From Bacteroidales bacterium Bact_19 (lineage in GTDB: Bacteria > Bacteroidota > Bacteroidia > Bacteroidales > ML635J-15): DNA of 64,000 nucleotides. The position numbers and the translations under genes were made by a program. The notes below the pieces were generated by a model, which was not told the DNA's origin, ran no database searches, and saw nothing but the letters and a program-made list of their open reading frames with translations. Below are positions 1 through 64,000 of the stretch, piece after piece (position 1 is the stretch's first letter; every line of letters starts with the position of its first letter). The stretch is from positions 22,115 to 86,114 of the forward strand of contig LUZK01000050.1 of NCBI GenBank assembly GCA_001603595.1. The letters are read 5' to 3'.

Positions 1-42
1 AAAAATATTATAATTTTGTAGCAATAAATAAAACAAATAACT

Positions 43-1167
43 ATGAAAAAAGGACTTATCTTATTTATTACATTAGTTTCTGCAATATTTGTACTTGGGC
101 AGGAAAATGAAACGGAACAGATTATAATTCCGCTAAAAATCGGATTTGAAGGACAGGCTGCAATTGCCGATACCAGCAGTACACTCGTAGTTGCAGAAGA
201 TCAGGAAGCAAATCTTGCTTTTAATGATGGAGTAGAATTTTACTCCAGAGGTGATTATCAATCAGCCATAAACAGCTTCAATCGTGCTATTCAGGTTGAT
301 CCGGATATGTTTAAAGCCTATTATGGCAGAGCAACTACTTATATGCAGTTAAAAGATTTTGATTCTGCTGTAAAAGATTTATTAAAATATCAATCTAAAT
401 ATCCTGAAAATGCTGAAGTTCTTTATTTATTGGGATATTCCTATTACTATTTGAACAAATTTGATGATGCTAATAAATACTTGACAATGGCTAATCAAAA
501 AGGACATAAGGATGTGAACTTATACTATTTTTTAGGAGTTATGAATTTTAAAAATGCTAACTATAACGATGCAATTGAATATTTTAATGAAGCAATTAAA
601 ATAGATCCAAATCATTATTTTTCTTACAACGACAGAGGTTCTGCATTTAGAATGATTGAGTCTTATGATAATGCTATCTCTGATTATAATAAAGCAACTG
701 AATTAAATCCCAAAAGTTCTTTATTGTACAATAATCTTGGAAGTGCCAAAAGGCTTAAAAAAGATTACGATGGAGCATTAGCTGCTTATGATGAAGCATT
801 GAAACTTGATAAAAATAATTACATGGCTCTAAACAACAAGGGAATTGTACTATACGAAAAAGGACAATATGATGAGGCTATTCAAACTTTCAGAGAAGTT
901 ATTAAATTAAAGAAAGATTACCCATACGCATATAATAACATGGGGTTGTGTTATTATAAAAAGAAAGAATATGATTCAGCGATTGAAGCATATTCAACAG
1001 CTATAAACATGAATCCTGATTATGCTCAGGCATATATTCACAGAGGAAGTGCTAAGGAAATGAAAAGAGATTTCGTTGGAGCTTGTGCAGATTGGCAAAA
1101 AGCAAAGGAATTAGGACATCCGCTTGCTGAAGAATATCTTGGTGTTTGTACTGAATATAAAAAATAA
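43..1167 (+). CDS. Secreted tetratricopeptide-repeat (TPR) protein
   Basis: 374-aa ORF with a signal-like N-terminus (MKKGLILFITLVSAIFVLGQ). The body is a run of 34-aa TPR units (e.g. AINSFNRAIQVDPDMFKAYYGRA, AIEYFNEAIKIDPNHYFSYNDRG, AIEAYSTAINMNPDYAQAYIHRG). It ends 12 nt before the next gene. Confidence 0.85.
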   Translation: MKKGLILFITLVSAIFVLGQENETEQIIIPLKIGFEGQAAIADTSSTLVVAEDQEANLAFNDGVEFYSRGDYQSAINSFNRAIQVDPDMFKAYYGRATTYMQLKDFDSAVKDLLKYQSKYPENAEVLYLLGYSYYYLNKFDDANKYLTMANQKGHKDVNLYYFLGVMNFKNANYNDAIEYFNEAIKIDPNHYFSYNDRGSAFRMIESYDNAISDYNKATELNPKSSLLYNNLGSAKRLKKDYDGALAAYDEALKLDKNNYMALNNKGIVLYEKGQYDEAIQTFREVIKLKKDYPYAYNNMGLCYYKKKEYDSAIEAYSTAINMNPDYAQAYIHRGSAKEMKRDFVGACADWQKAKELGHPLAEEYLGVCTEYKK

Positions 1168-1179
1168 AACATTAAAATT

Positions 1180-3285
1180 ATGAAAAAAATAATAGTTGCA
1201 TCAATAACAATAGCACTGTCTATAATAATAGTAAATGTTATTAATGGACAGGTTCCGGTTGAGATTAATAAAAAGGAATTTAAGATTTCAAAAGATGGTT
1301 TTCGTGAAGCCATGAATGCTATAAAATATGGCGATAATTATTACGCTTCCGGAAGTGCCGGAGGGTACCGATTGGCTCTTACTCAGTATTTAAAAGCTTA
1401 TGAGTACAATCAAAATAATCCGGAATTAAATTATAAGATAGGAGCTTGTTACCTTTATTCTACAGATAAATCAAAAGCTCTCGGATTCCTTAAAAAAGCA
1501 TATAATGCAAAACCGGGAGTGGCTTCAGATATTTATTATCTTTTAGGATGGGGTTATCATATTAATTGCGAATTTGATGAGGCTATAAATTATTATCGTA
1601 AATATAAAAATGAAACAATAGAATCAGGAGGTAAAAAATCTAAAAAATCCACAGGTCCTATTATAGATGTTGATAAAAAGATCAGAGAATGTGAAACAGG
1701 TAAAAATCTCATTTCCAATCCAATACGTGTTTTTATTGACAATTTAGGACCTGCAGTAAACTCCAAATTTCCTGATTATGCTCCGGTAATTAGTACTGAT
1801 GAATCTGTTTTGATATTTACTTCGCGACGTGACGGAAGTACCGGTGGCGAGATTGATCCAAATGACTTAATGCCATACGAAGATTTATATATTTCATATA
1901 ATGAAGATAAAAAAGGATGGACACAAGCAATAAATATGCGTAGTCTTAATACCGAAGTTCATGATGCTTCTGTTGGATTGTCTCCAGATGGTCAAATTTT
2001 GTTTACATATAAAGGTGTTCCTGATGGAACTTTGTTTGAAAGTTTTTTAAAAGGAGATAATTGGTCTAAACCTCGTGAGGTTTCTACAATTAATACAAAA
2101 TATCACGAAACTTCTGCCTCAATTTCTTTTGATGGTAAGTATTTATATTTTGTTAGCAATCGCCCAAAAGATGATTTTGGAACACCAAGCTTTGGCGGTT
2201 TGGATATTTTTGTTTCCGAAAAACAAAAAAACGGGAAATGGGGACCGGCAAAGAATGTGGGTGCTCCGATAAATACAAAATACGATGAAGAAGGAGTATT
2301 TATTCATCCCGATGGTGTAACAATGTATTTTTCGTCTAAAAGAGAAGGATCAATGGGGGGATATGATATTTTTTATAGCGAAAATGATGGTGCAGGAAAC
2401 TGGAAAGAACCAGTTAATATAGGTTATCCTGTTAATACCCCAGATGATGATGTATTTTTCGTTGTTGCCGGAAATGCAAGATATGCTTACTATTCAAGTG
2501 ACCGTGAAGGTGGTTACGGTTTGCAAGATATTTATCGTATTACATTCTTAGGTCCGGAAAGACTCATGGTAATGGGGACCGAGGATATTCTCATCGCAAG
2601 CTCCACTGAAACCATTGAACAAAAAGTTAAACATGAAACAGTTGAAGTGAAGAAAGTCCGCCTTACTGTTATGAAAGGTACTGTTACCGATGCTTTAAGC
2701 GGACAACCTATTGAAGCTACTATTGAGGTAATTGATAACGAAAAAAATGAGCTAATTGCAACTTTCTCATCAAATGCTAAAACAGGTAAATATTTAGTAT
2801 CACTACCATCCGGTAAAAACTACGGCATTGCAGTAAAAGCTGATGGATATCTTTTCTACAGTGAAAATTTTGATATCCCCGAAGCAACCGGTTATCAGGA
2901 AGTTACCAAAGATATTGTCCTTTCAAAGGTTGGAGTTGGCTCTAAGATTGTTTTGAAAAACATTTTCTTCGATTTTGGAAAAGCCACTTTGCGTGAAACC
3001 TCTTTCCCAGAATTAGACAGGTTGGTATCTCTATTGAATGCTTATCCTAACATGACTATTGAAATAGGTGGACATACTGATAATGTAGGTTCATTAAAAT
3101 TTAATACTGACCTTTCCGAATCACGTGCAAAAGCTGTTGTTGATTATTTAATTGACAAAGGAATAAGCAAAACAAGGTTGTCTTACAAAGGTTATGCTTA
3201 TTTGCAACCAATAGCAAGCAATGATACCGAAGAAGGACGTCAACAAAACAGACGTGTTGAGTTTAAAGTAATTTCTATTAAATAA
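1180..3285 (+). CDS. PorE-like T9SS-associated OmpA-family protein (TPR + TolB/PD40 beta-propeller + CarboxypepD_reg-like + OmpA_C)
   Basis: 701 aa with a signal-like N-terminus and no lipobox Cys. TPR-like segment (YLKAYEYNQNNPELNYKIGACY). Five PD40-type repeats (FPDYAPVISTDESVLIFTSRR, HDASVGLSPDGQILFTY, HETSASISFDGKYLYFVSNR, YDEEGVFIHPDGVTMYFSSKR, FFVVAGNARYAYYSSDR). Beta-sandwich (GTVTDALSGQPIEATIEVID...SGKNYGIAVKADGY). OmpA_C end (NIFFDFGKATLR...GHTDNVGS...SESRAKAVVDYL...NRRVEF). Confidence 0.85.
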   Translation: MKKIIVASITIALSIIIVNVINGQVPVEINKKEFKISKDGFREAMNAIKYGDNYYASGSAGGYRLALTQYLKAYEYNQNNPELNYKIGACYLYSTDKSKALGFLKKAYNAKPGVASDIYYLLGWGYHINCEFDEAINYYRKYKNETIESGGKKSKKSTGPIIDVDKKIRECETGKNLISNPIRVFIDNLGPAVNSKFPDYAPVISTDESVLIFTSRRDGSTGGEIDPNDLMPYEDLYISYNEDKKGWTQAINMRSLNTEVHDASVGLSPDGQILFTYKGVPDGTLFESFLKGDNWSKPREVSTINTKYHETSASISFDGKYLYFVSNRPKDDFGTPSFGGLDIFVSEKQKNGKWGPAKNVGAPINTKYDEEGVFIHPDGVTMYFSSKREGSMGGYDIFYSENDGAGNWKEPVNIGYPVNTPDDDVFFVVAGNARYAYYSSDREGGYGLQDIYRITFLGPERLMVMGTEDILIASSTETIEQKVKHETVEVKKVRLTVMKGTVTDALSGQPIEATIEVIDNEKNELIATFSSNAKTGKYLVSLPSGKNYGIAVKADGYLFYSENFDIPEATGYQEVTKDIVLSKVGVGSKIVLKNIFFDFGKATLRETSFPELDRLVSLLNAYPNMTIEIGGHTDNVGSLKFNTDLSESRAKAVVDYLIDKGISKTRLSYKGYAYLQPIASNDTEEGRQQNRRVEFKVISIK

Positions 3286-3304
3286 CTCTTGTTGATAGCT
3301 TTTT

Positions 3305-3337
3305 AAAAAAAGTTACTATTCTTTGGTAACTTTTTTT
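3305..3337 (+). terminator. Rho-independent terminator after first PorE-like gene
   Basis: Perfect 12-bp stem, aaaaaaagttac (3305-3316) pairing with gtaacttttttt (3326-3337), with a 9-nt loop. The 3' arm runs into a T-tract. Confidence 0.7.
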
Positions 3338-3372
3338 ATTTTTGTGATCATCAATAAGTAAATATTAAAAAA

Positions 3373-5346
3373 ATGAAAAAAATTGTTCTTGTTTTATTCT
3401 TTTTTAATTTAATTTTTAATGCCTTTTCTCAAGAAGATGTAAAATTTACAAAATCAAATTTTCCCGATAAACCGGGCGAATTAGCTACAGCAAAAAAACA
3501 AATACAAACAGCTGATATTTTGGCTTTTAATGAGAAAAAATATGATGAGGCTTTAAAATATTATAAAAAGGCTTATGAATTTAATCCTAATAATTCAGAT
3601 TTGAATTTTAAAATAGGTCTTTGTTACTATAATACGATATTTAAATATGATTGTTTACAATATTTCGAAAAAGCTTATAAGCTTAATTCAAAGGTTGATA
3701 AAAAAATAGAATTTTATCTAGGTCGAGGTTATCATCTTAACTACAGATTTGATGAGGCTATTAACTTTTATAATAAATATACTGCTAATCTAAAGGACTC
3801 AAAAGAAATTCAAGCAATAGGGAAATACATAACCGAATGTAGAAATGGAAAGGAATTAATTAAAGACACTACAAAAGTTGAAATAATAAATCTTGGAGCA
3901 AATGTAAATACTGAATTTAGAGAATACGGTCCAATGGTTACAGCGGACGGATCTAAGATTTATTTTACATCCAGACGTAAAGGAACTACAGGAAATGCAA
4001 TTGCATCAGATGGTATGTATTATGAAGATATTTATGAAACAGAAAAAACTGAAACCGGATGGACTAAAGCTCGCAATGTTGGTTCGCCTCTAAATACAAA
4101 ACTTCATGATGCAGTTGTAGGTTTATCTCCCGACGGACAAACAATGTTTGTTTATGTGGATGATAATGGTGGAGATATTTACGTATCAACCCTTAAAGGC
4201 AGTAGGTGGACAAAGCCCATAAGTATTAGTGAAAACATAAATAGTCCATATCATGAGTCTAAGGCTTGCATATCTTATGATAATAAAACTTTGTATTTTA
4301 TTTCGGATAATCCTAACTGGTTTATCGGTGGTAGAGATATTTTGTATTCAACCTTAGGTCCGGACGGAAAATGGTCGCAACCTAAAAATATAGGAAGAAC
4401 TGTAAATACAATTTACGACGAAGTTGATATTTTCTTACACCCAGATGGGAGAACTTTATATTTTAGTAGTAATGGTCATAATACAATGGGCGGTTTTGAT
4501 ATTTTTAAAACGGTTCGTGATGCCAATGGAAATTGGTCAACTCCGGTTAATCTTGGATATCCGATAAATACCCCACTTGATGATGCTTTCTTTGTTACCA
4601 TCGCCAGTGGAAAAATTGCATATTTTGCCTCTGTACGTCCCGAAGGTTTTGGCTTGCACGATATTTATGAATTACGATTTAAAGTAGATGAAGATAAACC
4701 TGTTGCAATGGAAGAAAAATTTCTTGTTACTTTAGTTAAAGGTACCGTAAAAGATAAAACTACAGGATATCCCCTCGAAGCAAAAATTGAAATAATTGAC
4801 AATTCTAGTGATGAACTTGTTGCAACATTTACAACAAACTCACAAACAGGAGCTTACCTTGTTAATTTACCCTCAGGAAAAAATTACGGATTGAATGTAA
4901 GTAAAGAGGGTTATTTATTCCACAGCGAAAACTTTAATTTAGCCGATACTGCTGATTATCAGGAGTATGTAATTGATGTCTTGTTGCAAAAAATAGAAAT
5001 AGGTACATCTATTGTTTTGAAAAATATTTTCTTTGATTACGATAAAGCAACTCTACGTCCGGAATCATATCCAGAGTTAAACAGAGTTGTTGAGATTCTT
5101 AATAAACAACCAAAATTAAAAATTGAAATTTCAGGTCATACTGATAATCGAGGTAGTTATGATTATAATCTCAAATTGTCAACTGAACGTGCTAAGTCTG
5201 TTGTAGAATATTTAATTAGTAAGGGGATAAATCCAAACCGCCTGACATATAAAGGTTATGCCTTCGAAAAACCAATTTCTACCAACGATACTGATGAAGG
5301 GAGACAACTAAATAGGAGAGTAGAATTTAAAATTATCGAAAATTAA
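3373..5346 (+). CDS. PorE-like T9SS-associated OmpA-family protein, paralogue 2
   Basis: 657 aa with the same four-part architecture as 1180..3285. TPR-like segment (YKKAYEFNPNNSDLNFKIGLCY). PD40 repeats (FREYGPMVTADGSKIYFTSRR, HDAVVGLSPDGQTMFVY, HESKACISYDNKTLYFISD, YDEVDIFLHPDGRTLYFSSN). Beta-sandwich (GTVKDKTTGYPLEAKIEIID). OmpA_C (NIFFDYDKATLR...GHTDNRGS...STERAKSVVEYL...NRRVEF). Confidence 0.85.
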   Translation: MKKIVLVLFFFNLIFNAFSQEDVKFTKSNFPDKPGELATAKKQIQTADILAFNEKKYDEALKYYKKAYEFNPNNSDLNFKIGLCYYNTIFKYDCLQYFEKAYKLNSKVDKKIEFYLGRGYHLNYRFDEAINFYNKYTANLKDSKEIQAIGKYITECRNGKELIKDTTKVEIINLGANVNTEFREYGPMVTADGSKIYFTSRRKGTTGNAIASDGMYYEDIYETEKTETGWTKARNVGSPLNTKLHDAVVGLSPDGQTMFVYVDDNGGDIYVSTLKGSRWTKPISISENINSPYHESKACISYDNKTLYFISDNPNWFIGGRDILYSTLGPDGKWSQPKNIGRTVNTIYDEVDIFLHPDGRTLYFSSNGHNTMGGFDIFKTVRDANGNWSTPVNLGYPINTPLDDAFFVTIASGKIAYFASVRPEGFGLHDIYELRFKVDEDKPVAMEEKFLVTLVKGTVKDKTTGYPLEAKIEIIDNSSDELVATFTTNSQTGAYLVNLPSGKNYGLNVSKEGYLFHSENFNLADTADYQEYVIDVLLQKIEIGTSIVLKNIFFDYDKATLRPESYPELNRVVEILNKQPKLKIEISGHTDNRGSYDYNLKLSTERAKSVVEYLISKGINPNRLTYKGYAFEKPISTNDTDEGRQLNRRVEFKIIEN

Positions 5347-5504
5347 AATCTCTCTTACTTAATTTTTCTTAGAACTTAAGAAGTGAAGTAAAATTCCTTT
5401 ACAATTTACGTAACTTACTGATATTTTCGGATTTTAATAAAAAAATTTTTTCCTTTATATTTAGATTATTTATTATATTTACACTTTGAAATTTTTACAT
5501 TGTT

Positions 5505-6062
5505 ATGAGGTTAATCTATTTAATTTTTATTGTACTATTTGTGCATAGTTTTTTATATTCACAAACTGATAAGTTAGCGGAATTTGTTGATTCTCAACAA
5601 GCCAAATTAATATATGATGAGGCAAAATTAGAAAAAGTTCCCAATTTGAATGTTTTCGTGATTCCTCCTGAATATTTTGAAGAAGATCCTTCAATTAATG
5701 GGTATGTTCATCCGGGTTCCGCAACAACTATACAGATTTTAGAAGTTGAAGGATATTCATACAAAGATATTGAAAAAGGTATGACTCCTGATTACATTGC
5801 TTCGCAAGGTTATACTTATATGGGGAAACAAGAATTTACAACTGCTGATAATGTGCCGGGAATAATTTATTTTGTGCAGTTTGAATCCAACAATATTGAA
5901 TATGAACGTTGTATGTTTTTTACAGGAAATTCAAAAACAATTTGGGTTAATGTTAATTATCCTGTGAGCATGAAAAAATTACTACTACCCCAAATTGAAG
6001 CATTTTTGTATTCAGTAACAGAATCTGCAAATACAAACGAAATAAATACCATACAAAGATGA
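5505..6062 (+). CDS. Hypothetical secreted protein, translationally coupled to the T9SS cargo gene
   Basis: 185 aa with a signal-like N-terminus (MRLIYLIFIVLFVHSFLYSQ). No family recognised. Its stop overlaps the next start codon (ATGA, 6059-6062). Confidence 0.5.
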   Translation: MRLIYLIFIVLFVHSFLYSQTDKLAEFVDSQQAKLIYDEAKLEKVPNLNVFVIPPEYFEEDPSINGYVHPGSATTIQILEVEGYSYKDIEKGMTPDYIASQGYTYMGKQEFTTADNVPGIIYFVQFESNNIEYERCMFFTGNSKTIWVNVNYPVSMKKLLLPQIEAFLYSVTESANTNEINTIQR

Positions 6063-9000
6063 AAAGATTCTTTTGTTTGTTTATATTAGTATATATTCTT
6101 TCCGTAAATTTTACGGTAAATGTAAATGCCCAAAATGACTTAGTTCATCCCATGTATTATTTTTCACACGACCAAAATATGTGGGGACCTGATTCTGCCT
6201 ATGGAATTGATGTTGAACATACATTCTTTAATGTTAATATTAATGAAAACTACGGCTTTAGTCAGATTGAAAGTGTTTTTGGACAACAATTCGGCGTCGG
6301 AGTAAACATGGGGATTCAAGCCCTATTAAGATCAACTTTCGAAGCTCATGGGTTCTATACCGGTAGTTTTAGCCTAGATTATCCGATAGAAGTAACTCTA
6401 GATTTTCCCGAAGATTTCAGTTTTAATTATGGTGGGCCTGCAACAATAAAAACATCATACGAAGTTGTTGACGGTTGGGCTTTGGAAACTGAATTCCCTC
6501 CTGTTGGTGTAATTACTCTCGACCTGGAATATCAATTTACTCCTTCTTTAAATCTTGTTGTTTGTGTATTTGGTTGCGATACTATTTACTTTATCCCTCC
6601 AAGCGTTCAGGTGCCACATACTTTAGATACTCTTTTTCATATAAATGCCGAAACAGAATATTGTATTTATCCTTGTTATGTTGGAAATCAGTTTACTTTT
6701 TGCCACGATTATGAGTTGCCAATTGATATTTCTTTTACAGATTTAGTTGGATTTAATTTTGAAGCTCATGTTGATTTGCCAAATGTAGAAACAACAGCAT
6801 ATATTGAACCCGGCACTAATTGTTTAATAGCAACAGGAGAAGATCCATATATGGAAGTTATTCTAGATGTAATCGGATTTTTATATGTCATGGCCGGATA
6901 CATTCCACCTCCTGATGGACCTCAAATACAACAGGCATTGGATTTTCTTAATGATACTATAAATTATCCGATAAATACTCCTTTGGGTAATATCGAATTT
7001 CAAATAGAGTATTCATTATTGAGTGTTGATTTTCTTATTACTAATACACTGCATCAGGATATTTATTTTTGTCCGACAATTTGGGTAACTCTCGAATTTC
7101 CTGTTGAAATGCCATTTATAGTTACAGATCCATCAAATGGCGATGCTATGGTTTCTCAAGGGTTTGGTGATACAATTACTTTTGCAGTAGGCCATGATTT
7201 AACAATAACATATCCCTGTCATGATTGGGATTCTATGTATGTGGGGGTGCGGTACAACATTCAACCTACAATTCGAAATCATACCTGGGACAGTTTAGCA
7301 TTTTCATTTTTAATTCAGGCTTTAAGTGCCGATATTACTATAATTACACCATTTAAATCTGCAATTGCTCAGACAGAAATGCCGGAATTTGTTCTGCCTT
7401 TACCGGGAGATAATCCACCAAAATCTCCACCTATAGCTTATGCAGGTTATTATGCTGATGCTGAGAATCCGGAAGCTAAAGATATTGGACCTTTTCATAT
7501 AGGACCTTTATTTGAGTGGACGGTTTCTTTGGGGTATGTACCTGTTACATGGTTTGATCAGACCTGGGATTTAATGCATTTTCAGGAGGATTTGGTATTC
7601 CCGGGTACATATATCAGACCTTATGATAAATCTGAGGTTAATGCTCTATTATTTTTAGATGGTGCTTATTGTTACGGTCAACCTTTTGATTATGTTTATG
7701 CAGAGGCACAAAATGGAATAGAACCTTATACATTTATCTGGTCAACAGGTCATGTTACACCAAACTCATATTTTGATACAGACAGTATTTTTGCCCCACC
7801 CGGTTTATATTCGGTAACTATCATAGATTCCAATAACTGTGAATCCTACGACACTTTATCTGTGGCCGTAAATCCTCCTTTAATACTAAGTCTATCAGCC
7901 ACTGATGTAGATTGTCACGGTTTCTTTACCGGACAAATCCAAACAAATGTTTCAGGAGGAACTCCACCTTATTTCTTCCATTGGTCTAATGGAAGTATAG
8001 CTCAGAATCCTTCTAATCTGGCTAGTGGATGGTATTATGTAACGATTGAAGATTTCGTACATTGTGAAATAACCGATTCTATATTTATTGCCGAACCTCC
8101 TACCGCAGTTACTATTACAGAATCAATTCAGCATGTCCGTTGTCATGGTACCGATGATGGTAGAATAAATATATCTTTAAGCGGAGCTACACCTCCTTAC
8201 AGTGTACAATGGAGTACCGGGCAGGTTTATCAAAACTTATACAACTTGACTGCCGGAAATTATACTATCTCTGTTACTGATGCTTTGGGTTGTACCTGGA
8301 GCGAAACTTATACTATTATTGAACCAGATACTCTTATTGCAAATGTTAGTTCAACAAACATTCCTTGTTTTGGATTAAATAACGGTATTCTACAGGCTCA
8401 AGTATACGGAGGAACTCCCCCATATATTTATTATTGGTTCCATGATTTGAATAATAATTCTCCTATTTTAACAAACATGCATCCGGGATATTATTTTGTG
8501 TCGGTTGTTGATGCAAATGGCTGTTCGGATACAGCAAGTGCTTATATTAACGAACCTGATGAACTTCAAATAAATTTAGTCTATCAAAATGTTAGTTGTA
8601 AATATGGTAATGATGCTTATATTTCTGTAAATCCATCTGGTGGAGTTCCGAATTATTATGTACAATGGAGTAACGGGTATTTTTCTAATAGCATAAATAA
8701 TTTAAGTGTCGGAACATTTACTGTAACAGTAAGAGATTCAAACGGCTGTGAGAAAATTCAAACAGTAAACATAACAGAACCGGAATTCGTTTTAACTTCT
8801 TCTTTTAATGAAATTAATCATGTATCATGTTTTGGTGGTAATGATGCCTCAGCCAATGTTTTGCCGCATGGTGGAACACCTCCTTATACTGTTACATGGG
8901 AGGATGGAGTAGATCAGGATGGTTTCAGGGGAACAGGTATGCTTGCAAATATATTCTACAGCATTACTTTAACCGATGCTAATAATTGTGTATATTTTGA

Positions 9001-9967
9001 CAGTATCAGATTTACTCAGCCTCCATTACTCAATGCTACCGGAACAACCAATCCTGTAAACTGTGCTCAAAATCCAGGTAGTGCAAATATTACAGTAGTT
9101 GGAGGAACACCTCCTTATACTTATCTTTGGTCAAATGGTGAAACTATCCAGAATCCTATTGACCTGCCTGCAGGTACAGTTATTGTTACTATTACTGATA
9201 GTAAATCATGTATAAAAATTCTCGAATTGTCTGTTGTAGCATTGGGTAATATTTCCGGTGGTTATGTTATTTTGGAACCAAATCTTTGTTTTGGAGATTC
9301 CATTGCTGTTGCTACTGTTTATATAAATAATCCATACAATCCGGTATTTTTCATGTGGGATAATCAACGGGTAGGTGATACAGTACAAGGGTTATCTGCG
9401 GGGACTTATTATGTAACGGCGACAGACAGATATAACTGTAATGGAATTATTGAAGTTGTTGTGCCTGAACCTGATTCAGTACAAGCCGGATTTGTGTTTA
9501 CCCGTCCATCTTGTTCAGGAGTTTATGATGGAGAAATTAAGTCTGTTCCTACTGGCGGAACTCCGGATTATTCGTTCCTGTGGTTTAATAATACTACAAC
9601 AGATGAAGTTAGTGGGTTAAGAGAAGGTTTGTATTATTTGACAATCAGTGATGCCAATAATTGTGTTTTTGTGTTCGAAGCCGATTTGAGGGAGGAACAG
9701 TTCTGTGTTATAGTTTATAATACTATAACTCCAAATGGTGATGGAGCAAATGATACATGGATAATTGAAAAAATAGAAGAGTTCAGGTTTAATAAAGTTT
9801 TTGTTCACAATCGTTTGGGGAATCTGGTTTACTCTGCCGAAGGTTATAAAAATGACTGGGATGGTACTTATAACGGCAAACCATTACCCGAAGGTACTTA
9901 TTATTATTTAATTGATTTAGGAACAGGGAAAGACCCAATTAAAGGTCATTTAACAATTATTAGATAA
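6059..9967 (+). CDS. T9SS type-B C-terminal-domain cargo protein with nine SprB-type repeats (putative cell-surface adhesin)
   Basis: 1302 aa with a signal-like N-terminus. About 530 aa of unassigned N-terminal domain come first, then nine ~75-aa repeats (C.G...G.I...V.GGTPPY...WSNG....NL..G.Y.VT..D.N.C). The C-terminal ~88 aa carry the gliding-motility-associated/type-B CTD signature (ITPNGDGANDTWII...GTYYYLI). Confidence 0.85.
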   Translation: MKRFFCLFILVYILSVNFTVNVNAQNDLVHPMYYFSHDQNMWGPDSAYGIDVEHTFFNVNINENYGFSQIESVFGQQFGVGVNMGIQALLRSTFEAHGFYTGSFSLDYPIEVTLDFPEDFSFNYGGPATIKTSYEVVDGWALETEFPPVGVITLDLEYQFTPSLNLVVCVFGCDTIYFIPPSVQVPHTLDTLFHINAETEYCIYPCYVGNQFTFCHDYELPIDISFTDLVGFNFEAHVDLPNVETTAYIEPGTNCLIATGEDPYMEVILDVIGFLYVMAGYIPPPDGPQIQQALDFLNDTINYPINTPLGNIEFQIEYSLLSVDFLITNTLHQDIYFCPTIWVTLEFPVEMPFIVTDPSNGDAMVSQGFGDTITFAVGHDLTITYPCHDWDSMYVGVRYNIQPTIRNHTWDSLAFSFLIQALSADITIITPFKSAIAQTEMPEFVLPLPGDNPPKSPPIAYAGYYADAENPEAKDIGPFHIGPLFEWTVSLGYVPVTWFDQTWDLMHFQEDLVFPGTYIRPYDKSEVNALLFLDGAYCYGQPFDYVYAEAQNGIEPYTFIWSTGHVTPNSYFDTDSIFAPPGLYSVTIIDSNNCESYDTLSVAVNPPLILSLSATDVDCHGFFTGQIQTNVSGGTPPYFFHWSNGSIAQNPSNLASGWYYVTIEDFVHCEITDSIFIAEPPTAVTITESIQHVRCHGTDDGRINISLSGATPPYSVQWSTGQVYQNLYNLTAGNYTISVTDALGCTWSETYTIIEPDTLIANVSSTNIPCFGLNNGILQAQVYGGTPPYIYYWFHDLNNNSPILTNMHPGYYFVSVVDANGCSDTASAYINEPDELQINLVYQNVSCKYGNDAYISVNPSGGVPNYYVQWSNGYFSNSINNLSVGTFTVTVRDSNGCEKIQTVNITEPEFVLTSSFNEINHVSCFGGNDASANVLPHGGTPPYTVTWEDGVDQDGFRGTGMLANIFYSITLTDANNCVYFDSIRFTQPPLLNATGTTNPVNCAQNPGSANITVVGGTPPYTYLWSNGETIQNPIDLPAGTVIVTITDSKSCIKILELSVVALGNISGGYVILEPNLCFGDSIAVATVYINNPYNPVFFMWDNQRVGDTVQGLSAGTYYVTATDRYNCNGIIEVVVPEPDSVQAGFVFTRPSCSGVYDGEIKSVPTGGTPDYSFLWFNNTTTDEVSGLREGLYYLTISDANNCVFVFEADLREEQFCVIVYNTITPNGDGANDTWIIEKIEEFRFNKVFVHNRLGNLVYSAEGYKNDWDGTYNGKPLPEGTYYYLIDLGTGKDPIKGHLTIIR
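7661..9700 (+). repeat. Nine tandem in-frame ~225-nt coding repeats (SprB-type repeat array) inside the cargo gene
   Basis: Protein-level periodicity counted by eye. Examples: VDCHGFFTGQIQTNVSGGTPPYFFHWSNG, VRCHGTDDGRINISLSGATPPYSVQWSTG, IPCFGLNNGILQAQVYGGTPPYIYYW, VSCKYGNDAYISVNPSGGVPNYYVQWSNG, VSCFGGNDASANVLPHGGTPPYTVTW, VNCAQNPGSANITVVGGTPPYTYLWSNG, PSCSGVYDGEIKSVPTGGTPDYSFLW. Boundaries are approximate. Confidence 0.75.
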
Positions 9968-9977
9968 TAATTTTGAA

Positions 9978-10910
9978 ATGAGAAATTTAAATATACACAT
10001 AACAGTTCTGATATTTTTTATTGCAGGAGAATTATTTTCACAACAATTACCTGCTTTCAGAAACAGAGAATTTAATACTTTTATTCTGAATCCGTCAGCA
10101 ATATCCAGTAATGTAATTCCCGATATATTTCTAAATCACAGAAGTCAATGGTTAGGGTATGAAGGAGCTCCAAGAATGTCAACTCTGGCAGGACGTTACA
10201 TTTTTCGTCCTGACATGGGGTTAGGTCTTTTTTTAATGAGCGATTCTCATGGAATTTCTCAAAAAACTGATATAAATCTTGGATATTCTTACATTATAAA
10301 AACGGATGATTTTAATATTTCGCTTGGACTAAGCTGGTCAGTATCCCAATATCGGCTCGCAGGAACCAGAATACGTATATACGACATTAACGATAATGTT
10401 ATTAATAATACAATTGACGATAAAAGCTGGAAACCTGATGCAAATGCAGGAATATTGTTTTCCGGAAAATATTTTTATTTTGGGTTATCAATTTTACAAA
10501 TGTTTCAGACAAAATACAAATTCTTTGGAACAGATGGAGAAATTCCCGGAATAATAAAAGATGAAAGACATTATTTCATAACCGGCTTGTATCAATTAGA
10601 ACTCAATGACGAACAAAATCTTTTACAACCATTTGCTAATTTATATTTTGCCAAAGGGACTCCTTTTAAATTTGATTTTGGAATTTCTTATTTGTATAAT
10701 AATAAATTTCAGGCAGCGTTGATGTTTAATAAAGGCGATGCAATTAGTTTTACATTTGGATATTTATACGAAAGATATACTATTTCATATTCTTTTGATA
10801 TTTTGATTTCCAGAATTAGGAATGCCGGCAGCGGTGCTCACGAAATTTGTCTGGGAGTGTATTTATTTGATAAAAAAATAAGCAAAACTGGTTCAGCTCC
10901 AATGTTTTAA
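9978..10910 (+). CDS. PorP/SprF-family T9SS outer-membrane protein (divergent paralogue 1)
   Basis: 310 aa starting 10 nt after the cargo stop. Signal peptide, then QQLPAFRNREFNTFILNPSA...HRSQWLGYEGAPRMSTLAG. Same length and strand pattern as the two downstream paralogues, but more divergent. Confidence 0.75.
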   Translation: MRNLNIHITVLIFFIAGELFSQQLPAFRNREFNTFILNPSAISSNVIPDIFLNHRSQWLGYEGAPRMSTLAGRYIFRPDMGLGLFLMSDSHGISQKTDINLGYSYIIKTDDFNISLGLSWSVSQYRLAGTRIRIYDINDNVINNTIDDKSWKPDANAGILFSGKYFYFGLSILQMFQTKYKFFGTDGEIPGIIKDERHYFITGLYQLELNDEQNLLQPFANLYFAKGTPFKFDFGISYLYNNKFQAALMFNKGDAISFTFGYLYERYTISYSFDILISRIRNAGSGAHEICLGVYLFDKKISKTGSAPMF

Positions 10911-10958
10911 AAATCTTTAATTTCCATAATATTTGTGCACAAACAAAAAAGAATATCT

Positions 10959-10966
10959 TATTTTTG
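10959..10966 (+). promoter_or_regulatory. Candidate Bacteroidota -7 promoter box (TAnnTTTG) for second PorP/SprF gene
   Basis: TATTTTTG at 10959-10966, 28-37 nt upstream of the two possible ATG starts (10994 and 11003). Confidence 0.3.
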
Positions 10967-10993
10967 CAACTTTTAAAGGTTATTTTCGTTTAA

Positions 10994-11920
10994 ATGTTGT
11001 GTATGAAGAAAATTTTTATTTTATATTTTGCTATTTTATTTTTTGTAGCTTTAAAGGCCCAGCAGTTACCTTTATATAGTCAATATCTTGAGAATAATTA
11101 TATCGTAAATCCGGGAGTTGCAGGTTCTGAAAAAATGTTTTCACCATTGAAATTGAGTGTTCATAAGCAATGGATTGGTATAGATCAATCTCCTTCTACG
11201 CAATATCTTTCACTGCATCATCGGCTAGCAAATAATGTGATGGGTGTGGGGGGTATGGTTTTTCACGATTCTTTCGGTCCTGTCAGAATGTTAGGAATAC
11301 AGTCAACTTATGCCTATCATCTTAAAATTAACAGAGATTTATACGTTTCCATGGGACTAAATGCTATGTTGATGCAATATGTCATAAAACTTTCTCAAGA
11401 TGATTTCTACGGATACGAACCTGTTCTTACACGCGAGCGTAATAGTGTAACTGTTCCTGATGCAAGTGTTGGTTTCTATGCATATAGTAAGAATTATTGG
11501 GCAGGATTATCTGTTTTACACCTTGTTCAGTCCAGATTGAAGATTACTGGAACATGGCTTGATAATACTAACAAAATGGTGAGGCATTATTTTCTTATGG
11601 GTGGGTATAAATTTAGTTTTCCGGCTTATTATAATTTGGATTTTGAACCCTCCGCATTATTAAAGTTTACTGAAACTACTCCACTGCAAGTTGATGTTAA
11701 TGTTAAAATGTATATTAATAAGAGGGTATATTTTGGTGCTTCTATTCGCGGGGGTGATTCGTATGTGTTAATGTTTGGCCTTAATTTCGAAGATTATTTC
11801 TTCGCAATTTCTCATGATTTTACATTCAGCGATTTAGCAGTTCATACAGTGGGATCTCAGGAACTTATTTTCGGTTGGAATTTAGGATTTAAAACAAGAA
11901 AAGGATATTCTTTTCAATAA
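10994..11920 (+). CDS. PorP/SprF-family T9SS outer-membrane protein (paralogue 2)
   Basis: 308 aa; the start may instead be the ATG at 11003 (MKKIF...). Hallmark N-terminus after the signal peptide: QQLPLYSQYLENNYIVNPGVAGS...HKQWIGIDQSPSTQYLS. Beta-barrel-like alternation throughout. Confidence 0.9.
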   Translation: MLCMKKIFILYFAILFFVALKAQQLPLYSQYLENNYIVNPGVAGSEKMFSPLKLSVHKQWIGIDQSPSTQYLSLHHRLANNVMGVGGMVFHDSFGPVRMLGIQSTYAYHLKINRDLYVSMGLNAMLMQYVIKLSQDDFYGYEPVLTRERNSVTVPDASVGFYAYSKNYWAGLSVLHLVQSRLKITGTWLDNTNKMVRHYFLMGGYKFSFPAYYNLDFEPSALLKFTETTPLQVDVNVKMYINKRVYFGASIRGGDSYVLMFGLNFEDYFFAISHDFTFSDLAVHTVGSQELIFGWNLGFKTRKGYSFQ

Positions 11921-11967
11921 AATTTTTATTTTTTTGAAAAAAATATTTGTTTATTAAAAAAATATCG

Positions 11968-11975
11968 TATATTTG
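11968..11975 (+). promoter_or_regulatory. Candidate Bacteroidota -7 promoter box (TAnnTTTG) for third PorP/SprF gene
   Basis: TATATTTG at 11968-11975, 40 nt upstream of the ATG at 12015. Confidence 0.3.
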
Positions 11976-12014
11976 TAAAAGGTCAAAAATTAAGCAATTT
12001 GTAATCGCCATATT

Positions 12015-12932
12015 ATGAGAAAAGTTTTAATTTCGCTTGTTGTTTTGGTAACTATCCTTACTATAAATTTGTATTCACAACAGTTACCATTGTATTCACA
12101 ATACATGCTCAATGACTTTTTTATAAATCCTGCAATTGCCGGTTCTAAGCAATATTCTCCGGTTTTGCTGAGTATTCACAAACAATGGGTTGGAATTAAT
12201 GACTCTCCTTCCACCCAGACATTAAGTGGACATACAATGTTATCAAACAATAATGTTGGGTTGGGAGCGATTATTTTTAATGACGACTTTGGACCGGAAA
12301 GCCATCTCGGATTAATGGCAATTTATTCTTATCATTTCCATATTGACAGATTAAATAAAATTTCTCTTGGTCTATCTGCAATAGCTTTTCAGTATAAAAT
12401 GGATCAACGATTTTTTCATTTAACAGTTTATGATGATCCTGCAATTACTTATATGGTGGAAAAAACTATCGTTCCCGATGCTACTTTCGGAGCTTATGCT
12501 TATGGTAAAAGATATTGGGGAGGAATTACAGCTTCTCACTTATTCCAATCAAAACTGAAAATTAACAGAAATGTTGACGAAAATAAAATGGTTCGTCACT
12601 ATTTTGCAATGGCAGGTTACAGATTTTTATTTCCAAACTCCCCACAATTCGAAATTGAACCATCTTTTTTAATGAAAACCACAGAAGTTACTCCACCTCA
12701 ATTCGATATAAACTTAAAAATATTTTATGACAAAGATTATTGGTTTGGAATGTCTATTCGTCCGGGAGATTCATTTGTTGCTTGTTTAGGATTTAAACAT
12801 AATCAATACTATTTCGGATACGCTTATGACTTCACTTTTAGCGATTTATCCGCATATACAATTGGATCTCAGGAAATAATCTTTGGAATGAATATTGGCG
12901 AAAATGTTAGAAGATCCAGATCATTTTTCTAA
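12015..12932 (+). CDS. PorP/SprF-family T9SS outer-membrane protein (paralogue 3)
   Basis: 305 aa. QQLPLYSQYMLNDFFINPAIAGS...HKQWVGINDSPSTQTLSGH. Collinear with paralogue 2 through to the C-terminal ...FSDLSAYTIGSQEIIFG. Confidence 0.9.
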   Translation: MRKVLISLVVLVTILTINLYSQQLPLYSQYMLNDFFINPAIAGSKQYSPVLLSIHKQWVGINDSPSTQTLSGHTMLSNNNVGLGAIIFNDDFGPESHLGLMAIYSYHFHIDRLNKISLGLSAIAFQYKMDQRFFHLTVYDDPAITYMVEKTIVPDATFGAYAYGKRYWGGITASHLFQSKLKINRNVDENKMVRHYFAMAGYRFLFPNSPQFEIEPSFLMKTTEVTPPQFDINLKIFYDKDYWFGMSIRPGDSFVACLGFKHNQYYFGYAYDFTFSDLSAYTIGSQEIIFGMNIGENVRRSRSFF

Positions 12933-12964
12933 ACAATCTATTAATTAGTTTTGGTTTTCGGTTT

Positions 12965-13558
12965 CTATAAATTTAGGATTTCATCAATATAGTTGAGGAT
13001 TTCTTCTTTCCCGGTTTTTTTAATAGCCGAACTCATAAACATCTTAGGTAATTCTTCCCAATTTTCCAGAAGTTCATCTGTGAAAGCTTTTACATTATCA
13101 TTAAGTTTTGATTGAGAAACTTTATCTGTTTTAGTAAATATAATACTAAATGGAATGCCATTAAATCCTAGATTATTTATAAATTCTATGTCAATTTTCT
13201 GAGGAGGAATGCGGGAATCTATTAATACAAATAAACAATGTAGATTATCTCTTTTTAATATGTAATCATTAATTAATTTTTGGAATTTTTCTCTTTGAGT
13301 TTTACTTACTTTTGCAAATCCGTAACCGGGCAAATCAACAAGATACCATGAATTATTTATTAAAAAATGAATTATTTGTTTAGTTTTTCCGGGATTTGAC
13401 GAAGTTTTTGCTAGCTTAGAATTATTCGTGAGAAAATTTATTAATGAAGACTTTCCTACATTTGAGCGTCCAATAAATGCTATTTCCTTATATTCTGTTC
13501 GAGGTGATTTTTTAAATTCATCGGTTGCAAACTTAAATTCAGCACTTTTTATAATCAT
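12965..13558 (-). CDS. engB: Ribosome-biogenesis GTPase YihA/EngB
   Basis: 197 aa with GTPase motifs in EngB order: G1 GRSNVGKSSLIN, G3 DLPGYG, G4 TKTDK. Confidence 0.9.
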   Translation of the reverse strand: MIIKSAEFKFATDEFKKSPRTEYKEIAFIGRSNVGKSSLINFLTNNSKLAKTSSNPGKTKQIIHFLINNSWYLVDLPGYGFAKVSKTQREKFQKLINDYILKRDNLHCLFVLIDSRIPPQKIDIEFINNLGFNGIPFSIIFTKTDKVSQSKLNDNVKAFTDELLENWEELPKMFMSSAIKKTGKEEILNYIDEILNL

Positions 13559-13560
13559 AT

Positions 13561-14904
13561 CTATTTATTTAAAAGTGTTCCAATGTAACTGAATAATGCG
13601 TCCTCGTTATATGGTTTAGATTTAATTGTTAAATCTTTATCAATAACAAACATCATCGGAGTGGCATATATCGAATATTGTTTTACGATTTCATTGTCCC
13701 AAGATTTGTAATCGCAGATCACCGGCCAGTTCATTCCTGATTGTGAAATATAGTGGTTTAAACTTTCTCGGTCGCTATCGAGACTCACTGTTATAACATA
13801 AACATCAGCTTGATTAAAAAGATTTTCAGCAGTGAGTAATTTTGGAATTAGTTGTTTACAATGCTCACACCATGATGCCCAAAATATAAGTAGTATGTTA
13901 TCATTTTTTATTTCGGATAGTATTATTTCTTGACCGGTGATTGTTTTTGCTGTAAAATCCGGTGCTTTTTTACCAACACTTAGGTTAATGCTATTTTGAA
14001 TTCTAAGATTTAGATTGTCATCGATTTCTGAGCATCTGTTACCAAATTCTATGCTCAGTTGTGCAACTTGTTCAGAAAGACCAATGCTTTCAAGTCCTTC
14101 GAGAATATATTCAAAAATGAATGTAAATATTTTAGGATCTTTATCTGAAATATGATTCAAAATATTCTTTGAGGCTTTTAACATATTTTCGGGTTTGTTC
14201 GACCTGTATATTTTGAAATAATTAAAAATTATTCGTGTGTATGCATCAGAATTAATCATTTCAGGATCATTGAAATTGAAAAAACTTAAATAATTCTTTT
14301 TTAAAAATTCTAGTTTTTCTGCTTCATTTATTTTCTTATTTGGAATAGGTTCATAAAAATATGTAAGATACCTGCCGGCAAAACTGTTTTTGTTTTTTTT
14401 AATGGCATTTTGAAGATTCTTGTTTTTATTTTCAATTTCTTTTTTAAGCTCTTTTTGGATTTGTTTTTGAAAATTACCTTCAGGATATATTTCTAAAAGT
14501 TGATTAAGAATTTTTATTTTATAATCCAGTATAAAATTCTCTACATAAAAATTATAAAGCTGAACATTTTCTTCTGAACTGAAGATACGCATATTATACA
14601 TCGGATTTTCCGGTTTTGTCGAGAAATCAATGTTTTGGTTTGTTACGATCAAATCGAAATACTCGTCATTGTCGAGATAAACGCGATAAAGCCCTTTATC
14701 ATATTCTTCCAATTTAAAACTGAATGCTGAGTTTTGATTTGTTTTTATGGAAGCTACAATTTTACTTTTATCTCCAAATTGAGTGCATAAAATTACTTCT
14801 CTGTTAATATACCCTTCAATTCTCCCGTTTATGTAAACTTGTGAAAATAAAGGTGTAACAAATAAAAATAGATAAATTATTATCTGTAAAGATTTGAATT
14901 TCAT
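13561..14904 (-). CDS. TlpA/ResA-like thiol:disulfide oxidoreductase with N-terminal extension
   Basis: The ORF track starts at 14991, but the ATG at 14904 gives a proper signal peptide (MKFKSLQIIIYLFLFVTPLFSQ). The C-terminal thioredoxin fold has the redox motif WASWCEHC. Confidence 0.75.
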   Translation of the reverse strand: MKFKSLQIIIYLFLFVTPLFSQVYINGRIEGYINREVILCTQFGDKSKIVASIKTNQNSAFSFKLEEYDKGLYRVYLDNDEYFDLIVTNQNIDFSTKPENPMYNMRIFSSEENVQLYNFYVENFILDYKIKILNQLLEIYPEGNFQKQIQKELKKEIENKNKNLQNAIKKNKNSFAGRYLTYFYEPIPNKKINEAEKLEFLKKNYLSFFNFNDPEMINSDAYTRIIFNYFKIYRSNKPENMLKASKNILNHISDKDPKIFTFIFEYILEGLESIGLSEQVAQLSIEFGNRCSEIDDNLNLRIQNSINLSVGKKAPDFTAKTITGQEIILSEIKNDNILLIFWASWCEHCKQLIPKLLTAENLFNQADVYVITVSLDSDRESLNHYISQSGMNWPVICDYKSWDNEIVKQYSIYATPMMFVIDKDLTIKSKPYNEDALFSYIGTLLNK

Positions 14905-14917
14905 GATCCAAAAAAAT

Positions 14918-14954
14918 AAAAACTGCACAAATTTAATAAATTTATGCAGTTTTT
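14918..14954 (-). terminator. Rho-independent terminator after the 806-aa gene
   Basis: 10-bp perfect stem, aaaaactgca (14918-14927) pairing with tgcagttttt (14945-14954). It lies between the stop at 14979 and the TlpA-like start at 14904, and is A/T-flanked on both sides. Confidence 0.6.
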
Positions 14955-14978
14955 TATTTATATATTTAAACTTTGAGT

Positions 14979-17399
14979 TTATTTTTTGCAAGTTTTGCAG
15001 TAAAGGTCTTTTGCTCTTGTATTAACAAAAGTTTGAACCGATAATTTATCTCCTTTAAATAATTCGCAGAAATATTTTGGATCTTCGTTTTTAATTTTTT
15101 CGAGAGCAATTAAGAAATTATTAGAATGTGTTTTGTATGGTAATTTTGAGCAAGCAGTAGCATAAGTTATATAAAATACAAGTGGTAGTTTTTCTTGACG
15201 CATAAATGGTTCTAATAAATAAATTGCAAATTGATAATCCCCTTGATTTAGGAATATACTTGCAAGTTTAAGAGCAGTTTCCCAATTAACTTTATCAATC
15301 TTTACAATTTCTTTAATTTTATCGAGGCTCCTTGTAACAATAGGATGATCAATACCCAAAGAGTCTTTATATATTGACATGATCTGGAATTGCAGTTCGA
15401 TATTTAATCTATCAACTTGTTCTACCCTTATTGGAGTGTTATATAATCTGTCAATTCGTCTTTGAAGATTGTCGTAAACTCCCTGTTTATCAAGATCACT
15501 AAGCATTACATTGCATAGAATATCATTAAAATCAACATATATGTTTTGATTATCTAATTTATATAAATCATTTATTTTTACTTGATATTCTTCATCGAGA
15601 GGATCCATGTAAATAAATTGAGTTAACCATATTTTATTCATGTTTAACCCGACAAAATCTTTTCCTTGTGGAATTCGCATCTCAGTAACAGCAGTTTCTG
15701 TATATCTGCCTTCGACAACACGCTTAAGAATATATTTCTGAATTGAAAGTGCTAAGTTTAGTTGATTAGCTGCAACAGCTTTATTGAATTGGTCAACAAC
15801 GTATTTTTGTTCTTTGCTGCCTTCGACATCGTAAGTAACCCACATCACAATATCTGCATATCTATGATTTGCGAGTAAAAATTCCATTTCTTTAGCTCTG
15901 GAGTTAACATATCTCACAGCTTCTTCGAGATTCATTGTACAAACAGCATCGTAAATTGTACCTCTTGCATCGTTTTGCAGATCTTTGAGGTTGTGTTGAG
16001 TTACAATTGAATCAACTATACTGGCATTTTGATTTTGTTCGAGTGCTTTAACAATACTTTGAGCACGTTTTTTTTGAAGTGCTGCGTTTTCAGCAATTGA
16101 TCCTTCAAGAGACGAATATGCAGTGATGAATATTTTATTGATAATAAAATCCGGTTCGTTTAGAGCAGCTAATACTGGCTTCATATCTTCCGGTTTGTAG
16201 TCGTATTTTCCTTGCTCAAAAGGAATTCTGAAACGCAATTCGGTTGAAGTTGCTGTAGGGGCATATTCCGGAACGCCGGCTGGTAATATTGTGTCAGGTA
16301 ATAAGCCAAGTTTAGGAACAAAATCATAAATCTTTTTATCCACCCAAGACTGCGGAATATTATGACAAACGGACTTATTTTTTATTATAACCAAATTTAA
16401 TTCAACATCTTCAGGACGTAAATTAACCGGTAAATTACCAAGAACTACTTCGAGTTTTGTAACTTTATTTCTTTTTCCTTCACCCTGAGCTATGTTATTT
16501 TTGTAAAGTTTTTTTGAATAAATTCTTTTTGTTAAAACACCTTGATTAACAGTTGTGTAATCAGCAATATTTTCGCCCCGGCAATTGTTAAATTGTTCTT
16601 TTTGAATGATATCAACAGCGAGTCCGTCTTTACTGTCTTTTATGAATTTGCGGAATTTTTTCAAATCATTATATTTAAAAACAATTTGCCCTTGATCGTT
16701 TATAGATAATCCGGATTGTAAGTCAACAATATTTGGCATTCTGCGTCCGGTTTTTTTACAAATGCTCTCATCGTAGGGTTTAAGACCTGATGTTTTTGTG
16801 GTAATTGGAACTGGCAATCCAGCTGTTGTAGGATTTGTAGAAGGTTTAAATGATGAATAATTTCCCATGTACATCGAAATAAAAATTTTCTTTTCGCTCT
16901 CATCAACTTTTCCGCTTACTCCAGCGAAAAAATATTTCTGGGATAATAAATCTTTCGAAAATTTTCCGGTTACCCACCTATCCATTACCTGTGAAGCAAG
17001 GGCATCGTAAGTTAAATATTCGTTTGATACCCTTATGGTCATTCGAGATACAAGTTCAGATCCTATTCCTGTGCCACCTGCGGAAATTAATCTGTCTCTA
17101 ACAGTTCTGTAAGCTCCTTTTCCTTCCAGAGATGCATCTTGCGATTCAGCCATCATAATTGCATGTTCTCTGGCAGGTTTCATGAAAAACTCATGGGCTT
17201 CAAAACCTTCGAGTCCCAATGAATCCATATACCTATTAATTCTATAAAGCATTACATCCTGAAAAAGTTTTTCATTGAAATTTTTTGGATCAATAGGATC
17301 TGTGCTGTAAGTACTGCCGTCGAAAAATACTTTTTGTGATTGTAAACTAAAACTAATTGCAGTAAATCCAATAAACAGAATAGTAAAAATTCGTCTCAT
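14979..17399 (-). CDS. Large secreted multidomain protein (weak CAP/SCP-like N-terminal region; C-terminal helical-repeat region)
   Basis: 806 aa with a signal peptide (MRRIFTILFIGFTAISFSLQSQ). Residues ~50-180 loosely follow a CAP-domain pattern (INRYMDSLGL...AREHAIMMAES...VMDRWV...YFFAGVSG). No confident family assignment for the rest. Confidence 0.4.
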   Translation of the reverse strand: MRRIFTILFIGFTAISFSLQSQKVFFDGSTYSTDPIDPKNFNEKLFQDVMLYRINRYMDSLGLEGFEAHEFFMKPAREHAIMMAESQDASLEGKGAYRTVRDRLISAGGTGIGSELVSRMTIRVSNEYLTYDALASQVMDRWVTGKFSKDLLSQKYFFAGVSGKVDESEKKIFISMYMGNYSSFKPSTNPTTAGLPVPITTKTSGLKPYDESICKKTGRRMPNIVDLQSGLSINDQGQIVFKYNDLKKFRKFIKDSKDGLAVDIIQKEQFNNCRGENIADYTTVNQGVLTKRIYSKKLYKNNIAQGEGKRNKVTKLEVVLGNLPVNLRPEDVELNLVIIKNKSVCHNIPQSWVDKKIYDFVPKLGLLPDTILPAGVPEYAPTATSTELRFRIPFEQGKYDYKPEDMKPVLAALNEPDFIINKIFITAYSSLEGSIAENAALQKKRAQSIVKALEQNQNASIVDSIVTQHNLKDLQNDARGTIYDAVCTMNLEEAVRYVNSRAKEMEFLLANHRYADIVMWVTYDVEGSKEQKYVVDQFNKAVAANQLNLALSIQKYILKRVVEGRYTETAVTEMRIPQGKDFVGLNMNKIWLTQFIYMDPLDEEYQVKINDLYKLDNQNIYVDFNDILCNVMLSDLDKQGVYDNLQRRIDRLYNTPIRVEQVDRLNIELQFQIMSIYKDSLGIDHPIVTRSLDKIKEIVKIDKVNWETALKLASIFLNQGDYQFAIYLLEPFMRQEKLPLVFYITYATACSKLPYKTHSNNFLIALEKIKNEDPKYFCELFKGDKLSVQTFVNTRAKDLYCKTCKK

Positions 17400-17499
17400 T
17401 TGGTTTGCTTTATTAGGTTAATATTATTTTTGCCAAAATAATATTAATTTTTAATTGTAACCAATAATTTTCAAAAATTGAATTAACTTTTTTTTAACT

Positions 17500-17874
17500 A
17501 TGACTTTAAATATTCGAATAGACAAGTTTTTATGGGCTGTAAGAATTTATAAAACTCGTAGTTTGTCGAGCGAAAAATGTCGAAAATCTCAAGTTTTGAT
17601 AAATGGAGTAGAAGTAAAACCATCGAGGATTGTGAAGGAAGGAGATATTATAGAAATTAAAGTTTCACCTATAGTTAGAAAGTATCAGGTTTTAAAACTA
17701 TTAGAAAATAGAGTAGGAGCAAAACTTGTTTCAGAATATATTATTGAGCTTACTCCCGAAACTGAATTAAAAAAATTATCTAAAAAAAAGATTAATTTTG
17801 TAAGTTTTAAACCGGGTAGCGGACGACCTACCAAAAGAGATCGAAGAATGATTATTAAATTTTTGAGGGATTAA
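17500..17874 (+). CDS. S4-domain RNA-binding protein (Hsp15/HslR-like)
   Basis: 124 aa. IRIDKFLWAVRIYKTRSLSSEKCRKSQVLINGVEVKPSRIVKEGDIIEI matches the S4 alpha-L motif arrangement. Basic C-terminal tail. Confidence 0.8.
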   Translation: MTLNIRIDKFLWAVRIYKTRSLSSEKCRKSQVLINGVEVKPSRIVKEGDIIEIKVSPIVRKYQVLKLLENRVGAKLVSEYIIELTPETELKKLSKKKINFVSFKPGSGRPTKRDRRMIIKFLRD

Positions 17875-17876
17875 CA

Positions 17877-18401
17877 ATGATTATTGCTGAACAAAAGAAA
17901 AAAGAGAATATTATTGAATACATTATTTACTTACGACAGATTCAGGATTTATTACGATCGTTGAATTTTGATTTTGTTAAAATAAAAAATGAACTTGTTG
18001 ATAAATATAATACCGACTCTAATACAAAAATTAGAATTGAGAATTGGTACAGAAATATTGCAAAAGAATTGACTGATAGAAATCTTGTTGCTGTCGGAGA
18101 TATTGATGAAATTAAAAATACGATTGCCTTACTGGAAAATTTGCATCAAAAACTGCTTAAAGATCCACAAGAATACAAACATAAAGAGTTGTACAAATGG
18201 GCTGAACCAAATATTACTAATTTCAGAGCTTTAAGTAGATCACAGAACAAAAGTGATGTTGAGATATGTGTTGATGCGGTTTACAGTCTTTTTCTTTTGA
18301 GATTAAAAAAAGAACTAATTTCGGAGGAAACGATGCAAGCTATGCAAACATTTATAAATCTTCTTACGTATTTAGCTCGCAAATATCACGGAATTGAATA
18401 G
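17877..18401 (+). CDS. DUF4924-family protein
   Basis: 174 aa. The N-terminus MIIAEQKKKENIIEYIIYLRQIQDLLRS resembles the conserved start of Bacteroidota DUF4924 proteins, as far as I recall. Starts 3 nt after the S4 gene. Confidence 0.55.
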   Translation: MIIAEQKKKENIIEYIIYLRQIQDLLRSLNFDFVKIKNELVDKYNTDSNTKIRIENWYRNIAKELTDRNLVAVGDIDEIKNTIALLENLHQKLLKDPQEYKHKELYKWAEPNITNFRALSRSQNKSDVEICVDAVYSLFLLRLKKELISEETMQAMQTFINLLTYLARKYHGIE

Positions 18402-18406
18402 CTAAA

Positions 18407-19444
18407 CTATCTGTATTTTGGATTGTATCCGGATTTGTTCAAAATTTTCATCATATCTTTTTCTTTCATCAGGTTTTTAATTTTGATTTTATTATTTTTG
18501 ACATAACTCTTAACAATTTGATAACCTAACCAATTCCCTATTCTGGGAGTACTTTCAGGGCCGAACTCTGATGTAAATGGTGCACTTTCAATAAATTTTT
18601 TAATGGTAAGGTTATCGGTATTGAAAATAAATTTTTGTTCTACCATTCGAGTCCACATTTCTCTTTCGTAGAGATAACAATAATCCATTTGCTTTTTTGT
18701 GTATTTATGTTTTATTTCTTCTTTAACATTTGGATAACAAGCATCTAAGAAGTATAGGGTTCGACCGTTATAAATCATATATTCAATTAAGTAGTTTGTT
18801 TCTGATTCATAAGGGAATTCATATTCCACCCAGGCTCTGACAACATCAATGGGAATTTGTTCAGGAGTCATTTCTATTCTTAAATAATCTGGAATTTGAA
18901 GCATATCGTAGATTTTACAATCTATTCCTAGATATTTATCTAATCCTATGCCAATAAAACCTTCATTAATGACAATAGATTGATTGAATCCGGCAACAAA
19001 AGTTACAACTCTCGGTAGTTTTTTTTCGGGGAAATAGTATTTTATATGTTTAAAACCGTCAATTATTGTTTTTTCTAAGTTATCAGTATTTTTGAAAACT
19101 CTGTTTACTTCTTTATAAGCCTCATATACAGCATAATCACTTAAAAAAGTGTTTAGATAAACTAAATATGAGGAATTTTCAACACTGCCTATTCGAATAA
19201 TTTCACGATTGTATAATTCAAAGAAATATCCATATTTATTTTGCAATTCAGTAATTACTTTATAAGGGTCTTCTTTTGAAACAAGCAATAAATCTCTATC
19301 AAATCTTTCTAATTTTGTTTCTATATGTATTTTTGAAACATTTACATTTAGCGGATTTCTATAAATAAAATACTTTAAAATTATAAGTGTTACAAAGATT
19401 GTTACAAATATTGCAACTAAAATATAAACAAATTTTCTTTTCAT
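18407..19444 (-). CDS. GldB-like protein (gliding-motility GldB family), membrane-anchored
   Basis: 345 aa with an N-terminal TM/signal anchor and no lipobox Cys. The assignment rests mainly on size, the conserved-looking core (GFIGIGLDKYLG, NWLGYQIVKSY) and the gldB-nadE neighbourhood remembered from Bacteroidota. Tentative. Confidence 0.4.
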   Translation of the reverse strand: MKRKFVYILVAIFVTIFVTLIILKYFIYRNPLNVNVSKIHIETKLERFDRDLLLVSKEDPYKVITELQNKYGYFFELYNREIIRIGSVENSSYLVYLNTFLSDYAVYEAYKEVNRVFKNTDNLEKTIIDGFKHIKYYFPEKKLPRVVTFVAGFNQSIVINEGFIGIGLDKYLGIDCKIYDMLQIPDYLRIEMTPEQIPIDVVRAWVEYEFPYESETNYLIEYMIYNGRTLYFLDACYPNVKEEIKHKYTKKQMDYCYLYEREMWTRMVEQKFIFNTDNLTIKKFIESAPFTSEFGPESTPRIGNWLGYQIVKSYVKNNKIKIKNLMKEKDMMKILNKSGYNPKYR

Positions 19445-19496
19445 TTTGTTATAATAATAAAACTAATTATATTTGTAAAAACTAAAACGTAAAATT

Positions 19497-20186
19497 ATGA
19501 AAAAAAATCTAGTTGTAATAGTATTTTTGGTATTGAGCCTTAATATTTTTGCTCAAAAGGTTTCAGGCGGTTTATTTGGCGGAACAACATTATCATGGTT
19601 AAGTACTGATAGTAAAATGTTAGATCCTCAAGAAATTAAATTCGGTTATACTTATGGAGCAGTTTTAGATCTTAATCTTACAGATAACTTTGCTTTTACA
19701 CTAGGAGTTAGATTAAATAATACCGGAGGTTCTGCAAATTATCCAAACGGGCTTTATAAATTCGAAGCCGAAGAAACAGTTATTCCAGAGCAACTCCCTA
19801 CAAATACAAAGATCAAGTATAATCTGAATTACTTGGCAATACCTGTAGGAATAAAAGGAAAAACCAACGAAATCGGATATTTAAAATATTATTTAACTGC
19901 GGGAGCAACGCCAATGCTTAGAGCCAAATCAAAGGCCAGTTTCGGAATTTATGAAAATGAAATTGTAAACAAAGAAATTAATTTATTTAATTTAGGTTGG
20001 AACATTGGTGGGGGTGCCGAGTATTCTTTGGTAGGGAATACCAGACTAATGTTAGAAATTGTTTACATGGGAGGATTGTTAGATTTCGATAAAACGGAAA
20101 TTTTTACAGAACCTGCTCAGATTAATGTAATTAAACCTAAAACAGTAATCAATGATGTTCATCTAAAACTTGGAATTTTGTTTTAA
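19497..20186 (+). CDS. Small outer-membrane beta-barrel (porin-family) protein
   Basis: 229 aa with a signal peptide (…LSLNIFAQ), alternating hydrophobic strand pattern, Gly/aromatic-rich turns and a C-terminal ...HLKLGILF. Confidence 0.6.
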   Translation: MKKNLVVIVFLVLSLNIFAQKVSGGLFGGTTLSWLSTDSKMLDPQEIKFGYTYGAVLDLNLTDNFAFTLGVRLNNTGGSANYPNGLYKFEAEETVIPEQLPTNTKIKYNLNYLAIPVGIKGKTNEIGYLKYYLTAGATPMLRAKSKASFGIYENEIVNKEINLFNLGWNIGGGAEYSLVGNTRLMLEIVYMGGLLDFDKTEIFTEPAQINVIKPKTVINDVHLKLGILF

Positions 20187-20204
20187 TAAAAATTTTTATA
20201 TTTG

Positions 20205-20234
20205 AAATCCGGCTTAATCCAAGTCGGATTTTTT
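20205..20234 (+). terminator. Rho-independent terminator after the beta-barrel gene
   Basis: 9-bp stem with one G-U pair, aaatccggc (20205-20213) pairing with gtcggattt (20223-20231), with a 9-nt loop followed by a T-run. Confidence 0.55.
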
Positions 20235-20262
20235 ATTTTTGTTTTGTAATAAAAGTATTTTT

Positions 20263-21912
20263 ATGAAAATAAGACTTGCACAATTAAATTATGTTGTTGG
20301 AGATGTAGATTACAATGTAAAAAAAATTATTGAAGTAATTTTTGATGCCAAACAACATTCAGTAGATTTAGTAGTTTTTTCGGAGCTTTGTATTTGTGGG
20401 TATTCTCCTCTTGATTTACTTGAATACAAGAGCTTTATCCTTAAATGCAAGGAGGGGCTTGATAAAATTGTAAGCGAGTCGGAGGGTATTGCTGTAATTG
20501 TTGGATTACCCACACTAAACACAAATTATAGGGGCAAAAACTTATATAATTCTGCTGTATTTATTAATGACGGACAAGTACAAAAAATTATAAATAAAAC
20601 CTTACTGCCTACCTATGATGTATTTGATGAGTATAGATATTTTGAATCTAATGATGTTTTTGATATTATAGAGTTTAAAGGGGAAAAAATAGCTCTTACA
20701 ATATGTGAAGATCTTTGGGATGAGCAAATGACTTATGGAATTTTTGATCGTGAGATGCTTTATAAAACCGCTCCGATGGATAAATTAATAAAATTAAATC
20801 CCGACTTTATTATAAATATCGCTGGTTCTCCATTTTCATATAATCAGGCCCAAAATCGCAGAGATATACTAATTAAAAATGTTATAAAATATTCTTTGCC
20901 AATTGTTTATGTAAATCAAGTAGGAGCAAATACAGAGTTGATATTTGACGGTGGCAGTTGTGTAATTGGACGAGGAGGCTATCTTGCAGCAAAATGCAAG
21001 TATTTTAAAGAAGAGATTTTAGATTTTGACCTTGAAAAAGAGAATAATGAATTTCACGATAGTATTATTCACGATAAATATTGTTTGATTTACAATGCTT
21101 TAATTGTTGGAATAAAAGATTTTTTTGCGAAACAAGGATTTAAAAAAGCAGTTTTAGGTTTATCCGGGGGAATTGATTCTGCGGTAACTATGGCTTTAGC
21201 TGTAAAAGCTTTGGGAAGTGAAAATGTAGTAGCTCTTTTAATGCCAAGTATATATTCCTCAGAACATTCAATTATTGATTCTGTTGAAATGGCTGAAAAA
21301 TGTGGGGTTAAATACGAAATTATTAATATCGAGCAAATCCGACTTGGTTTTGAGGAGACATTTTCATCTATATTCAAAGGCACTCAAAAGGATATTACAG
21401 AAGAAAATATTCAAGCAAGAATTCGCGGAATAATTTTAATGGCATATTCCAACAAATTCGGACATATTGTTCTTAATACATCTAATAAAAGTGAGTTTGC
21501 GGTTGGTTATTCAACAATGTATGGTGATATGAACGGTGCTTTGTCTGTTTTGGGTGATGTTTATAAAACAGATGTTTATAAACTTGCTGAATATATAAAT
21601 GAAAAATATGGAAATTTAATTCCAAAAAACATTATTATAAAAGCTCCTTCCGCCGAATTGCGTCCCGACCAAAAAGATAGTGATAGCCTGCCGGAATATG
21701 ACATTCTAGACAAAATTTTATTTTCTTACATCGAATTACGACAATGTCCTGAATTAATTGCAAAAAGCGGCTTAGAAATTAAAACGATAAATGAAGTGGT
21801 GAGAATGGTAAATAAGTCTGAGTTTAAACGTTTTCAAGCTCCTCCTATATTAAGAATCAGCAGTAAAGCTTTTGGATTTGGCAGGAGAATTCCCATTGTG
21901 GCAAAATTTTAA
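20263..21912 (+). CDS. nadE: Glutamine-dependent NAD+ synthetase
   Basis: The track ORF begins at a TTG (20239); the ATG at 20263 gives MKIRLAQLNY. N-terminal CN-hydrolase domain (FSELCICGY, TICEDLW). C-terminal NAD-synthetase PP-loop (VLGLSGGIDSAV). Confidence 0.9.
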   Translation: MKIRLAQLNYVVGDVDYNVKKIIEVIFDAKQHSVDLVVFSELCICGYSPLDLLEYKSFILKCKEGLDKIVSESEGIAVIVGLPTLNTNYRGKNLYNSAVFINDGQVQKIINKTLLPTYDVFDEYRYFESNDVFDIIEFKGEKIALTICEDLWDEQMTYGIFDREMLYKTAPMDKLIKLNPDFIINIAGSPFSYNQAQNRRDILIKNVIKYSLPIVYVNQVGANTELIFDGGSCVIGRGGYLAAKCKYFKEEILDFDLEKENNEFHDSIIHDKYCLIYNALIVGIKDFFAKQGFKKAVLGLSGGIDSAVTMALAVKALGSENVVALLMPSIYSSEHSIIDSVEMAEKCGVKYEIINIEQIRLGFEETFSSIFKGTQKDITEENIQARIRGIILMAYSNKFGHIVLNTSNKSEFAVGYSTMYGDMNGALSVLGDVYKTDVYKLAEYINEKYGNLIPKNIIIKAPSAELRPDQKDSDSLPEYDILDKILFSYIELRQCPELIAKSGLEIKTINEVVRMVNKSEFKRFQAPPILRISSKAFGFGRRIPIVAKF

Positions 21913-21951
21913 TATATCGGATTTTTATTTATTTTTGGAAAAAATTTAGTT

Positions 21952-22311
21952 ATGAAGCGATTTTATAAAATTTTAGTTTTTACTTTTTCTATTTTATTTT
22001 TAATATCCTGTGGAGGTCCAAAGAGCGATACAAAGAAGATGCTTAAATATATTAAAGAATATACCGAAGTTGCAGAGAAAGCTCTAAAGGATAGAACAAT
22101 TACCGATAAAGAAGCTGAAAAGTTAAATGAAATAAAATCTAAAATTGAAAAGTATTCTGCAAAAATAGATAGTAAATACTCTGAAGACCTTGAAGCTCAG
22201 AAAGTAATTCAGGATGTTTTAAATGTTGATGAAAATAGAAAAATTATGTTAAATTACACTGAAATTCTTATGCGATTGTGGAATATTGAAGGTAAAGAAA
22301 AACTAAATTAA
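21952..22311 (+). CDS. Small K/E-rich helical lipoprotein
   Basis: 119 aa with a lipobox (LFLISCGGP). Paralogous to 22402..22767. Confidence 0.6.
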   Translation: MKRFYKILVFTFSILFLISCGGPKSDTKKMLKYIKEYTEVAEKALKDRTITDKEAEKLNEIKSKIEKYSAKIDSKYSEDLEAQKVIQDVLNVDENRKIMLNYTEILMRLWNIEGKEKLN

Positions 22312-22401
22312 AAGAATAAAAAAAAAAATTTTTTGTTTCCAAAAAAATTGTTTTAATTTACAGAAAATTGATTGTTTAATTACTAATTTAAATTTAATTT
22401 T

Positions 22402-22767
22402 ATGAAGAAGATTGCGATTTTATTGAGCCTAGCAGCTTTTGTTTTAGCTTTAGTATCATGTGGTGGACCGGAAGCAGATGCAAAAAAAATGGTTAAAAAA
22501 ATTGAAAACTACACCAAAGTAGCAACTAAAGTAGCAGAAGACAAAAAAATTGATGACAAAGAAGCTGAAGAATTGAAAAAATTATCGAAAGATCTTGAAG
22601 AATTCGAAAAAGAAATGAATAAGAAATACGAAGGAAAAGAGGAACAAAAGAAAAAAATTGACAAGTATTTCGAAGACAACAAAGAAAAATTAGAAAAAGT
22701 TTATGACGAATTCTTCAAAGTTATGATGGCTCTTTACGAATGTGAAGGTGCTGACAAATTAGAATAA
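22402..22767 (+). CDS. Small K/E-rich helical lipoprotein (paralogue)
   Basis: 121 aa with a lipobox (LALVSCGGP). It shares SCGGP..D.KKM.K.I..YT.VA.K...D..I.DKEAE.L with the preceding ORF. Confidence 0.6.
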   Translation: MKKIAILLSLAAFVLALVSCGGPEADAKKMVKKIENYTKVATKVAEDKKIDDKEAEELKKLSKDLEEFEKEMNKKYEGKEEQKKKIDKYFEDNKEKLEKVYDEFFKVMMALYECEGADKLE

Positions 22768-22782
22768 GAAATTTATTTTAAC

Positions 22783-22814
22783 AAAAAAAGCAGCTCATTT
22801 GGGCTGCTTTTTTT
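22783..22814. terminator. Bidirectional rho-independent terminator between convergent genes
   Basis: Perfect 12-bp stem, aaaaaaagcagc (22783-22794) pairing with gctgcttttttt (22803-22814), with an 8-nt loop. A-run and T-run on either side. Confidence 0.7.
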
Positions 22815-22876
22815 ATTGAAAAAGGATGAAATACATAGGATAGATTTTAATTAGTGATTATATTGCCTGGAATTAA

Positions 22877-23638
22877 CTACCAGTCTTTTTCAATGTCTCG
22901 TTTTTGGATTTTGAATTTTTCTTTATTTAACTTCTCCTGTAAATCTTTTTCCTTTTGTTGTAACGACTCCAGAAATCTTTCCATTTCTTCTTTGCTCATT
23001 TTATTGTCCTGTTGTTGAGGGGAGTCTTGTTGTTTTTTGTCTCTGTCTTTTTTGTCATTTTGGTTTTGATTATTATCTTTATTCTTATCTTGGTCTTTGT
23101 TGTCTTTGTTGTCTTTGTTGTCTTTGTTTTGCTGATTTTGTTGATTGTCTTGATTTTGATTGTTTTGATTTTGTTGCTGCTGTTGTTGAATTTTTGTTGC
23201 AACAGCCATATTGTATCTGCTTTTATCATGTGTTGGGTCTAACCTCAAAGCGTTTTTATATGCTTGAATACTTTTATTATACTCTTTTGCTTGAAGGTAA
23301 GAATTGCCAAGGTTATAAAATGCATCGGCTTTTTGTTTATTGTCAGTAATGTTTTTCAGATATACATCAAAGGAAGAAGCAGCGTCGTTAAAATTGTCAT
23401 TGCGGTAATTAGCAATACCTATATTATTATTTAGCTCCATTAAATCCGGATTAATTTCAGCAGCTTTTTTGTAGTTTAACAATGCCTGGTCAAAGTTTTT
23501 TTCTTTGAAATTTTTGTTTCCTTGCCTTATTATTTTTCGTTCTTCCTGAGCATTAGTTATATTTATAGCCATTATAAGCACGAGTGCAGGCAAACTTTGT
23601 AACAATATTATGTTAAATGATTTCATATTTGATATCAT
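22877..23638 (-). CDS. BatC-like TPR protein with Q/N/D/K-rich low-complexity tail
   Basis: 253 aa with a signal-like N-terminus and three TPR units (ALLNYKKAAEINPDLMELNNNIG, AFYNLGNSYLQAKEYNKSIQAYKNALRLDPTH). A QQQQQNQNNQNQDNQQNQQNKDNKDNKDNKD tract follows. The start overlaps the BatB stop, and it is the last gene of the Bat operon. Confidence 0.7.
   Translation of the reverse strand: MISNMKSFNIILLQSLPALVLIMAINITNAQEERKIIRQGNKNFKEKNFDQALLNYKKAAEINPDLMELNNNIGIANYRNDNFNDAASSFDVYLKNITDNKQKADAFYNLGNSYLQAKEYNKSIQAYKNALRLDPTHDKSRYNMAVATKIQQQQQQNQNNQNQDNQQNQQNKDNKDNKDNKDQDKNKDNNQNQNDKKDRDKKQQDSPQQQDNKMSKEEMERFLESLQQKEKDLQEKLNKEKFKIQKRDIEKDW
23093..23128 (-). repeat. In-frame 9-bp tandem repeat x4 (encodes NKD x4)
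   Basis: gtctttgtt is repeated exactly four times on the + strand (23093-23128), inside the low-complexity tail of the BatC-like gene. Confidence 0.9.
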
Positions 23639-24657
23639 TTTGTTTTAAATAGATTAATTTTCTTTAACCAATCATTTTTTCGTTCAGCGACAATAAAGTC
23701 TACACATAACAAAATTATTGCAGCAAGAATAAACCATTGGTATTTATCATCATATTCCGAGAATATTTGGTCAACAATTTCGCCTTTTTGGAGAGTTGAT
23801 ATTTCGCTGATGATTTTATCCGAGGCATCTGCTGAATTAGTAGCACGAACATAAATTCCATCTGTAAGTTTTGCAATTTGTTTGAGTGTTTCTTCGTCGA
23901 GTTTTGTCAATACAACATTTCCTTGACGGTCTTTTTTGAAACCGCCTCTTTTGTCGGGGATGGGAGCTCCGTCGGGATTACCGATTCCCACACAAAAAAC
24001 TTTAATCCCTTTTTCTTTTAACATCGAAGCAATTTCGGTGGGATTATCTTCGTGACTTTCACCATCAGTAATTAGTAAAATGAGTTTGGAAATATATTCT
24101 TCGCCGGAGAATGATTTAGAAGCAAGTTCAAGCGCTGAACCAATAGCTGTCCCTTGAACATTAATCATTTCAGGGCTGATTGAACTCAAAAACAATCTTG
24201 CAGCTTTAACATCTGAAGTTAATGGCATCTGAATAAAGGCTTCCCCTGCAAAAACAACAATTCCAAGTTTATCGTTTGAAAGTTTTGTGATAAGCCTTTC
24301 AATAAATCTTTTAGAATTTTCTAGTCTGTTAGGCTTTAAATCTTGAGCAAGCATTGAATTTGAAACATCGAGTGCAACAATGAGTTCAATTCCTTTTTTT
24401 GTTACTTCCGCATATTTACTTCCGGTTTGAGGGCGTGCCAAAGCCAATGAAATCATTATAATAGTCAGAGATATAACAATCAATTTCCATAGTCTTCGAG
24501 TGAAGCTGTAATCAGGAATTAGTTTTTCAAGAAGATTTTTATCTCCGATTTTTTTAATCTTGTTGCGCCTTGAAAGTTGTGCGAAAATAAAAAGTAAAAT
24601 TGGGACACTTATTAGTGTCATTAGCCATAGATATTGCGGAGCATAAAATCTGAACAT
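23635..24657 (-). CDS. batB: BatB-like von Willebrand factor A membrane protein
   Basis: 340 aa with N-terminal TM helices, a VWA domain with the MIDAS motif (ALDVSNSM), and a C-terminal TM helix (WFILAAIILLCVDFIV). Confidence 0.8.
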   Translation of the reverse strand: MFRFYAPQYLWLMTLISVPILLFIFAQLSRRNKIKKIGDKNLLEKLIPDYSFTRRLWKLIVISLTIIMISLALARPQTGSKYAEVTKKGIELIVALDVSNSMLAQDLKPNRLENSKRFIERLITKLSNDKLGIVVFAGEAFIQMPLTSDVKAARLFLSSISPEMINVQGTAIGSALELASKSFSGEEYISKLILLITDGESHEDNPTEIASMLKEKGIKVFCVGIGNPDGAPIPDKRGGFKKDRQGNVVLTKLDEETLKQIAKLTDGIYVRATNSADASDKIISEISTLQKGEIVDQIFSEYDDKYQWFILAAIILLCVDFIVAERKNDWLKKINLFKTK

Positions 24658-24659
24658 AA

Positions 24660-25652
24660 CTAAAATGTATTTTTTAATACTGTTAAACCTAATAATCTTT
24701 CAACAACTAACAGTAAAAGAGCAATTAGAGCAAAAAGCTTAAACTCTTCAACCGGTTTTGAAAATGATTTTACTTCGAGCTGAGTTTTTTCCATTGAGTC
24801 AATCTCTTTGTATATTTCTCTCATTTTTTCGTTATTAGTAGCTCTGAAATATTTTCCACCGGTCATTTCGGATATTTTTTTAAGAATGTCTTCATCAATT
24901 TTAACTTCAATATTTTGATATTGAATTCCGAAGGGAGTTTGAAAAGGATATGGAGCCATTCCGATTTTTCCCACACCTATTGTATAAACTCTTATACCAA
25001 ATTCTTTGGCAAATTCTGCAGCAGCAATAGGGGAAATATTTCCCATATTATTAACTCCATCTGTTAGCAAAATAATTACTTTACTTACAGCATTTGATTC
25101 TTTCAATCTGTTTACGGCTGTAGCAAGACCAAGCCCAATAGCTGTGCCATCTTCAATCATTCCACTTTTTACTTGGGAGAATAGGTTCATCAAAACGGCG
25201 TGGTCTATAGTTAAGGGACTCTGTGTAAAGGCTTCTCCTGAAAATACTACTAATCCGATGCGGTCATTTGGTCGTCCGTTGATAAATTCCATTGCAATTT
25301 GCTTACTTGCTTCGATGCGGTTAGGTTTAAAGTCTTCGGCAAGCATACTACCGCTTATGTCGAGAGCTATTACAATATCAACACCTTCTATTTTACGAGT
25401 TTCCCATCTATCGGTACGTTGCGGTCGGGCTAACGCAATTATTAATAATGATAAGGCGGAAATTTTTAAGATAAATAGTATATGCCTGAGATGGTATCTT
25501 AAGCTGTTTCCGTTGGTACTAAATGCACTTAACGTGCTAATACTCATGGCAGCCACAGACTTTTTAAGTCTCCATATATACCATGCAATTATTGGTATTA
25601 GCAACAAGAATAACCACAAATAGTTTTTATTTGCAAATTCTATATTATTCAT
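24660..25652 (-). CDS. batA: BatA-like von Willebrand factor A membrane protein
   Basis: 330 aa with two N-terminal TM helices, VWA MIDAS motif (ALDISGSM), and a C-terminal TM helix (LFALIALLLLVVERLL). Confidence 0.8.
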   Translation of the reverse strand: MNNIEFANKNYLWLFLLLIPIIAWYIWRLKKSVAAMSISTLSAFSTNGNSLRYHLRHILFILKISALSLLIIALARPQRTDRWETRKIEGVDIVIALDISGSMLAEDFKPNRIEASKQIAMEFINGRPNDRIGLVVFSGEAFTQSPLTIDHAVLMNLFSQVKSGMIEDGTAIGLGLATAVNRLKESNAVSKVIILLTDGVNNMGNISPIAAAEFAKEFGIRVYTIGVGKIGMAPYPFQTPFGIQYQNIEVKIDEDILKKISEMTGGKYFRATNNEKMREIYKEIDSMEKTQLEVKSFSKPVEEFKLFALIALLLLVVERLLGLTVLKNTF

Positions 25653-27048
25653 TTTCTTTTTTATCTTTTAATTCTTCGTTTTCGTTAATTTCTACCTCAA
25701 TTTCGGCGTCCAGTTTTTTTATCTTTTCGGAAATTTCTTCTATTTCTTTGGTATTATTAACAAAATTAAAGGCATTATCCAGTGCAAGATTGTTTTCATG
25801 TTGAAGAGCTTGATATTTTGCAAATTTTACTGCATCTGCCAATTCAAGAATTTGTTTTAAAATTTGAATGTTGTCGGATGATAGTGATTGTATGTTTTCT
25901 AAAGTTTCTAATGTTTCGGTAGTTGTCATTTCCGGGGAATTAATGCCAAAGCGTTTATCAATATATTCACGTATAGTGTCAGAAAGCATAGTGTGATATT
26001 CTTTAATCTGTCCCTTAGACCATAGTTTTTCTTTACGAATTTCTTCAAGTTTACGTAAAGCTATAACATGTGCAGGTTCTTCGGGTTTTATTCTAAATAT
26101 TTGAGTTTTTATTTTTCCGGATTGTTTTTTTATCAGATAAGTTATACCTACAATGGCTAAAATTAACAATAATATAAGCCACCAGTATTGCTTCAAGAAT
26201 TTTTTTAGATAATATATAAATTCTTTAAAAGTGAAGGGGGTATTGAATAGATTTTCTTCTATGTCTTTGATTCTGAAAACCGTAAACAATGCCTGGTTTT
26301 GTATTACTTTATCGAATTCTTTAACAAAAACAGTATCCACACTGCCCGGTACAGTATGTTCTTCAAGTATGCCTTCTCTGTCAACAATAAACATTTTTAA
26401 ATCTGAGGCTTCAACAATTTTTAAAATATCGTTTTGATTAATTATGCTTGTGTTTTGAGTAAGTTGCGATGAAAAAATATTTACAAGTTGTTCTTTTATT
26501 TTTTCGCTGATTTTTTGAAGGCTGTCTGCCGGCAAAGATTGCTTTAAAGAATCGGGGATATACTGTTCTATTTCTTTTTTGAATCCGTTTTTCCCAAATA
26601 CTACATAACCGGCTCTGTTTGCATATATTGTATCGCGAGGAATGGTGTCAATTAAAACAAAGGGTTTTACTTTAATTATGGCCTCATTTGTTTCAAAATT
26701 ATTTGTGTCGCCATTGCTTACAATTTTAATGATAATCGGATTGATTTTTACAATACCGGTATCGAAGCTGGTAATTAGATATGTTTTTTCTAAAAATTTA
26801 ATCCCGTTTTCGTCTGTTTCTTGCTCTTTTTTTTCAGCAATGATTTCAATATTTGAGTTAATTGTGTCTTTAAAAGCTGGGAAAATTATTTGTTTATTGT
26901 TTTTTTTGGGAACTTTGATTTTAAGTTGAATATGTTCGCCAACAATAATAGAATCCTTGTCCAGATTAATACTAATATTTTGCTGAGCTTGTGAAATTAA
27001 TCCAAATAAAAGAAAAATAAGTATTTGAAAAAAACGTGATGTTTTCAT
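25645..27048 (-). CDS. Bat-operon membrane protein: BatD-like N-terminal ectodomain fused to a DUF4381-like TM/C-terminal module
   Basis: 467 aa. Signal peptide, ~290-aa ectodomain, one TM helix (YWWLILLLILAIVGITYLI), then a region like DUF4381 (ALRKLEEI...EYHTMLSDTIREYIDKRFGINSPEMTTTE...LADAVKFAKY). It sits between the DUF58 and BatA genes. Confidence 0.55.
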   Translation of the reverse strand: MKTSRFFQILIFLLFGLISQAQQNISINLDKDSIIVGEHIQLKIKVPKKNNKQIIFPAFKDTINSNIEIIAEKKEQETDENGIKFLEKTYLITSFDTGIVKINPIIIKIVSNGDTNNFETNEAIIKVKPFVLIDTIPRDTIYANRAGYVVFGKNGFKKEIEQYIPDSLKQSLPADSLQKISEKIKEQLVNIFSSQLTQNTSIINQNDILKIVEASDLKMFIVDREGILEEHTVPGSVDTVFVKEFDKVIQNQALFTVFRIKDIEENLFNTPFTFKEFIYYLKKFLKQYWWLILLLILAIVGITYLIKKQSGKIKTQIFRIKPEEPAHVIALRKLEEIRKEKLWSKGQIKEYHTMLSDTIREYIDKRFGINSPEMTTTETLETLENIQSLSSDNIQILKQILELADAVKFAKYQALQHENNLALDNAFNFVNNTKEIEEISEKIKKLDAEIEVEINENEELKDKKENE

Positions 27049-27050
27049 AA

Positions 27051-27914
27051 TTATCTGTTTTTGAATAAAGCTATCAGTGGTCTTACATAATCATCAGATG
27101 TGCTTATATCCGTATTGTCAATTTTTAGTTTTTTGAAAATAGTTTTTGTATTTTGGTAATGGTTATTCCACCAGTTACGATATTGTTCTCTTATTGCTTT
27201 TTTACCGGTATCAATCCATTTCATTTTACCTGATTCAAGGTCGTTGAAGTAAGCAAGTCCGATATCAGGTAATTCTTTTTCAAATTTGTCGTAAATTCTT
27301 AGAGCAACAATGTCGTGCTTGTTAGCTGCAATTTTTAGAGCATCGGTGAAATCCGGAACGATAAAATCCGACATTATAAAAGCAGTACTTCTTTTCTTAA
27401 TGGCATTTGTAAAAAATTTCAATGCAACCTTTAAATCAGAACCTTTGTTTTCCGGTTCAAAATTTAATAATTCGAGAATAATTCTCAGTATATGTTTTCG
27501 TCCCTTTTTGGGTGGAATGAATTTTTCGATTTTGTCGCTGAAAAGTATTACGCCAATTTTATCATTATTTGTAATTGCAGAAAAAGAAAGTACAGCAGCA
27601 ATTTCCGTAATAATATCTTTTTTAAAATTGTTAACAGTTCCAAAGGATTTGGAGGCACTGACATCAATAAGCAGCATTACGGTGAGTTCTCGTTCTTCTT
27701 CAAATACTTTGACGTAAGGATGGTTGAAGCGAGCGGTAACATGCCAATCAATATCTTTAACTGGGTCTCCATATTGATATTCTCGCACTTCACTAAAAGT
27801 CATTCCTTTGCCTTTAAAAGCAGAATGGTATTCTCCGGCAAAAATTTGACGGGTGAGGCCTTTGGATTTAATTTCTATTTTTCTTACTTTTTTTAGTAAT
27901 TCGCTTGCTTCCAT
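27051..27914 (-). CDS. DUF58-family protein (MoxR-associated VWA-like)
   Basis: 287 aa. EVREYQYGDPVKDIDWHVTAR motif followed by LLIDVSASKS. Directly downstream of the MoxR ATPase gene. Confidence 0.85.
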   Translation of the reverse strand: MEASELLKKVRKIEIKSKGLTRQIFAGEYHSAFKGKGMTFSEVREYQYGDPVKDIDWHVTARFNHPYVKVFEEERELTVMLLIDVSASKSFGTVNNFKKDIITEIAAVLSFSAITNNDKIGVILFSDKIEKFIPPKKGRKHILRIILELLNFEPENKGSDLKVALKFFTNAIKKRSTAFIMSDFIVPDFTDALKIAANKHDIVALRIYDKFEKELPDIGLAYFNDLESGKMKWIDTGKKAIREQYRNWWNNHYQNTKTIFKKLKIDNTDISTSDDYVRPLIALFKNR

Positions 27915-27953
27915 AAAACTTAATTTTTGATTCAGATAAATACTATCTTAATT

Positions 27954-28949
27954 TTATGGAACTTCAACGCTATTAAGTATTGTGCTGACAATTTCTTCGG
28001 AAGTTATATTTTCTGCTTCTGCTTCATAGGTTAATCCGATACGATGGCGTAATACATCATGACAAACAGCTCTGACATCTTCGGGGATAACATATCCTCT
28101 GCGTTTAATGAAAGCATAAGCTTTTGATGCCAATGCCAGATTAATCGAAGCTCTTGGCGAACCTCCATAAGAAATAAGAGTTGAAAGTTTGGGCAGATTA
28201 TATTTTTCGGGATATCTGCTTGCAAAAACTATGTCGAGAATATATTTTTCAATTTTTTCGTCAAGATAAACTTCTCTAACAACATCACGAGCTTTTAAAA
28301 TATCTTCTGGTTTTATCACTGCATTTACTTGAGGTAGGGTTTTTTCAAGGTTTTCTCTTATGATAAGTTTTTCTTCGTCGTAATTTGGGTAATCAATTTT
28401 AATTTTAAGCATAAATCTGTCAACCTGAGCTTCAGGTAGGGGATATGTCCCTTCTTGTTCTATTGGGTTTTGTGTTGCCATCACCAAAAATGGCTCTGGA
28501 AGTTTATATGTTGATTCTCCGATGGTTACCTGACGTTCTTGCATTGCTTCGAGCAAAGCAGATTGAACTTTTGCCGGAGCACGGTTAATTTCGTCGGCAA
28601 GAATGAAATTTGTAAAAATTGGTCCTTTTTTAACAATAAATTCTTCTTTTTTCTGGCTGTAAATCATTGTACCTATTAAGTCGGCAGGTAACAAATCAGG
28701 TGTAAATTGAATCCTCGCAAAATTTGCATCAATAGATTGAGCAAGAGTTTTTATTGCTAGAGTTTTGGCTAATCCCGGCACTCCTTCCAATAAAATGTGT
28801 CCATCCGAAAGTAATCCAATCAACAATCCTTCGAGTAAGTGTTTTTGCCCGACAATTACTTTTTTTAACTCCATGTTGAGTATATCAACAAAAGCACTAT
28901 CACGTTGAATTTTTTCGTTTAATTCTTTAATGTCAATTCCTGTATTCAT
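27954..28949 (-). CDS. MoxR-family AAA+ ATPase
   Basis: 331 aa. Walker A LLEGVPGLAKT and Walker B ILADEINRA. First gene of the Bat operon. Confidence 0.9.
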   Translation of the reverse strand: MNTGIDIKELNEKIQRDSAFVDILNMELKKVIVGQKHLLEGLLIGLLSDGHILLEGVPGLAKTLAIKTLAQSIDANFARIQFTPDLLPADLIGTMIYSQKKEEFIVKKGPIFTNFILADEINRAPAKVQSALLEAMQERQVTIGESTYKLPEPFLVMATQNPIEQEGTYPLPEAQVDRFMLKIKIDYPNYDEEKLIIRENLEKTLPQVNAVIKPEDILKARDVVREVYLDEKIEKYILDIVFASRYPEKYNLPKLSTLISYGGSPRASINLALASKAYAFIKRRGYVIPEDVRAVCHDVLRHRIGLTYEAEAENITSEEIVSTILNSVEVP

Positions 28950-29085
28950 AGCTTTTTATTTTTCGATGAAAATTTTACACGAAATTAATTGTTTGGAAAA
29001 TTACTTTCAATAAAAATGTTTTACAATAATCTTATAATTATGTTAAAAGATGTTAAAAAATAAATGTGTATAAAAAACAGGGTAG

Positions 29086-30330
29086 TTAAATTTTACCGTG
29101 CATAATAAAATTTATTAGCAGTAGCAATGCTGTATTAGCTGTACGTTCAATGTTTGTAATTCTGTCGAATGGGAAAAGAAGTTTTTTTGTAAGGGTTTTT
29201 TCTGTATTCGAAACGGCTATCCAAATTGTTCCGACAGGTTTTTGTTTAGAACCTCCATCCGGACCGGCAATGCCACTGACTGCAACTGAATAATCGGTAT
29301 TAAATTTTTTTCTTATGTTTTCAGCCATTTCTATAACAGTTTGTTCACTCACAGCTCCGTAAGTTTGTAGAGTTTTAGGATTAACAGACAGTTCCTTTAC
29401 TTTTATCTCGTTAGAATAAGCAATAATACTACCTTTAAAATATGCCGAACTGCCTGGAATGCTGGTTATTAGTGTTGCTATTTTACCACCTGTACAACTT
29501 TCTGCAGTACATATAGTTTTGTTGTTTTGTTTTAATAAATTTCCAAGAACTTCCTCAAGTCGTATATCTTCGGTTGCAATAATGTTTTCCGGTATTAGTG
29601 TTTTTAATTTTTCTACAAGTAAATTAATTGTTTCAATTTCCGCTTTATCTGCGTTGTTTTTGCTTAATCTCAATCTAATAAAACCGGGTGAGGGGAGATA
29701 AGCTAATTTGATGTTTTTAGGGATACTGTTTTCCCATTCTTGAATTTTCTCGGCAAGAACAGATTCCGCAAGCCCGGCTGTTAGAATTGTTTTGTGAAAA
29801 TTTGATAAAAGTTGAAATTTATTTTGTAATTCGTTAATAACGTGTTCAGAGAATATATATTTCATTTCATAAGGGACCCCGGGTAGAGAAAAAAGAATTT
29901 TATCATTTTTCTCAAACATGAGCCCAGGTGCAGTTCCAATTAAATTGTTCAGAACTTTAGCTTTATCTGGAACTAAAGCTTGACTTCTGTTGTTTTCGTT
30001 TAAAGGTATGTTTCTTTTGTCAAGTAAAAATTTGATATTTTCAAGTACATAACTATTTAATACGAGTTCTGAATTAAAAATCTGGCATAAAACATTTTTA
30101 GTAATATCGTCATTAGTAGGTCCGAGACCGCCTGTTATTATTACAATTTTACTGCTGTGTAAAGCTTCTGTAATTGTTTGTTGAATTTTCGAGGCATCAT
30201 CACCAATACTAATGATTTTTGAGACACTAATTCCTAATTTATTTAATTCTTTAGCAATCCATGCTGAGTTGGTATCAACAATCTGACCTATAAGTATTTC
30301 GTCTCCAATTGTAATTATTTGTGCGTTCAT
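29086..30330 (-). CDS. cinA: CinA-family protein (MoCF-like domain + nicotinamide-nucleotide amidohydrolase PncC domain)
   Basis: 414 aa. N-terminus MNAQIITIGDEILIGQIVDTNS...ITGGLGPTNDD. C-terminal deamidase domain with CTAESCTGG. Confidence 0.9.
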   Translation of the reverse strand: MNAQIITIGDEILIGQIVDTNSAWIAKELNKLGISVSKIISIGDDASKIQQTITEALHSSKIVIITGGLGPTNDDITKNVLCQIFNSELVLNSYVLENIKFLLDKRNIPLNENNRSQALVPDKAKVLNNLIGTAPGLMFEKNDKILFSLPGVPYEMKYIFSEHVINELQNKFQLLSNFHKTILTAGLAESVLAEKIQEWENSIPKNIKLAYLPSPGFIRLRLSKNNADKAEIETINLLVEKLKTLIPENIIATEDIRLEEVLGNLLKQNNKTICTAESCTGGKIATLITSIPGSSAYFKGSIIAYSNEIKVKELSVNPKTLQTYGAVSEQTVIEMAENIRKKFNTDYSVAVSGIAGPDGGSKQKPVGTIWIAVSNTEKTLTKKLLFPFDRITNIERTANTALLLLINFIMHGKI

Positions 30331-30344
30331 TCTTTTGTTAATTT

Positions 30345-31121
30345 TTACAGGGGATTTGATTTTGTAGCAATGTATAAAATTTCTTTTTCATCCAAACGAT
30401 AAAGCGATATTTTTTCGGGTGGTAAATGTTTTTTTACATCAAATTCCGTAACTTCAAAACCTGCTTTTTTGAGTCTATTGGGATAATCAAGCCCGTGCCA
30501 GCGGACATGGTCGTATTGCCCGAATATTTTTTCTCTCATTTTTGGGTCTGTTATGCTTGCATCTTCGAGGGTCTCATTAAAATCATAATTTATGGGAACC
30601 TGCATTATTGCTATACCCCCGGGTTTTAATATACGATAAATCTCTTTCATGGCAATGATGTCGTTAGCTACATGTTCAAGAACGTGATTGCAAATAATCC
30701 AGTCATAGCTATTGTCGGGCAAAGGAATTTGCATAATGTCGAAATGCAAATCTGCAATTGGCGACACAATATCGGCGGTAGTGTAATCAATATTTCCGCA
30801 TTTTTTAAACCTTTTTAAAAAGGGTTGTTCCGGTGCAATGTGCAATAATTTAATATTTTTTTTAAAGAAATCGGAGTATTTGCTCAAATAAATCCACAGC
30901 AAACGATGACGTTCCAGCGATAGACAATTAGGACAGAGTCTGTTTTCTCCTGCTTTATTGCCGTAAGGTAAAAACTTCCTGAAACTGTGATTACAAACAG
31001 GACAATGAACATTTTTACCGATATAAAATGGACGTATAAAAAAAGAAAAAATTTTACTGAACCTTATAAGCCATGGACGTGGTATATTTCGGACCAAAAA
31101 TTTAATAAAATTCTTTATCAT
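30345..31121 (-). CDS. Class I SAM-dependent methyltransferase with N-terminal zinc ribbon
   Basis: 258 aa. CPVC...(20 aa)...CPNC ribbon, then a Rossmann-type methyltransferase core (LLHIAPE..., ICNHVLEHV, LKPGGIAIMQVP). Starts 4 nt after the helicase gene stop. Confidence 0.65.
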   Translation of the reverse strand: MIKNFIKFLVRNIPRPWLIRFSKIFSFFIRPFYIGKNVHCPVCNHSFRKFLPYGNKAGENRLCPNCLSLERHRLLWIYLSKYSDFFKKNIKLLHIAPEQPFLKRFKKCGNIDYTTADIVSPIADLHFDIMQIPLPDNSYDWIICNHVLEHVANDIIAMKEIYRILKPGGIAIMQVPINYDFNETLEDASITDPKMREKIFGQYDHVRWHGLDYPNRLKKAGFEVTEFDVKKHLPPEKISLYRLDEKEILYIATKSNPL

Positions 31122-31124
31122 AAT

Positions 31125-34100
31125 TTAAAATAATTCAATACGTTTAATTGTTTTGTTTTCCGGAAAATATTGTATAATAGTCTCGAGGCTTACATACCAT
31201 ATATAAGTTTCGATGTTTTTAAATCCCAATTCATTACATATTTTATAATAATTATCCATTTGAATAAGATATTCGGTATTTTCGTGTGTGCCAAATTTAT
31301 AGTCCACAATTACTGTTTTATCTTTCGAAAACATAAGACGGTCGGGGCGTTTTGATGATTTTCCCGGAATTAGAATCTCGCTTTCGGTCATAACTGAATA
31401 AGAACCATCAAACCAATTCCTGATAAACTCGTTTTCGAGTTGGGACTTTAAAAAAACTGAATAGTTTTTAAGTTGGTCTTGATTTATAATTCCTCTAAAA
31501 TAAAGTTTTTTTATTGCAAAATCAAGGTCTTGAGCTTTTATTGTGTTTTCGAGAATCTTATGTAGAAGAATTCCTTTTTGAATGTTTTGATAAGCAAGCA
31601 AGTCTTTTTTATCGCTATCAAAGAAAGATTTTATTTTTATTTTTTTGTTTGGAAGATATAACGGATATTCTTCGATATATTGATTTATTTGTTGTTCAGC
31701 AATATTTTCATCGTAACTTCCTTGTGTATATGTTTGAATAGCATAATTATCGAATTGTTGGATTTCAATAATAAATTTATCATTCATCAATTCTAATGCA
31801 GAAGTAATTATATTGTTCACAGAGTTTTCGTTATCGGCGGAGTAAACAAATAGACCTCTTTTTGCTCTTGTAAAGGCAACATATAGTAAATTGAAAGCTT
31901 CGGTAAATTCATTAATTTTAATTTGATTGTAGTGTTTTGAGAAAGTAGTATTTTTGAGTTTTTCATTTTTATCAATAGGCCAAATCGAGACTTCGTTAAA
32001 AATAGAGTTTTCATTTTGTAACCAGCAAGTTTGTTTTCCGCCGGAATTTTCATTAAATTTCCAATTACAGAAAGGAATTAATACAAACTCTGAGGCTAAA
32101 CCTTTGGCTTTGTGAATAGTTATTATTTTAATTGCATTTTGTTTTTCAGCGACTTTAATTTTTAAATCATCGGACTTTTCTTCCCAGAATTTTAGAAAAT
32201 TATTAAGGTCGGAATTGTTTTTCTTTTGATACTCGTGAACTAAATCTCTTAGAGCATTTATGAAAGGAATGTTTTCCGTTTTTTTGTTTAATTCTGCTTT
32301 GATAATAATAAATTCAATAAGTTCGTTGAGTAATAAATTTTCAGAATTTTTAATCAAATCCTCAAAAATATTTTCTATTGCTTGAATGAAATTTTCAAAA
32401 TCGAAATATATTTCATCTGTATTTGTGTTTTTTTCCAGGTAATAATAGAATGCTGCTTCGGCTTGTGAAAGTTTTTCTTTGGAATTTATTAGATAATTAA
32501 GGCAAGAAATTATAAATTTTATCGAATTATTAGAATTTAGAAATAATGCATCTTGTGAAATAACATCGTACACAATTCCAGGTTTTGCTTCAGGACTTTG
32601 ACCATATTTAATAATTTCTTGTGCTATTTCGAAGGCTTCTTTATTTTTTCTGCAAAGTATCATAATATCACCTGCAGGGTATTTCTTTTCCTGAATTTCT
32701 TCAATTTTTGATATTAAATCACTTACAATTATAGGTTTGAAATCCGGTTTTGGATTTTTCTCTTTTTCTTTATTTTTATCTTTAATTGTTCTGAATAGTT
32801 TTAAGCTTACTATTGATTTAAAATTGGTATTTTTATGTTTAGGAAATTCTTGTTTGCAATCAATGTAAATTTTTGTTTGTAATATATTTCCCTGATTATT
32901 ATCAATAGAGTTAATTATGTTATCAGAAATTTCTGCAGCTTTTTTGAAAAATTCATTGTTAAATGTTATAATCTGCTCGCCACTACGCCAATTTTCTTTT
33001 AGAGTAACCTGATGCAAAAAAATATTAAATTTTTGAGGCAAATCTTCAGCAAGTATTTTCCAATCTCCGTTTCGCCATGCATAAATTGCTTGTTTTAGGT
33101 CGCCGACAACTATACTTTTATTTCGCGATTTGGATAAACTTTCTTTTAACAACGGAGCTAAAGATTCCCACTGTATTCTGGAAGTGTCTTGAAATTCATC
33201 CAGCAGATAACTCTCAAAGTTTACTCCGGCTTTTTCGAAAATGAAAGAACTACTGTTATTAGTGGCAATTTCGGAAATTACTGCAGGAACATCACAGATT
33301 AAAAAAATGTTTTCTTCGTTGCATATATCTTTTACTGCTCTATCGGCATAATTTACAAGGGCAATATAATCAAAGTTTTTTTGTATTGTGAGTGCTTCGG
33401 AAAAATTTTTAAATTTTGAAAACAGTTCATCTTTTTTGCTATTCAATAAACTTTTTATTTCATCTGCGGCTTTGATTAGAGAATTATTGCCTGAATCACT
33501 CTGTTTGACCCAGAATAAACTGTCATAAATTGGTTTGTCGTAAATATCAAAACTTACTGAATCAGAATTTACTTTTATTAGTTGAAGCTCTTTGGAGAAT
33601 TTAACTATCGGAGCTCTTGAAGCACCTTTAAAATCTTCTTTTACTACATTGTACTTTGATAGAATAATTTCAATTTCTTTGTAAAATGAATCTGCAAATT
33701 TATGAGTGTCTTCAATAGTATGTTTGATTTTATCTTTCAATTGCTGAACATTTTTTTCATCGCCGAAAAAAACTTCAAATTCTTTTTGAGCTTTACGAAA
33801 TTCGTCTTTAAAAATCAGTTCTAGGAAAGATGCAAGCGTATTCCTAAAATCCCATCGTTTAGAGTCGTCTATGTTTTTGTTGACAAGTCTGAGAATTATA
33901 TTTTTTAATTTTTCGTCATTGGTTGCAGTGTCAATAATTCTGTCAACAGCTTTAGTAATCACAGAACGAGTGTCGAATTCTATATCGAAGTTGAAGTTTA
34001 TGCTTATTTCATACAGGAAACTCTTTAGAATTTTCAGTAAAAAACTGTCAATTGTTTGAACAGAAAAAAAAGAGTATTGATGTAATAATTCGAAAAATTT

Positions 34101-34379
34101 TAGTTTTGCTTTTTCTTTAATTTCGTTTGAACTAAAATTAAATTCGTTGTTAATTTTTTGTTCGAGTTCAGGATTCTTACCACAAATTAGTTTATATAAT
34201 TCCGTGATGATTCTTTCTTTCATTTCCTCACTTGCCTTGTTTGTGAAAGTTATGGCAAGGATGTTGCGATGAGAAATACTGTCATCAAAAAGATTAAGAA
34301 TGTATTCATTAGCAATGCTCTGAGTTTTACCTGAACCTGCAGAGGCGGTAAAAACTTTTAAAGTTTTTGTGTCGTTCAT
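31125..34379 (-). CDS. UvrD/AddA-like helicase fused to a C-terminal PD-(D/E)XK nuclease
   Basis: 1084 aa. Walker A FTASAGSGKT and Walker B-like LLDEFQDTS. UvrD C-terminal helicase motifs (TIHKAKGLASEFV, LLYVAFTRAKRGL). Nuclease motif near the end (PDRLMFSKDKTVIVDYKFG). Confidence 0.8.
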   Translation of the reverse strand: MNDTKTLKVFTASAGSGKTQSIANEYILNLFDDSISHRNILAITFTNKASEEMKERIITELYKLICGKNPELEQKINNEFNFSSNEIKEKAKLKFFELLHQYSFFSVQTIDSFLLKILKSFLYEISINFNFDIEFDTRSVITKAVDRIIDTATNDEKLKNIILRLVNKNIDDSKRWDFRNTLASFLELIFKDEFRKAQKEFEVFFGDEKNVQQLKDKIKHTIEDTHKFADSFYKEIEIILSKYNVVKEDFKGASRAPIVKFSKELQLIKVNSDSVSFDIYDKPIYDSLFWVKQSDSGNNSLIKAADEIKSLLNSKKDELFSKFKNFSEALTIQKNFDYIALVNYADRAVKDICNEENIFLICDVPAVISEIATNNSSSFIFEKAGVNFESYLLDEFQDTSRIQWESLAPLLKESLSKSRNKSIVVGDLKQAIYAWRNGDWKILAEDLPQKFNIFLHQVTLKENWRSGEQIITFNNEFFKKAAEISDNIINSIDNNQGNILQTKIYIDCKQEFPKHKNTNFKSIVSLKLFRTIKDKNKEKEKNPKPDFKPIIVSDLISKIEEIQEKKYPAGDIMILCRKNKEAFEIAQEIIKYGQSPEAKPGIVYDVISQDALFLNSNNSIKFIISCLNYLINSKEKLSQAEAAFYYYLEKNTNTDEIYFDFENFIQAIENIFEDLIKNSENLLLNELIEFIIIKAELNKKTENIPFINALRDLVHEYQKKNNSDLNNFLKFWEEKSDDLKIKVAEKQNAIKIITIHKAKGLASEFVLIPFCNWKFNENSGGKQTCWLQNENSIFNEVSIWPIDKNEKLKNTTFSKHYNQIKINEFTEAFNLLYVAFTRAKRGLFVYSADNENSVNNIITSALELMNDKFIIEIQQFDNYAIQTYTQGSYDENIAEQQINQYIEEYPLYLPNKKIKIKSFFDSDKKDLLAYQNIQKGILLHKILENTIKAQDLDFAIKKLYFRGIINQDQLKNYSVFLKSQLENEFIRNWFDGSYSVMTESEILIPGKSSKRPDRLMFSKDKTVIVDYKFGTHENTEYLIQMDNYYKICNELGFKNIETYIWYVSLETIIQYFPENKTIKRIELF

Positions 34380-34678
34380 TATTCAGGAACATTGATTTGA
34401 GTTGTTTCGCATTGTTTAATCGAACTTTGATAATTCCATTCATCAGGAAAACTGAGAGCCTTAATATTGTAACTTCCTACAGGCTTATCGGTGGTTTTTG
34501 TTTCTCCCGGTTCGAGATTAAAAAGTTTTGTGTTGTTAATAATTATTTCGATTTGTCGAGAGTAATTGTTTGTTACAGAAATCTTACCAGTATTGTTAAT
34601 TTCACAGTTGTCTTTAACTCTGCAAGAACTTAAGAAAGCAATGTATATAAGCATAATGTAAATAAAAAATCTTTTCAT
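34379..34678 (-). CDS. Small lipoprotein of unknown function
   Basis: 99 aa with a lipobox (AFLSSC). Its stop overlaps the helicase start by 1 nt. Confidence 0.5.
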   Translation of the reverse strand: MKRFFIYIMLIYIAFLSSCRVKDNCEINNTGKISVTNNYSRQIEIIINNTKLFNLEPGETKTTDKPVGSYNIKALSFPDEWNYQSSIKQCETTQINVPE

Positions 34679-35232
34679 TTTTTCATTATTATTTAGCCCA
34701 AAATTAATAAAATTATAGGGATTAGCAAAGTTTCTTTTTATTTTTTAGTTAAAAATGATTAGTTCTTTTGTTTTAATATTATTCTGATTAAAGAAATACT
34801 AATTGGATTTAAAAAAGTCTATTTTATAACTAAATATTTGTTTTCTTATTAATATAGTATCTTATGTTAGTTTTTGAATGAGAGATTTGTTAAGTAATAT
34901 CAAATTTACTAAACAAGTAATTTTTTCTCCCGTTTCCTTCTATTCCTCTGAATGAATTTTTTAATAAAATCAAAAGAAATAATTAACATTCAAAAATTTT
35001 ATTTTACTGTAATAAGAAATTTATTTGGGATTTTAATTTAAGAACATTTTTCGAATTTAATCTCAATCGATATTAACATTATTTAATGAATGACTTTCAT
35101 CACTATTTCTTACTAACAAAATAATATTATCTTTTATTACTTATACTTTTCTATTACTATTTTGCCGGTGGCAATTAATAATAGAATTATAACTTCTTTA
35201 ATAACAATTTTTTTTAAATTTATATTGTTTAA

Positions 35233-35751
35233 TTAAAATTCAATACCTTTTCGAGCATTAATACCTTTATTGTAATAATGTTTTATTTCTTTCATTTCTG
35301 TTACTAAATCGGCCAATTCATATAATTTTTCAGGAGCATATCGCCCTGTTAAAATAAGTTCTACTTTGATATTTTTAGAGGTTATCAAATTTTTTACATC
35401 ATTAAAACTTATAAGTTTAAAATAAAGAGCTATAAAAATTTCATCCAGTATAATAATGTCGTACACATCATTTTTAATTATAGATTTTACATAGTTCAAA
35501 CCCTCATTCGCTGCAATATAATCTTCTTTTTGAGGTTTTTTATTGATGAAACAATCTCTTCCAAATTGTTTGATGGTAATGTTTTCAAATAAATTTAGTG
35601 AAATAAGTTCTGCATAAGGCATTCCTTTAACAAATTGACCAATAAAAACTTTTTTACCGGCACCTATAGCCCTTACTGCTAAGCCCAAAGCAGCTGTTGT
35701 TTTACCTTTTCCATTACCCGTATAAATATGAACCAAGCCTTTATCTTCCAT
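35233..35751 (-). CDS. cobO: CobA/CobO/BtuR-type ATP:cob(I)yrinic acid a,c-diamide adenosyltransferase family protein
   Basis: 172 aa, collinear with the CobA family: HIYTGNGKGKTTAALG, GQFVKG, ILDEI, LTGRYAP, ADLVTEMKEIKH, GINARKGIEF. Overlaps the upstream MinD-like gene by 11 nt. Confidence 0.85.
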   Translation of the reverse strand: MEDKGLVHIYTGNGKGKTTAALGLAVRAIGAGKKVFIGQFVKGMPYAELISLNLFENITIKQFGRDCFINKKPQKEDYIAANEGLNYVKSIIKNDVYDIIILDEIFIALYFKLISFNDVKNLITSKNIKVELILTGRYAPEKLYELADLVTEMKEIKHYYNKGINARKGIEF

Positions 35752-36610
35752 AATTCATAATTATATTCAAAGCGTTTTTTAGTAACTTATTTATTTCATA
35801 ATCAGGCATATATTCGGGAATTGTTTTTTTGTTTATCATTGCTTTTACAACCTCTGGATCGAAAGGTAAACGGCATAAAAAATTTATATTATGTGATAGG
35901 CAGAATTCTTGAATCTTATTTGAAATTTCAGGATTTAAATCGCTTTTATTAATTATTACCCATGTTGTGAGATTAAATTTTGAGCATATTTCGATGGTGC
36001 GTTGTAGATCATTTAATCCAGACATACTTGGTTCTGTTACAATCACAACATGTTCAACGCCTGTGATGGTTGAAATTACAGGGCAACCTATACCCGGAGG
36101 TCCATCAATAATAATAGTTTCTATATTTTCTGCTTCTGCAATAGTTTTGGCTTTATCGCGAACCATGTTTACTAATTTACCTGAATTTTCTTCACCCGGG
36201 GCAAGGCGACCATAAACCATTTTTCCATTGCGAAATGTCCCTGTGTACATAAGGCTTTTATCGCTGTTAACCATACTAATAGCATTGGCAGGACAAATAC
36301 GTGAACAAAGTTTACATCCATCGCATGAAACTTCGGATATTGTTACTTTACTATTTACAAATGAAATAGCATCGAAACGACAATAACTGACACACAGCCC
36401 GCAATTATAACATTTTGAGTAGTCTATTATAGCTTTTTGACCGCCAATATATATCTGTTCTTCTTCGTGTGTAGGATTGAAAAGAATATATAAATTTGCA
36501 GCATCTACATCGCAATCAGCCAGAATAACTTTATCGGATAATGTTGCAAATGCAGCACTTATACTACTTTTACCTGTTCCGCCTTTACCGCTAATTACTG
36601 CTATTTCCAT
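35741..36610 (-). CDS. MinD/ParA-superfamily P-loop ATPase with inserted 2x[4Fe-4S] ferredoxin domain (paralogue B)
   Basis: 289 aa. Deviant Walker A SGKGGTGKSS. Insert with two CxxCxxCxxxC(P) motifs (CYNCGLCVSYC, CDGCKLCSRICP), then the rest of the MinD fold (IIDGPPGIGCP, VTEPS). Confidence 0.85.
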   Translation of the reverse strand: MEIAVISGKGGTGKSSISAAFATLSDKVILADCDVDAANLYILFNPTHEEEQIYIGGQKAIIDYSKCYNCGLCVSYCRFDAISFVNSKVTISEVSCDGCKLCSRICPANAISMVNSDKSLMYTGTFRNGKMVYGRLAPGEENSGKLVNMVRDKAKTIAEAENIETIIIDGPPGIGCPVISTITGVEHVVIVTEPSMSGLNDLQRTIEICSKFNLTTWVIINKSDLNPEISNKIQEFCLSHNINFLCRLPFDPEVVKAMINKKTIPEYMPDYEINKLLKNALNIIMNYGR

Positions 36611-37460
36611 ATTTTTCGACTATTGAGTTAAACATTGAAATAAAGTGCTGTTCCCATTCTTTTTTATATTTCACAAATAATTCCCCTTTTGAATAATGAG
36701 ATGCTATTTCTTTATCAAATGGAATTTCCATTAATATTGGAATGTTACATTGATTCAGATAATCGTAGATTTCGTTACCTCCTAGTCCTGAGCGGTTTAT
36801 AATGACTCCACATGGTTTATTCATGGTTTTTAGTGTATCAACAGATTGCTTCAAGTCACTTAATCCAAAAGGTGTTGGTTCGGTAACAAGTATTACATAA
36901 TCTGCAGTGGCAACTGTTTGTATAAATGGACAAGAGGTTCCCGGCGGGGAATCAAGAATTATAATTCCTTCATTCCCCGTTTCTTTTACAGCTGCTTTTA
37001 TAACAGGAACTGGCGACATAACACCAATTTTCATTTTGGCTTCAACAATTGTTGAGCTTTTATTAAAATAAAAACGGCTTATAGTACCAAGAGAAACCTC
37101 TTTTTCGCTAATTGCATCAAACTTACAAGCGACGGAACAGGCGCCACATCCATGGCAAAGATCTTCAATTACTTTAATTATTTTAGCAGAAGGTAAGATG
37201 AAAATAGCATTGTAATTGCAAAATTCGTGGCATTTGCCACAATATGTGCATTTGCTTTCGTTTATTACGGGAACTTTCTGGTTTACATCAAAAGTTTTCT
37301 CTACCTTACCTTTAAAAAATATCATGTCATTTGGCTCTTCTGCATCGCAATCAACAAGAAAACAATTCTTAATATTTTGCTTGCTAATTGAATAAAACAA
37401 GTTAGTAGAGACTAAAGTCTTACCTGTGCCCCCTTTTCCGCTGGCAATAGCAATTTTCAT
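36591..37460 (-). CDS. MinD/ParA-superfamily P-loop ATPase with inserted 2x[4Fe-4S] ferredoxin domain (paralogue A)
   Basis: 289 aa. SGKGGTGKTL. Insert CTYCGKCHEFC and CHGCGACSVAC. ILDSPPGTSCP, VTEPT. Overlaps paralogue B by 20 nt. Confidence 0.85.
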   Translation of the reverse strand: MKIAIASGKGGTGKTLVSTNLFYSISKQNIKNCFLVDCDAEEPNDMIFFKGKVEKTFDVNQKVPVINESKCTYCGKCHEFCNYNAIFILPSAKIIKVIEDLCHGCGACSVACKFDAISEKEVSLGTISRFYFNKSSTIVEAKMKIGVMSPVPVIKAAVKETGNEGIIILDSPPGTSCPFIQTVATADYVILVTEPTPFGLSDLKQSVDTLKTMNKPCGVIINRSGLGGNEIYDYLNQCNIPILMEIPFDKEIASHYSKGELFVKYKKEWEQHFISMFNSIVEKYGNSSN

Positions 37461-37470
37461 AAAATATTCA

Positions 37471-38823
37471 TTAAAATTTAATTTTGGCAGCTACCATTTC
37501 AGCAGCTTTGATTATTGGATAAGCAGCTGGCGAAGCAGTTAAACATGGATGTGTACCTATTTGAGAAGTCAGTAAAGTACTAATAGTCATTCGATTTTGA
37601 ATGATAATGCCAATAACGTTTGTGAGTTCACCCGCACTTAAACCGCCAATTACTTCACCACCAACAATTACACCTGATTGTTTTGCTACAATTAGTTTTA
37701 CAATTTGTTTCTTTGTATCGGGCATGTTTCCGGGATGACGATCAACCCCTTCGAAAATAGCTGAAACGATGTTAATGCCTTCTTCTTTTGCTCTTCTTTC
37801 AGTAATTCCTGCAGTACCAAATCCATGTCCATCAATAGCTGTGCTATATATACTAATTGTTCCACTAAAAGTTTTTACAATATTAATTCCGAATAAATTC
37901 ATCCCACATACACGAGCTTCAGCACATGCCGTTGAAGCAAGCATGGTAGGTACTCTTTTACGAGTAATAAAATCACGTTTTTGGGCACAGTCGCCAACGG
38001 CGAAAATATCTTTTTCATGGGTACGCATATATTCATCTACGACGATATAATTACTTTCATCTAAATAAATCCCTGATTTTTTTGCAAGTTCTGTGTTAGG
38101 TTGATATCCCATAGATAATATTACAGCATCAGCGTCCAGAATAGTGTCGTTTTCTAATTTTACCTTTTCAACTTTTGTATTTCCTATAATTTCTTTAACG
38201 CCATTTCCGGTAATTAACTTAATACCACGATTTTTAATTATTTCTTCTATTTTAGAAGCGACTTCTTCATCGAAAGCAGAAGCAAGAATTGTTTTTTCCT
38301 TTTCAATTAAGGTTACATCATGACCGCTTTTCGCCAATTCGTCTGAAACTTCAACTCCAATAAAGCCGGCACCAATAACTACAACTTTTTTCAATCCGGA
38401 AATTTTGCTTTTCATCTCATCAAGATAAGTTTTATCTTTTGGGATAACAAAGAAATTTTCGAGATTTGTTCCTTTTAACCATTTAGGAACGATAGGAATA
38501 GAACCTGTTGCAATTACAAGTTTATCGTATTTTATTTCTTCACCGCTTATAAGTTTTGCGATCTTTGTGTTTTTGTCAATACTAACTACTTCATTAACAA
38601 TAGATTCAATGCCTGCTTTTGCTAGCATATTATCAACCGGCATAATGTTTAATTGACTGCTATTAAGCGTTCCGAAAATGTATGGAATGCCGCAAGGAAC
38701 CATTACATCTTTTTGCTTTTTAATCAAAATAAAACTTTTATCGCTCCATGACGATTTCCCTGTTAAAGCGGCTACCATTCCGGCAGCACTTCCACCAATA
38801 ACTAATACATCTGTGTTTTTCAT
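37471..38823 (-). CDS. FAD-dependent pyridine-nucleotide-disulfide oxidoreductase, single-Cys NADH oxidase/CoA-disulfide-reductase type
   Basis: 450 aa. FAD dinucleotide fold VLVIGGSAAG. Candidate redox Cys in VPCGIPY. NAD(P)H fold VVVIGAGFIGVE. FAVGDCA motif. Confidence 0.8.
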   Translation of the reverse strand: MKNTDVLVIGGSAAGMVAALTGKSSWSDKSFILIKKQKDVMVPCGIPYIFGTLNSSQLNIMPVDNMLAKAGIESIVNEVVSIDKNTKIAKLISGEEIKYDKLVIATGSIPIVPKWLKGTNLENFFVIPKDKTYLDEMKSKISGLKKVVVIGAGFIGVEVSDELAKSGHDVTLIEKEKTILASAFDEEVASKIEEIIKNRGIKLITGNGVKEIIGNTKVEKVKLENDTILDADAVILSMGYQPNTELAKKSGIYLDESNYIVVDEYMRTHEKDIFAVGDCAQKRDFITRKRVPTMLASTACAEARVCGMNLFGINIVKTFSGTISIYSTAIDGHGFGTAGITERRAKEEGINIVSAIFEGVDRHPGNMPDTKKQIVKLIVAKQSGVIVGGEVIGGLSAGELTNVIGIIIQNRMTISTLLTSQIGTHPCLTASPAAYPIIKAAEMVAAKIKF

Positions 38824-38862
38824 AATATTAAATTTTTAAATGTTGTATTTTTAAACTATAAA

Positions 38863-39606
38863 TTATTTATGATGCAAAATGATAAACATTATGGCAATAC
38901 CTAATAAAATAAAAATTAATTGAAGCACTGAATTTTTTAACCCAGTTTTTTTATGCATTTCAGGAGTAAGGTCTGCTAACGAGACATAGATAAATCCAGC
39001 AGCCGAAAAGGCCAATATGTATGGTAAAAGTACTTTAGTATTGGCAAAAACAAAATATGTTATAATACCCCCAATGATGCTCATACTTGCCGCCAATAAA
39101 CTTAGGAAGAATGTTTTTGATTTTGAATAGAAGTGGTTTAATAAAACACCAAATTCTCCGAATTTTTTGGGTACTTCATGCGAAAAAACTGAAATAGCCA
39201 TAAACCATCCGAGTTCTGTAGAAGTTAAAAAGGCGGTTCCAATTAAAACTCCATCAATGATATTATGAAAACCTCCTCCTATCAATATCAATGGGGCAGT
39301 TGCTTCAGAGTGTCTTTCGCAATCTTTGTTTCCACACATTCGCCAAAGCACAATTTTTTCGAGCAAGAAGAAAAACAACAATCCAATTAAAACTGTTTGC
39401 AAAACAGGAACAGGTGTTAATTTATTCATTGCTTTTGGTAATATTCCTAAAAACGCGGCACCTAATAAAACACCACCGGCTAAGTAAGATAAATAGAGAG
39501 CAATTTTATCAATGTTTTTGGTTTTTAAGAAAAATAAACTGGTAGCTATAAATACACTCCCCATGTTTGCTATGATTGCTGCTGCGATAATAAAAACTAG
39601 TTCCAT
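38863..39606 (-). CDS. ZIP-family divalent metal transporter
   Basis: 247 aa, polytopic. Signatures HNIIDGVLIG and HEVPKKFGEFGVL. Cys/His loop CGNKDCERHSE. Confidence 0.8.
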   Translation of the reverse strand: MELVFIIAAAIIANMGSVFIATSLFFLKTKNIDKIALYLSYLAGGVLLGAAFLGILPKAMNKLTPVPVLQTVLIGLLFFFLLEKIVLWRMCGNKDCERHSEATAPLILIGGGFHNIIDGVLIGTAFLTSTELGWFMAISVFSHEVPKKFGEFGVLLNHFYSKSKTFFLSLLAASMSIIGGIITYFVFANTKVLLPYILAFSAAGFIYVSLADLTPEMHKKTGLKNSVLQLIFILLGIAIMFIILHHK

Positions 39607-39609
39607 AAT

Positions 39610-40461
39610 TTATAAATTTTTGTTATACACAACAAAACTGTTCTTTTCAAGATTAAGTTTTTCGGCAATGAAATCGCATTTTACCATCAGCAAGAAAAAA
39701 ATCCGATCATCGTTTTCATTCATCAATCCCTCATAATTCCCCTGTCCCTTTGAAATAATTAAATCAGCCGAATTGTAAACCTCAAGAAAGTTTTTGCTGC
39801 ATTTATTTAAAACTGTTGAAGGAGCATCGTATCCGTTTGAAATTATCTCTGCAACTAACTCCATTCCAACTTCTTTAGCATCTGTGGTTGTTACATCGTT
39901 CAATACTGGTGCTCCTTTAACAGCATAAAAAACTTTGCGAGGTAACATTGTTTTAATTAAAAGCTTGTCAAAAACTATTTCTCCTGCAATGTCGCCTAAA
40001 TACAAAATCCTTTCGGCTCTTTTTATTTTGTTCTGAAGAAGTTCTGAATGGTCAATAGCAAACGATGCAGTTAAAACAGCTTGGATCGTTTCTTCTATAT
40101 TGAAGTTATTATTTGCCCCATAATCAATAATATTTCCGGCAATGGAAAGTCGAAGTGCTAAATCAAAGGGATTTGCCGATGAAAAGATTATTGGTTTCCA
40201 TTTGCTGTATATATCTAATGCTATACTATTACTCTTTCTCTTTTCTTCTTTATAAAGATCAGATACATTAATAATTTTACAGAAACCATTATTCAGCTCC
40301 CTTTGTATCTCGGGACTTGACAGATGCTTTTTCTTATTGATTACCTCTTGATAAAAAGACATGAACTGCTGACGGTGATTTATACCAACGTTAAACTTTT
40401 CAAACAAGCGTTTATAAGAGTTAAGGAAACAACTTTTACAACGCTCATCTGTTTCATTCAT
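39610..40461 (-). CDS. DUF89 / ARMT1-type damage-control phosphatase family protein
   Basis: The track ORF starts at 40524 and would overlap the NifX-like gene by 59 nt. The ATG at 40461 (MNETDERCKSCF...) begins 4 nt after that gene's stop. GDIAGEIVFD and ISKGQGNYE motifs fit DUF89. Confidence 0.7.
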   Translation of the reverse strand: MNETDERCKSCFLNSYKRLFEKFNVGINHRQQFMSFYQEVINKKKHLSSPEIQRELNNGFCKIINVSDLYKEEKRKSNSIALDIYSKWKPIIFSSANPFDLALRLSIAGNIIDYGANNNFNIEETIQAVLTASFAIDHSELLQNKIKRAERILYLGDIAGEIVFDKLLIKTMLPRKVFYAVKGAPVLNDVTTTDAKEVGMELVAEIISNGYDAPSTVLNKCSKNFLEVYNSADLIISKGQGNYEGLMNENDDRIFFLLMVKCDFIAEKLNLEKNSFVVYNKNL

Positions 40462-40465
40462 CCGC

Positions 40466-40837
40466 TTAATGTTGGCAATTCCCGTGTTCATGGGTTCCAT
40501 CGTGATTGCAATAGTTAGCCTCAAGACTTAACTTGTTGGCTAAAAAATCGGTAACAAGCTCTTTTGCAGTTTTTACGGGTGCTCCAACAAAAGCATTAAT
40601 GTTTTGTTTATTGAACAGCATAATTGCTTGTTGTCCCATACCACCAGCAATAACATCGGTTACGCCAAATTGAGCAATCCATCTAGGATATAAACCGGGG
40701 ACATGTTCCGGTGGTATTACTTCTTTGATATCAGTTATTACATTATTTTCAACATTTACTATAGCGAACGTTTGACAATGCCCAAAATGAGCACATAATA
40801 CTCCGTTTTCTAACGGAATGGCAATAATTTTTTTCAT
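40466..40837 (-). CDS. NifX/NifB-C-terminal-like (dinitrogenase FeMo-cofactor-binding fold) protein with His/Cys-rich tail
   Basis: 123 aa. MKKIIAIPLENGVLCAHFGHCQTFAIV...VIAGGMGQQAI matches the NifX/NifB/Y fold family pattern. The C-terminal tail is NYCNHDGTHEHGNCQH. Confidence 0.75.
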   Translation of the reverse strand: MKKIIAIPLENGVLCAHFGHCQTFAIVNVENNVITDIKEVIPPEHVPGLYPRWIAQFGVTDVIAGGMGQQAIMLFNKQNINAFVGAPVKTAKELVTDFLANKLSLEANYCNHDGTHEHGNCQH

Positions 40838-40841
40838 ACTG

Positions 40842-41552
40842 TTATTTTTTCAAAAGTTTTTTAAAAATAGTTTCTTTATCAATCTTTTTGGTACAGAAGA
40901 ACCAATCGTAACATTTTATATTCTCGTCTTTGCTTTCCATTCTCTCTTTTGCAATACCACAAGAACCAGCAGTAGGAACAATAACATCATCTCCGGGTTG
41001 CCAATCTGCTGGTGTTGCTACGTTAAATTTATCTGCTGCTTGCAATGCTATGATTATACGATACAATTCTTCAAAATTACGACCTAAACTTGATGGATAA
41101 TATATAATAGCTCTAATAATTCCTTTGGGGTCAATTACAAACACCGCACGAACAGCTTTAGTGTTGCTCTCTCCGGGCATTATCATTCCGTATTTTTGAG
41201 CCACTTCCATGGTTATATCTTCAATCAAGGGAAATGTTACTTCAACATTTTTCATTCCTTTGTACTCAATCTTTTCTTTGATGGTTCTTAGCCATGCAAT
41301 ATGACTGTATAGTCCATCAACAGATAGACCTACTAGTTTACAATTTGCTTCATTGAATTTTGCTTCCATTGTGGCAAAAGTCATAAACTCCGAAGTGCAA
41401 ACTGGTGTAAAATCAGCAGGATGACTAAAAAGGATAACCCAACTTCCTTTGTAATCTGAAGGAAAATTAATTTCTCCTTGTGTTGTTACTGCTTTAAATT
41501 CTGGAGCCATTTCACCTATGCGAGGCATTGAAAATTTTTCTTGATTTTCCAT
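40842..41552 (-). CDS. Peroxiredoxin (Prx6/1-Cys-like subfamily)
   Basis: 236 aa. Peroxidatic Cys in HPADFTPVCTSEF, and the typical WLRTI / FVIDP core. Confidence 0.9.
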   Translation of the reverse strand: MENQEKFSMPRIGEMAPEFKAVTTQGEINFPSDYKGSWVILFSHPADFTPVCTSEFMTFATMEAKFNEANCKLVGLSVDGLYSHIAWLRTIKEKIEYKGMKNVEVTFPLIEDITMEVAQKYGMIMPGESNTKAVRAVFVIDPKGIIRAIIYYPSSLGRNFEELYRIIIALQAADKFNVATPADWQPGDDVIVPTAGSCGIAKERMESKDENIKCYDWFFCTKKIDKETIFKKLLKK

Positions 41553-41587
41553 AATAAGAATTTTTAATGATTAAACTGTTTTCTGAA

Positions 41588-41623
41588 AATAACGAGAGGA
41601 ATTTTTATTAACCTCTCGTTATT
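41588..41623 (-). terminator. Rho-independent terminator after the DUF5320 gene
   Basis: Perfect 12-bp stem, aataacgagagg (41588-41599) pairing with cctctcgttatt (41612-41623), with a 12-nt loop. On the minus strand the 3' arm runs into TTATTTT. Lies 8 nt past the stop at 41631. Confidence 0.65.
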
Positions 41624-41630
41624 ATTATTA

Positions 41631-41879
41631 TTATTGTCCGCTTCTGAAACGATTTTGTCGTCCCATTCCCATTCCTCTTCCTCTTTTGCCTCTACCAAGA
41701 CCCAAACCTCTTCCAAAACCAAATCCCTGAATATTCTCAGAATCGTTTTTGCTTGGATCTTCATAGGCAATTGTAGCAGATTGATTTTTAAGATTTGCAC
41801 CGAAATTGGTACAACGTCCCATCCTTCGGCCTGTCATAGGACCTTGTCCGTTAGGGCCTGTTTGATTAAAACCTGGCAT
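41631..41879 (-). CDS. DUF5320-family small Gly/Arg-rich protein
   Basis: 82 aa. MPGFNQTGPNGQGPMTGRRMGRC resembles the conserved DUF5320 N-terminus (…GDGTGP.G.GP.TGRG.G.C). Gly/Arg-rich tail. Preceded by a strong AGGAGG ribosome-binding site. Confidence 0.6.
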   Translation of the reverse strand: MPGFNQTGPNGQGPMTGRRMGRCTNFGANLKNQSATIAYEDPSKNDSENIQGFGFGRGLGLGRGKRGRGMGMGRQNRFRSGQ

Positions 41880-41884
41880 AATGA

Positions 41885-41890
41885 CCTCCT
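41885..41890 (-). promoter_or_regulatory. Canonical Shine-Dalgarno (AGGAGG) 5 nt upstream of the DUF5320 start codon
   Basis: The minus strand reads aaaaAGGAGGtcattATG. No comparable SD was seen upstream of the other genes I inspected in this window. Confidence 0.5.
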
Positions 41891-42075
41891 TTTTAAATTG
41901 TTAATATTATTGTTTCCCGTTTTTTATCGTTCTCCTTTTTTTTTTGACACATCTGGCATTAATTCTTTTAACTATTACTTTACACAGTTTTGTAATTTTT
42001 TAATAAACTGTTGCATTGCTGCAATTTACTAATTTACGACCAGAATTAGTGCCAAGTCCTTCAGGACTTCTACCA

Positions 42076-42417
42076 TCAAGCTTTGGAATTGTTTAAATTT
42101 AAATGGTTCAACATTTCTATAATTTCTCGAATTTTCTTTTCAGGTTCTTTTAGAACAATCATTTGAATTTTTAAGCTATCTAACAACGATTTTATTTTCA
42201 TTCCGAATTCACCAGATACAATTTTACTAACATTGCGAGAAGCAACTAACTGCACTGATGCAGGACCGGCTCCTTCTTCTGCATCTTTATTCGGATTGGG
42301 AATAAATTCAATGGCTTTGCTTTCTATGTCGTAAATCACAAAGTAAGCACAACGACCAAAACGTTGATCGATTGTTGATTCTAATGAATCCCCTGTTGAT
42401 GTAATGGCAACTTTCAT
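42076..42417 (-). CDS. NifX/NifB-C-terminal-like (FeMo-cofactor-binding fold) protein
   Basis: 113 aa. MKVAITSTGDSLESTIDQRFGRCAYFVIYD...VSGEFGMKI fits the same family. Starts 1 nt after the DUF134 gene stop. Confidence 0.75.
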   Translation of the reverse strand: MKVAITSTGDSLESTIDQRFGRCAYFVIYDIESKAIEFIPNPNKDAEEGAGPASVQLVASRNVSKIVSGEFGMKIKSLLDSLKIQMIVLKEPEKKIREIIEMLNHLNLNNSKA

Positions 42418-42418
42418 A

Positions 42419-43012
42419 TTATTGATTTTTAAAATTTCTGCAATTTTTACTTCCTTTTCTTTTCATAAAACTATTACATTTTTGACAAATTTGTGTGCTA
42501 CACGGCTGTCCGAATTGATGTTCTTGTTCAAACCCGCATTCAGGGCATATACACATATCATAACATGCCTTATTAATAGTGTCTGTTTTGTTGTTCTCAT
42601 AATCAAATTTATCAATCTGTTGATTTCCACAAAGTGGACAATTAATAACAGAATTTTCTTTTTCAGGATTATTGAAGTAACAGCCACATTTTTTACAATG
42701 GTACCAGTCGCTGTCGAAATAAACTTTACCTCCTTCAATAGAAATTTGTCTCCCTTCAACAAAAGCCTTAGCAATTTTTTGAAGAGCAGATGCATATATT
42801 CTTGTAAAGGTTGGTCTGGAAACTCCCATCATAACAGATGCCTGATAATGATTAAGCATGTCATAGTCGCTTAGACGTATAGCTTCATATTCCTCATAAA
42901 ATAAATTAATCGGCTCCAATTTTTGATTTCCTAATTCTAAACCATAAGGATTAAAACCCTTAACAACTGGTGGATCTGAAACTTTTCTTATTATTTTTAT
43001 TCTTGGAGTCAT
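42419..43012 (-). CDS. DUF134 (UPF0251) predicted DNA-binding protein with C-terminal double zinc-ribbon extension
   Basis: The track ORF starts at a TTG (43027); the ATG at 43012 gives MTPRIKIIRKV... The DUF134 core is F.PYG....EPINLFYEEYEAIRLSDYDMLNHYQASVMMGVSRPTFTRIYASALQKIAKAFVEGRQISIEGG. The extension has four CxxC pairs (CKKCGC...CPLCG; CICPEC...CQKC). Confidence 0.8.
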   Translation of the reverse strand: MTPRIKIIRKVSDPPVVKGFNPYGLELGNQKLEPINLFYEEYEAIRLSDYDMLNHYQASVMMGVSRPTFTRIYASALQKIAKAFVEGRQISIEGGKVYFDSDWYHCKKCGCYFNNPEKENSVINCPLCGNQQIDKFDYENNKTDTINKACYDMCICPECGFEQEHQFGQPCSTQICQKCNSFMKRKGSKNCRNFKNQ

Positions 43013-43022
43013 ATTACAAATA

Positions 43023-43058
43023 AACAATAGTTCGATACAAAGATAATGAACTATTGTT
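43023..43058. promoter_or_regulatory. Operator-like 11-bp perfect inverted repeat bracketing the putative -7 promoter box of the DUF134 gene
   Basis: aacaatagttc (43023-43033) and gaactattgtt (43048-43058) are exact reverse complements with a 14-nt spacer. On the minus strand the spacer contains TATCTTTG (43038-43045), which matches TAnnTTTG, 26 nt upstream of the ATG. Confidence 0.45.
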
Positions 43059-43435
43059 CATAAAACAAATTATTTTAAGTGTCTTATTAAAAAATTATAT
43101 AAAATATTTAATTTTGAATATTATGGTCTTATTTAATTTGGTGAAATTTAAATTAATTCAAAAATGAGAAATTAATGAAGATGATAAATTTATTAAATAA
43201 ATAATTTAGCTCATTTATGTGCAAATGTATTTTCATGATGTGTAATTAATTTTTTAGTATTAAAGAGTTATTATGGTCATTAGATATTGAGTAGGTTATA
43301 AAATTTAGTATTTACTTTTTTCCTAACTTTTATCTCTAATATATTCAAAATAGATGAATAAAATAAGCGGACATCAAAATTTTACTGGATTTTAGATTTA
43401 CATTAAGAATGATTTTTTATAAATAGTTTATTTAT

Positions 43436-44221
43436 TTATTTTTTATCTTTTTTATTTGGGACGTTTAAGTCTTCGATAATAGGATTTTCGTTTTCGGGTA
43501 CAGGTAAATATTTTAAGTAGATTTTCGACATAGAATTAAAAATCGAATTTTTGGCAAATTTGAATCTATTTTCAATTTCTTTTATTATTTCACCGGCCTG
43601 ATTTCTTTTTGTTTTATCATCAAAAGGACAAGTTTCAATTTCTGCGGGAATATTCATAGCTGATGCAAACTTTTTTATTTCATCATTTTTTAAGAGAATC
43701 AAAGGTCGAATTAATTGAATTTTTCCATCGAACATATCAAGTTTTGCTGGCATGGAACTTATACTGTTATGGTAACACATATTAATAATAAGTGTTTCTA
43801 TGGCATCATCGAGATGGTGTCCAAGTGCTAATTTATTACAATTAAAAGAGTGAGCTGTTTCGAAAAGTTTCTTTCTCCTATGCCATGAGCAGACAAAACA
43901 ATACGATTTGTTTTTACGTTCGGAGAAATCAACATCAATTTTCTCGAAGATAAATTTAATATTATTTTCGTAACAAAAATTTTCAAGATAAGTTTTGTCT
44001 ATTTTGTATGGAACGCTTGTTATTTCGATATGTGCAGCAAAAATTTCAAAATTTGTTTTTTCGTATTTTTTTAATCTTGCTAATCCGTGTAGCAAACTAA
44101 CGGAATCTTTTCCTCCTGAAACGCCAATCAAAATTCTGTCGCCTTCCGAAATTAAATTAAAATTTTGAATTGCCTTTGCTAATTTTGAATAAAACTTGCG
44201 TATTTCTGTTTTTTCTTTCAT
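43436..44221 (-). CDS. TtcA-family PP-loop ATPase (tRNA 2-thiocytidine synthetase-like)
   Basis: 261 aa. PP-loop GVSGGKDS. Cys motifs CFVCSWHRR and CPF. ALGHHLDD. Overlaps the upstream lipoprotein gene by 4 nt. Confidence 0.75.
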   Translation of the reverse strand: MKEKTEIRKFYSKLAKAIQNFNLISEGDRILIGVSGGKDSVSLLHGLARLKKYEKTNFEIFAAHIEITSVPYKIDKTYLENFCYENNIKFIFEKIDVDFSERKNKSYCFVCSWHRRKKLFETAHSFNCNKLALGHHLDDAIETLIINMCYHNSISSMPAKLDMFDGKIQLIRPLILLKNDEIKKFASAMNIPAEIETCPFDDKTKRNQAGEIIKEIENRFKFAKNSIFNSMSKIYLKYLPVPENENPIIEDLNVPNKKDKK

Positions 44222-45558
44222 TTAATAAAACCTTTTTGATAGAGATATGACCATCCTTCAGTCCAATTAACATTTTTAAATGCTCCTGCATAATCTGTGG
44301 GGATAAACCAACTTTTTTGTTCGTTAAGCAAGGGCATTGAAACATCGCTTTCGGGTATTATATATATTCCATTGTTTTCTATTCTTATTCCTGGATTTTT
44401 AATGAGATTCCCGGCTTGATGGAAATATGAATTTAATTGTTCTTGTTTTTCTTGTGGAATTGCTTGGGTGTTACTTATCAATTTAAGAAGGGGATAATCA
44501 TCGCTGTAACCGATATAATAAAAAATGTTGTTTTCGATTTTGAGTGTACCGTTGAGGAATTTTGAAAATGCATCATGGTTTGTGTTTTCATACTGAATAT
44601 TAACTCCCCAGGCTTGATTTATGAATAAAGAATTTTTATAAATTCCACCGCTACCGTTACGGAAGAGAATAGTTCCTCTGTTTCCTGTTATTCCTCTGCC
44701 AATAACAGTTGCATTTGCAATAGTTGGTTTTGTGCAATTAATATATTCATTATATCCGCCGTCATGTTCAATTAGGAAATCGCCTGCAGAATTAGTTTGG
44801 ATGGCTAATAAAAATTGACAATTTCCTATATATCCATCATCGAAATCGAAAGCATCGTCTTCGCAGAAAGCAGAAATAAGATATCGGCAGTTAACTGTTC
44901 CACCAAAAAATTCAAAACCGTCATCACTGTTGGATATGACTTCAACAAATTCAATAGTTGTTCCGCGACCTACTCCCCCGAGAGTTAGTCCGTTTATCTC
45001 ATTTCCTGGAGTTAGTAATGAACCTGCATGACGAATCGACACATATTTTAAAATACCACTATCATCGTCAGGGTTATTTCCTCCATATTCAGTACGTTCG
45101 TCATAGATAGGAACTCCTTCAATTCTTGAGATAGTACTATAAGCATTTATGGGAGCATTTCCCAGAATTATGATACCTCCCCACAATCCTGAGACTTGTA
45201 AAGGAATGTTTCCATTGAGATCATCACTTTCGGCAGTGAAGATTATCGGTTTAGATTCAGTACCTTCAGCAATAATTTTACCACCACGACAAACTATCAG
45301 AGCAGACGTATTTTCGCCGGTTCCTGTTTTAAATCTTATAATAGCTCCCGGTTCAATTGTTAAAACTTGTCCTTCATTAACAAAAACGAAACCATCCACA
45401 AGGTACCTTTTTCCTTCTTTTAGTGTAAGGGTTCCAATACCACCGCCTTCATCTTTAAGGATAATTGTTTCTTCAGTTACATATTCACTTTTCCTGCAGG
45501 ATGAAAAAACTAATATTATTAAACCTGCTAAAACTAATATTATACTATTTTTATTCAT
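44218..45558 (-). CDS. Lipoprotein with predicted parallel beta-helix-like repeats, function unknown
   Basis: 446 aa with a lipobox (LVFSSC). Gly/Asn/Ile-rich repeated segments (GGIIILGNAPIN, LTLGGVGRGTTIEFVEV, DDGFEFFGGTVN, DDAFDFDDGYIGN). Confidence 0.5.
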   Translation of the reverse strand: MNKNSIILVLAGLIILVFSSCRKSEYVTEETIILKDEGGGIGTLTLKEGKRYLVDGFVFVNEGQVLTIEPGAIIRFKTGTGENTSALIVCRGGKIIAEGTESKPIIFTAESDDLNGNIPLQVSGLWGGIIILGNAPINAYSTISRIEGVPIYDERTEYGGNNPDDDSGILKYVSIRHAGSLLTPGNEINGLTLGGVGRGTTIEFVEVISNSDDGFEFFGGTVNCRYLISAFCEDDAFDFDDGYIGNCQFLLAIQTNSAGDFLIEHDGGYNEYINCTKPTIANATVIGRGITGNRGTILFRNGSGGIYKNSLFINQAWGVNIQYENTNHDAFSKFLNGTLKIENNIFYYIGYSDDYPLLKLISNTQAIPQEKQEQLNSYFHQAGNLIKNPGIRIENNGIYIIPESDVSMPLLNEQKSWFIPTDYAGAFKNVNWTEGWSYLYQKGFIK

Positions 45559-45560
45559 AA

Positions 45561-46586
45561 TTAAAGTCTTTTATATGATTCGAAAATTCCAAATTCAACA
45601 TTCAAGTAAATGAAAGATTTATTTGGCAAATTTGCAGCAAAAGGATACCAGTCCTGATAATTTAATGATAATCTAACGTTGTTGTTAAACTTATATTCAA
45701 CTCCTGCCAAAAGTGCAGAACCATCAAATGGGAGATTCCATGGTATTGTGTAATTCTCCGGTAAGTTTGATTTTATGTCATCATATCTTATAAAAAGATT
45801 AATTTTCTCATTTATGTCGTAAATTGCAAAAATATTGTATCCAAAATTGTATTTTTTTATTGGTTCTTTGAAATAAATTTTTAAAATTGATTCTCCTCCA
45901 AGCCTTATTTTTTCTACTATGTTTCCGTATAAAAAGATACTAGTTGAAAGATTATTATCTGTTCTATTTGAATATTTTGAAACAATGCGAGCATTAAATT
46001 TTTTTGAAGGTATATAATCCAATCCGGCAGAATAAAAATATTTAATAAAACCCGCAATATTCGAAAGATATTCTCCATTTGTGATAGATGTGTTAAGTAT
46101 AAAATTTTTCAAGAATTTACAGCTGATTTTTATTCCGAGGTCTGACCCCGTAACAAATTTATATTCATCGAGAAAAGTTTTATAAATATATCTTTTCTCC
46201 CAGTTTTTTTCTTGCAGTTTGTGATGAAAATTATCAATAATACCAAAATCAATTTTTAAATTGTTATGATTATATGAAATAAATGCATTTCTAACATACG
46301 CATTTCTACGTGTCAGAGAATAATTTTGTCTTTCATCTGGCGATCCAATATCAAGCCGAATCATTGCTGCAAATTCATTATTGAGAAAAAAGTCATATCC
46401 GAAATATGCTCTGCGAACATCAAAATTTGATTCAGGACTTGATTTTGATATTCCTTTATAGAAGTTTGAATAAATTAAAAATATCGGCTTATATGATATC
46501 TGATTTTCCATTTCTTCCTGTGCTGATAGAGTGTTCAGTAAAAAAATAGATAAAAACAATGCAACAAAATTTTTCATAATATTCAA
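45561..46586 (-). CDS. Putative outer-membrane beta-barrel (porin-like) protein
   Basis: 341 aa with a signal peptide (…LLNTLSAQ), alternating aromatic/hydrophobic strand pattern, and a near-C-terminal YLNVEFGIF. Its stop is 3 nt before the lipoprotein start. Confidence 0.45.
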   Translation of the reverse strand: MNIMKNFVALFLSIFLLNTLSAQEEMENQISYKPIFLIYSNFYKGISKSSPESNFDVRRAYFGYDFFLNNEFAAMIRLDIGSPDERQNYSLTRRNAYVRNAFISYNHNNLKIDFGIIDNFHHKLQEKNWEKRYIYKTFLDEYKFVTGSDLGIKISCKFLKNFILNTSITNGEYLSNIAGFIKYFYSAGLDYIPSKKFNARIVSKYSNRTDNNLSTSIFLYGNIVEKIRLGGESILKIYFKEPIKKYNFGYNIFAIYDINEKINLFIRYDDIKSNLPENYTIPWNLPFDGSALLAGVEYKFNNNVRLSLNYQDWYPFAANLPNKSFIYLNVEFGIFESYKRL

Positions 46587-46759
46587 TTTTTTGCAAAAAT
46601 AAAAATATTGTATGTTTTAATATTTCCGAAATAATAACTTAACAATAAGTTAACATTGAAAAGAAATTTTTAATAAATCGTTGAAAAAAACAAAAATTAA
46701 TTTTTGATAATCTAAATAATAATAATAATTTAGCCCATCTAATTTTAAAATTTACAGCT

Positions 46760-47665
46760 ATGAATATAACTAAAATGGATGAGATTATAGCAGCAGTAAA
46801 GTCAAAACCACGTAAAAGATTATCTGTTGCCTTTGCAAATGATTCACATACAATCGAAGCAGTGAGTAACGCTATTGATTTGGGAATTATTGAAGGGATA
46901 TTAGTAGGTGATGAAAATGAGGTTAAAAAGATTTGCGAACGCGAGAAGATTGATTTCGGTAAATTTAAGGTAATTCACGAACCCGACGAAATGGCAGCTA
47001 CACGTAAAGCTGTTCAGTTAATTAATGAAGGTGAAGCCGAATTTTTAATGAAGGGTCTGGTAAGTACCGACAAATACATGCGTGCAATATTGGATAAAGA
47101 AAAAGGATTATTGCCACCTAAAGCTGTTCTAAGTCATGTTGTAGTAATGGAAATTGATAATTATCCTAAATTATTGGTAGTATCAGATGTAGCAGTTTTA
47201 CCTGCCCCGGATTTGAGCCAAAAAATTGCTATTACCAATTATGTAATTTCAATGGCTCATTCTTTGGGTATAGAGCAGCCAAAAGTGGCTTTAATAGCAG
47301 CAACAGAACAAATGTCAGCAGGGATGCAAGCTTGTGTTGATGCTGCAATAATTTCTAAAATGGCTGAAAGAGGTCAGATTAAAGGGGCTCTAGTTGATGG
47401 GCCTCTGGCACTCGACGTTGCAATTGATAAGGAATCTGTCGAAATTAAAAAACTTAAATCTGTTGTTAATGGTGAAGCGGATTGTTTAGTATTTCCAAAT
47501 ATCGAAGCCGCAAATGTATTTTACAAAACAGCATCAAAATTATTAAATGCTAAAATGGGAGCAATGCTTGTTGGAGCAAAATGTCCTGCTGTTTTATCTT
47601 CAAGAGGTGATTCCGCTTCAACTAAAACCTACTCCATTGCAATGGCAGCATTAGCAGCGAAATAA
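46760..47665 (+). CDS. ptb: Phosphate butyryltransferase
   Basis: 301 aa in the phosphate acetyl/butyryl-transferase family (…LMKGLVSTD…, …VVSDVAV…, GEADCLVFPNIEAANVFYK). Immediately upstream of butyrate kinase. Confidence 0.85.
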   Translation: MNITKMDEIIAAVKSKPRKRLSVAFANDSHTIEAVSNAIDLGIIEGILVGDENEVKKICEREKIDFGKFKVIHEPDEMAATRKAVQLINEGEAEFLMKGLVSTDKYMRAILDKEKGLLPPKAVLSHVVVMEIDNYPKLLVVSDVAVLPAPDLSQKIAITNYVISMAHSLGIEQPKVALIAATEQMSAGMQACVDAAIISKMAERGQIKGALVDGPLALDVAIDKESVEIKKLKSVVNGEADCLVFPNIEAANVFYKTASKLLNAKMGAMLVGAKCPAVLSSRGDSASTKTYSIAMAALAAK

Positions 47666-47698
47666 AATATTTATTAACAAAAAATTCGGGATTAAAAA

Positions 47699-48772
47699 AT
47701 GAGAAAATTCAGAATATTAGCAATAAATCCGGGTTCAACTTCTACAAAAATTGCAATTTTTGAAAATGAAACCAATGTTTTTCAAAAAAATATCAAACAT
47801 TCTACAGAGGATTTAGCTCCTTTTGCAAGTATAGCCGACCAATATGAGTTTAGAAAAAATGCTATACTTGAAGAACTTAAAAATGCCGGCGAAGATTTTT
47901 CGACAATTGATTGCATAATGGGTCGAGGTGGGCTTATTAATCCAATACCTTCAGGGGTTTATGAGATCAACAAAAAAATGAAAAACGATCTTCGCAATTC
48001 TCCTATAGGCGAACATGCAAGCAATCTTGGAGGACTTATTGCTGACGATCTTGCTAAAGAACTTAATGGGGTTAAAGCATACATAGCCGACCCTGTTGTT
48101 GTTGACGAAATGGAAGATATTGCCCGCATTGCAGGACATCCTCTTTTCGAAAGAATTTCTATTTTCCATGCCTTAAACCAGAAAGCCATTGCTCGCCGTT
48201 GTGCAAATGATATGAATGCTAGATACGAAGACCTAAATTTAATTATTGCTCATTTGGGCGGAGGAATATCTGTTGGAGCTCATCATAAAGGTAGAGTTGT
48301 TGATGTTAACAATGCTCTCAACGGAGAAGGACCTTTTTCTCCCGAACGTTCTGGCACATTGCCTGCAGGACAGCTTGTGAAAACATGTTTTAGCGGTAAG
48401 TATTCTCTAAAAGAAATTAATTTAATGCTTAAAGGTAACGGAGGCTTTGCTGCTTATCTTGGCACAAACGATGCCTACGAAGTTGAAATGAGAGCAAAAA
48501 ATGGAGACGAAAAAGCTCAATTTATATCCAACGCAATGGCTTATCAGGTAGCCAAGGAAATTGGGGCTCTTTCTGCAGTGCTTAAAGGTAAAGTAGATGC
48601 TATTATTTTAACAGGCGGTATTGCATATAACAAGCAATTCTGTTCATTTATCGAAGAAATGGTCGGATTTATTGCCCCCCTTAAAGTATATCCAGGAGAA
48701 GATGAAATGTTTGCTCTTGCAATGAACGGATTATTGGTTTTGAGAGGAGAAATTGAACCTAAAGTTTACTAA
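47699..48772 (+). CDS. buk: Butyrate kinase
   Basis: 357 aa. ILAINPGSTSTKIAIFENE N-terminus, HLGGGISVGAH and TGGIAYN motifs of the acetate/butyrate kinase (ASKHA) fold. Confidence 0.9.
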   Translation: MRKFRILAINPGSTSTKIAIFENETNVFQKNIKHSTEDLAPFASIADQYEFRKNAILEELKNAGEDFSTIDCIMGRGGLINPIPSGVYEINKKMKNDLRNSPIGEHASNLGGLIADDLAKELNGVKAYIADPVVVDEMEDIARIAGHPLFERISIFHALNQKAIARRCANDMNARYEDLNLIIAHLGGGISVGAHHKGRVVDVNNALNGEGPFSPERSGTLPAGQLVKTCFSGKYSLKEINLMLKGNGGFAAYLGTNDAYEVEMRAKNGDEKAQFISNAMAYQVAKEIGALSAVLKGKVDAIILTGGIAYNKQFCSFIEEMVGFIAPLKVYPGEDEMFALAMNGLLVLRGEIEPKVY

Positions 48773-48780
48773 AATTAACA

Positions 48781-49158
48781 ATGATGAAAAAAGTAATTAG
48801 TACATCAAAAGCACCAAAAGCAATTGGCCCTTATTCTCAAGCAATCGAAATAAACGGGATGTTATTTATATCAGGACAAATTCCCGTAAATCCTGAGACA
48901 GGTGAAATCCCTGAAAGTATTCAGGCTCAAACCGAACAGGTTATGAAAAACATTGGCGCCATCCTTAAAGATGCTGGTTATGATTATTCAAATGTTGTTA
49001 AATCAACATGTTTATTGAGTGATATGGCAAATTTTAAAGCCATGAATGAAGTTTATTCAAAATACTACAATGAAAATCCTCCAGCCAGAGCTGCTTTTGC
49101 AGTGAAGGAATTGCCATTGGGAGTCTTAATCGAAATTGAAACAATTGCAGTTAAATAA
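48781..49158 (+). CDS. ridA: RidA/YjgF-family reactive-intermediate deaminase
   Basis: 125 aa. APKAIGPYSQAIEINGMLFISGQIPVNPETGE and a C-terminal PARAAFAVKELPLGVLIEIE. Confidence 0.9.
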   Translation: MMKKVISTSKAPKAIGPYSQAIEINGMLFISGQIPVNPETGEIPESIQAQTEQVMKNIGAILKDAGYDYSNVVKSTCLLSDMANFKAMNEVYSKYYNENPPARAAFAVKELPLGVLIEIETIAVK

Positions 49159-49543
49159 TTTTCTAATTAATTCTTTTAAAAACCGTCAAGAAATTTTTGT
49201 GGCGTTTTTTTTTACACAATTTTTATTAAGGAATTAAGCTTAATTTGCTAAAGGATAATAAGATATTTAAACAAAATTACGCATTAGAAAATGCCAAAAT
49301 TGTCGTAAGACCAACACATTAGGGCGTTGAGGCTCTCGAAACGCCCGTATTTCGGAACTTAGCTGTGGCTGTGCGTAGCCGATTCCACACATTAAGCAAA
49401 GTTCATTAATTTTCAATTGCTTATTATGGTTTTAATTTAAGTTTTACTGTAAGGCTTGGAGTGGATTGTTCTGTTTGTTGTAGTTAATTCCCTTTTTATG
49501 CCGCTTAAAAAGAAAAGTAAAAAAAGAAAAAGCTCGTCGCTAC

Positions 49544-49667
49544 CTGAATTTTTTCTAAAAATCTTTAATATCACATGCAGAGCAAAAATAGTACGGCAAA
49601 GCCTTTGGCACAGGAATTTTTGATTAAGGCTTTACCCTGCTTGATGCTTTTTTACGAAAAAATTCAG
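49544..49667. other. 124-nt extended imperfect hairpin in non-coding DNA (candidate small structured RNA or MITE-like element)
   Basis: Outer perfect 12-bp inverted repeat, ctgaattttttc (49544-49555) and gaaaaaattcag (49656-49667). Nested perfect 8-bp repeat, aaagcctt (49598-49605) and aaggcttt (49626-49633). Further imperfect pairing in between, judged by eye. Confidence 0.35.
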
Positions 49668-49846
49668 TATGCAACAATCAATATTCAACAATTATGCAGA
49701 TTATCAAAGCCAATTTAATTGAGATTTTTAGGGACTGTCTTAATTTAGTCTTGTACATTTATGATTTATTTCAGTTTAAAAATTAGTATTTTATATAATT
49801 TGCACAAAATATGTTTAGAATCGTAATTAGTAGCGATTTCGAAATG

Positions 49847-52800
49847 CTAGTTTATGTTTATTATAATTGCTTTTTGTTGACTACCATCCATTAAAACAGT
49901 AATCGGGTTATTGAATTTTACATGTTTAAAATATTGTAAAGTTTCTACTGTTTCAGCATTATTAAGTATCTCCCAATTGATAAAGTCAAATTCATTAAAT
50001 TGTTTTACCGAAAAATACCCCACGCTCATTGCTGTTACGTTATGAAAAAAATGAGAACCTAAAGAAGCATCTAGTGGAAAATTTGGTAACTCCATTTCGA
50101 CAATTACTTTTGCTGCCGAAATTTGCGACCAAACTACAGGAATTCCAATAAACTTATCACGAGATCCCCAGCGTCCGGGACCTATTAAAATATATTTTCG
50201 GTTTGTTTTTAAAAATTCTCTGTTAATTTTATCAATTTCTTCGGCCATTTGTTCGGTTTTAAGATTGTCGAAAACTTCCGGCATAACAAAAATAACATCG
50301 TATATTCCTTCAATTTTACCATTCCCCATACTTTTCGATGATCGTAATAAAGTGCTTTCTTTTGAGTATTTTTCAAATTCAACTTTAAAATCATTTTGAC
50401 TTCCCAAAAGCGGTTTTATTTGTAAAAGATAAAAAGATGGAAGATTGTGGGGTGGATCTTTATCGAGATTTACGGCAAATTCTATTTCAACAGGAGTCCC
50501 CATGGCTTCTTTTACAATACATAGCACTACTTGTAAGGTTTGGGCTAGAGCAATGTATTCGTATTTTAAAATGTCGGCAAAATTAAGAACTCTTGGACCT
50601 GTTTTGTTTATTCCGGCTTCGATTGTGTCGTTATAAGGGTCATAAGTTGAAGCAAGGTGTTTTATGGTTCCATGCATTTCAGCATCGTACAAATCAAGTC
50701 GCATTAGTCCGGCATTTTCGCCTTCGAGTAAATCCGGTTCAGATTTTTTTAAATTTATTGCATAAAACTCTGATTGCGAATTGTTAACAAGGTCTTTGAG
50801 GCTTGTTATATCAATTTTTGGATATTGTGGAGAAAACCTGTATGTTTTTTCTCCTTCAACAACATATTGACCTAATCCTAAGGCAATTACTGCGAAACCT
50901 TCCTCAGGTTTCATATAACCTACAGGGTAAAAATTATGTGATTGAGCTGTTCCACTAATATGTGGATAATAATAATCCTGATGTTGCTTTCCAACAACTT
51001 CCTGAATAACTACTGCCATTTTTTCTTCTTCAATCCGGTAGTTTATTGCTTCGAAGTACAATCTTGCATTTGGAGAAAAAACGGAGGCATATACTAACTT
51101 TATTGCCGTTTCAAGTTGTTTCAGACGTACATTGTCGTCCGGATGATTATTGGGAAGTAAATAAGTCTCGAATACTCCCGAAAAAGGTTGGCTTAAAGAA
51201 TCTTCCAACAAACTCGATGATCTTATGGCAAGAGGCTTTTTAATTGATTTAATAAACGCTTTAAGTTTTTTACTTAGCTCGAAAGACAAATTTGCCTTAA
51301 CAAACTTGGCTTTTATAATATTGTAATCATTTTCTTCATGTATAACCTGATAGAGTTTGTTTTTTTGCATAAATATATCAAACTCGTCGGTACCGATAAT
51401 GCTTGTTGCTGGAGTACGAATAATAATTCCCGGAATAACATTCGAAAAGTCGTAATTATAAATTAGTGTATTTACAAAAGCCAATCCTCTGCCTTTGCCG
51501 CCCAAGGCTCCGCTGTTAAGCATTACAATGTTGCTTTCTTCCTTTACAATGTCGGGGTCGAACTGAACAATTTTTCCTTTTGCTTTTTCAATTTTATGTT
51601 TCTGAATGATTTTTAAGAGAAATTCTCGAATTTCTTCGGGATTTTTAAAGTCTGTTATTTTATAAGGTTTAATTTTTCTGGCAATTTCAATTTCACCTCT
51701 AGCCATCATCCATAGAGAGAAATGGTTTTTTAGAGCATGAAAAGTTAAAGAATCCTCAGGAATTTGATATAATAAAGTTTCAAATTCTTTAAGGTTTTTA
51801 GCTACTGCAAGTTGTTGACCTTCGTTAGATCTAAAAACAAAATTTCCAAAACCCAAATGAAATGAAATGAAATATTTTATGTCTTGAATCAAGCTTTCTG
51901 AAAGTTTATTAAGGAACATAGCTCCCAATTCAGATGCTTTTTTAATGTTTTCTTGTTCAGAGGATTGCATCAAAATTGGAATAACCGAATTATATGATTG
52001 AATGTATTTTACAAGTTCAAAACCTGCATTGGGATCTTCTTTTTTGTCTTTTGGAAATCTTATATCTGTGATAACACAAACTATTATATCTTGATACATA
52101 TTATAATAATGTATAGCTTCTTCGTATGTGCAGGCATGTAAAACTTTTGGTCTAGCTCTTAACTTTAATACTTTGTACAATTCATCGGTATTAACTTCTT
52201 CGATAAGTTTTTGTGTTTGTTCCAGAATAGCACTATAAACTGCCGGTAAATATCTGCTATAATATTTTGGAGAATCTTCAACTACAAGAACAGCTTGAAC
52301 AACTCCAAGTTTGGCATCATTTTCAATATTAACTTTATCTTCTAGAAGTTTTACCATTGCAAAAAATATTTTGGAATCGCCATTCCAAACAAATACTTTG
52401 TCAAAACTTGATTTATAAAAATCGTATTTTTTGAGATATTGGATGTCATTATCATTGTTAAGGAGTAAATAGGTTGATATGTAATTATGATGTTCCTTTA
52501 TTTTTTCGCAAACAACAAAAGGAAATTTTTTGTCTGAACCCATCATAATTATTATCAAATCAAAATGACGATGTTTTAATAAATACAAAGCTTCGTTTTC
52601 GCTCGAACAACCTGTAATTCTAGGTAAAGAAGTAAGATTTAATTTATAATATTCACCAAGGATATGTTCAGTAAATCTTCCTTCTTTTTCAATGCTGAAA
52701 GCGTCGTAAAGATTAGCAATAAGTAATATTTCTTTTACTTTAAAAGGCATCAAGTCGTGGTATATATCTCTTTCATAATAGTCTTTGTTCAAAAATCTTT

Positions 52801-53317
52801 GTAATAGTTGCCTGCTATATTGTTGAGCTGACTGCTGAATATTGGAAATGTCAATTTTTGGTTCTTCATAATTTATAATTTCTTTGATTTTTGCACTGTT
52901 GATGAAGTTAGAAATTAGTGTGGCAATATTATTAATTAAGTTTCTTTCTTCAATAAGGAAAGGACCTTCATCGCTTTCTTGAGGGAATTCTTTTGTGTAA
53001 TATACATTAATTTGTCCTTGCTTTCCTTCAGCTGTGATAATTTCTGCTGTTTGTTTCCATTTAGTTTCTAGAAAAAAATTTGATACATATTTTTTGCCTT
53101 CATATTCAATTGAACAAACTGTATATTCAGAATGTTGATAAGCATTGGTCATGAGATTACAAATTTTTTGCAAAGTTTCGTTTATGCTTAATCCCTTTTT
53201 AATTAATTCTGTGGTTTTATTTATACAGTTTAATTCTTTTAACCGTTCCTGATTTTCTTTTAATAGCTTATCGTAATTTATTTTCTGATTATTATTTTCA
53301 TTCAGGTTCATAATCAT
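49847..53317 (-). CDS. Multidomain signalling-type protein: N-terminal sensory module + pseudo-receiver + receiver (REC) + PPDK_N-type PEP/pyruvate-binding ATP-grasp domain
   Basis: 1156 aa. N-terminal sensor-like block (LKELNCINKTTELI...GPFLIEERNLINNIATLI). REC-like region (VLVVEDSPKYY...VITDIRFP...IPILMQSS). ATP-grasp region with GALGGKGRGLAFVN and LAIRSSSLLEDS. Confidence 0.65.
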   Translation of the reverse strand: MIMNLNENNNQKINYDKLLKENQERLKELNCINKTTELIKKGLSINETLQKICNLMTNAYQHSEYTVCSIEYEGKKYVSNFFLETKWKQTAEIITAEGKQGQINVYYTKEFPQESDEGPFLIEERNLINNIATLISNFINSAKIKEIINYEEPKIDISNIQQSAQQYSRQLLQRFLNKDYYERDIYHDLMPFKVKEILLIANLYDAFSIEKEGRFTEHILGEYYKLNLTSLPRITGCSSENEALYLLKHRHFDLIIIMMGSDKKFPFVVCEKIKEHHNYISTYLLLNNDNDIQYLKKYDFYKSSFDKVFVWNGDSKIFFAMVKLLEDKVNIENDAKLGVVQAVLVVEDSPKYYSRYLPAVYSAILEQTQKLIEEVNTDELYKVLKLRARPKVLHACTYEEAIHYYNMYQDIIVCVITDIRFPKDKKEDPNAGFELVKYIQSYNSVIPILMQSSEQENIKKASELGAMFLNKLSESLIQDIKYFISFHLGFGNFVFRSNEGQQLAVAKNLKEFETLLYQIPEDSLTFHALKNHFSLWMMARGEIEIARKIKPYKITDFKNPEEIREFLLKIIQKHKIEKAKGKIVQFDPDIVKEESNIVMLNSGALGGKGRGLAFVNTLIYNYDFSNVIPGIIIRTPATSIIGTDEFDIFMQKNKLYQVIHEENDYNIIKAKFVKANLSFELSKKLKAFIKSIKKPLAIRSSSLLEDSLSQPFSGVFETYLLPNNHPDDNVRLKQLETAIKLVYASVFSPNARLYFEAINYRIEEEKMAVVIQEVVGKQHQDYYYPHISGTAQSHNFYPVGYMKPEEGFAVIALGLGQYVVEGEKTYRFSPQYPKIDITSLKDLVNNSQSEFYAINLKKSEPDLLEGENAGLMRLDLYDAEMHGTIKHLASTYDPYNDTIEAGINKTGPRVLNFADILKYEYIALAQTLQVVLCIVKEAMGTPVEIEFAVNLDKDPPHNLPSFYLLQIKPLLGSQNDFKVEFEKYSKESTLLRSSKSMGNGKIEGIYDVIFVMPEVFDNLKTEQMAEEIDKINREFLKTNRKYILIGPGRWGSRDKFIGIPVVWSQISAAKVIVEMELPNFPLDASLGSHFFHNVTAMSVGYFSVKQFNEFDFINWEILNNAETVETLQYFKHVKFNNPITVLMDGSQQKAIIININ

Positions 53318-53491
53318 AAGTTTTAATCATAAAAATATATAAAAACATAATATGATGCAAATCAATTTTGATGTTGTATAATAGCATTAAAATTGACAAA
53401 AATCAATAAATATGTTTTAGAATATCATTTTGATAGTTGTTTTGTAATAATATATTGTTAATTTTGAAATGAAAATTAACCAAAACACTAA

Positions 53492-54865
<1,374 letters not shown>

Positions 54866-54873
54866 TTATTTTT

Positions 54874-54904
54874 AAAAGAGGGCAGTTTCTGTCCTCTTTT
54901 TTTT
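54874..54904 (+). terminator. Rho-independent terminator after gdhA
   Basis: 12-bp stem with one G-U pair, aaaagagggcag (54874-54885) pairing with ctgtcctctttt (54889-54900), with a 3-nt loop followed by more T residues. Confidence 0.6.
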
Positions 54905-54927
54905 ATTTTTGTAAAAAAATCATTATT

Positions 54928-55446
54928 ATGCGTATTCAAAGAATTGCAATAGAAAATCGTGAAGATAATCTCGAAGAAGTTGATTTATCTCAACTCGACA
55001 GTGTGATTGAAAAATTTAAAAACAAAAAAGGAATAACTATTCCTGTTTTGCAGGCAGTACAACAAATATATGGCTATTTGCCAGCGAAAGCCTTTGATTT
55101 ACTTAGTGAAAAAACAGGAATTAAAAAAAGTGAACTTTACGGGGTTGCTACTTTTTATGCACAGTTTAGATTAAAACCCGTAGGCAAACATATCGTAAAA
55201 GTCTGTCATGGTACAGCTTGTCATGTACAGGGAGCCAATATAATTAGCGAAAGCATTCTAGAAGCTCTTAAAATAGCCGATGGGGAAACTACCACTGATG
55301 GTTTTTATACTGTGGAGTCAGTGGCATGTTTAGGATGTTGTTCATTAGCACCTGTAATTATGATTGATGACGAAGTTTTTGGAAAACTCAGCGGCAAAAC
55401 TGCTGTTAATGTTATTAAAGAATATCAGTTAAAACACAATAATTAA
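54928..55446 (+). CDS. NuoE/HydC-like thioredoxin-fold [2Fe-2S] subunit (Bfu 'C'-type subunit)
   Basis: 172 aa with the cluster ligand pattern VCHGTACHV ... VACLGCCSLAPV. Confidence 0.85.
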   Translation: MRIQRIAIENREDNLEEVDLSQLDSVIEKFKNKKGITIPVLQAVQQIYGYLPAKAFDLLSEKTGIKKSELYGVATFYAQFRLKPVGKHIVKVCHGTACHVQGANIISESILEALKIADGETTTDGFYTVESVACLGCCSLAPVIMIDDEVFGKLSGKTAVNVIKEYQLKHNN

Positions 55447-55459
55447 TTCATTTTTTACT

Positions 55460-57238
55460 ATGGAACAAATTAAAATTCTTGTCGGGTTAGCCAGTTGCGG
55501 AATTGCAGCAGGGGCTAACAAAATTTATGAAAAAATTTCTGCTATTAAAGAACAAGAAAAATTAAATTTTGAACTTACAAAAACCGGTTGTGTAGGGATG
55601 TGTTATCGGGAACCACTCGTTGAAGTTATTGATGATACGGGTTCTTATTTGTACGGCGAAATTGACGATGTTAGAATTACCGAAATAATTGAAAAGCACA
55701 TTAAAACGGGAGAACCTGTTAAAGAATATATTGTAAAAACCGACCTTTTCGAAAACGAAGACGACTCCTACTGTAAAAATCAGGTAAAAATTGCTTTACG
55801 TAATTGTGGAGTAATAAATCCTGAGGTAATCGAAGAATACGAAAATGCCGGAGGTTATTTGGCAGTAAAAAAGATATTAAATAATAACATTTCTCAGGAA
55901 ACGGTTATACAAACTATAATTGACAGTGGTTTACGTGGCAGGGGAGGAGGTGGATTTCCCACGGGTTTAAAATGGAAATTTGCATTCAACAGTAAATCCG
56001 ACGAAAAATATATAATTTGTAATGCCGACGAAGGTGACCCCGGAGCTTTTATGGATAGATCAGTATTGGAAGGTGATCCCCATTCAGTTCTAGAAGGTAT
56101 GACCATAGCTGCTTATGCAATAGGAGCTACTCAGGGAGTAATTTACTGTAGAGCCGAATACCCTTTAGCAATTAAGCGTTTGAATATTGCAATAGACCAG
56201 TCTCGTGCTAAGGGCTATTTAGGCAAAGATATTTACGGTAAAAAAGGTTGGAATTTCGATATTTATGTAAAAGAAGGTGCCGGAGCTTTTGTTTGCGGAG
56301 AAGAAACTGCTCTGATGGCATCAGTAGAAGGTCGCAGAGGTATGCCTCGCAAGCGTCCTCCATTTCCTGCAGTGTCAGGATTATGGAAAAAACCTACAAA
56401 TATTAACAACGTTGAAACTTTTGCCAATGTGCCATATATAGTTTTAAACGGAGCACAATCATTTAATAAGTATGGAACTGAAAAATCAAAAGGAACAAAA
56501 GTTTTTGCCTTAACCGGAAAAATTAAACGAGGAGGTCTTGTGGAAGTTCCGATGGGAATATCAATAAAAGATATAATTTTCAAACATGGTGGTGGTATTC
56601 AGGGAGATAAAAAATTTAAAGCTGTTCAATTGGGCGGACCTTCAGGTGGTTGTATCCCAGATTATTTAGCAGAAACACCTGTAGATTATGATTCCATTTT
56701 AGCTACCGGTGCTATAATGGGATCCGGTGGTATGGTAGTAATGGATGAAACTACCTGTATGGTTGATATGGCTCGATTCTTTTTGGATTTTACGCAAAAA
56801 GAATCATGCGGAAAATGTACTTTCTGTCGTATTGGTACCAAGCGTATGCTCGAAATACTTACCAGAATTTGTGAAGGAGAAGGCAAAGAAGGCGATATTG
56901 AACTGCTTGAAGAATTGGCATATCAGATCAAAGACAGTTCGCTTTGTGGGCTTGGTCAAACAGCTCCAAATCCAGTACTTACAACGATAAAATATTTCAG
57001 AAATGAGTATGAGGCTCATATCCGCGATAAAAAATGCCCAGCAAAGAGTTGTAAAAAACTTATTACATACACAGTAAATCCTGAAAAATGTACAGGTTGT
57101 ACTGTATGTGCAAAAAATTGTCCTGTAAATGCTATATCTGGAGAAAGAAAACAGGTGCATTTTATTGATCAGGAAGTATGTATTAAATGTGGTGTTTGCT
57201 TCAGCAAGTGTAAGTTTGAGGCTATTAATCTTTCGTAA
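55460..57238 (+). CDS. NuoF/HydB-like NAD(H)- and FMN-binding iron-sulfur subunit (Bfu 'B'-type subunit)
   Basis: 592 aa. N-terminal [2Fe-2S] module (LASCGIAAG...GCVGMCYREP). FMN/NADH site (GLRGRGGGGFPTGLKWKF, CNADEGDPGAFMDR). N3-type cluster ESCGKCTFCR. C-terminal 2x[4Fe-4S] (CTGCTVCAKNCP, CIKCGVCFSKC). Confidence 0.9.
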   Translation: MEQIKILVGLASCGIAAGANKIYEKISAIKEQEKLNFELTKTGCVGMCYREPLVEVIDDTGSYLYGEIDDVRITEIIEKHIKTGEPVKEYIVKTDLFENEDDSYCKNQVKIALRNCGVINPEVIEEYENAGGYLAVKKILNNNISQETVIQTIIDSGLRGRGGGGFPTGLKWKFAFNSKSDEKYIICNADEGDPGAFMDRSVLEGDPHSVLEGMTIAAYAIGATQGVIYCRAEYPLAIKRLNIAIDQSRAKGYLGKDIYGKKGWNFDIYVKEGAGAFVCGEETALMASVEGRRGMPRKRPPFPAVSGLWKKPTNINNVETFANVPYIVLNGAQSFNKYGTEKSKGTKVFALTGKIKRGGLVEVPMGISIKDIIFKHGGGIQGDKKFKAVQLGGPSGGCIPDYLAETPVDYDSILATGAIMGSGGMVVMDETTCMVDMARFFLDFTQKESCGKCTFCRIGTKRMLEILTRICEGEGKEGDIELLEELAYQIKDSSLCGLGQTAPNPVLTTIKYFRNEYEAHIRDKKCPAKSCKKLITYTVNPEKCTGCTVCAKNCPVNAISGERKQVHFIDQEVCIKCGVCFSKCKFEAINLS

Positions 57239-57249
57239 AAGTAAAAGTT

Positions 57250-60200
57250 ATGAATCAGATAAATGTTATATTAAACGGCAAACCAGTAATAGGATACGAT
57301 GGAGAATCAATTCTGGAATTAGCCTCCAGATACGGAATAACAATTCCTACTTTATGTCATGATCCTCGACTTGAACCGTATTCATCTTGTTATGTTTGTG
57401 TAGTTGAAATTGAGGGTATGCGAGGACTTCAACCTTCGTGTTCAACAAAGATTAACGAAGGGATGAAAATCACTACCGATAACCAAAAAATTTACAAAGC
57501 CAGACAAACAGCTTTGAATTTGTTGGTAAGTAATCACTATGCAGATTGCGTTGCTCCATGTAAACAAACCTGTCCGGCCGGAGTTGATGTACAGGGATAT
57601 ATTTCCTTGATTGAAAAAGGACTCTATAGCGAAGCTGTAGCTTTAATAAAAGAAGTTAATCCATTGCCTGCAGTTTGTGGTCGTGTTTGTGTACGACCAT
57701 GTGAAGTTGCTTGTCGCCGCAATTTAATGGAGGAAGGAGCCGGTGTAGGCATAGATTATCTTAAAAGATTTGCAAGCGATAAAGATCTCGAATCATCTGA
57801 AAGGTACCGACCAATTCCAAAACCAGCCAGCGGCAAGCGTGTTGCTATTATCGGGGCAGGTCCGGGAGGTTTATCCGCTGCATGGTTTTTACAGCTTCAA
57901 GGACATTATTGCGATATTTACGAAGCTAATCCAAAAGCGGGTGGATGGTTAAGGTATGGTATTCCTGAATATCGTTTGCCTAATGAAATTATAGATAAAG
58001 AAGTTAATGCTATACTTGAATTAGGATTATCTCAAATTCATTATAATAAAAAACTTGGCGAAAATCTTAGTTATAAAAATCTGAAGGATAATTATGATGC
58101 CGTAATTCTTGCAATTGGTTCGCAGGGTAGTACTCCTATAGGTTGCGAAGGGGATGACGCTATTAATGTTTTTGGTGGAGTTGAGTTTTTACGCAATATG
58201 GAAATAACAGGACAAAGATATGATTTTAGAGGTAAAACTGTTGTAGTAATTGGAGGTGGTAATACAGCCATGGATTGTTGTCGTACTTCGATACGTTGCC
58301 ATGCCGATAATGTTTATGTTTTGTACCGCCGGACCGAAAAAGAAATGCCTGCGAATCCAATTGAAATTCACGAATCAAAACTCGAAGGAGTGGAGTATAT
58401 GTTTCTTACTGCTCCCAAAAGAATAAATAAAGACCAGGAAGGTAAGGTAAAATCTATTACCTGCATAAAAATGGAGTTGGGAGAACCTGATGCTTCGGGT
58501 CGTAGAAGACCAATTCCAATTGAAGGAAGTGATTTCGATATCCAGGTTGATTATATACTTGCTGCAATTGGACAAAATACTGTTGCCCCTTTTATTGATG
58601 ATATTAATAATTTTTCGGAAAATGGAAAAGTTATGCTAAATAAATGGGGAACATTTGATGTTAATCCAAAAAATTTGCAAACCGGAAATCCTAAAATTTT
58701 TGCTTGCGGTGATGCAGTTAAAGGACCTGCTACAGTTATCGAAGCTATACAACAAGCTCGCAGAGCTGCTCTGAGTTGTCACCAATTCCTTACAGGTCAG
58801 GAAATAAAAGATGAAGATTACGAATTTATTAGCAAGAAAGATAACTTTAAAAAACAAGAACCAAAAGATTATAAACAAAAATATGTTTCTAAAAAAAGGC
58901 ATGAAATGCCCACACTTCTTCCTGAAGAACGTAAAAACTTCAAAGAAGTTGAATTGGGCTACGAAAATGATGAAATTGCAGTTCAGGAAGCATCAAGATG
59001 TCTTGAATGTGGATGTGTTGAATATTACACCTGTGATTTGAAAAAATATGCCACTGAATATCAAGCTTCGCAGGAAAATTTGAAAGGTGATTTTAAACAA
59101 TTTGACGTAAAATTTGATCATCCATTTATTGAAATTGATAATAACAAATGTATATTATGTGCTCGTTGCGTAAGGATTTGTAGCGAGGTCGTTGGTGCTT
59201 ATGCTCTAGGGCTGGTAAATCGCGGATTTGATACATTTGTTGCTCCAAGTTTAGGAAAATCGTTATTAGAAACAGAATGCGAATCCTGCGGAATGTGTAT
59301 ATCGGCATGTCCTACTGCTGCTATTTCTGAAAATGTTACATTTAAACCAGGTCCGGTTAGAACTGAACCTATAAATTCAATATGTAATTATTGTTCGGTC
59401 GGTTGTGAATTGGAATACCAAGTAAAGAAAAATTTTGTCTGGAGAGTTAATGGAGCTTTTGGTCATATAAATCAAGATTCAAACATTTGTGCTAAAGCAA
59501 AATTCGGATATAATTATATCAATGATAAAAGCCGAATTACTCAACCCATGATCAAAGAAAACGGAAAATGGAAAAATATATCTTTTGATGAGGCTTTTAA
59601 AATTATATTCAATAAATTAAAAGAAAAGTCCGCTGGCGAAAAAGCACTGTTTGCCGGAGCAAGACTATCTAATGAAGAAATGTTTTTAATTTCTAAGTTA
59701 TATGAAATTACCGTTGGTGATAAAAATCTTTCTTCATTCTCATATCTCGGAAGAGGAAATGCTTTTGCAGAAAATAGCCTAAAAAATGTATCTTTTAACG
59801 AAATTCCAGAAACAAAAAGAATTTTTATACTTGGAACAGAAATTAATTACGAACATCCCGTAGTTGGGTATATGGTATTTAATCATCAATTTAAAAACAA
59901 TGTTCCTGTAGTTTTAATAACAGAAGATAAAAATAATTCTATTTCAAAAAAGGCTGACAAAACAATAGTAATTTCATCGTATTATAATTTTATCAAGGCT
60001 GCTAATTACTATGTTGTATCAAATAATCTGCAAAATCAAATTTATCTTGATCAACACTACAAAGAAAGTTTTTATAAATATCGAGATAATATTCTTGGCT
60101 CAAATTATGATGAACTTATAAAAAAAGCTGGGGTAAGTAGTTATGATATTGAGGATTTTGTTAAAGAATATAACAATAATCACAACTCTGTAATAATATT

Positions 60201-60912
60201 TAGTGAAAAAAATTTGGATGCCGAGACTTGTAGTGAAATCATGAACCTTGCAATTCTAACGGGAAAACTTGGTAAGTCTGCTGCAGGAATTATTTTATTA
60301 AAAGAAAAGAACAATTCCGAAGGATTATTTAATATGGGAATTGTTGAAGGAACTGAAAAATTTAATGTTATCAGTAATTATGGTGAAAAAAAATTACTCG
60401 ATAAAATCAAACTAAGGAAAATTTCCTCTTGGTTTATTTTTGGTGAAGATCCTGTTGGAACAGCCATTAATAAAATTGAAATAAATGAATGGTTTGATGA
60501 GGCTGAATTTATAATGGTGCAGGATTATTTCATGACCGAAACCGCTCAGAAAGCAAATCTGATTTTGCCTGCTTCTTTACCTTACGAAACCGGCGGATCA
60601 TTTACAAACACTCAAAGACAAATTTTAGAATTTGAAAAAGCATTGGATGCTCCTTTTGAGTATTGTAATGTTGGTCAACTATTATCTGTACTTAAACTTG
60701 CAGGAATAAACGGAATGGATTCAATTGATGAGGTTAAATCAGAATTTTTCAAACAATTCGGTAATGTAGGAGTAAATTCCAATCAACTTAGAATTACTGA
60801 AGAATCTGTTAACATAAAATTGTTTGAAAATGCAGCAGACTATATCAGTAACAAATTTGAAAAAGATTTTAAGTCAAAACTAAAAAAACAGATTGAATAT
60901 GAAAGAGTTTAA
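57250..60912 (+). CDS. Chimeric 1220-aa iron-sulfur flavoprotein: [2Fe-2S] ferredoxin + GltD/NfnB-like NADPH:FAD module + NuoG-type Fe-S domains + molybdopterin-oxidoreductase-like (apparently degenerate) domain
   Basis: aa 1-80: NuoG/Fdh-type [2Fe-2S] (CHDPRLEPYSSCYVCVVEI...PSC). aa ~90-520: GltD-like (CVAPCKQTCPAGVDV, CGRVCVRPCEVACRR, RVAIIGAGPGGLSAA, VVVIGGGNTAMDC, FACGDA). Then HPFIEIDNNKCILCARCVRIC and CESCGMCISACP. Then the Mo-pterin-type 4Fe-4S motif CNYCSVGC and ~500 aa in which I cannot find the R-x-C/U-H active-site motif. Confidence 0.75.
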   Translation: MNQINVILNGKPVIGYDGESILELASRYGITIPTLCHDPRLEPYSSCYVCVVEIEGMRGLQPSCSTKINEGMKITTDNQKIYKARQTALNLLVSNHYADCVAPCKQTCPAGVDVQGYISLIEKGLYSEAVALIKEVNPLPAVCGRVCVRPCEVACRRNLMEEGAGVGIDYLKRFASDKDLESSERYRPIPKPASGKRVAIIGAGPGGLSAAWFLQLQGHYCDIYEANPKAGGWLRYGIPEYRLPNEIIDKEVNAILELGLSQIHYNKKLGENLSYKNLKDNYDAVILAIGSQGSTPIGCEGDDAINVFGGVEFLRNMEITGQRYDFRGKTVVVIGGGNTAMDCCRTSIRCHADNVYVLYRRTEKEMPANPIEIHESKLEGVEYMFLTAPKRINKDQEGKVKSITCIKMELGEPDASGRRRPIPIEGSDFDIQVDYILAAIGQNTVAPFIDDINNFSENGKVMLNKWGTFDVNPKNLQTGNPKIFACGDAVKGPATVIEAIQQARRAALSCHQFLTGQEIKDEDYEFISKKDNFKKQEPKDYKQKYVSKKRHEMPTLLPEERKNFKEVELGYENDEIAVQEASRCLECGCVEYYTCDLKKYATEYQASQENLKGDFKQFDVKFDHPFIEIDNNKCILCARCVRICSEVVGAYALGLVNRGFDTFVAPSLGKSLLETECESCGMCISACPTAAISENVTFKPGPVRTEPINSICNYCSVGCELEYQVKKNFVWRVNGAFGHINQDSNICAKAKFGYNYINDKSRITQPMIKENGKWKNISFDEAFKIIFNKLKEKSAGEKALFAGARLSNEEMFLISKLYEITVGDKNLSSFSYLGRGNAFAENSLKNVSFNEIPETKRIFILGTEINYEHPVVGYMVFNHQFKNNVPVVLITEDKNNSISKKADKTIVISSYYNFIKAANYYVVSNNLQNQIYLDQHYKESFYKYRDNILGSNYDELIKKAGVSSYDIEDFVKEYNNNHNSVIIFSEKNLDAETCSEIMNLAILTGKLGKSAAGIILLKEKNNSEGLFNMGIVEGTEKFNVISNYGEKKLLDKIKLRKISSWFIFGEDPVGTAINKIEINEWFDEAEFIMVQDYFMTETAQKANLILPASLPYETGGSFTNTQRQILEFEKALDAPFEYCNVGQLLSVLKLAGINGMDSIDEVKSEFFKQFGNVGVNSNQLRITEESVNIKLFENAADYISNKFEKDFKSKLKKQIEYERV

Positions 60913-61354
60913 GACAATTGATGATATTCTGGATTTCGCCATTGATATGGAACAAAAATCCATTGACTTTTACAAAGATCTTTCTAATAGAGCAAAGTCA
61001 TCAGAAATGAAAGAGACCTTTTTAAGTTTTGTTGAGGAAGAAATAAAGCATAAAGCAAAACTAACAAAAGTAAAAGAAGAAAAGATTTTCACACTGGGGG
61101 AAGAAAAAGTGAGAGAATTAAATATTTCCGAATACGTAGAGCGAACAGAACCTTCACCGGACATGAGTTATCAGGATGCCTTGATATTGGCAATGAAACG
61201 TGAGAAAGCTGCTTTCAGACTTTATACTAAATTAGCTTCTCAAACTTCAAATCCGGAATTGGAAAACTTGTTGCTATCATTGGCACAAGAAGAATCTAAA
61301 CATAAACTTATGTTTGAGATTGAATATGATGAAGTAATATTGAGGGAAAATTAA
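60893..61354 (+). CDS. Rubrerythrin/ferritin-like di-iron four-helix-bundle protein (no rubredoxin domain)
   Basis: 153 aa; the start may be the ATG at 60899 (MKEF...). Two E...ExxH pairs (DMEQKSIDFY...EEEIKH; KREKAAFRLY...QEESKH). Overlaps the end of the 1220-aa gene by 14-20 nt. Confidence 0.7.
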   Translation: MNMKEFKTIDDILDFAIDMEQKSIDFYKDLSNRAKSSEMKETFLSFVEEEIKHKAKLTKVKEEKIFTLGEEKVRELNISEYVERTEPSPDMSYQDALILAMKREKAAFRLYTKLASQTSNPELENLLLSLAQEESKHKLMFEIEYDEVILREN

Positions 61355-61356
61355 GA

Positions 61357-61391
61357 AAAAGAGACTGTCTTAATATTTGACAGTCTCTTTT
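61357..61391. terminator. Bidirectional rho-independent terminator between convergent genes
   Basis: Perfect 13-bp stem, aaaagagactgtc (61357-61369) pairing with gacagtctctttt (61379-61391), with a 9-nt loop. Confidence 0.75.
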
Positions 61392-61397
61392 GTGATA

Positions 61398-62855
61398 TTA
61401 TTTGTTTGGAATGTTTTTTAGAATATCAACCAAGTGCTTGTACCACATTTCTACTGTTTTAATTTCAATTCTTTCGTCTGGAGAATGAACTCCACGAAGT
61501 GTTGGTCCGAATGATATCATATCAAGATACGGATATTTTTCGAGAAATAATCCACATTCAAGACCGGCATGAATTGCTCTGATGGCGGGTTTTTTGCCAA
61601 ACAATCTTTCATAAGAAGCAGATGCTATTTCCAGAATTTCTGATTTTGGATTTGGTGCCCAACCGGGATATCCATCACCGGATTCAACTTCAGCTTCCGC
61701 AAGCTCAAATACAGCTTTTACCATATTGTTAATATCCGTTTTGCCTGATTCAAGAGAACTACGCTGGCTGGTGGTAATTGTGATTTTGACATCATTGAAT
61801 TTAACAGCTGCAAGATTTGTTGAAGTTTCAACAAGTCCTGGCATAGTTGTACTCCATGCATGTACTCCGTGTGGACAAGCATATAAGGAATATGTTAGGT
61901 TTTTCTGAGTGTTTTTGTCAATAATAAATTCAGGCAGCGATACTTTTTCAATTTGAATATTCAAGTTTGGTTCAGTAATTTCGATTTCTTTAATGATTTG
62001 ATTCTTTAAAGTTTCAAAGTCTTTTATTAAGTTTTCTTTATCCGTTTCTGCAACAGTAAAAACAAATTCTGCTTCGCGAGGAATAGCATTTCGTTTGTTT
62101 CCACCATCGAAGTTTGACAGTCTGATATTATATTTTTTTGTGAATAAAAACAGAAATCTGTTTGCGATTTTATTTGAATTTCCATATCCTTTGTGAATTT
62201 CATCCCCGCTGTGTCCACCTTTTAGACCATTAACAGTTATTTTAAAAGCACAACTTTTAGCCGGAACAGCTTCTTTAGTGAATTTGAAATAAGCAGTAGT
62301 ATCAATTCCTCCGGCACAGCCTATAAAAATTTCTCCTTCGTCTTCTGAATCAAGGTTTAGCAAAATAGTTCCTTCGAAAAATCCGGGTTCGAGTTCAAAT
62401 GCTCCGGTAAGTCCGGTTTCTTCGTCAACGGTAAACAAACATTCAATAGGCCCGTGTTGAACTGAAGGGTCTGTAAGAATTGCCATCTGAGCAGCCATTC
62501 CGATGCCGTCGTCAGCTCCGAGAGTAGTCCCTCTTGCTTTTACCCATTCACTGTCAACGTAGGCAACTATAGGGTCGTTGTCAAAATCAATTTTTGTGTC
62601 TTTATTTGCTTCGCAGACCATATCCATGTGGCTTTGCAGAACAACAGTTTTTTTATTTTCCATTCCTGGTGTTGCAGGTTTCTTTATAAGTACATTACCG
62701 GCCTGATCTCGTTTTGCTTCCAGATTATGTTCTTTTGCAAAATCTAAAAGGAATTTAATGATTTTTTCTTCTTTTTTACTGGGTCTCGGAACTTGTGTGA
62801 TTTGGTAAAAATATTTCCAAACATTTTTTGGTTGAAGATTTAATATATCGCTCAT
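61398..62855 (-). CDS. pepD: Aminoacyl-histidine dipeptidase (M20C, PepD)
   Basis: 485 aa. LQPKNVWKYFYQITQVPRPSKKEEKI N-terminus, HMDMV, GADDGIGMA, and the EEG/DSEDEGE region typical of PepD. Confidence 0.9.
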   Translation of the reverse strand: MSDILNLQPKNVWKYFYQITQVPRPSKKEEKIIKFLLDFAKEHNLEAKRDQAGNVLIKKPATPGMENKKTVVLQSHMDMVCEANKDTKIDFDNDPIVAYVDSEWVKARGTTLGADDGIGMAAQMAILTDPSVQHGPIECLFTVDEETGLTGAFELEPGFFEGTILLNLDSEDEGEIFIGCAGGIDTTAYFKFTKEAVPAKSCAFKITVNGLKGGHSGDEIHKGYGNSNKIANRFLFLFTKKYNIRLSNFDGGNKRNAIPREAEFVFTVAETDKENLIKDFETLKNQIIKEIEITEPNLNIQIEKVSLPEFIIDKNTQKNLTYSLYACPHGVHAWSTTMPGLVETSTNLAAVKFNDVKITITTSQRSSLESGKTDINNMVKAVFELAEAEVESGDGYPGWAPNPKSEILEIASASYERLFGKKPAIRAIHAGLECGLFLEKYPYLDMISFGPTLRGVHSPDERIEIKTVEMWYKHLVDILKNIPNK

Positions 62856-62920
62856 AATTTTAAAATTTTGATTAATTTTGGATAAAATTACAGTTTATTT
62901 TTGATTTAAAAATTTTTAAA

Positions 62921-63577
62921 ATGTTAAAAATTTACAGATATACAATTTTATGTTTTTTTATATTTTACATAATTGTTTTTGTATCATGTAAAAAAGATGA
63001 AAATATTATTATATCGGGAAAGATTACAAATGCAGTAGATTCTTCCCCAATTTCCGATGCTAAGGTAACTTTGTATGGAAATGCTGTAAATTCCGGGAGT
63101 TATAATGCAATGTACAGCAAAATTTCTGAAACTTTTACGAATGAAAACGGAAATTATTCTTTTGAAATTAAAAAAAAAGTATATGTCAAGTTTAGAATTA
63201 TTATTGAAACAGATGAATATTATTTAAAAAATGCTGAATTTTTTGCAGAGGATGGAAAAACAGAATATTTAAAAAATATTTTACTAGCAAGGAAATCATT
63301 TCTAAAGATATTCGTTAAAAATATTAATCCTAAATTAGAATCGGATGTTTTAAAAATTAGGATAGAAAATATTAATTCAGAATGTGAACAATGCGATAAC
63401 GGCGAGTTTAAATATTTTAACGGAGAAAATGTAGATACAACTTTTATTGTTAACGTTGTTGGTGGTGAAACAATAAGAATTGTTTGGATTTCGATACATA
63501 ACGAAGAATCACAGAATTATAATCAAAATTTATACTGTACTGCAGGAGATACTGTAGTTTTCAATTGTATATATTAG
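62921..63577 (+). CDS. Lipoprotein with CarboxypepD_reg-like N-terminal beta-sandwich
   Basis: 218 aa with a lipobox-like VFVSC. GKITNAVDSSPISDAKVTLYG...TNENGNYSFEI pattern. Confidence 0.5.
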   Translation: MLKIYRYTILCFFIFYIIVFVSCKKDENIIISGKITNAVDSSPISDAKVTLYGNAVNSGSYNAMYSKISETFTNENGNYSFEIKKKVYVKFRIIIETDEYYLKNAEFFAEDGKTEYLKNILLARKSFLKIFVKNINPKLESDVLKIRIENINSECEQCDNGEFKYFNGENVDTTFIVNVVGGETIRIVWISIHNEESQNYNQNLYCTAGDTVVFNCIY

Positions 63578-64000
63578 AAGATAAATAAATTGGAATAGTG
63601 AGTATAAATGTACTTCCTTTTCCATATTCTGATTCAACAGAAATTTTACCTCCCAGCATTTCCGAATAAGCTTTGCAAATTGATAGTCCCAAACCTGAAC
63701 TTTTGTGGAATGATTTATTCGAAATTTCAAAATGCGAAAATCTGTCGAAAATTTTTTCGATATATTCCGGTTTTATTCCAATACCTGTATCTTTTACTGA
63801 AATTTCAATATGTGTAGGAGATATTTTGGTTAATTTTACCTCGATAAATCCCTCTTCTGTAAATTTTACAGCATTACTGATTAGATTAATTAAAATTTGA
63901 CGAAGTTTGATATGATCGGTATCACCAAAAACCTGCTGATTAAAAACATTTTTGAAGTATAATTTAATATTTTTATTTCTTGGAATATATCCTTGCATTT
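63561..64000 (-). CDS. Sensor histidine kinase, C-terminal HATPase_c part only (N-terminus lies beyond the window edge)
   Basis: N box (LRQILINLISNAVKFT), G1 (VKDTGIGI), F box (IFDRF) and G2 (GLGLSICK...GGKISVESEYGKGSTF). The reading frame stays open to the end of the window. Confidence 0.85.
   Translation of the reverse strand, partial: MQGYIPRNKNIKLYFKNVFNQQVFGDTDHIKLRQILINLISNAVKFTEEGFIEVKLTKISPTHIEISVKDTGIGIKPEYIEKIFDRFSHFEISNKSFHKSSGLGLSICKAYSEMLGGKISVESEYGKGSTFILTIPIYLSSNIYN

Follow-up and report, generated by a model that had tools for sequence, protein, structure and literature searches.

This locus raises the question of what eleven closely packed genes, some of them bearing names from nitrogen fixation and cobalamin metabolism, do together, and whether all of them belong to one system. 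On balance, the block is read here as the Bacteroidales version of an anaerobe-wide ORP (orange protein) module for the trafficking or repair of Fe-S or other metalloclusters, its most likely function being ATP-driven handling of iron-sulfur clusters. The eleven ORFs (ORF listing) are all on the minus strand and span 35233-43012 of the window, meaning the whole 64-kb stretch of DNA analysed. The sequence-only reading had listed these genes with their gaps and overlaps, all of which were found, and had extended the block to 43058; the gene set stands, but that end falls within the promoter/operator, 5' of where DUF134 starts. The first unit (DUF134, NifX-like A and DUF5320, with spacings of 1 nt and then 196 nt) is followed after 78 nt by the second, whose genes for peroxiredoxin, NifX-like B, DUF89, ZIP, FAD reductase, two MinD-type ATPases with a ferredoxin insert (MinD-Fd) and CobA are separated by gaps of 4, 4, 3, 39 and 10 nt and then by overlaps of 20 nt and 11 nt. 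Matches to Pfam and NCBIfam profiles back every family name proposed for the eleven genes. As the same reading had claimed, the ORFs examined in the window include no nif genes and no further cobalamin genes; genes for Mrp, NifU and cysteine desulfurase are also absent from the 64 kb, a point against the Fe-S reading.

The gene neighbourhood was compared in 80 species from more than 10 bacterial and archaeal lineages, with enrichment measured as matches per 10 kb at up to 4 kb from the ATPase pair (near) against those beyond 6 kb (far); all counts are approximate lower bounds because they come from custom iterated HMMs on six-frame ORFs and truncated contigs. The two ATPase genes are adjacent in 78/80 species and flanked by NifX genes in 73/80, with Mrp (41/80), DUF134 (34/80), DUF5320 (34/80), NifU_N (22/80) and a radical-SAM enzyme (18/80) nearby. 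The near and far densities are 2.9 vs 0.07 for NifX, 1.04 vs 0 for DUF134/Cys6, 0.84 vs 0.04 for DUF5320, 0.77 vs 0.04 for Mrp and 0.39 vs 0 for DUF89. This arrangement, 10- to 40-fold enriched near the pair, is far beyond chance, and the earlier expectations that MinD-Fd, NifX, DUF134 and DUF5320 genes recur together over strict anaerobes and are linked outside the source genome are borne out. The core kept from Bacteroidota to Asgard archaea consists of the A/B ATPase pair, the NifX A and B carriers and a DUF5320 or Cys6 protein, to which many lineages add Mrp as a carrier, a scaffold of the NifU type, the DUF89 phosphatase and a radical-SAM enzyme. In the window, the DUF89/ARMT1 subfamily I metal-dependent phosphatase (39610..40461; PF01937, 192 bits; PDB matches 2G8L, 1.8e-39, and 2FFJ) has an uncertain start, its ATG leaving the 4-nt gap and longer starts lying at 40500, 40491 and 40524, on which gene callers disagree; in 21/80 species of several phyla, DUF89 lies directly 5' of the ATPase pair. 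The order A to B is kept in 74/77 loci, usually with a 4-nt overlap, and among the best 150 cluster representatives about 35 have A and B fused in tandem (~600 aa). NifX-ATPase and DUF89-ATPase fusions (the latter as P0213, DUF89-MinD-Fd) were also found and are apparently new.

The ORP gene cluster of Desulfovibrio vulgaris was reportedly described by Fievet et al. in 2011. The sequence-only reading knew of no experimental function for such genes; this is not supported, since the core of the block is the already published ORP cluster of D. vulgaris Hildenborough, arranged there as orp3-orp4-orp5 / orpR / orp7-orp8-orp9 (PMC6345978, PMC8359166). In that species, Orp3 and Orp4 are two paralogues with two [4Fe-4S] motifs each, Orp3, Orp4 and Orp8 co-purify, and the ORP complex receives Fe-S clusters from MrpORP, which itself binds an Fe-S cluster in its C-terminal domain (PMC6345978). 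The broad proposal already made from the sequence, a metallocluster system dependent on ATP, fits this biochemistry and the recurrence of Mrp and NifU_N genes. The present block shares with the D. vulgaris cluster the adjacent paralogous MinD-type ATPases with two [4Fe-4S] motifs each, an ORP-type NifX-fold protein with a second NifX-fold unit resembling the MrpORP C-terminal domain, the restriction to anaerobes, and a Cys-rich regulator of its own that is probably redox- or metal-sensing. However, it lacks a fused MrpORP, as well as any Mrp gene in the 64 kb, all its genes are on one strand instead of in two divergent operons, its promoter is of the Bacteroidetes housekeeping type with two palindromes, and it has DUF5320, DUF89, peroxiredoxin, ZIP, a CoA-disulfide reductase (CoADR)-like reductase and CobA as extra genes. 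In place of the sigma-54 activator it has a helix-turn-helix protein of the DUF134 family that bears a Cys6-His module; OrpR-like sigma-54 activators adjoin the Desulfobacterota and Planctomycetota versions. The Desulfovibrio orp genes are under the redox-sensing regulator OrpR and are turned off, not on, as redox potential rises (PMC8359166), which fits poorly with an oxidative-repair role; a tie of the present cluster to oxidative stress may be read from its gene content only.

The eleven genes had at first implicitly been given equal standing, which the neighbourhood counts do not support. For peroxiredoxin, ZIP and CobA alike, just 4/80 species have the gene close to the ATPase pair, with near and far densities almost equal (0.06 vs 0.04 per 10 kb), and the FAD reductase, near it in 16/80, is about twofold enriched; these four are lineage-specific additions outside the conserved module, and DUF89 is a widespread component. 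The 1-Cys (Prx6-type) peroxiredoxin (40842..41552; PF00578, 110 bits, with 1-cysPrx_C) has the peroxidatic motif PVCTSE and exceeds its equivalog cutoff (NF009668, 338 bits, cutoff 211). The ZIP-family divalent metal transporter (38863..39606; PF02535, 121 bits) is found in the cluster also in L009, L045 and L047. The single-Cys FAD/NAD(P)H oxidoreductase (37471..38823; Pyr_redox_2, 207 bits, with Pyr_redox_dim; active-site stretch VPCGIPY; PDB matches 6PFZ, 4FX9 and 8A56) belongs to the CoA-disulfide reductase / NADH oxidase / persulfide reductase group, with 250 bits against CoADR models, below their cutoff of 458. The short-form CobA/BtuR-type ATP:corrinoid adenosyltransferase (35233..35751; PF02572, 213 bits) aligns to Salmonella CobA residues 26-196 and is above the curated cobA cutoffs (TIGR00708, 169.8, cutoff 167.75; NF004637, 204, cutoff 185), so it may be an ordinary corrinoid enzyme. 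These counts and scores agree with the possible, though less probable, reading that the module comprises just the six to seven conserved genes, and that peroxiredoxin, ZIP, FAD reductase and CobA are housekeeping or stress bystanders, the expanded form being mechanistically meaningless.

Against this, the four genes are tightly packed in the window (gaps of 3-39 nt or overlaps), a promoter-pattern scan gave no canonical promoter inside the block, and these genes stay nearby in close relatives despite changing positions. In the window, as in L009 and L010, the peroxiredoxin gene sits between those for DUF5320 and NifX B; L005 and L011 have it downstream, and L017, L033 and L045 upstream. CobA is directly or closely 3' of the ATPase pair in L009, L011, L012, L013 and L061, either immediately behind ATPase B or behind the radical-SAM gene, and a Desulfobacterales locus has independently the order MF-MF-X-X-FADOR-CobO. 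The linkage of peroxiredoxin, ZIP, CoADR-like reductase and CobA is found mainly in close Bacteroidales relatives, and its recurrence at differing positions points to selected linkage rather than frozen synteny; with three of these genes linked in so few species, their role is possibly just regulatory convenience.

NifX-like A (42076..42417; PF02579, 62.6 bits) resembles ORP/Orp8, TM1816 and MTH1175 and is, judged from sequence, a putative small cofactor or cluster carrier; its PDB matches are 1RDU (TM1816, 4e-11), 1EO1 (MTH1175, 1e-9), these two being its closest solved relatives and structural-genomics targets, and 2WFB (Desulfovibrio gigas orange protein, 1.5e-8). NifX-like B (40466..40837; PF02579, 56 bits) resembles TM1290 and the MrpORP C-terminal domain, matching positions 265-365 of the MrpORP model NF041136 with E 3.6e-31; its closest solved relatives, also structural-genomics targets, are TM1290 (1T3V/1O13, 9e-13), with which it shares a His-rich C-terminal tail, and PH0822 (2YX6). 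In the His/Cys-tailed NifX B, the candidate ligands H17, H20, C21, H45 and C110 are conserved among 65 sequences at 100% (H17), 82% (H20 and C21), 80% (H45) and 98% (C110). The ligand-conservation alignment gave no conserved Cys or His ligands for type A. Both types co-occur in most loci.

The homology of NifX A to the orange protein, whose native form, as cited in PMC6345978, holds the Mo-Cu-S cluster [S2MoS2CuS2MoS2] and not Fe-S, a point against the main reading, leads to an unlikely alternative, in which the ATPases load and unload NifX-fold carriers with thiomolybdate- or thiotungstate-type heterometal clusters for Mo/Cu storage, detoxification or delivery to molybdo-enzymes. The binding of FeMo-co precursors by NifX-fold proteins in nitrogen fixers (Pfam PF02579 description), a link to molybdo-enzymes suggested by an Archaeoglobus study (PMC3949148) and the metal importer of the window agree with it, and the missing ligands of type A are neutral because ORP binds its cluster non-covalently. 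However, no molybdenum or tungsten genes, and none for molybdate transport, molybdopterin or copper, are among the recurrent neighbours of the 80 loci, where the Fe-S scaffold and carrier genes NifU_N and Mrp do recur. The ZIP family is not known to transport oxyanions.

MinD-Fd ATPase A (36591..37460; AF2 model, pLDDT 96), a P-loop ATPase with a 2x[4Fe-4S] ferredoxin insert, is the counterpart of Orp3/Orp4, and ATPase B (35741..36610), with the same insert and 30% identity to A, is likely its heterodimer partner. The deviant Walker A SGKGGxGK, D37/D39/E41, the eight cluster cysteines and the switch II DxPPG are invariant, C177 after switch II is near-invariant, and structure searches found the ferredoxin insert in no solved structure. 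Like the Mrp/NBP35/ApbC/Cfd1 carriers, these proteins have the SIMIBI P-loop fold with a deviant Walker A (GKGGxGK) and are genetically associated with Fe-S scaffolds and carriers; unlike them, they lack the C-terminal CxxC bridging motif and have the internal two-cluster insert and the one conserved Cys after switch II. Nitrogenase systems (NifH with NifX/NafY/NifB-C) likewise place a dimeric nucleotide-switch Fe-S ATPase beside NifX-fold cofactor carriers, often near a radical-SAM enzyme, and the MinD-Fd fold matches NifH and BchL with TMq 0.57-0.59; in contrast, a NifD/K/E/N-like partner is absent here, the clusters are in the ferredoxin insert instead of bridging the dimer, and a profile search gave no NifB match for the radical-SAM neighbour.

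The nearest solved folds in the fold search are MinD, FleN and Soj/ParA, in line with the role first proposed for Desulfovibrio ORP, that of positioning or cell-division ATPases whose Fe-S inserts make division redox-responsive. The sole reported ORP phenotype is altered cell morphology, interpreted as a cell-division role (PMC8359166); it follows OrpR inactivation, and the MrpORP of D. vulgaris is polar in its localisation (PMC8359166, PMC6345978). Such a role is quite improbable here: MinD equivalog models give 37-48 bits with cutoffs above 200, minC, minE and other division genes are not recurrent nearby, the neighbours being cluster scaffolds and carriers, and the fold is equally similar to the metal and cluster ATPases HypB-type, ApbC, Cfd1, NifH and BchL. 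Least probable is corrinoid activation, in which the pair would be an ATP-dependent low-potential reductase of Co(II) to Co(I) corrinoid for CobA, whose reaction requires a strong reductant. The 11-nt overlap of CobA with ATPase B and its place behind the pair in several relatives and one Desulfobacterales locus speak for this; however, CobA accompanies so few of the 80 pairs, the core is kept in many CobA-less genomes, and the ORFs examined in the window include no further corrinoid genes.

The reading of the block as an ORP module with its own regulation is consistent with the region upstream of the DUF134 gene. The promoter/operator (43022..43069, minus strand; sequence read and inverted-repeat search) has a -33 element TTTG at 43066-43069, a 20-nt spacer and a -7 box TATCTTTG at 43038-43045, elements of the Bacteroidetes type (Bacteroides consensus TTTG-N19-21-TAnnTTTG). 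Across the block, the minus strand has no other full match to -33 and -7, and the 64-kb window has 5 in all. Palindrome site 1, GAACAATAGTTC at 43048-43059, occupies the spacer, and site 2, GAACTATTGTTT at 43022-43033, overlies the expected transcription start; no further sites with 2 or fewer mismatches were found in the window. The layout is kept 5' of DUF134 genes in L005, L006, L010, L012, L022, L024, L025, L027, L035, L042 and L055, where site 1 and site 2 co-vary inside each locus. A promoter with two palindrome copies in spacer and start site that co-vary from genome to genome is apparently new.

The DUF134 protein (42419..43012; PF02001, 71 bits, residues 9-102), of 197 aa from the ATG at 43012, downstream of both palindromes, with an alternative upstream TTG at 43027, is a putative metal- or redox-sensing autoregulator. 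Its Cys-rich C-terminal half has a CxxCxC...CxxC stretch and a Cys6-His module, CICPECG-x5-H-x3-GQPC-x4-CQKC, which no Pfam family covered above threshold in the profile search. Stand-alone proteins of 55-90 aa, whose genes lie 1-30 bp 5' of MinD-Fd pairs in other phyla, are homologues of this module, and its fusion to DUF134 is apparently new. DUF5320 (41631..41879; PF17253, 39.6 bits, profile positions 1-54 of 99) matches its Pfam model over the N-terminal half only, with a conserved MPxxxxTGPxGxGPMTGRxxGxC followed by an Arg/Gly-rich tail (consensus of 56 homologues). The hairpin noted after it from the sequence is present at 41588..41623 of the minus strand, with perfectly complementary 12-nt arms (41588-41599 and 41612-41623) forming a 12-bp stem, a 12-nt loop and then ATTTTC; the loop exceeds the limit of 8 in the consensus terminator scan, the only reason for its being missed there. 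L009, L010, L012, L014 and L045 have non-homologous T-run hairpins in this position, and the one in the window is a putative terminator or attenuator between the units.

Here it is proposed that a MinD-class A/B heterodimer carries two [4Fe-4S] clusters per subunit, in the insert beside the nucleotide switch, and that ATP binding and hydrolysis would gate the movement of electrons or whole Fe-S-type clusters between the ferredoxin inserts and the NifX-fold carriers, so that, in strict anoxia, clusters may be built, held or re-delivered to client proteins. A single Bacteroidetes promoter would drive transcription of the cluster, the DUF134 protein may bind both palindromes and sense metal or redox state through its Cys-rich tail, and the hairpin would reduce expression of the eight downstream genes. 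Into this transcription context the lineage may have recruited the ZIP transporter, 1-Cys peroxiredoxin, CoADR/persulfide-reductase-like flavoenzyme and CobA, which would be accessories outside the conserved machine, probably supplying metal, sulfur or reductant and protecting or repairing oxygen-sensitive cofactors.

The eleven minus-strand genes that the sequence-only reading had described were recovered in a six-frame ORF list, from 35233 to 43012, with the spacing it had reported: a 1-nt gap between DUF134 and NifX A and a 196-nt gap between NifX A and DUF5320 in unit 1, and gaps of 4, 4, 3, 39 and 10 nt followed by 20- and 11-nt overlaps in unit 2. DUF5320 is separated from the peroxiredoxin (Prx) gene by 78 nt. 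The start of the block stands as first placed; its end had been set at 43058, which falls within the promoter, since the most likely start of DUF134 is the ATG at 43012. The start of DUF89 is ambiguous (40461 to 40524), and identical metagenome contigs have been called differently by gene callers. On the whole, the initial observation is confirmed and its interpretation is partly supported. The block is a version, specific to its lineage, of the module already known from the Desulfovibrio vulgaris orange protein (ORP) complex, from which it differs in its regulator, in an Mrp that is unfused or absent and in five added genes. ATPase A occurs with identical sequence in JGI and ENA metagenome contigs that carry the same eleven genes, and its nearest named relatives belong to Tenuifilaceae/Bacteroidales (up to 76% identity, in a named genome) and Ignavibacteriales (67%).

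Profile-HMM searches with Pfam and NCBIfam agree with all the families that had been named in this minus-strand block. These include DUF134 (PF02001), NifX A and NifX B (both PF02579, NifX A with 62.6 bits), DUF5320 (PF17253, matching the N-terminal half of the model only), a ZIP transporter (PF02535, 121 bits) and the two MinD-type ATPases, A and B, with an inserted 2x[4Fe-4S] domain. The Prx is a 1-Cys peroxiredoxin of the Prx6 type (NF009668, 338.5 bits vs a cutoff of 211), having AhpC-TSA and 1-cysPrx_C domains and a PVCT peroxidatic motif. The DUF89/ARMT1 protein (PF01937, 192 bits) belongs to the subfamily I damage-control phosphatases, with archaeal structures of this subfamily as its nearest (PDB 2G8L, 1.8e-39; 2FFJ, 1.3e-27), and scores under the NCBIfam equivalog cutoffs (184 vs 440). 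The FAD reductase is a single-Cys flavoprotein of the CoADR/NADH oxidase/NADH peroxidase group, whose members combine two dinucleotide folds and a dimerisation domain with one redox Cys at about residue 42; it has Pyr_redox_2 and Pyr_redox_dim domains and a VPCGIPY stretch, stays below all equivalog cutoffs, and has NoxA-3, CoADR and CoA-persulfide reductase as its closest PDB structures. The CobA/BtuR-type adenosyltransferase passes curated cutoffs (TIGR00708, 169.8 vs 167.75; NF004637, 204.4 vs 185) and has the P-loop TGNGKGKTT. In the window ORFs that were examined, neither nif genes nor further cobalamin genes turned up, in agreement with the sequence-only reading. NifX/NafY nitrogenase carriers were rejected as an identity for the NifX-fold proteins: PF02579 is present, but the nifX model TIGR02663 gives 18.7 bits vs 112 and the ORFs examined show no nif context.

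The pointer to ORP was the NCBIfam model MrpORP (NF041136), whose C-terminal domain matches NifX B with an E-value of 3.6e-31 and which the ATPases match weakly; against this model, NifX B scores 108.8 bits, under a cutoff of 450, over model positions 265-365. In Desulfovibrio, the paralogues Orp3 and Orp4 each carry a pair of [4Fe-4S] ferredoxin motifs, and Orp9 (MrpORP) is an Mrp/NBP35 ATPase fused to a NifX-like domain, with an Fe-S cluster bound by each domain (PMC6345978). Orp3, Orp4 and Orp8 co-purify and take Fe-S clusters from MrpORP in vitro (PMC6345978). Like Orp3/Orp4, the two adjacent ATPases of the Bacteroidales cluster are MinD-like paralogues with two [4Fe-4S] motifs each, and NifX A is of the Orp8 type (D. 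gigas ORP, PDB 2WFB, E 1.5e-8; PF02579). NifX A also matches the solved TM1816 and MTH1175, and NifX B matches TM1290 and PH0822. Unlike the Desulfovibrio system, the cluster lacks the two-domain MrpORP and has the C-terminal-type domain only as a stand-alone protein; our own profiles found no Mrp gene in the window, and an unfused Mrp lies within the cluster in related Bacteroidales. A second difference is in regulation. Both orp operons are dependent on sigma-54 and OrpR, whose PAS domain carries a redox-sensitive [4Fe-4S] cluster, and they are switched off as the redox potential rises (PMC8359166), whereas the cluster has no OrpR-type system, its promoter is of the Bacteroidetes -33/-7 type, and ORF and domain searches found no gene for an enhancer-binding protein in or beside the block. 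Because NifX A and NifX B are homologous to ORP components, for which biochemistry has been published, the statement that no experimental function was known is wrong as regards experimental work and right as regards a settled function. Literature searches via DUF134/DUF5320 or COG numbers found nothing on this neighbourhood, one apparent DUF134 match being DUF1349; the Desulfovibrio link is an experimental anchor for an orphan neighbourhood.

The gene neighbourhood was surveyed in one genome per GTDB species, giving 80 loci, with profiles that were seeded with the proteins of the window and refined iteratively on these loci; the radical-SAM/Mrp profiles reach the ferredoxin ATPases, and families were assigned by best family and motif counting. 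The bacterial loci come from Bacteroidota, Desulfobacterota, Dehalococcoidia, Planctomycetota, Clostridia, Omnitrophota and Zixibacteria, and the archaeal loci from Methanothrix, Methanocellaceae, Bathyarchaeia, Thermoplasmatota, Altiarchaeota, Thorarchaeota and Heimdallarchaeota. The ATPase pair is adjacent in 78/80 loci, in the order A-type then B-type in 74/77 and usually with a 4-nt overlap, and most loci have one NifX gene of type A and one of type B. Expressed as hits per 10 kb at <4 kb from the pair vs >6 kb away, the densities are 2.9 vs 0.07 for NifX (73/80 species), 0.77 vs 0.04 for Mrp (41/80), 0.84 vs 0.04 for DUF5320 (34/80), 0.39 vs 0 for DUF89 (21/80) and 0.33 vs 0 for radical-SAM proteins (18/80). 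Unbiased clustering of the remaining neighbouring ORFs of the 80 loci added NifU_N scaffolds (22 loci), Zn_ribbon_8 proteins (18 loci) and a metallo-beta-lactamase-fold protein (14 loci). OrpR-like sigma-54 activators were found in 11 loci, flanking only the Desulfobacterota and Planctomycetota versions, with EBP ~ X-Mrp-NifU-MF-MF-X-X as the usual pattern.

A HMMER search with ATPase A among 1.84 billion cluster representatives retrieved 575 clusters at E <= 1e-30; among the best 150, about 35 appear as tandem fusions of A and B with ~600 residues, and other predicted fusions join the ATPase to NifX (P0182, P0208), DUF89 (P0213) or a methyltransferase (P0145). In an alignment of 41 diverse members, the deviant Walker A SGKGGxGK is invariant, all eight ferredoxin Cys are kept, a DxDxE switch-I-like motif and the switch II DxPPG are conserved, and a ninth Cys, C177, just past switch II, is near-invariant. 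The Mrp/NBP35 carriers are defined by a deviant Walker A together with a conserved CxxC that bridges a [4Fe-4S] cluster (PMC6345978); the ATPases share the Walker A but have no CxxC outside the ferredoxin insert, and they score far under the cutoffs of the ApbC and MrpORP models. In Foldseek, the structure model of ATPase A (pLDDT 96) resembles MinD, FleN, Soj, ATPase-type HypB, ApbC, Cfd1, NifH and BchL alike, with TMq of 0.5-0.6, and the ferredoxin insert is absent from all of these solved relatives. Given this equal similarity, the fold alone suits an ATPase for positioning as well as one for metals or clusters, and the latter was chosen from the genetic company, which includes Mrp, NifU scaffolds, NifX-fold carriers, radical-SAM proteins and Cys-rich small proteins.

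From that company and from the conserved ligands of NifX B, an ATP-gated machine for the assembly, holding or delivery of Fe-S clusters (or a related metallocluster) is the reading favoured here, with somewhat better than even confidence. In NifX B, H17 is conserved in 100% of sequences, C110 in 98%, H20 and C21 in 82% and H45 in 80%, and these positions fit the Fe-S cluster of the homologous MrpORP domain (PMC6345978). In such a machine, ZIP together with ferritin would supply or buffer metal, the enzyme resembling CoADR and persulfide reductase could deliver sulfur or reductant, Prx would remove peroxide and CobA would adenosylate corrinoids. We infer the link of the module to stress, its clients and the direction in which clusters or electrons flow; the repression of the Desulfovibrio operons at rising redox potential argues against a simple picture of induction by oxidative stress.

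The strongest rival, although itself rather unlikely, is that the accessory genes are mere neighbours of the module. In Pfam neighbourhoods of close relatives the backbone runs DUF134 - NifX A - DUF5320 - NifX B - (DUF89) - (CGGC) - ATPase A - ATPase B, and an Ignavibacteriales genome has the six core genes alone. The additions are infrequent across the 80 species, with 16 having the CoADR-like reductase (0.22 near vs 0.11 far), 4 Prx (0.06 vs 0.04), 4 CobA (0.06 vs 0.04) and 4 ZIP; they are rare outside Bacteroidales, and we treat them as accessories and not core. CGGC occurs in 5 species. The expanded form noticed in the window is real and recurrent within the lineage: Tenuifilaceae CYCD has the same 1-Cys peroxiredoxin in addition to DUF89, CGGC, HdrB/C-like, OsmC, Mrp and ferritin, and three more Bacteroidales genomes have Prx, ZIP, CobA, ferritin, radical-SAM and the CoADR-like reductase in varying positions. 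That the genes are kept despite rearrangement favours a selected linkage. A Desulfobacterales locus has an independent FADOR-CobO end. DUF89 is unlike the other additions, being widespread directly upstream of the pair (Bacteroidota, Planctomycetota, Omnitrophota, Thermoplasmatota and Methanocellaceae); the predicted protein P0213 combines it with the ATPase in one chain. In two related Bacteroidales loci, the module lies beside DsrE, TusA, FlpD and HdrA-like proteins (L005:1-5320) and beside a Cys/Met-metabolism PLP enzyme (L011:10347-11522); these neighbours hint at a link to sulfur supply.

That the module handles thiomolybdate-type heterometal clusters is improbable. Orp8 is the orange protein itself, with a Mo-Cu-S cluster (PMC6345978), and genes for molybdenum, tungsten or copper do not recur around the pair in the 80 loci. 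Still less probable is a redox-linked system of cell-division ATPases: loss of OrpR leads to an altered cell shape (PMC8359166), but the septum-site ATPase MinD was rejected as an identity, with 37-48 bits vs 212.9 for TIGR01968 and 58-68 bits vs 201.75 for TIGR01969, and no min partners (MinC/MinE) occur among the neighbours of the surveyed loci. A corrinoid reduction system serving CobA is barely credible. The CobA of the block is a short form: compared with Salmonella CobA for the N-terminal cap helix and the Phe91/Trp93 pair, it aligns to residues 26-196 and has Cys and Ile at the positions of Phe91 and Trp93. Short archaeal CobA enzymes have been reported to be active, and adenosyltransferase activity is compatible with these differences.

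The block has a promoter of the Bacteroidetes type just upstream of DUF134 (TTTG, 20 nt, TATCTTTG; 43069-43038, minus strand), which is the sole full minus-strand match across the block to the Bacteroides consensus TTTG-N19-21-TAnnTTTG; the whole window has five such matches. The palindrome GAACAATAGTTC (43048-43059) occupies its spacer, a second, oppositely oriented copy (43022-43033) lies over the expected transcription start, and the window has no further sites with <=2 mismatches. The same design, around a TTTG-N20-TAnnTTTG promoter, precedes DUF134 in at least 11 other loci (L005, L006, L010, L012, L018, L022, L024, L025, L027, L035, L042, L055), with a palindrome of 12-16 bp, ATGAAC-N4-GTTCAT or ATGAGAATATTCTCAT. 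Between genomes, the two copies co-vary within each locus: both are GAACAATAGTTC in the window and in L010, both are GAGAATATTCTC in L042, and L018 pairs ATCAAATGTTC with GAACATTTGAT; in the simplest reading, DUF134 would regulate its own gene through these palindromes. A sigma-70 consensus scan, uninformative for a Bacteroidetes genome, gave 42 sites vs 49 in shuffles.

The hairpin 3' of DUF5320 is confirmed, with a perfect 12-bp stem (41588-41599 / 41612-41623), and several relatives have a hairpin with a T run directly 3' of DUF5320, with differing sequences, which makes a partial terminator between units 1 and 2 plausible; the promoter scan found no canonical promoter before unit 2. The unusually long 196-nt gap (41880-42075, minus strand) contains a 13-nt long-range inverted repeat (41954-41966 / 42042-42054). 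We propose no riboswitch for this gap, whose fold is barely better than shuffles (z -1.7) and which has no Rfam match; the Rfam search of 34-44 kb, with E up to 1, gave none.

The C-terminal half of the window DUF134 has twelve Cys, and its last ~40 residues (C-terminus at 42419-42560) are homologous to stand-alone proteins of 55-90 aa that combine an RG-rich, DUF5320-like N-terminus with a CxCPxCG-x3-PH-x3-GxPC-x4-CPxCG module. Genes for these stand-alone proteins precede the ATPase pair by 1-30 bp in Dehalococcoidia, Desulfobacterota and several archaea (for example, L043:354-584, L063:9365-9541 and L090:1408-1611), and in Bacteroidota and Ignavibacteria the Cys6-His module and DUF134 form one protein. 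No Pfam family matches the module above threshold. With split profiles, 34/80 loci have the DUF134 helix-turn-helix, 41 have the Cys6 module and 16 have both in fused form; the 48/80 obtained with the unsplit DUF134 query are a mixture of the two. A bolder and unlikely proposal is that the A/B pair would be an ATP-driven low-potential reductase like the nitrogenase Fe protein which, with the NifX carriers, DUF89, DUF5320/Cys6 and often radical-SAM proteins, would build or repair, instead of standard [4Fe-4S] clusters, another metallocofactor common to strict anaerobes of both domains; in the Bacteroidales variant, DUF134-Cys6 proteins, as sensor-regulators of a new class, would tie this process to metal import and to stress from peroxide.

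The rest of the window, which encodes PorP/SprB proteins of type IX secretion, GldB and a Bat aerotolerance operon, is consistent with an anaerobic Bacteroidales genome. At 6059-12932 (plus strand), a SprB-repeat protein of 1302 aa that bears a CHU_C type IX secretion signal precedes three tandem PorP/SprF paralogues, and a 476-aa protein that ends in an AhpC/TSA thioredoxin-like domain (13561-14991, minus strand) has an 806-aa neighbour without a Pfam match. The Bat-type operon (22877-28949, minus strand), ~6 kb downstream of the cluster, encodes MoxR AAA_3, a DUF58/VWA protein, an unassigned 467-aa protein, the VWA proteins BatA and BatB and a TPR protein, and a UvrD-like helicase, a methyltransferase and CinA lie between it and the cluster. 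An apparent second double MinD-ferredoxin set with an FAD reductase at 55.4-60.9 kb was discarded, as ferredoxin motifs alone had matched (E about 1e-9). The genes at 53510-60912 (plus strand) encode an NADP glutamate dehydrogenase, NuoE-like and NuoF-like proteins and a 1220-aa GltD/NuoG/formate-dehydrogenase-like fusion, which looks like a soluble NADH-linked, possibly bifurcating, oxidoreductase.

The comparative leads, namely the conserved A-B order, the fusions, the DUF89 and NifU_N partners, the Cys6-His module absent from Pfam and the co-varying operator, are testable rather than surprising. Among the gene sets of strict anaerobes that have no assigned cellular role, the ORP module is one of the most widely conserved and, if a role in Fe-S trafficking or repair is true, it would bear on the upkeep of Fe-S enzymes in oxygen-sensitive anaerobes of the gut and of digesters.

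Follow-up and report, generated by a model that had tools for sequence, protein, structure and literature searches.

A predicted Bfu-type electron-bifurcating transhydrogenase operon that includes a di-iron protein gene in an uncultured Bacteroidales bacterium

The Nfn-Bfu family of electron-bifurcating transhydrogenases has already been purified, assayed and structurally solved (PMC7483475, PMC10482914, PMC11829005, PMC12018979), and among its defining traits are an NADPH:NAD+/ferredoxin oxidoreductase activity that is tightly coupled and the assembly of heterotrimers into a D2 tetramer. The members most relevant here are NfnABC of Caldicellulosiruptor (Csac; 9BOV/9BP5; Li et al. 2025, PMC11829005) and StnABC of Sporomusa ovata (Sov; 8OH5/8OH9; Kremp 2020, PMC7483475; Kumar 2023, PMC10482914). 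In the solved enzymes, ferredoxin binds the C-terminal 2x[4Fe-4S] domain of NfnB, and the formate dehydrogenase (FDH)-like domain of the large subunit mediates tetramer assembly (PMC10482914, PMC11829005). A prior mention of the family in Bacteroidetes exists. Two other systems bear on the comparison. Conventional NfnAB (NfnSL; Thermotoga maritima, Pyrococcus furiosus; 4YLF, 5JCA) bifurcates at the FAD of its GltD-like subunit (~460 aa), with a Glu-ligated cluster and a small FNR-like partner. The other, 'Rub-Bfu' (Type 4 Bfu), was predicted by Schut et al. 2022 (PMC9304861); it would pair BfuBC with a rubrerythrin and lack BfuA, a rubrerythrin-family gene ending the Bfu operon directly downstream of BfuB.

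The locus described here lies in a window of 64,000 nucleotides from the genome of an uncultured Bacteroidales bacterium. We read it, with a probability of about 0.88, as an operon of nfnC, nfnB, nfnA and a di-iron protein gene that would encode a Bfu-type (Sporomusa-type) electron-bifurcating transhydrogenase. Its features are as follows.

53510..54865, + strand: gdhA, NADP-specific glutamate dehydrogenase (GDH), 451 aa (NF006929 equivalog; ELFV_dehydrog domains)
54874..54900, + strand: intrinsic-terminator-like hairpin 3' of gdhA, a 12-bp stem followed by a T-run
54904..54911, + strand: candidate operon promoter TATTTTTG, read from the sequence
54928..55446, + strand: nfnC (stnA in Sporomusa), NuoE/HydC-like [2Fe-2S] subunit, 172 aa
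55460..57238, + strand: nfnB (stnB), HydB-type NuoF-like FMN/NAD(H) subunit, 592 aa
57250..60912, + strand: nfnA (stnC), large subunit, 1220 aa
57250..57543, + strand: NfnA residues 1-98, N-terminal [2Fe-2S] domain (PF13510; C36, C47, C50, C64)
57544..58794, + strand: NfnA residues 99-515, inserted GltD/NfnB-like NADPH-FAD module (PF14691, PF07992; alignment to 9bov_A and 8oh5_C)
58987..59349, + strand: NfnA residues ~580-700, NuoG-type Fe-S region (PF22117, Fer4_7, TIGR01973 NuoG match)
59362..60765, + strand: NfnA residues ~705-1172, FDH-like domain with its own [4Fe-4S] (C712, C715, C719, C747)
60899..61354, + strand: di-iron protein gene, 151 aa, ferritin/rubrerythrin-like four-helix bundle (PF02915 at 1.3e-14)
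61357..61391, no strand assigned: 13-bp perfect inverted repeat aaaagagactgtc / gacagtctctttt with a 9-nt loop, read from the sequence
61398-62855, - strand: pepD, dipeptidase gene, convergent with the operon

When the ORFs were re-derived, the three nfn genes stood consecutively on the + strand with gaps of 13 nt (nfnC-nfnB) and 11 nt (nfnB-nfnA), exactly as an earlier sequence-only reading of this DNA had given them. That reading let its span run to 61354 and described these three genes correctly, but it overlooked the fourth ORF inside the span, whose ATG at 60899 overlaps the final 14 nt of nfnA and which is translationally coupled to it. TAnnTTTG is the -7 promoter consensus of Bacteroidota, as known generally from Bacteroides promoters; TATTTTTG matches it and sits 17 nt before the nfnC ATG, and it might serve as a putative promoter for the operon. 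At the other end, the repeat at 61357..61391, which an automated hairpin scan passed over because its loop exceeds 8 nt, is likely a bidirectional terminator common to the operon and the convergent pepD.

Each of the three subunits aligns over its whole length with the solved chains of 9BOV (Caldicellulosiruptor), 8OH5 (Sporomusa) and 9N5U (an archaeal NfnABC), with E-values of 5e-231, 9e-262 and 6e-53, far beyond chance. Domain searches, which the sequence-only reading had proposed, recovered NuoE, a HydB-type NuoF and a GltD-bearing large subunit as it had described them, and its call of a Bfu/Stn-type NADH/ferredoxin:NADP+ transhydrogenase is borne out by these full-length matches to three solved and assayed enzymes and by the conserved cofactor ligands. 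Only its word 'candidate' for the family falls away, the family having been purified, assayed and solved; the Bacteroidales enzyme is a fresh member of a known, characterised family and the enzyme itself is not new. The gene order (nuoE-like, HydB-type nuoF-like, then a large subunit with [2Fe-2S], GltD, NuoG Fe-S and FdhF-like domains) is that of the Nfn-Bfu family and is shared with Sov StnABC, and subunits and domain order are the same as in Csac NfnABC.

The large subunit matches 9bov_A with 772.9 bits over residues 4-1184, 8oh5_C with 754.1 bits and 9n5u with 599.2 bits. Its domains, Fer2_4 (3-78), Fer4_20 plus Pyr_redox_2 (99-503), Fer4_Nqo3 (625-692), Molybdop_Fe4S4 (709-759) and Molybdopterin (762-1137), follow the published StnC/NfnA order (PMC10482914 section 8). 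The four cysteines of the N-terminal domain and those of the NuoG-type region (C584, C587, C589, C595; C634-C644; C677-C687) are invariant in 64/64 orthologues. The GltD module, which is homologous to the large subunit of conventional NfnAB (305.8 bits to 4ylf_B), carries two [4Fe-4S] clusters with ligands Cys 100, 104, 108, 143, 147, 151, 155 and Lys172, their roles being taken from PMC11829005 and PMC10482914. Among these, the FAD-adjacent cluster ligands C108, C147, C151 and K172 coincide in the alignment with the published set (K170 in Sov/Csac; PMC11829005), the A7 ligands of Csac likewise being three Cys and a Lys; K172 and every Fe-S Cys of NfnA are invariant in the 64/64 Bacteroidota orthologues. 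The NADPH/FAD site is also present, with GAGPGG (GxGxxG) at 202-207, R242 (= R239 of Sov StnABC) and YRR at 359-361 (the 2'-phosphate motif), so that K170, R239 and all cluster ligands of the Sporomusa enzyme are conserved. One difference concerns a cysteine: Val/Ile replaces Sporomusa Cys114 (Val114 for Cys114 in the comparison with Csac), and an extra Cys143 is invariant in Bacteroidota NfnA. A Sporomusa C114A mutant retains 50% activity. With these cysteine differences, the redox tuning of the FAD-adjacent cluster may differ in Bacteroidota.

The C-terminal half of NfnA is predicted to be catalytically inactive and to have no pterin site. In alignments to 1aa6_A and 7qv7_S, Gly834 and Arg835 replace SeCys140 and His141 of FdhH and a Lys replaces Arg333; a domain search of NfnA found no Molydop_binding domain (PF01568, the C-terminal pterin-binding domain IV). 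The pterin site is likewise incomplete in Csac NfnABC, and the FdhF-like domain of Sov StnABC is catalytically dead. An H-cluster domain (PF02906) was not found in NfnA, of which only the N-terminal Fe-S part resembles HydA. Alignment and domain search thus agree with the earlier statement that no H-cluster and no Mo/W active-site motif could be seen; the dead FdhA/NuoG-like half had gone unmentioned there.

The small subunits would form the bifurcating core. NfnC contains PF01257 (2Fe-2S_thioredx / NuoE) at 1.2e-47; its best PDB matches are 9bov_C (5.7e-53), 8oh5_A and 9n5u_C, with 182.6, 165.7 and 158.3 bits, respectively, and its C93, C98, C134, C137 and C138 are invariant in 34/34 sequences. 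In NfnB, ~120 N-terminal residues precede the Complex1_51K, SLBB and NADH_4Fe-4S domains and the C-terminal 2x[4Fe-4S] ferredoxin domain (C544-C554 and C574-C584), which together include the B1 [4Fe-4S] ligands C450, C453, C456 and C496, a His/Cys Zn site (H520, C526, C531) and the NADH loops GLRGRGGGGFP and TGAIMGSGG, conserved as in Csac (loops per PMC11829005). The ligands of this BfuBC core (NfnB and NfnC) are all invariant in 34-35 orthologues. Of the two extra modules previously assigned to the NuoF-like subunit, the C-terminal one holds, but the N-terminal '[2Fe-2S]' is doubtful: the ligands of this thioredoxin-like domain are three Cys and one Glu (C13, C44, C48, E51), as in Csac. The Caldicellulosiruptor structure has Zn at this site, whereas a [2Fe-2S] was modelled in the Sporomusa structure (PMC11829005), which makes the metal uncertain.

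NfnB scores 872.9, 859.8 and 848.5 bits against 9bov, 8oh5 and 9n5u, followed by HydB proteins at 759 bits or less, and it shares 64-65% identity with Csac NfnB (65%) and Sov StnB vs 58-61% with HydB proteins. In a maximum-likelihood tree, which had also been suggested beforehand, the window protein falls with the Nfn references: it lies inside a Bacteroidota-Ignavibacteria clade (support 100/100), to which Csac NfnB and Sov StnB together form the sister group (86/85), followed by archaeal NfnB (86/91); NiFe-HydB, FeFe-HydB and the HydB of this genome branch outside. NfnB thus groups, at the moderate support of 86/91, with the characterised Nfn-type B subunits (clade 53 of Schut 2022) and not with HydB. 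Because NfnB is barely closer to Nfn than to HydB and the clade support is moderate, the family assignment rests mainly on the A subunit.

Other identities for the locus were weighed against this evidence. Weak resemblance of the C-terminal half to FdhA (TIGR01591, 231.6 bits against a cut-off of 666) and of the N-terminus to HydA, together with the GltD homology, could suggest a formate dehydrogenase or hydrogenase of the bifurcating kind, or a glutamate synthase for which these genes supply the electron-input half, but each is refuted at the sequence level and we give the idea almost no weight. The residue pair at 834-835, the Lys at Arg333 and the missing domain IV leave an NAD-linked or Bfu-type FDH without its Sec/Cys-His pair, catalytic Arg and complete bis-MGD domains, and PF02906 is missing for a HydABC, whereas the genome's true FdhA (contig C145, CTRLCHAS; our positive control) and its HydA proteins (C181, C79) do carry their motifs; no GltB (PF01645) was found in the genome, which is 98.75% complete. 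Conventional NfnAB was rejected as well: the locus has no FNR-like partner, a Lys takes the place of the Glu ligand, and TIGR01316 scores 307 bits, below its cut-off of 472. In the solved homologues of the window enzyme, moreover, the FAD is non-bifurcating and the HydBC-like core bifurcates. Rub-Bfu does not fit either, since the locus has a BfuA (NfnA) and it is behind this gene, not behind BfuB, that the di-iron gene stands. It also seems very improbable that the enzyme is a non-bifurcating NADPH-dependent reductase of another acceptor such as sulfur or polysulfide, as first reported for NsoABC of Thermococcus litoralis. NsoC is a close StnC homologue (PMC10482914, PMC7483475), but Nso itself is probably of the Nfn type according to Kremp et al. 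(PMC7483475), the complete BfuBC core and the ferredoxin-binding domain are conserved in the window, and an anticorrelation with conventional Nfn suggests that both do the same job.

This anticorrelation emerged from an order-wide sample of Bacteroidales genomes, 114/301 of which encode a full-length NfnA. A conventional NfnB, scored as present when TIGR01316 exceeds its cut-off, occurs in 31/114 genomes with nfnA vs 134/187 others (odds ratio 0.15, p = 4e-14, ignoring phylogeny), and a frame of conventional size in only 12 of the 114. Exclusivity of the two enzymes has been reported for acetogens such as S. ovata. In the window genome itself, a search for conventional NfnAB, proposed earlier as a check, found none, and nfnA is the sole GltD/NfnB-type gene; both same-genus genomes are without the Bfu-type enzyme and have a fused conventional NfnAB instead. 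GltB, Zwf and PntB were also absent from the window genome, which does encode PFOR (1897 bits), RnfC (562 bits), a HydABC-type FeFe hydrogenase (C181), a second FeFe hydrogenase (C79) and two GDH paralogues. The host, a fermentative Bacteroidales with PFOR and Rnf and presumably a mesophile, differs from the acetogen S. ovata, where the genes follow a Wood-Ljungdahl cluster and precede pabAB without a di-iron gene. The Bacteroidales operon adds this gene and is often placed after gdhA.

By analogy with the solved enzymes, NADP(H) would bind at the FAD of the GltD-like module, from which electrons would move singly via the Lys-ligated [4Fe-4S] and the NfnA Fe-S chain to an FMN / [4Fe-4S] / [2Fe-2S] 'flavobicluster' built by NfnB and NfnC. 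Bifurcation (or confurcation) would take place there, with NAD(H) at the FMN and ferredoxin at the NfnB C-terminal 2x[4Fe-4S], and the FDH-like half of NfnA would serve assembly. What the analysis establishes is the order of the genes, their domains, the conserved ligands, the family to which they belong and their distribution among genomes; activity, stoichiometry and direction, like the role of the fourth gene, are what we infer. The overall reaction, the same as that of conventional NfnAB, would be Fd(red, 2 e-) + NADH + 2 NADP+ + H+ <-> Fd(ox) + NAD+ + 2 NADPH.

The product of gdhA is likely an NADP(H) partner of this enzyme and not a subunit. The NADP-specific gdhA directly upstream with its own terminator, noted in the sequence-only reading, is confirmed by the NF006929 match (785.9 bits, cut-off 536) and the hairpin, and the link drawn there to the operon gains from recurrent adjacency: 8/27 informative related loci, that of cultured Perlabentimonas gracilis among them, have a gdhA immediately upstream in the same orientation. 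Against a partnership speak the separate terminator and the fact that gdhA adjoins the operon in only ~30% of loci. With PFOR and Rnf present and conventional NfnAB, PntAB, Zwf and glutamate synthase absent, NfnABC is most likely the main NADPH source and would feed the adjacent NADP-dependent GDH for ammonium assimilation. Sequence does not fix the direction of flow, since either enzyme, GDH or Nfn, can also run in reverse; we hold the assimilatory direction to be somewhat more likely than not. Most of the remaining probability falls to the opposite course, which we regard as possible yet distinctly less likely: NADP-GDH would oxidise glutamate in peptide fermentation, NfnABC would oxidise NADPH to reduce ferredoxin and NAD+, and hydrogenases and Rnf would dispose of reduced ferredoxin and NADH. 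The in-vitro assays of the Csac, Tsib and Sov enzymes were run this way, Tsib being a fermenter of peptides (PMC11829005, PMC9304861); the convergent pepD, the two FeFe hydrogenases, Rnf and the two GDH paralogues agree with it as well. But the genome needs anabolic NADPH and a route from ammonium to glutamate without Zwf, PntB, conventional Nfn or GOGAT, for which NfnABC plus NADP-GDH is the obvious solution. Nor does one direction preclude the other, as the flow may switch with growth substrate.

The fourth gene raises a separate question. Its product has no rubredoxin domain, its di-iron ligands (E18, E48, H51, E102, E132, H135) are invariant, and an AF2 model (pLDDT 90) finds 2fzf and 1vjx as best folds, both of them uncharacterised. 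The gene lies directly downstream of nfnA in 22/29 and 22/35 loci (two locus sets) and occurs in 94/114 genomes with nfnA vs 10/187 without it (odds ratio 83, again ignoring phylogeny). Tentatively, the Nfn-Bfu of Bacteroidota and Ignavibacteriota could be a four-component system, in which a dissociable di-iron subunit would draw NfnA electrons, for example from the A4-A5 Fe-S branch that dead-ends in the FDH-like domain or else from the GltD module, and reduce H2O2 or O2 with electrons from NAD(P)H or ferredoxin, so protecting the Fe-S-rich enzyme. Beyond the translational coupling, the co-occurrence and the invariant ligands, this would fit with the same family standing beside or fused to other GltD-type genes (the 657-aa frame of G098; neighbours in G279, G203 and G071), with an NfnA-NfnB-ferritin fusion (NCBIfam NF009413), with the A2-A4-A5 cluster branch of NfnA having no assigned function (PMC11829005) and with the Rub-Bfu prediction of Schut et al., in a different A-less arrangement (PMC9304861). 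We nevertheless hold it to be doubtful: the protein might just as well act as a chaperone, for iron or for assembly, of a ~40-Fe complex, or be an unrelated stress protein, its gene is missing from 20/114 nfnA genomes, and the purified Firmicute and archaeal enzymes function without it.

The unreported features of the locus are limited to the two genes that travel with the operon, for a small di-iron protein and a glutamate dehydrogenase. If the di-iron protein does take electrons from NfnA, the transhydrogenase would combine features of Nfn-Bfu with those of the predicted Rub-Bfu and carry its own safety valve for reducing peroxide or oxygen, and a function would be provided for a large uncharacterised di-iron family (COG1633-like; PDB 2FZF, 1VJX) that is repeatedly paired with or fused to GltD-type NADPH modules.

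The sequence-only reading had placed three consecutive genes here, and the ORF coordinates bear this out, with gaps of 13 nt between nfnC and nfnB and 11 nt between nfnB and nfnA. It had let the span run to 61354, which is a real ORF end, but one that belongs to a fourth ORF absent from its text; the start of this ORF overlaps the final 14 nt of nfnA. The features of the locus are:

53510-54865, gdhA (NADP-specific by the GDH equivalog model, 785.9 bits vs a cut-off of 536)
54874-54900, strong hairpin terminator 3' of gdhA
54928-55446, + strand, nfnC, NuoE-type ORF, 172 aa
55460-57238, + strand, nfnB, NuoF-like ORF, 592 aa
57250-60912, + strand, nfnA, large-subunit ORF, 1220 aa
60899 (ATG) to 61354, fourth ORF, 151-aa rubrerythrin/ferritin-like protein
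61357-61391, perfect 13-bp inverted repeat after the fourth ORF, common to it and a convergent dipeptidase gene

A sigma-70 promoter scan, with a model that is unsuited to Bacteroidota, gave no excess of sites (45 vs 39.8 +/- 6.2 in shuffles).

Domain parsing with Pfam and NCBIfam identified the nfnC product as a thioredoxin-like [2Fe-2S] protein of the NuoE type, and the nfnB product as a NuoF core (Complex1_51K, SLBB, NADH_4Fe-4S) with about 120 added N-terminal residues and a C-terminal 2x[4Fe-4S] ferredoxin domain. NfnA begins with Fer2_4 (3-78) followed by Fer4_20 and Pyr_redox_2 (99-503), which make up a GltD/NfnB module, and continues with NuoG-type Fe-S (625-692), Molybdop_Fe4S4 (709-759) and Molybdopterin (762-1137) domains; neither a Molydop_binding nor an H-cluster domain was found by these models. 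Exactly this architecture has been published for StnC/NfnA of Sporomusa ovata and Caldicellulosiruptor saccharolyticus: a [2Fe-2S] domain stands at the N-terminus, a GltD-like NADPH/FAD module is inserted after it, and NuoG-like clusters lead up to an FdhF-like domain that is inactive and through which tetramers form. In the PDB, all three subunits found their best matches in the same three solved complexes, as proposed for a Bfu/Stn-type transhydrogenase, and hydrogenase HydB proteins scored at most 758.6 bits against NfnB.

PDB matches of the three subunits (bits) to C. saccharolyticus NfnABC (9BOV/9BP5), S. ovata StnABC (8OH5/8OH9) and archaeal NfnABC (9N5U/9N5V)
NfnA: 9BOV 772.9 (residues 4-1184); 8OH5 754.1; 9N5U 599.2
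NfnB: 9BOV 872.9; 8OH5 859.8; 9N5U 848.5
NfnC: 9BOV 182.6; 8OH5 165.7; 9N5U 158.3

We also built a maximum-likelihood tree of NfnB with Bacteroidota/Ignavibacteria orthologues, five PDB references (transcribed from alignments) and the four remaining NuoF-like paralogues of this genome. In it, the window protein fell inside a Bacteroidota-Ignavibacteria clade (support 100/100) that is sister to the C. saccharolyticus and S. ovata proteins (86/85) and then to archaeal NfnB (86/91), while NiFe-HydB, FeFe-HydB and the genome's own HydB lay outside the Nfn clade. NfnB is 64-65% identical to the Nfn references vs 58-61% to HydB proteins; judged by these comparisons, the B subunit alone discriminates modestly and it is the A subunit that decides the family. 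Altogether, these results support the locus as an additional member of the well-characterised Nfn-Bfu family, whose hosts as listed by Schut et al. (2022) already included Bacteroidetes (PMC9304861). In one Bacteroidales MAG (L062, 8220-9977), an ordinary nfnA is accompanied by a gene for a NuoF-like protein of just 61% identity, which the tree places outside the Nfn clade, and one for a NuoE-like protein of just 49%. There may have been an exchange of the BC core.

The large subunit was also weighed as a formate dehydrogenase, a hydrogenase or a glutamate synthase. When its C-terminal half was aligned to E. coli FdhH and HDCR FdhF, the SeCys140/His141 positions of FdhH were Gly834 and Arg835 and the Arg333 position was Lys. 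The alignment stops at about FdhH residue 483 of 715, and the final pterin-binding domain is therefore absent, as also reported for C. saccharolyticus NfnA. We thus rejected the formate dehydrogenase reading. The hydrogenase reading was rejected for want of an H-cluster domain, on comparison with the genome's own HydA proteins. Controls from the same genome behaved as expected of genuine enzymes, with CTRLCHAS in the FdhA on contig C145 and H-cluster motifs in two FeFe hydrogenases (C181, C79). A glutamate synthase was dismissed because GltB is absent from the genome. Four further NuoE/NuoF-like pairs lie on other contigs: a HydABC-type FeFe hydrogenase (C181), a further FeFe hydrogenase whose NuoF-like subunit is short at 388 aa (C79), a HydA-like protein in which the H-cluster motifs are degenerate (C7) and an FdhA with a Cys-His active site (C145). 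Together with the window's enzyme, this gives the fermenter five flavin/Fe-S NAD(H) modules.

Cofactor ligands were followed across 64 Bacteroidota NfnA orthologues. The unusual cluster beside FAD is held by Cys108, Cys147, Cys151 and Lys170 in the published C. saccharolyticus and S. ovata enzymes (PMC11829005, PMC10482914), and C108, C147, C151 and K172 of the window protein align to these ligands. Across the orthologues K172 never varies, and neither do the four Cys that hold the [2Fe-2S] cluster at the N-terminus, the seven in the GltD Fe-S region or any Cys of the NuoG-type clusters. The NADPH/FAD site has R242 (StnC R239), the FAD GxGxxG and the YRR motif. NfnB conserves the NADH/FMN loops GLRGRGGGGFP and TGAIMGSGG, the B1 cluster Cys, both C-terminal CxxCxxCxxxC motifs and a His/Cys Zn site (AHIRDKKCPAKSCK) that is the same as in Sporomusa; the [2Fe-2S] Cys of NfnC are conserved as well. 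The N-terminal site of NfnB, taken at first sight for an extra [2Fe-2S] cluster, consists of three Cys plus Glu. That assignment is only possibly right, because the same ligands hold Zn in C. saccharolyticus, whereas a [2Fe-2S] cluster was modelled in S. ovata (PMC11829005). Near the Lys-ligated cluster, Sporomusa has Cys114, which was proposed to act with Lys170 and whose C114A mutant retains 50% activity. In 64/64 Bacteroidota sequences the residue here is Val or Ile (Val114 in the window, 57589-57591), a substitution that Kumar et al. had already pointed out in two homologues (PMC10482914). An extra Cys143 (57676-57678), invariant in the same 64/64 sequences, may be a relocated ligand or a tuning residue.

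Among named relatives, uncultured Bacteroidales MAGs come closest, the best being 90% identical in NfnA with identical synteny. The operon also occurs in the cultured Perlabentimonas gracilis, where gdhA, nfnCBA and the di-iron gene are arranged in the same way (L045). Of 301 evenly sampled Bacteroidales genomes, 114 (about 38%) encode a full-length large subunit. The conventional NfnB model TIGR01316 passed its cut-off in 31/114 nfnA genomes vs 134/187 others (odds ratio 0.15, Fisher p 4e-14, uncorrected for phylogeny in a sample covering about 148 families). As this cut-off also catches a GltD-type protein of about 600 aa, we give a frame-size-filtered count beside the raw one: at least 19 of the 31 are this gene, which tends to lie close to the Bfu operon, and a conventional-size NfnB is left in 12/114. 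No conventional NfnB was found in the window's genome (98.75% complete), and this absence, which the sequence-only reading had named as a check, favours the proposed role. Two genomes of the same genus (G090, G219) lack the Bfu type and have a fused conventional NfnAB instead. Kremp et al. described the same exclusion in acetogens (PMC7483475) and Schut et al. in Thermococcaceae (PMC9304861), and the distribution argues for functional equivalence of the two types. G090 and G219, both complete, lack the entire gdhA-nfnCBA-di-iron block; the one GDH that each has shares just 52% identity with that of the window, and nothing comparable adjoins it. The block has its closest counterparts in other families, at 72% identity, or in a single MAG, at 90%, and may be laterally mobile.

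The ~600-aa GltD/NfnB-type gene is often encoded no more than a few kb from the Bfu operon, and upstream of nfnC in three related loci (L038, L073, L079). Other examples, by genome and contig, are:

G098:C3:135220-137040
G279:C197:2149-3979
G203:C25:14347-16170
G071:C57:389-2426

In some cases a member of the di-iron protein family comes immediately after this ~600-aa gene or is fused to it. A frame of about 1370 aa (G095:C451:1428-5075), adjoining the ordinary nfnA of another genome, is possibly one more fusion variant: it seems to bring together a GltD module, a segment distantly similar to the di-iron protein (31% identical) and an FDH-like domain.

As to physiology, PFOR (1897 bits) and RnfC (562 bits) were found in the window's genome, and Zwf, PntB and GltB were not, at 98.75% completeness. 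The cell therefore has a supply of reduced ferredoxin and NADH but lacks other dedicated routes to NADPH, and GDH must be its point of entry for ammonium. Of the 27 loci with enough upstream sequence, 8 have a same-strand gdhA immediately before the operon, which supports Nfn and GDH drawing on one NADP(H) pool. This much of the proposed gdhA link stands; that GDH consumes the NADPH does not follow from adjacency, because both enzymes are reversible. Peptide fermenters employ Nfn-Bfu for NADPH oxidation, and this organism has hydrogenases and a dipeptidase gene neighbouring the operon. Against such reverse flow, we favour NADPH production as the physiological direction at about 60:40.

Divergent from gdhA, a 1156-aa receiver-PPDK_N (ATP-grasp) protein is encoded at 49847-53317 on the minus strand. 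This protein and a paralogue of about 38% identity are encoded beside the nfn operon at many Bacteroidales loci (L042, L045, L046, L049, L053, L054, L060, L064, L067, L073, L074, L077, L079, L092), even where gdhA does not adjoin, and it appears to be a conserved partner of the GDH and Nfn genes that has escaped study. On contig C133, a second gdhA (16340-17674, product 66% identical) is followed by a 997-aa receiver-PPDK_N paralogue (17945-20938) and preceded, about 3 kb upstream, by a 147-aa di-iron paralogue (12850-13293, 41% identical to the fourth-gene protein); the trio is therefore present twice in this genome.

The fourth gene encodes a four-helix bundle (AF2 model, pLDDT 90) in which E18, E48, H51, E102, E132 and H135 are invariant, a doubled E...ExxH di-iron pattern; no rubredoxin domain was found in its 151 aa. 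The nearest solved relatives in a PDB sequence search (2FZF, 1VJX) are uncharacterised structural-genomics proteins, and a fold search added no functional clue. The gene lies directly 3' of nfnA in 22/29 and 22/35 related loci, one Ignavibacteria genome among them, and occurs in 94/114 nfnA genomes vs 10/187 others (odds ratio 83). The family is also fused to another GltD-type gene in G098 (657-aa frame) and neighbours such genes in G279, G203 and G071, and NCBIfam holds an NfnA-NfnB-ferritin fusion model (NF009413). The absence of the gene outside Bacteroidota and Ignavibacteriota is taken from the published S. ovata gene order only, where the operon has pabAB after it (PMC7483475). In the 'Rub-Bfu' predicted by Schut et al., rubrerythrin takes the place of BfuA (PMC9304861), whereas the window operon has BfuA (NfnA) plus the di-iron gene, an arrangement undescribed in the cited Nfn-Bfu literature. 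We infer that the protein could be an electron acceptor (peroxide or oxygen reductase) or an iron/assembly factor.

The Nfn-Bfu family is already known in atomic detail, so the core finding adds annotation rather than discovery, for genes whose automatic names ('glutamate synthase small subunit', 'molybdopterin oxidoreductase', 'NADH-quinone oxidoreductase subunit E/F') are misleading. About 38% of sampled Bacteroidales genomes use the Bfu-type enzyme, mostly in place of conventional NfnAB. Here it appears to be the sole dedicated route from ferredoxin and NADH to NADPH, encoded next to the gene for the genome's only ammonium-assimilating enzyme. The locus leaves as leads its conserved di-iron partner and the recurrent gdhA and receiver-PPDK_N neighbours, and the tight, hitherto unreported di-iron association could explain what a dead-end Fe-S branch in the solved structures does.
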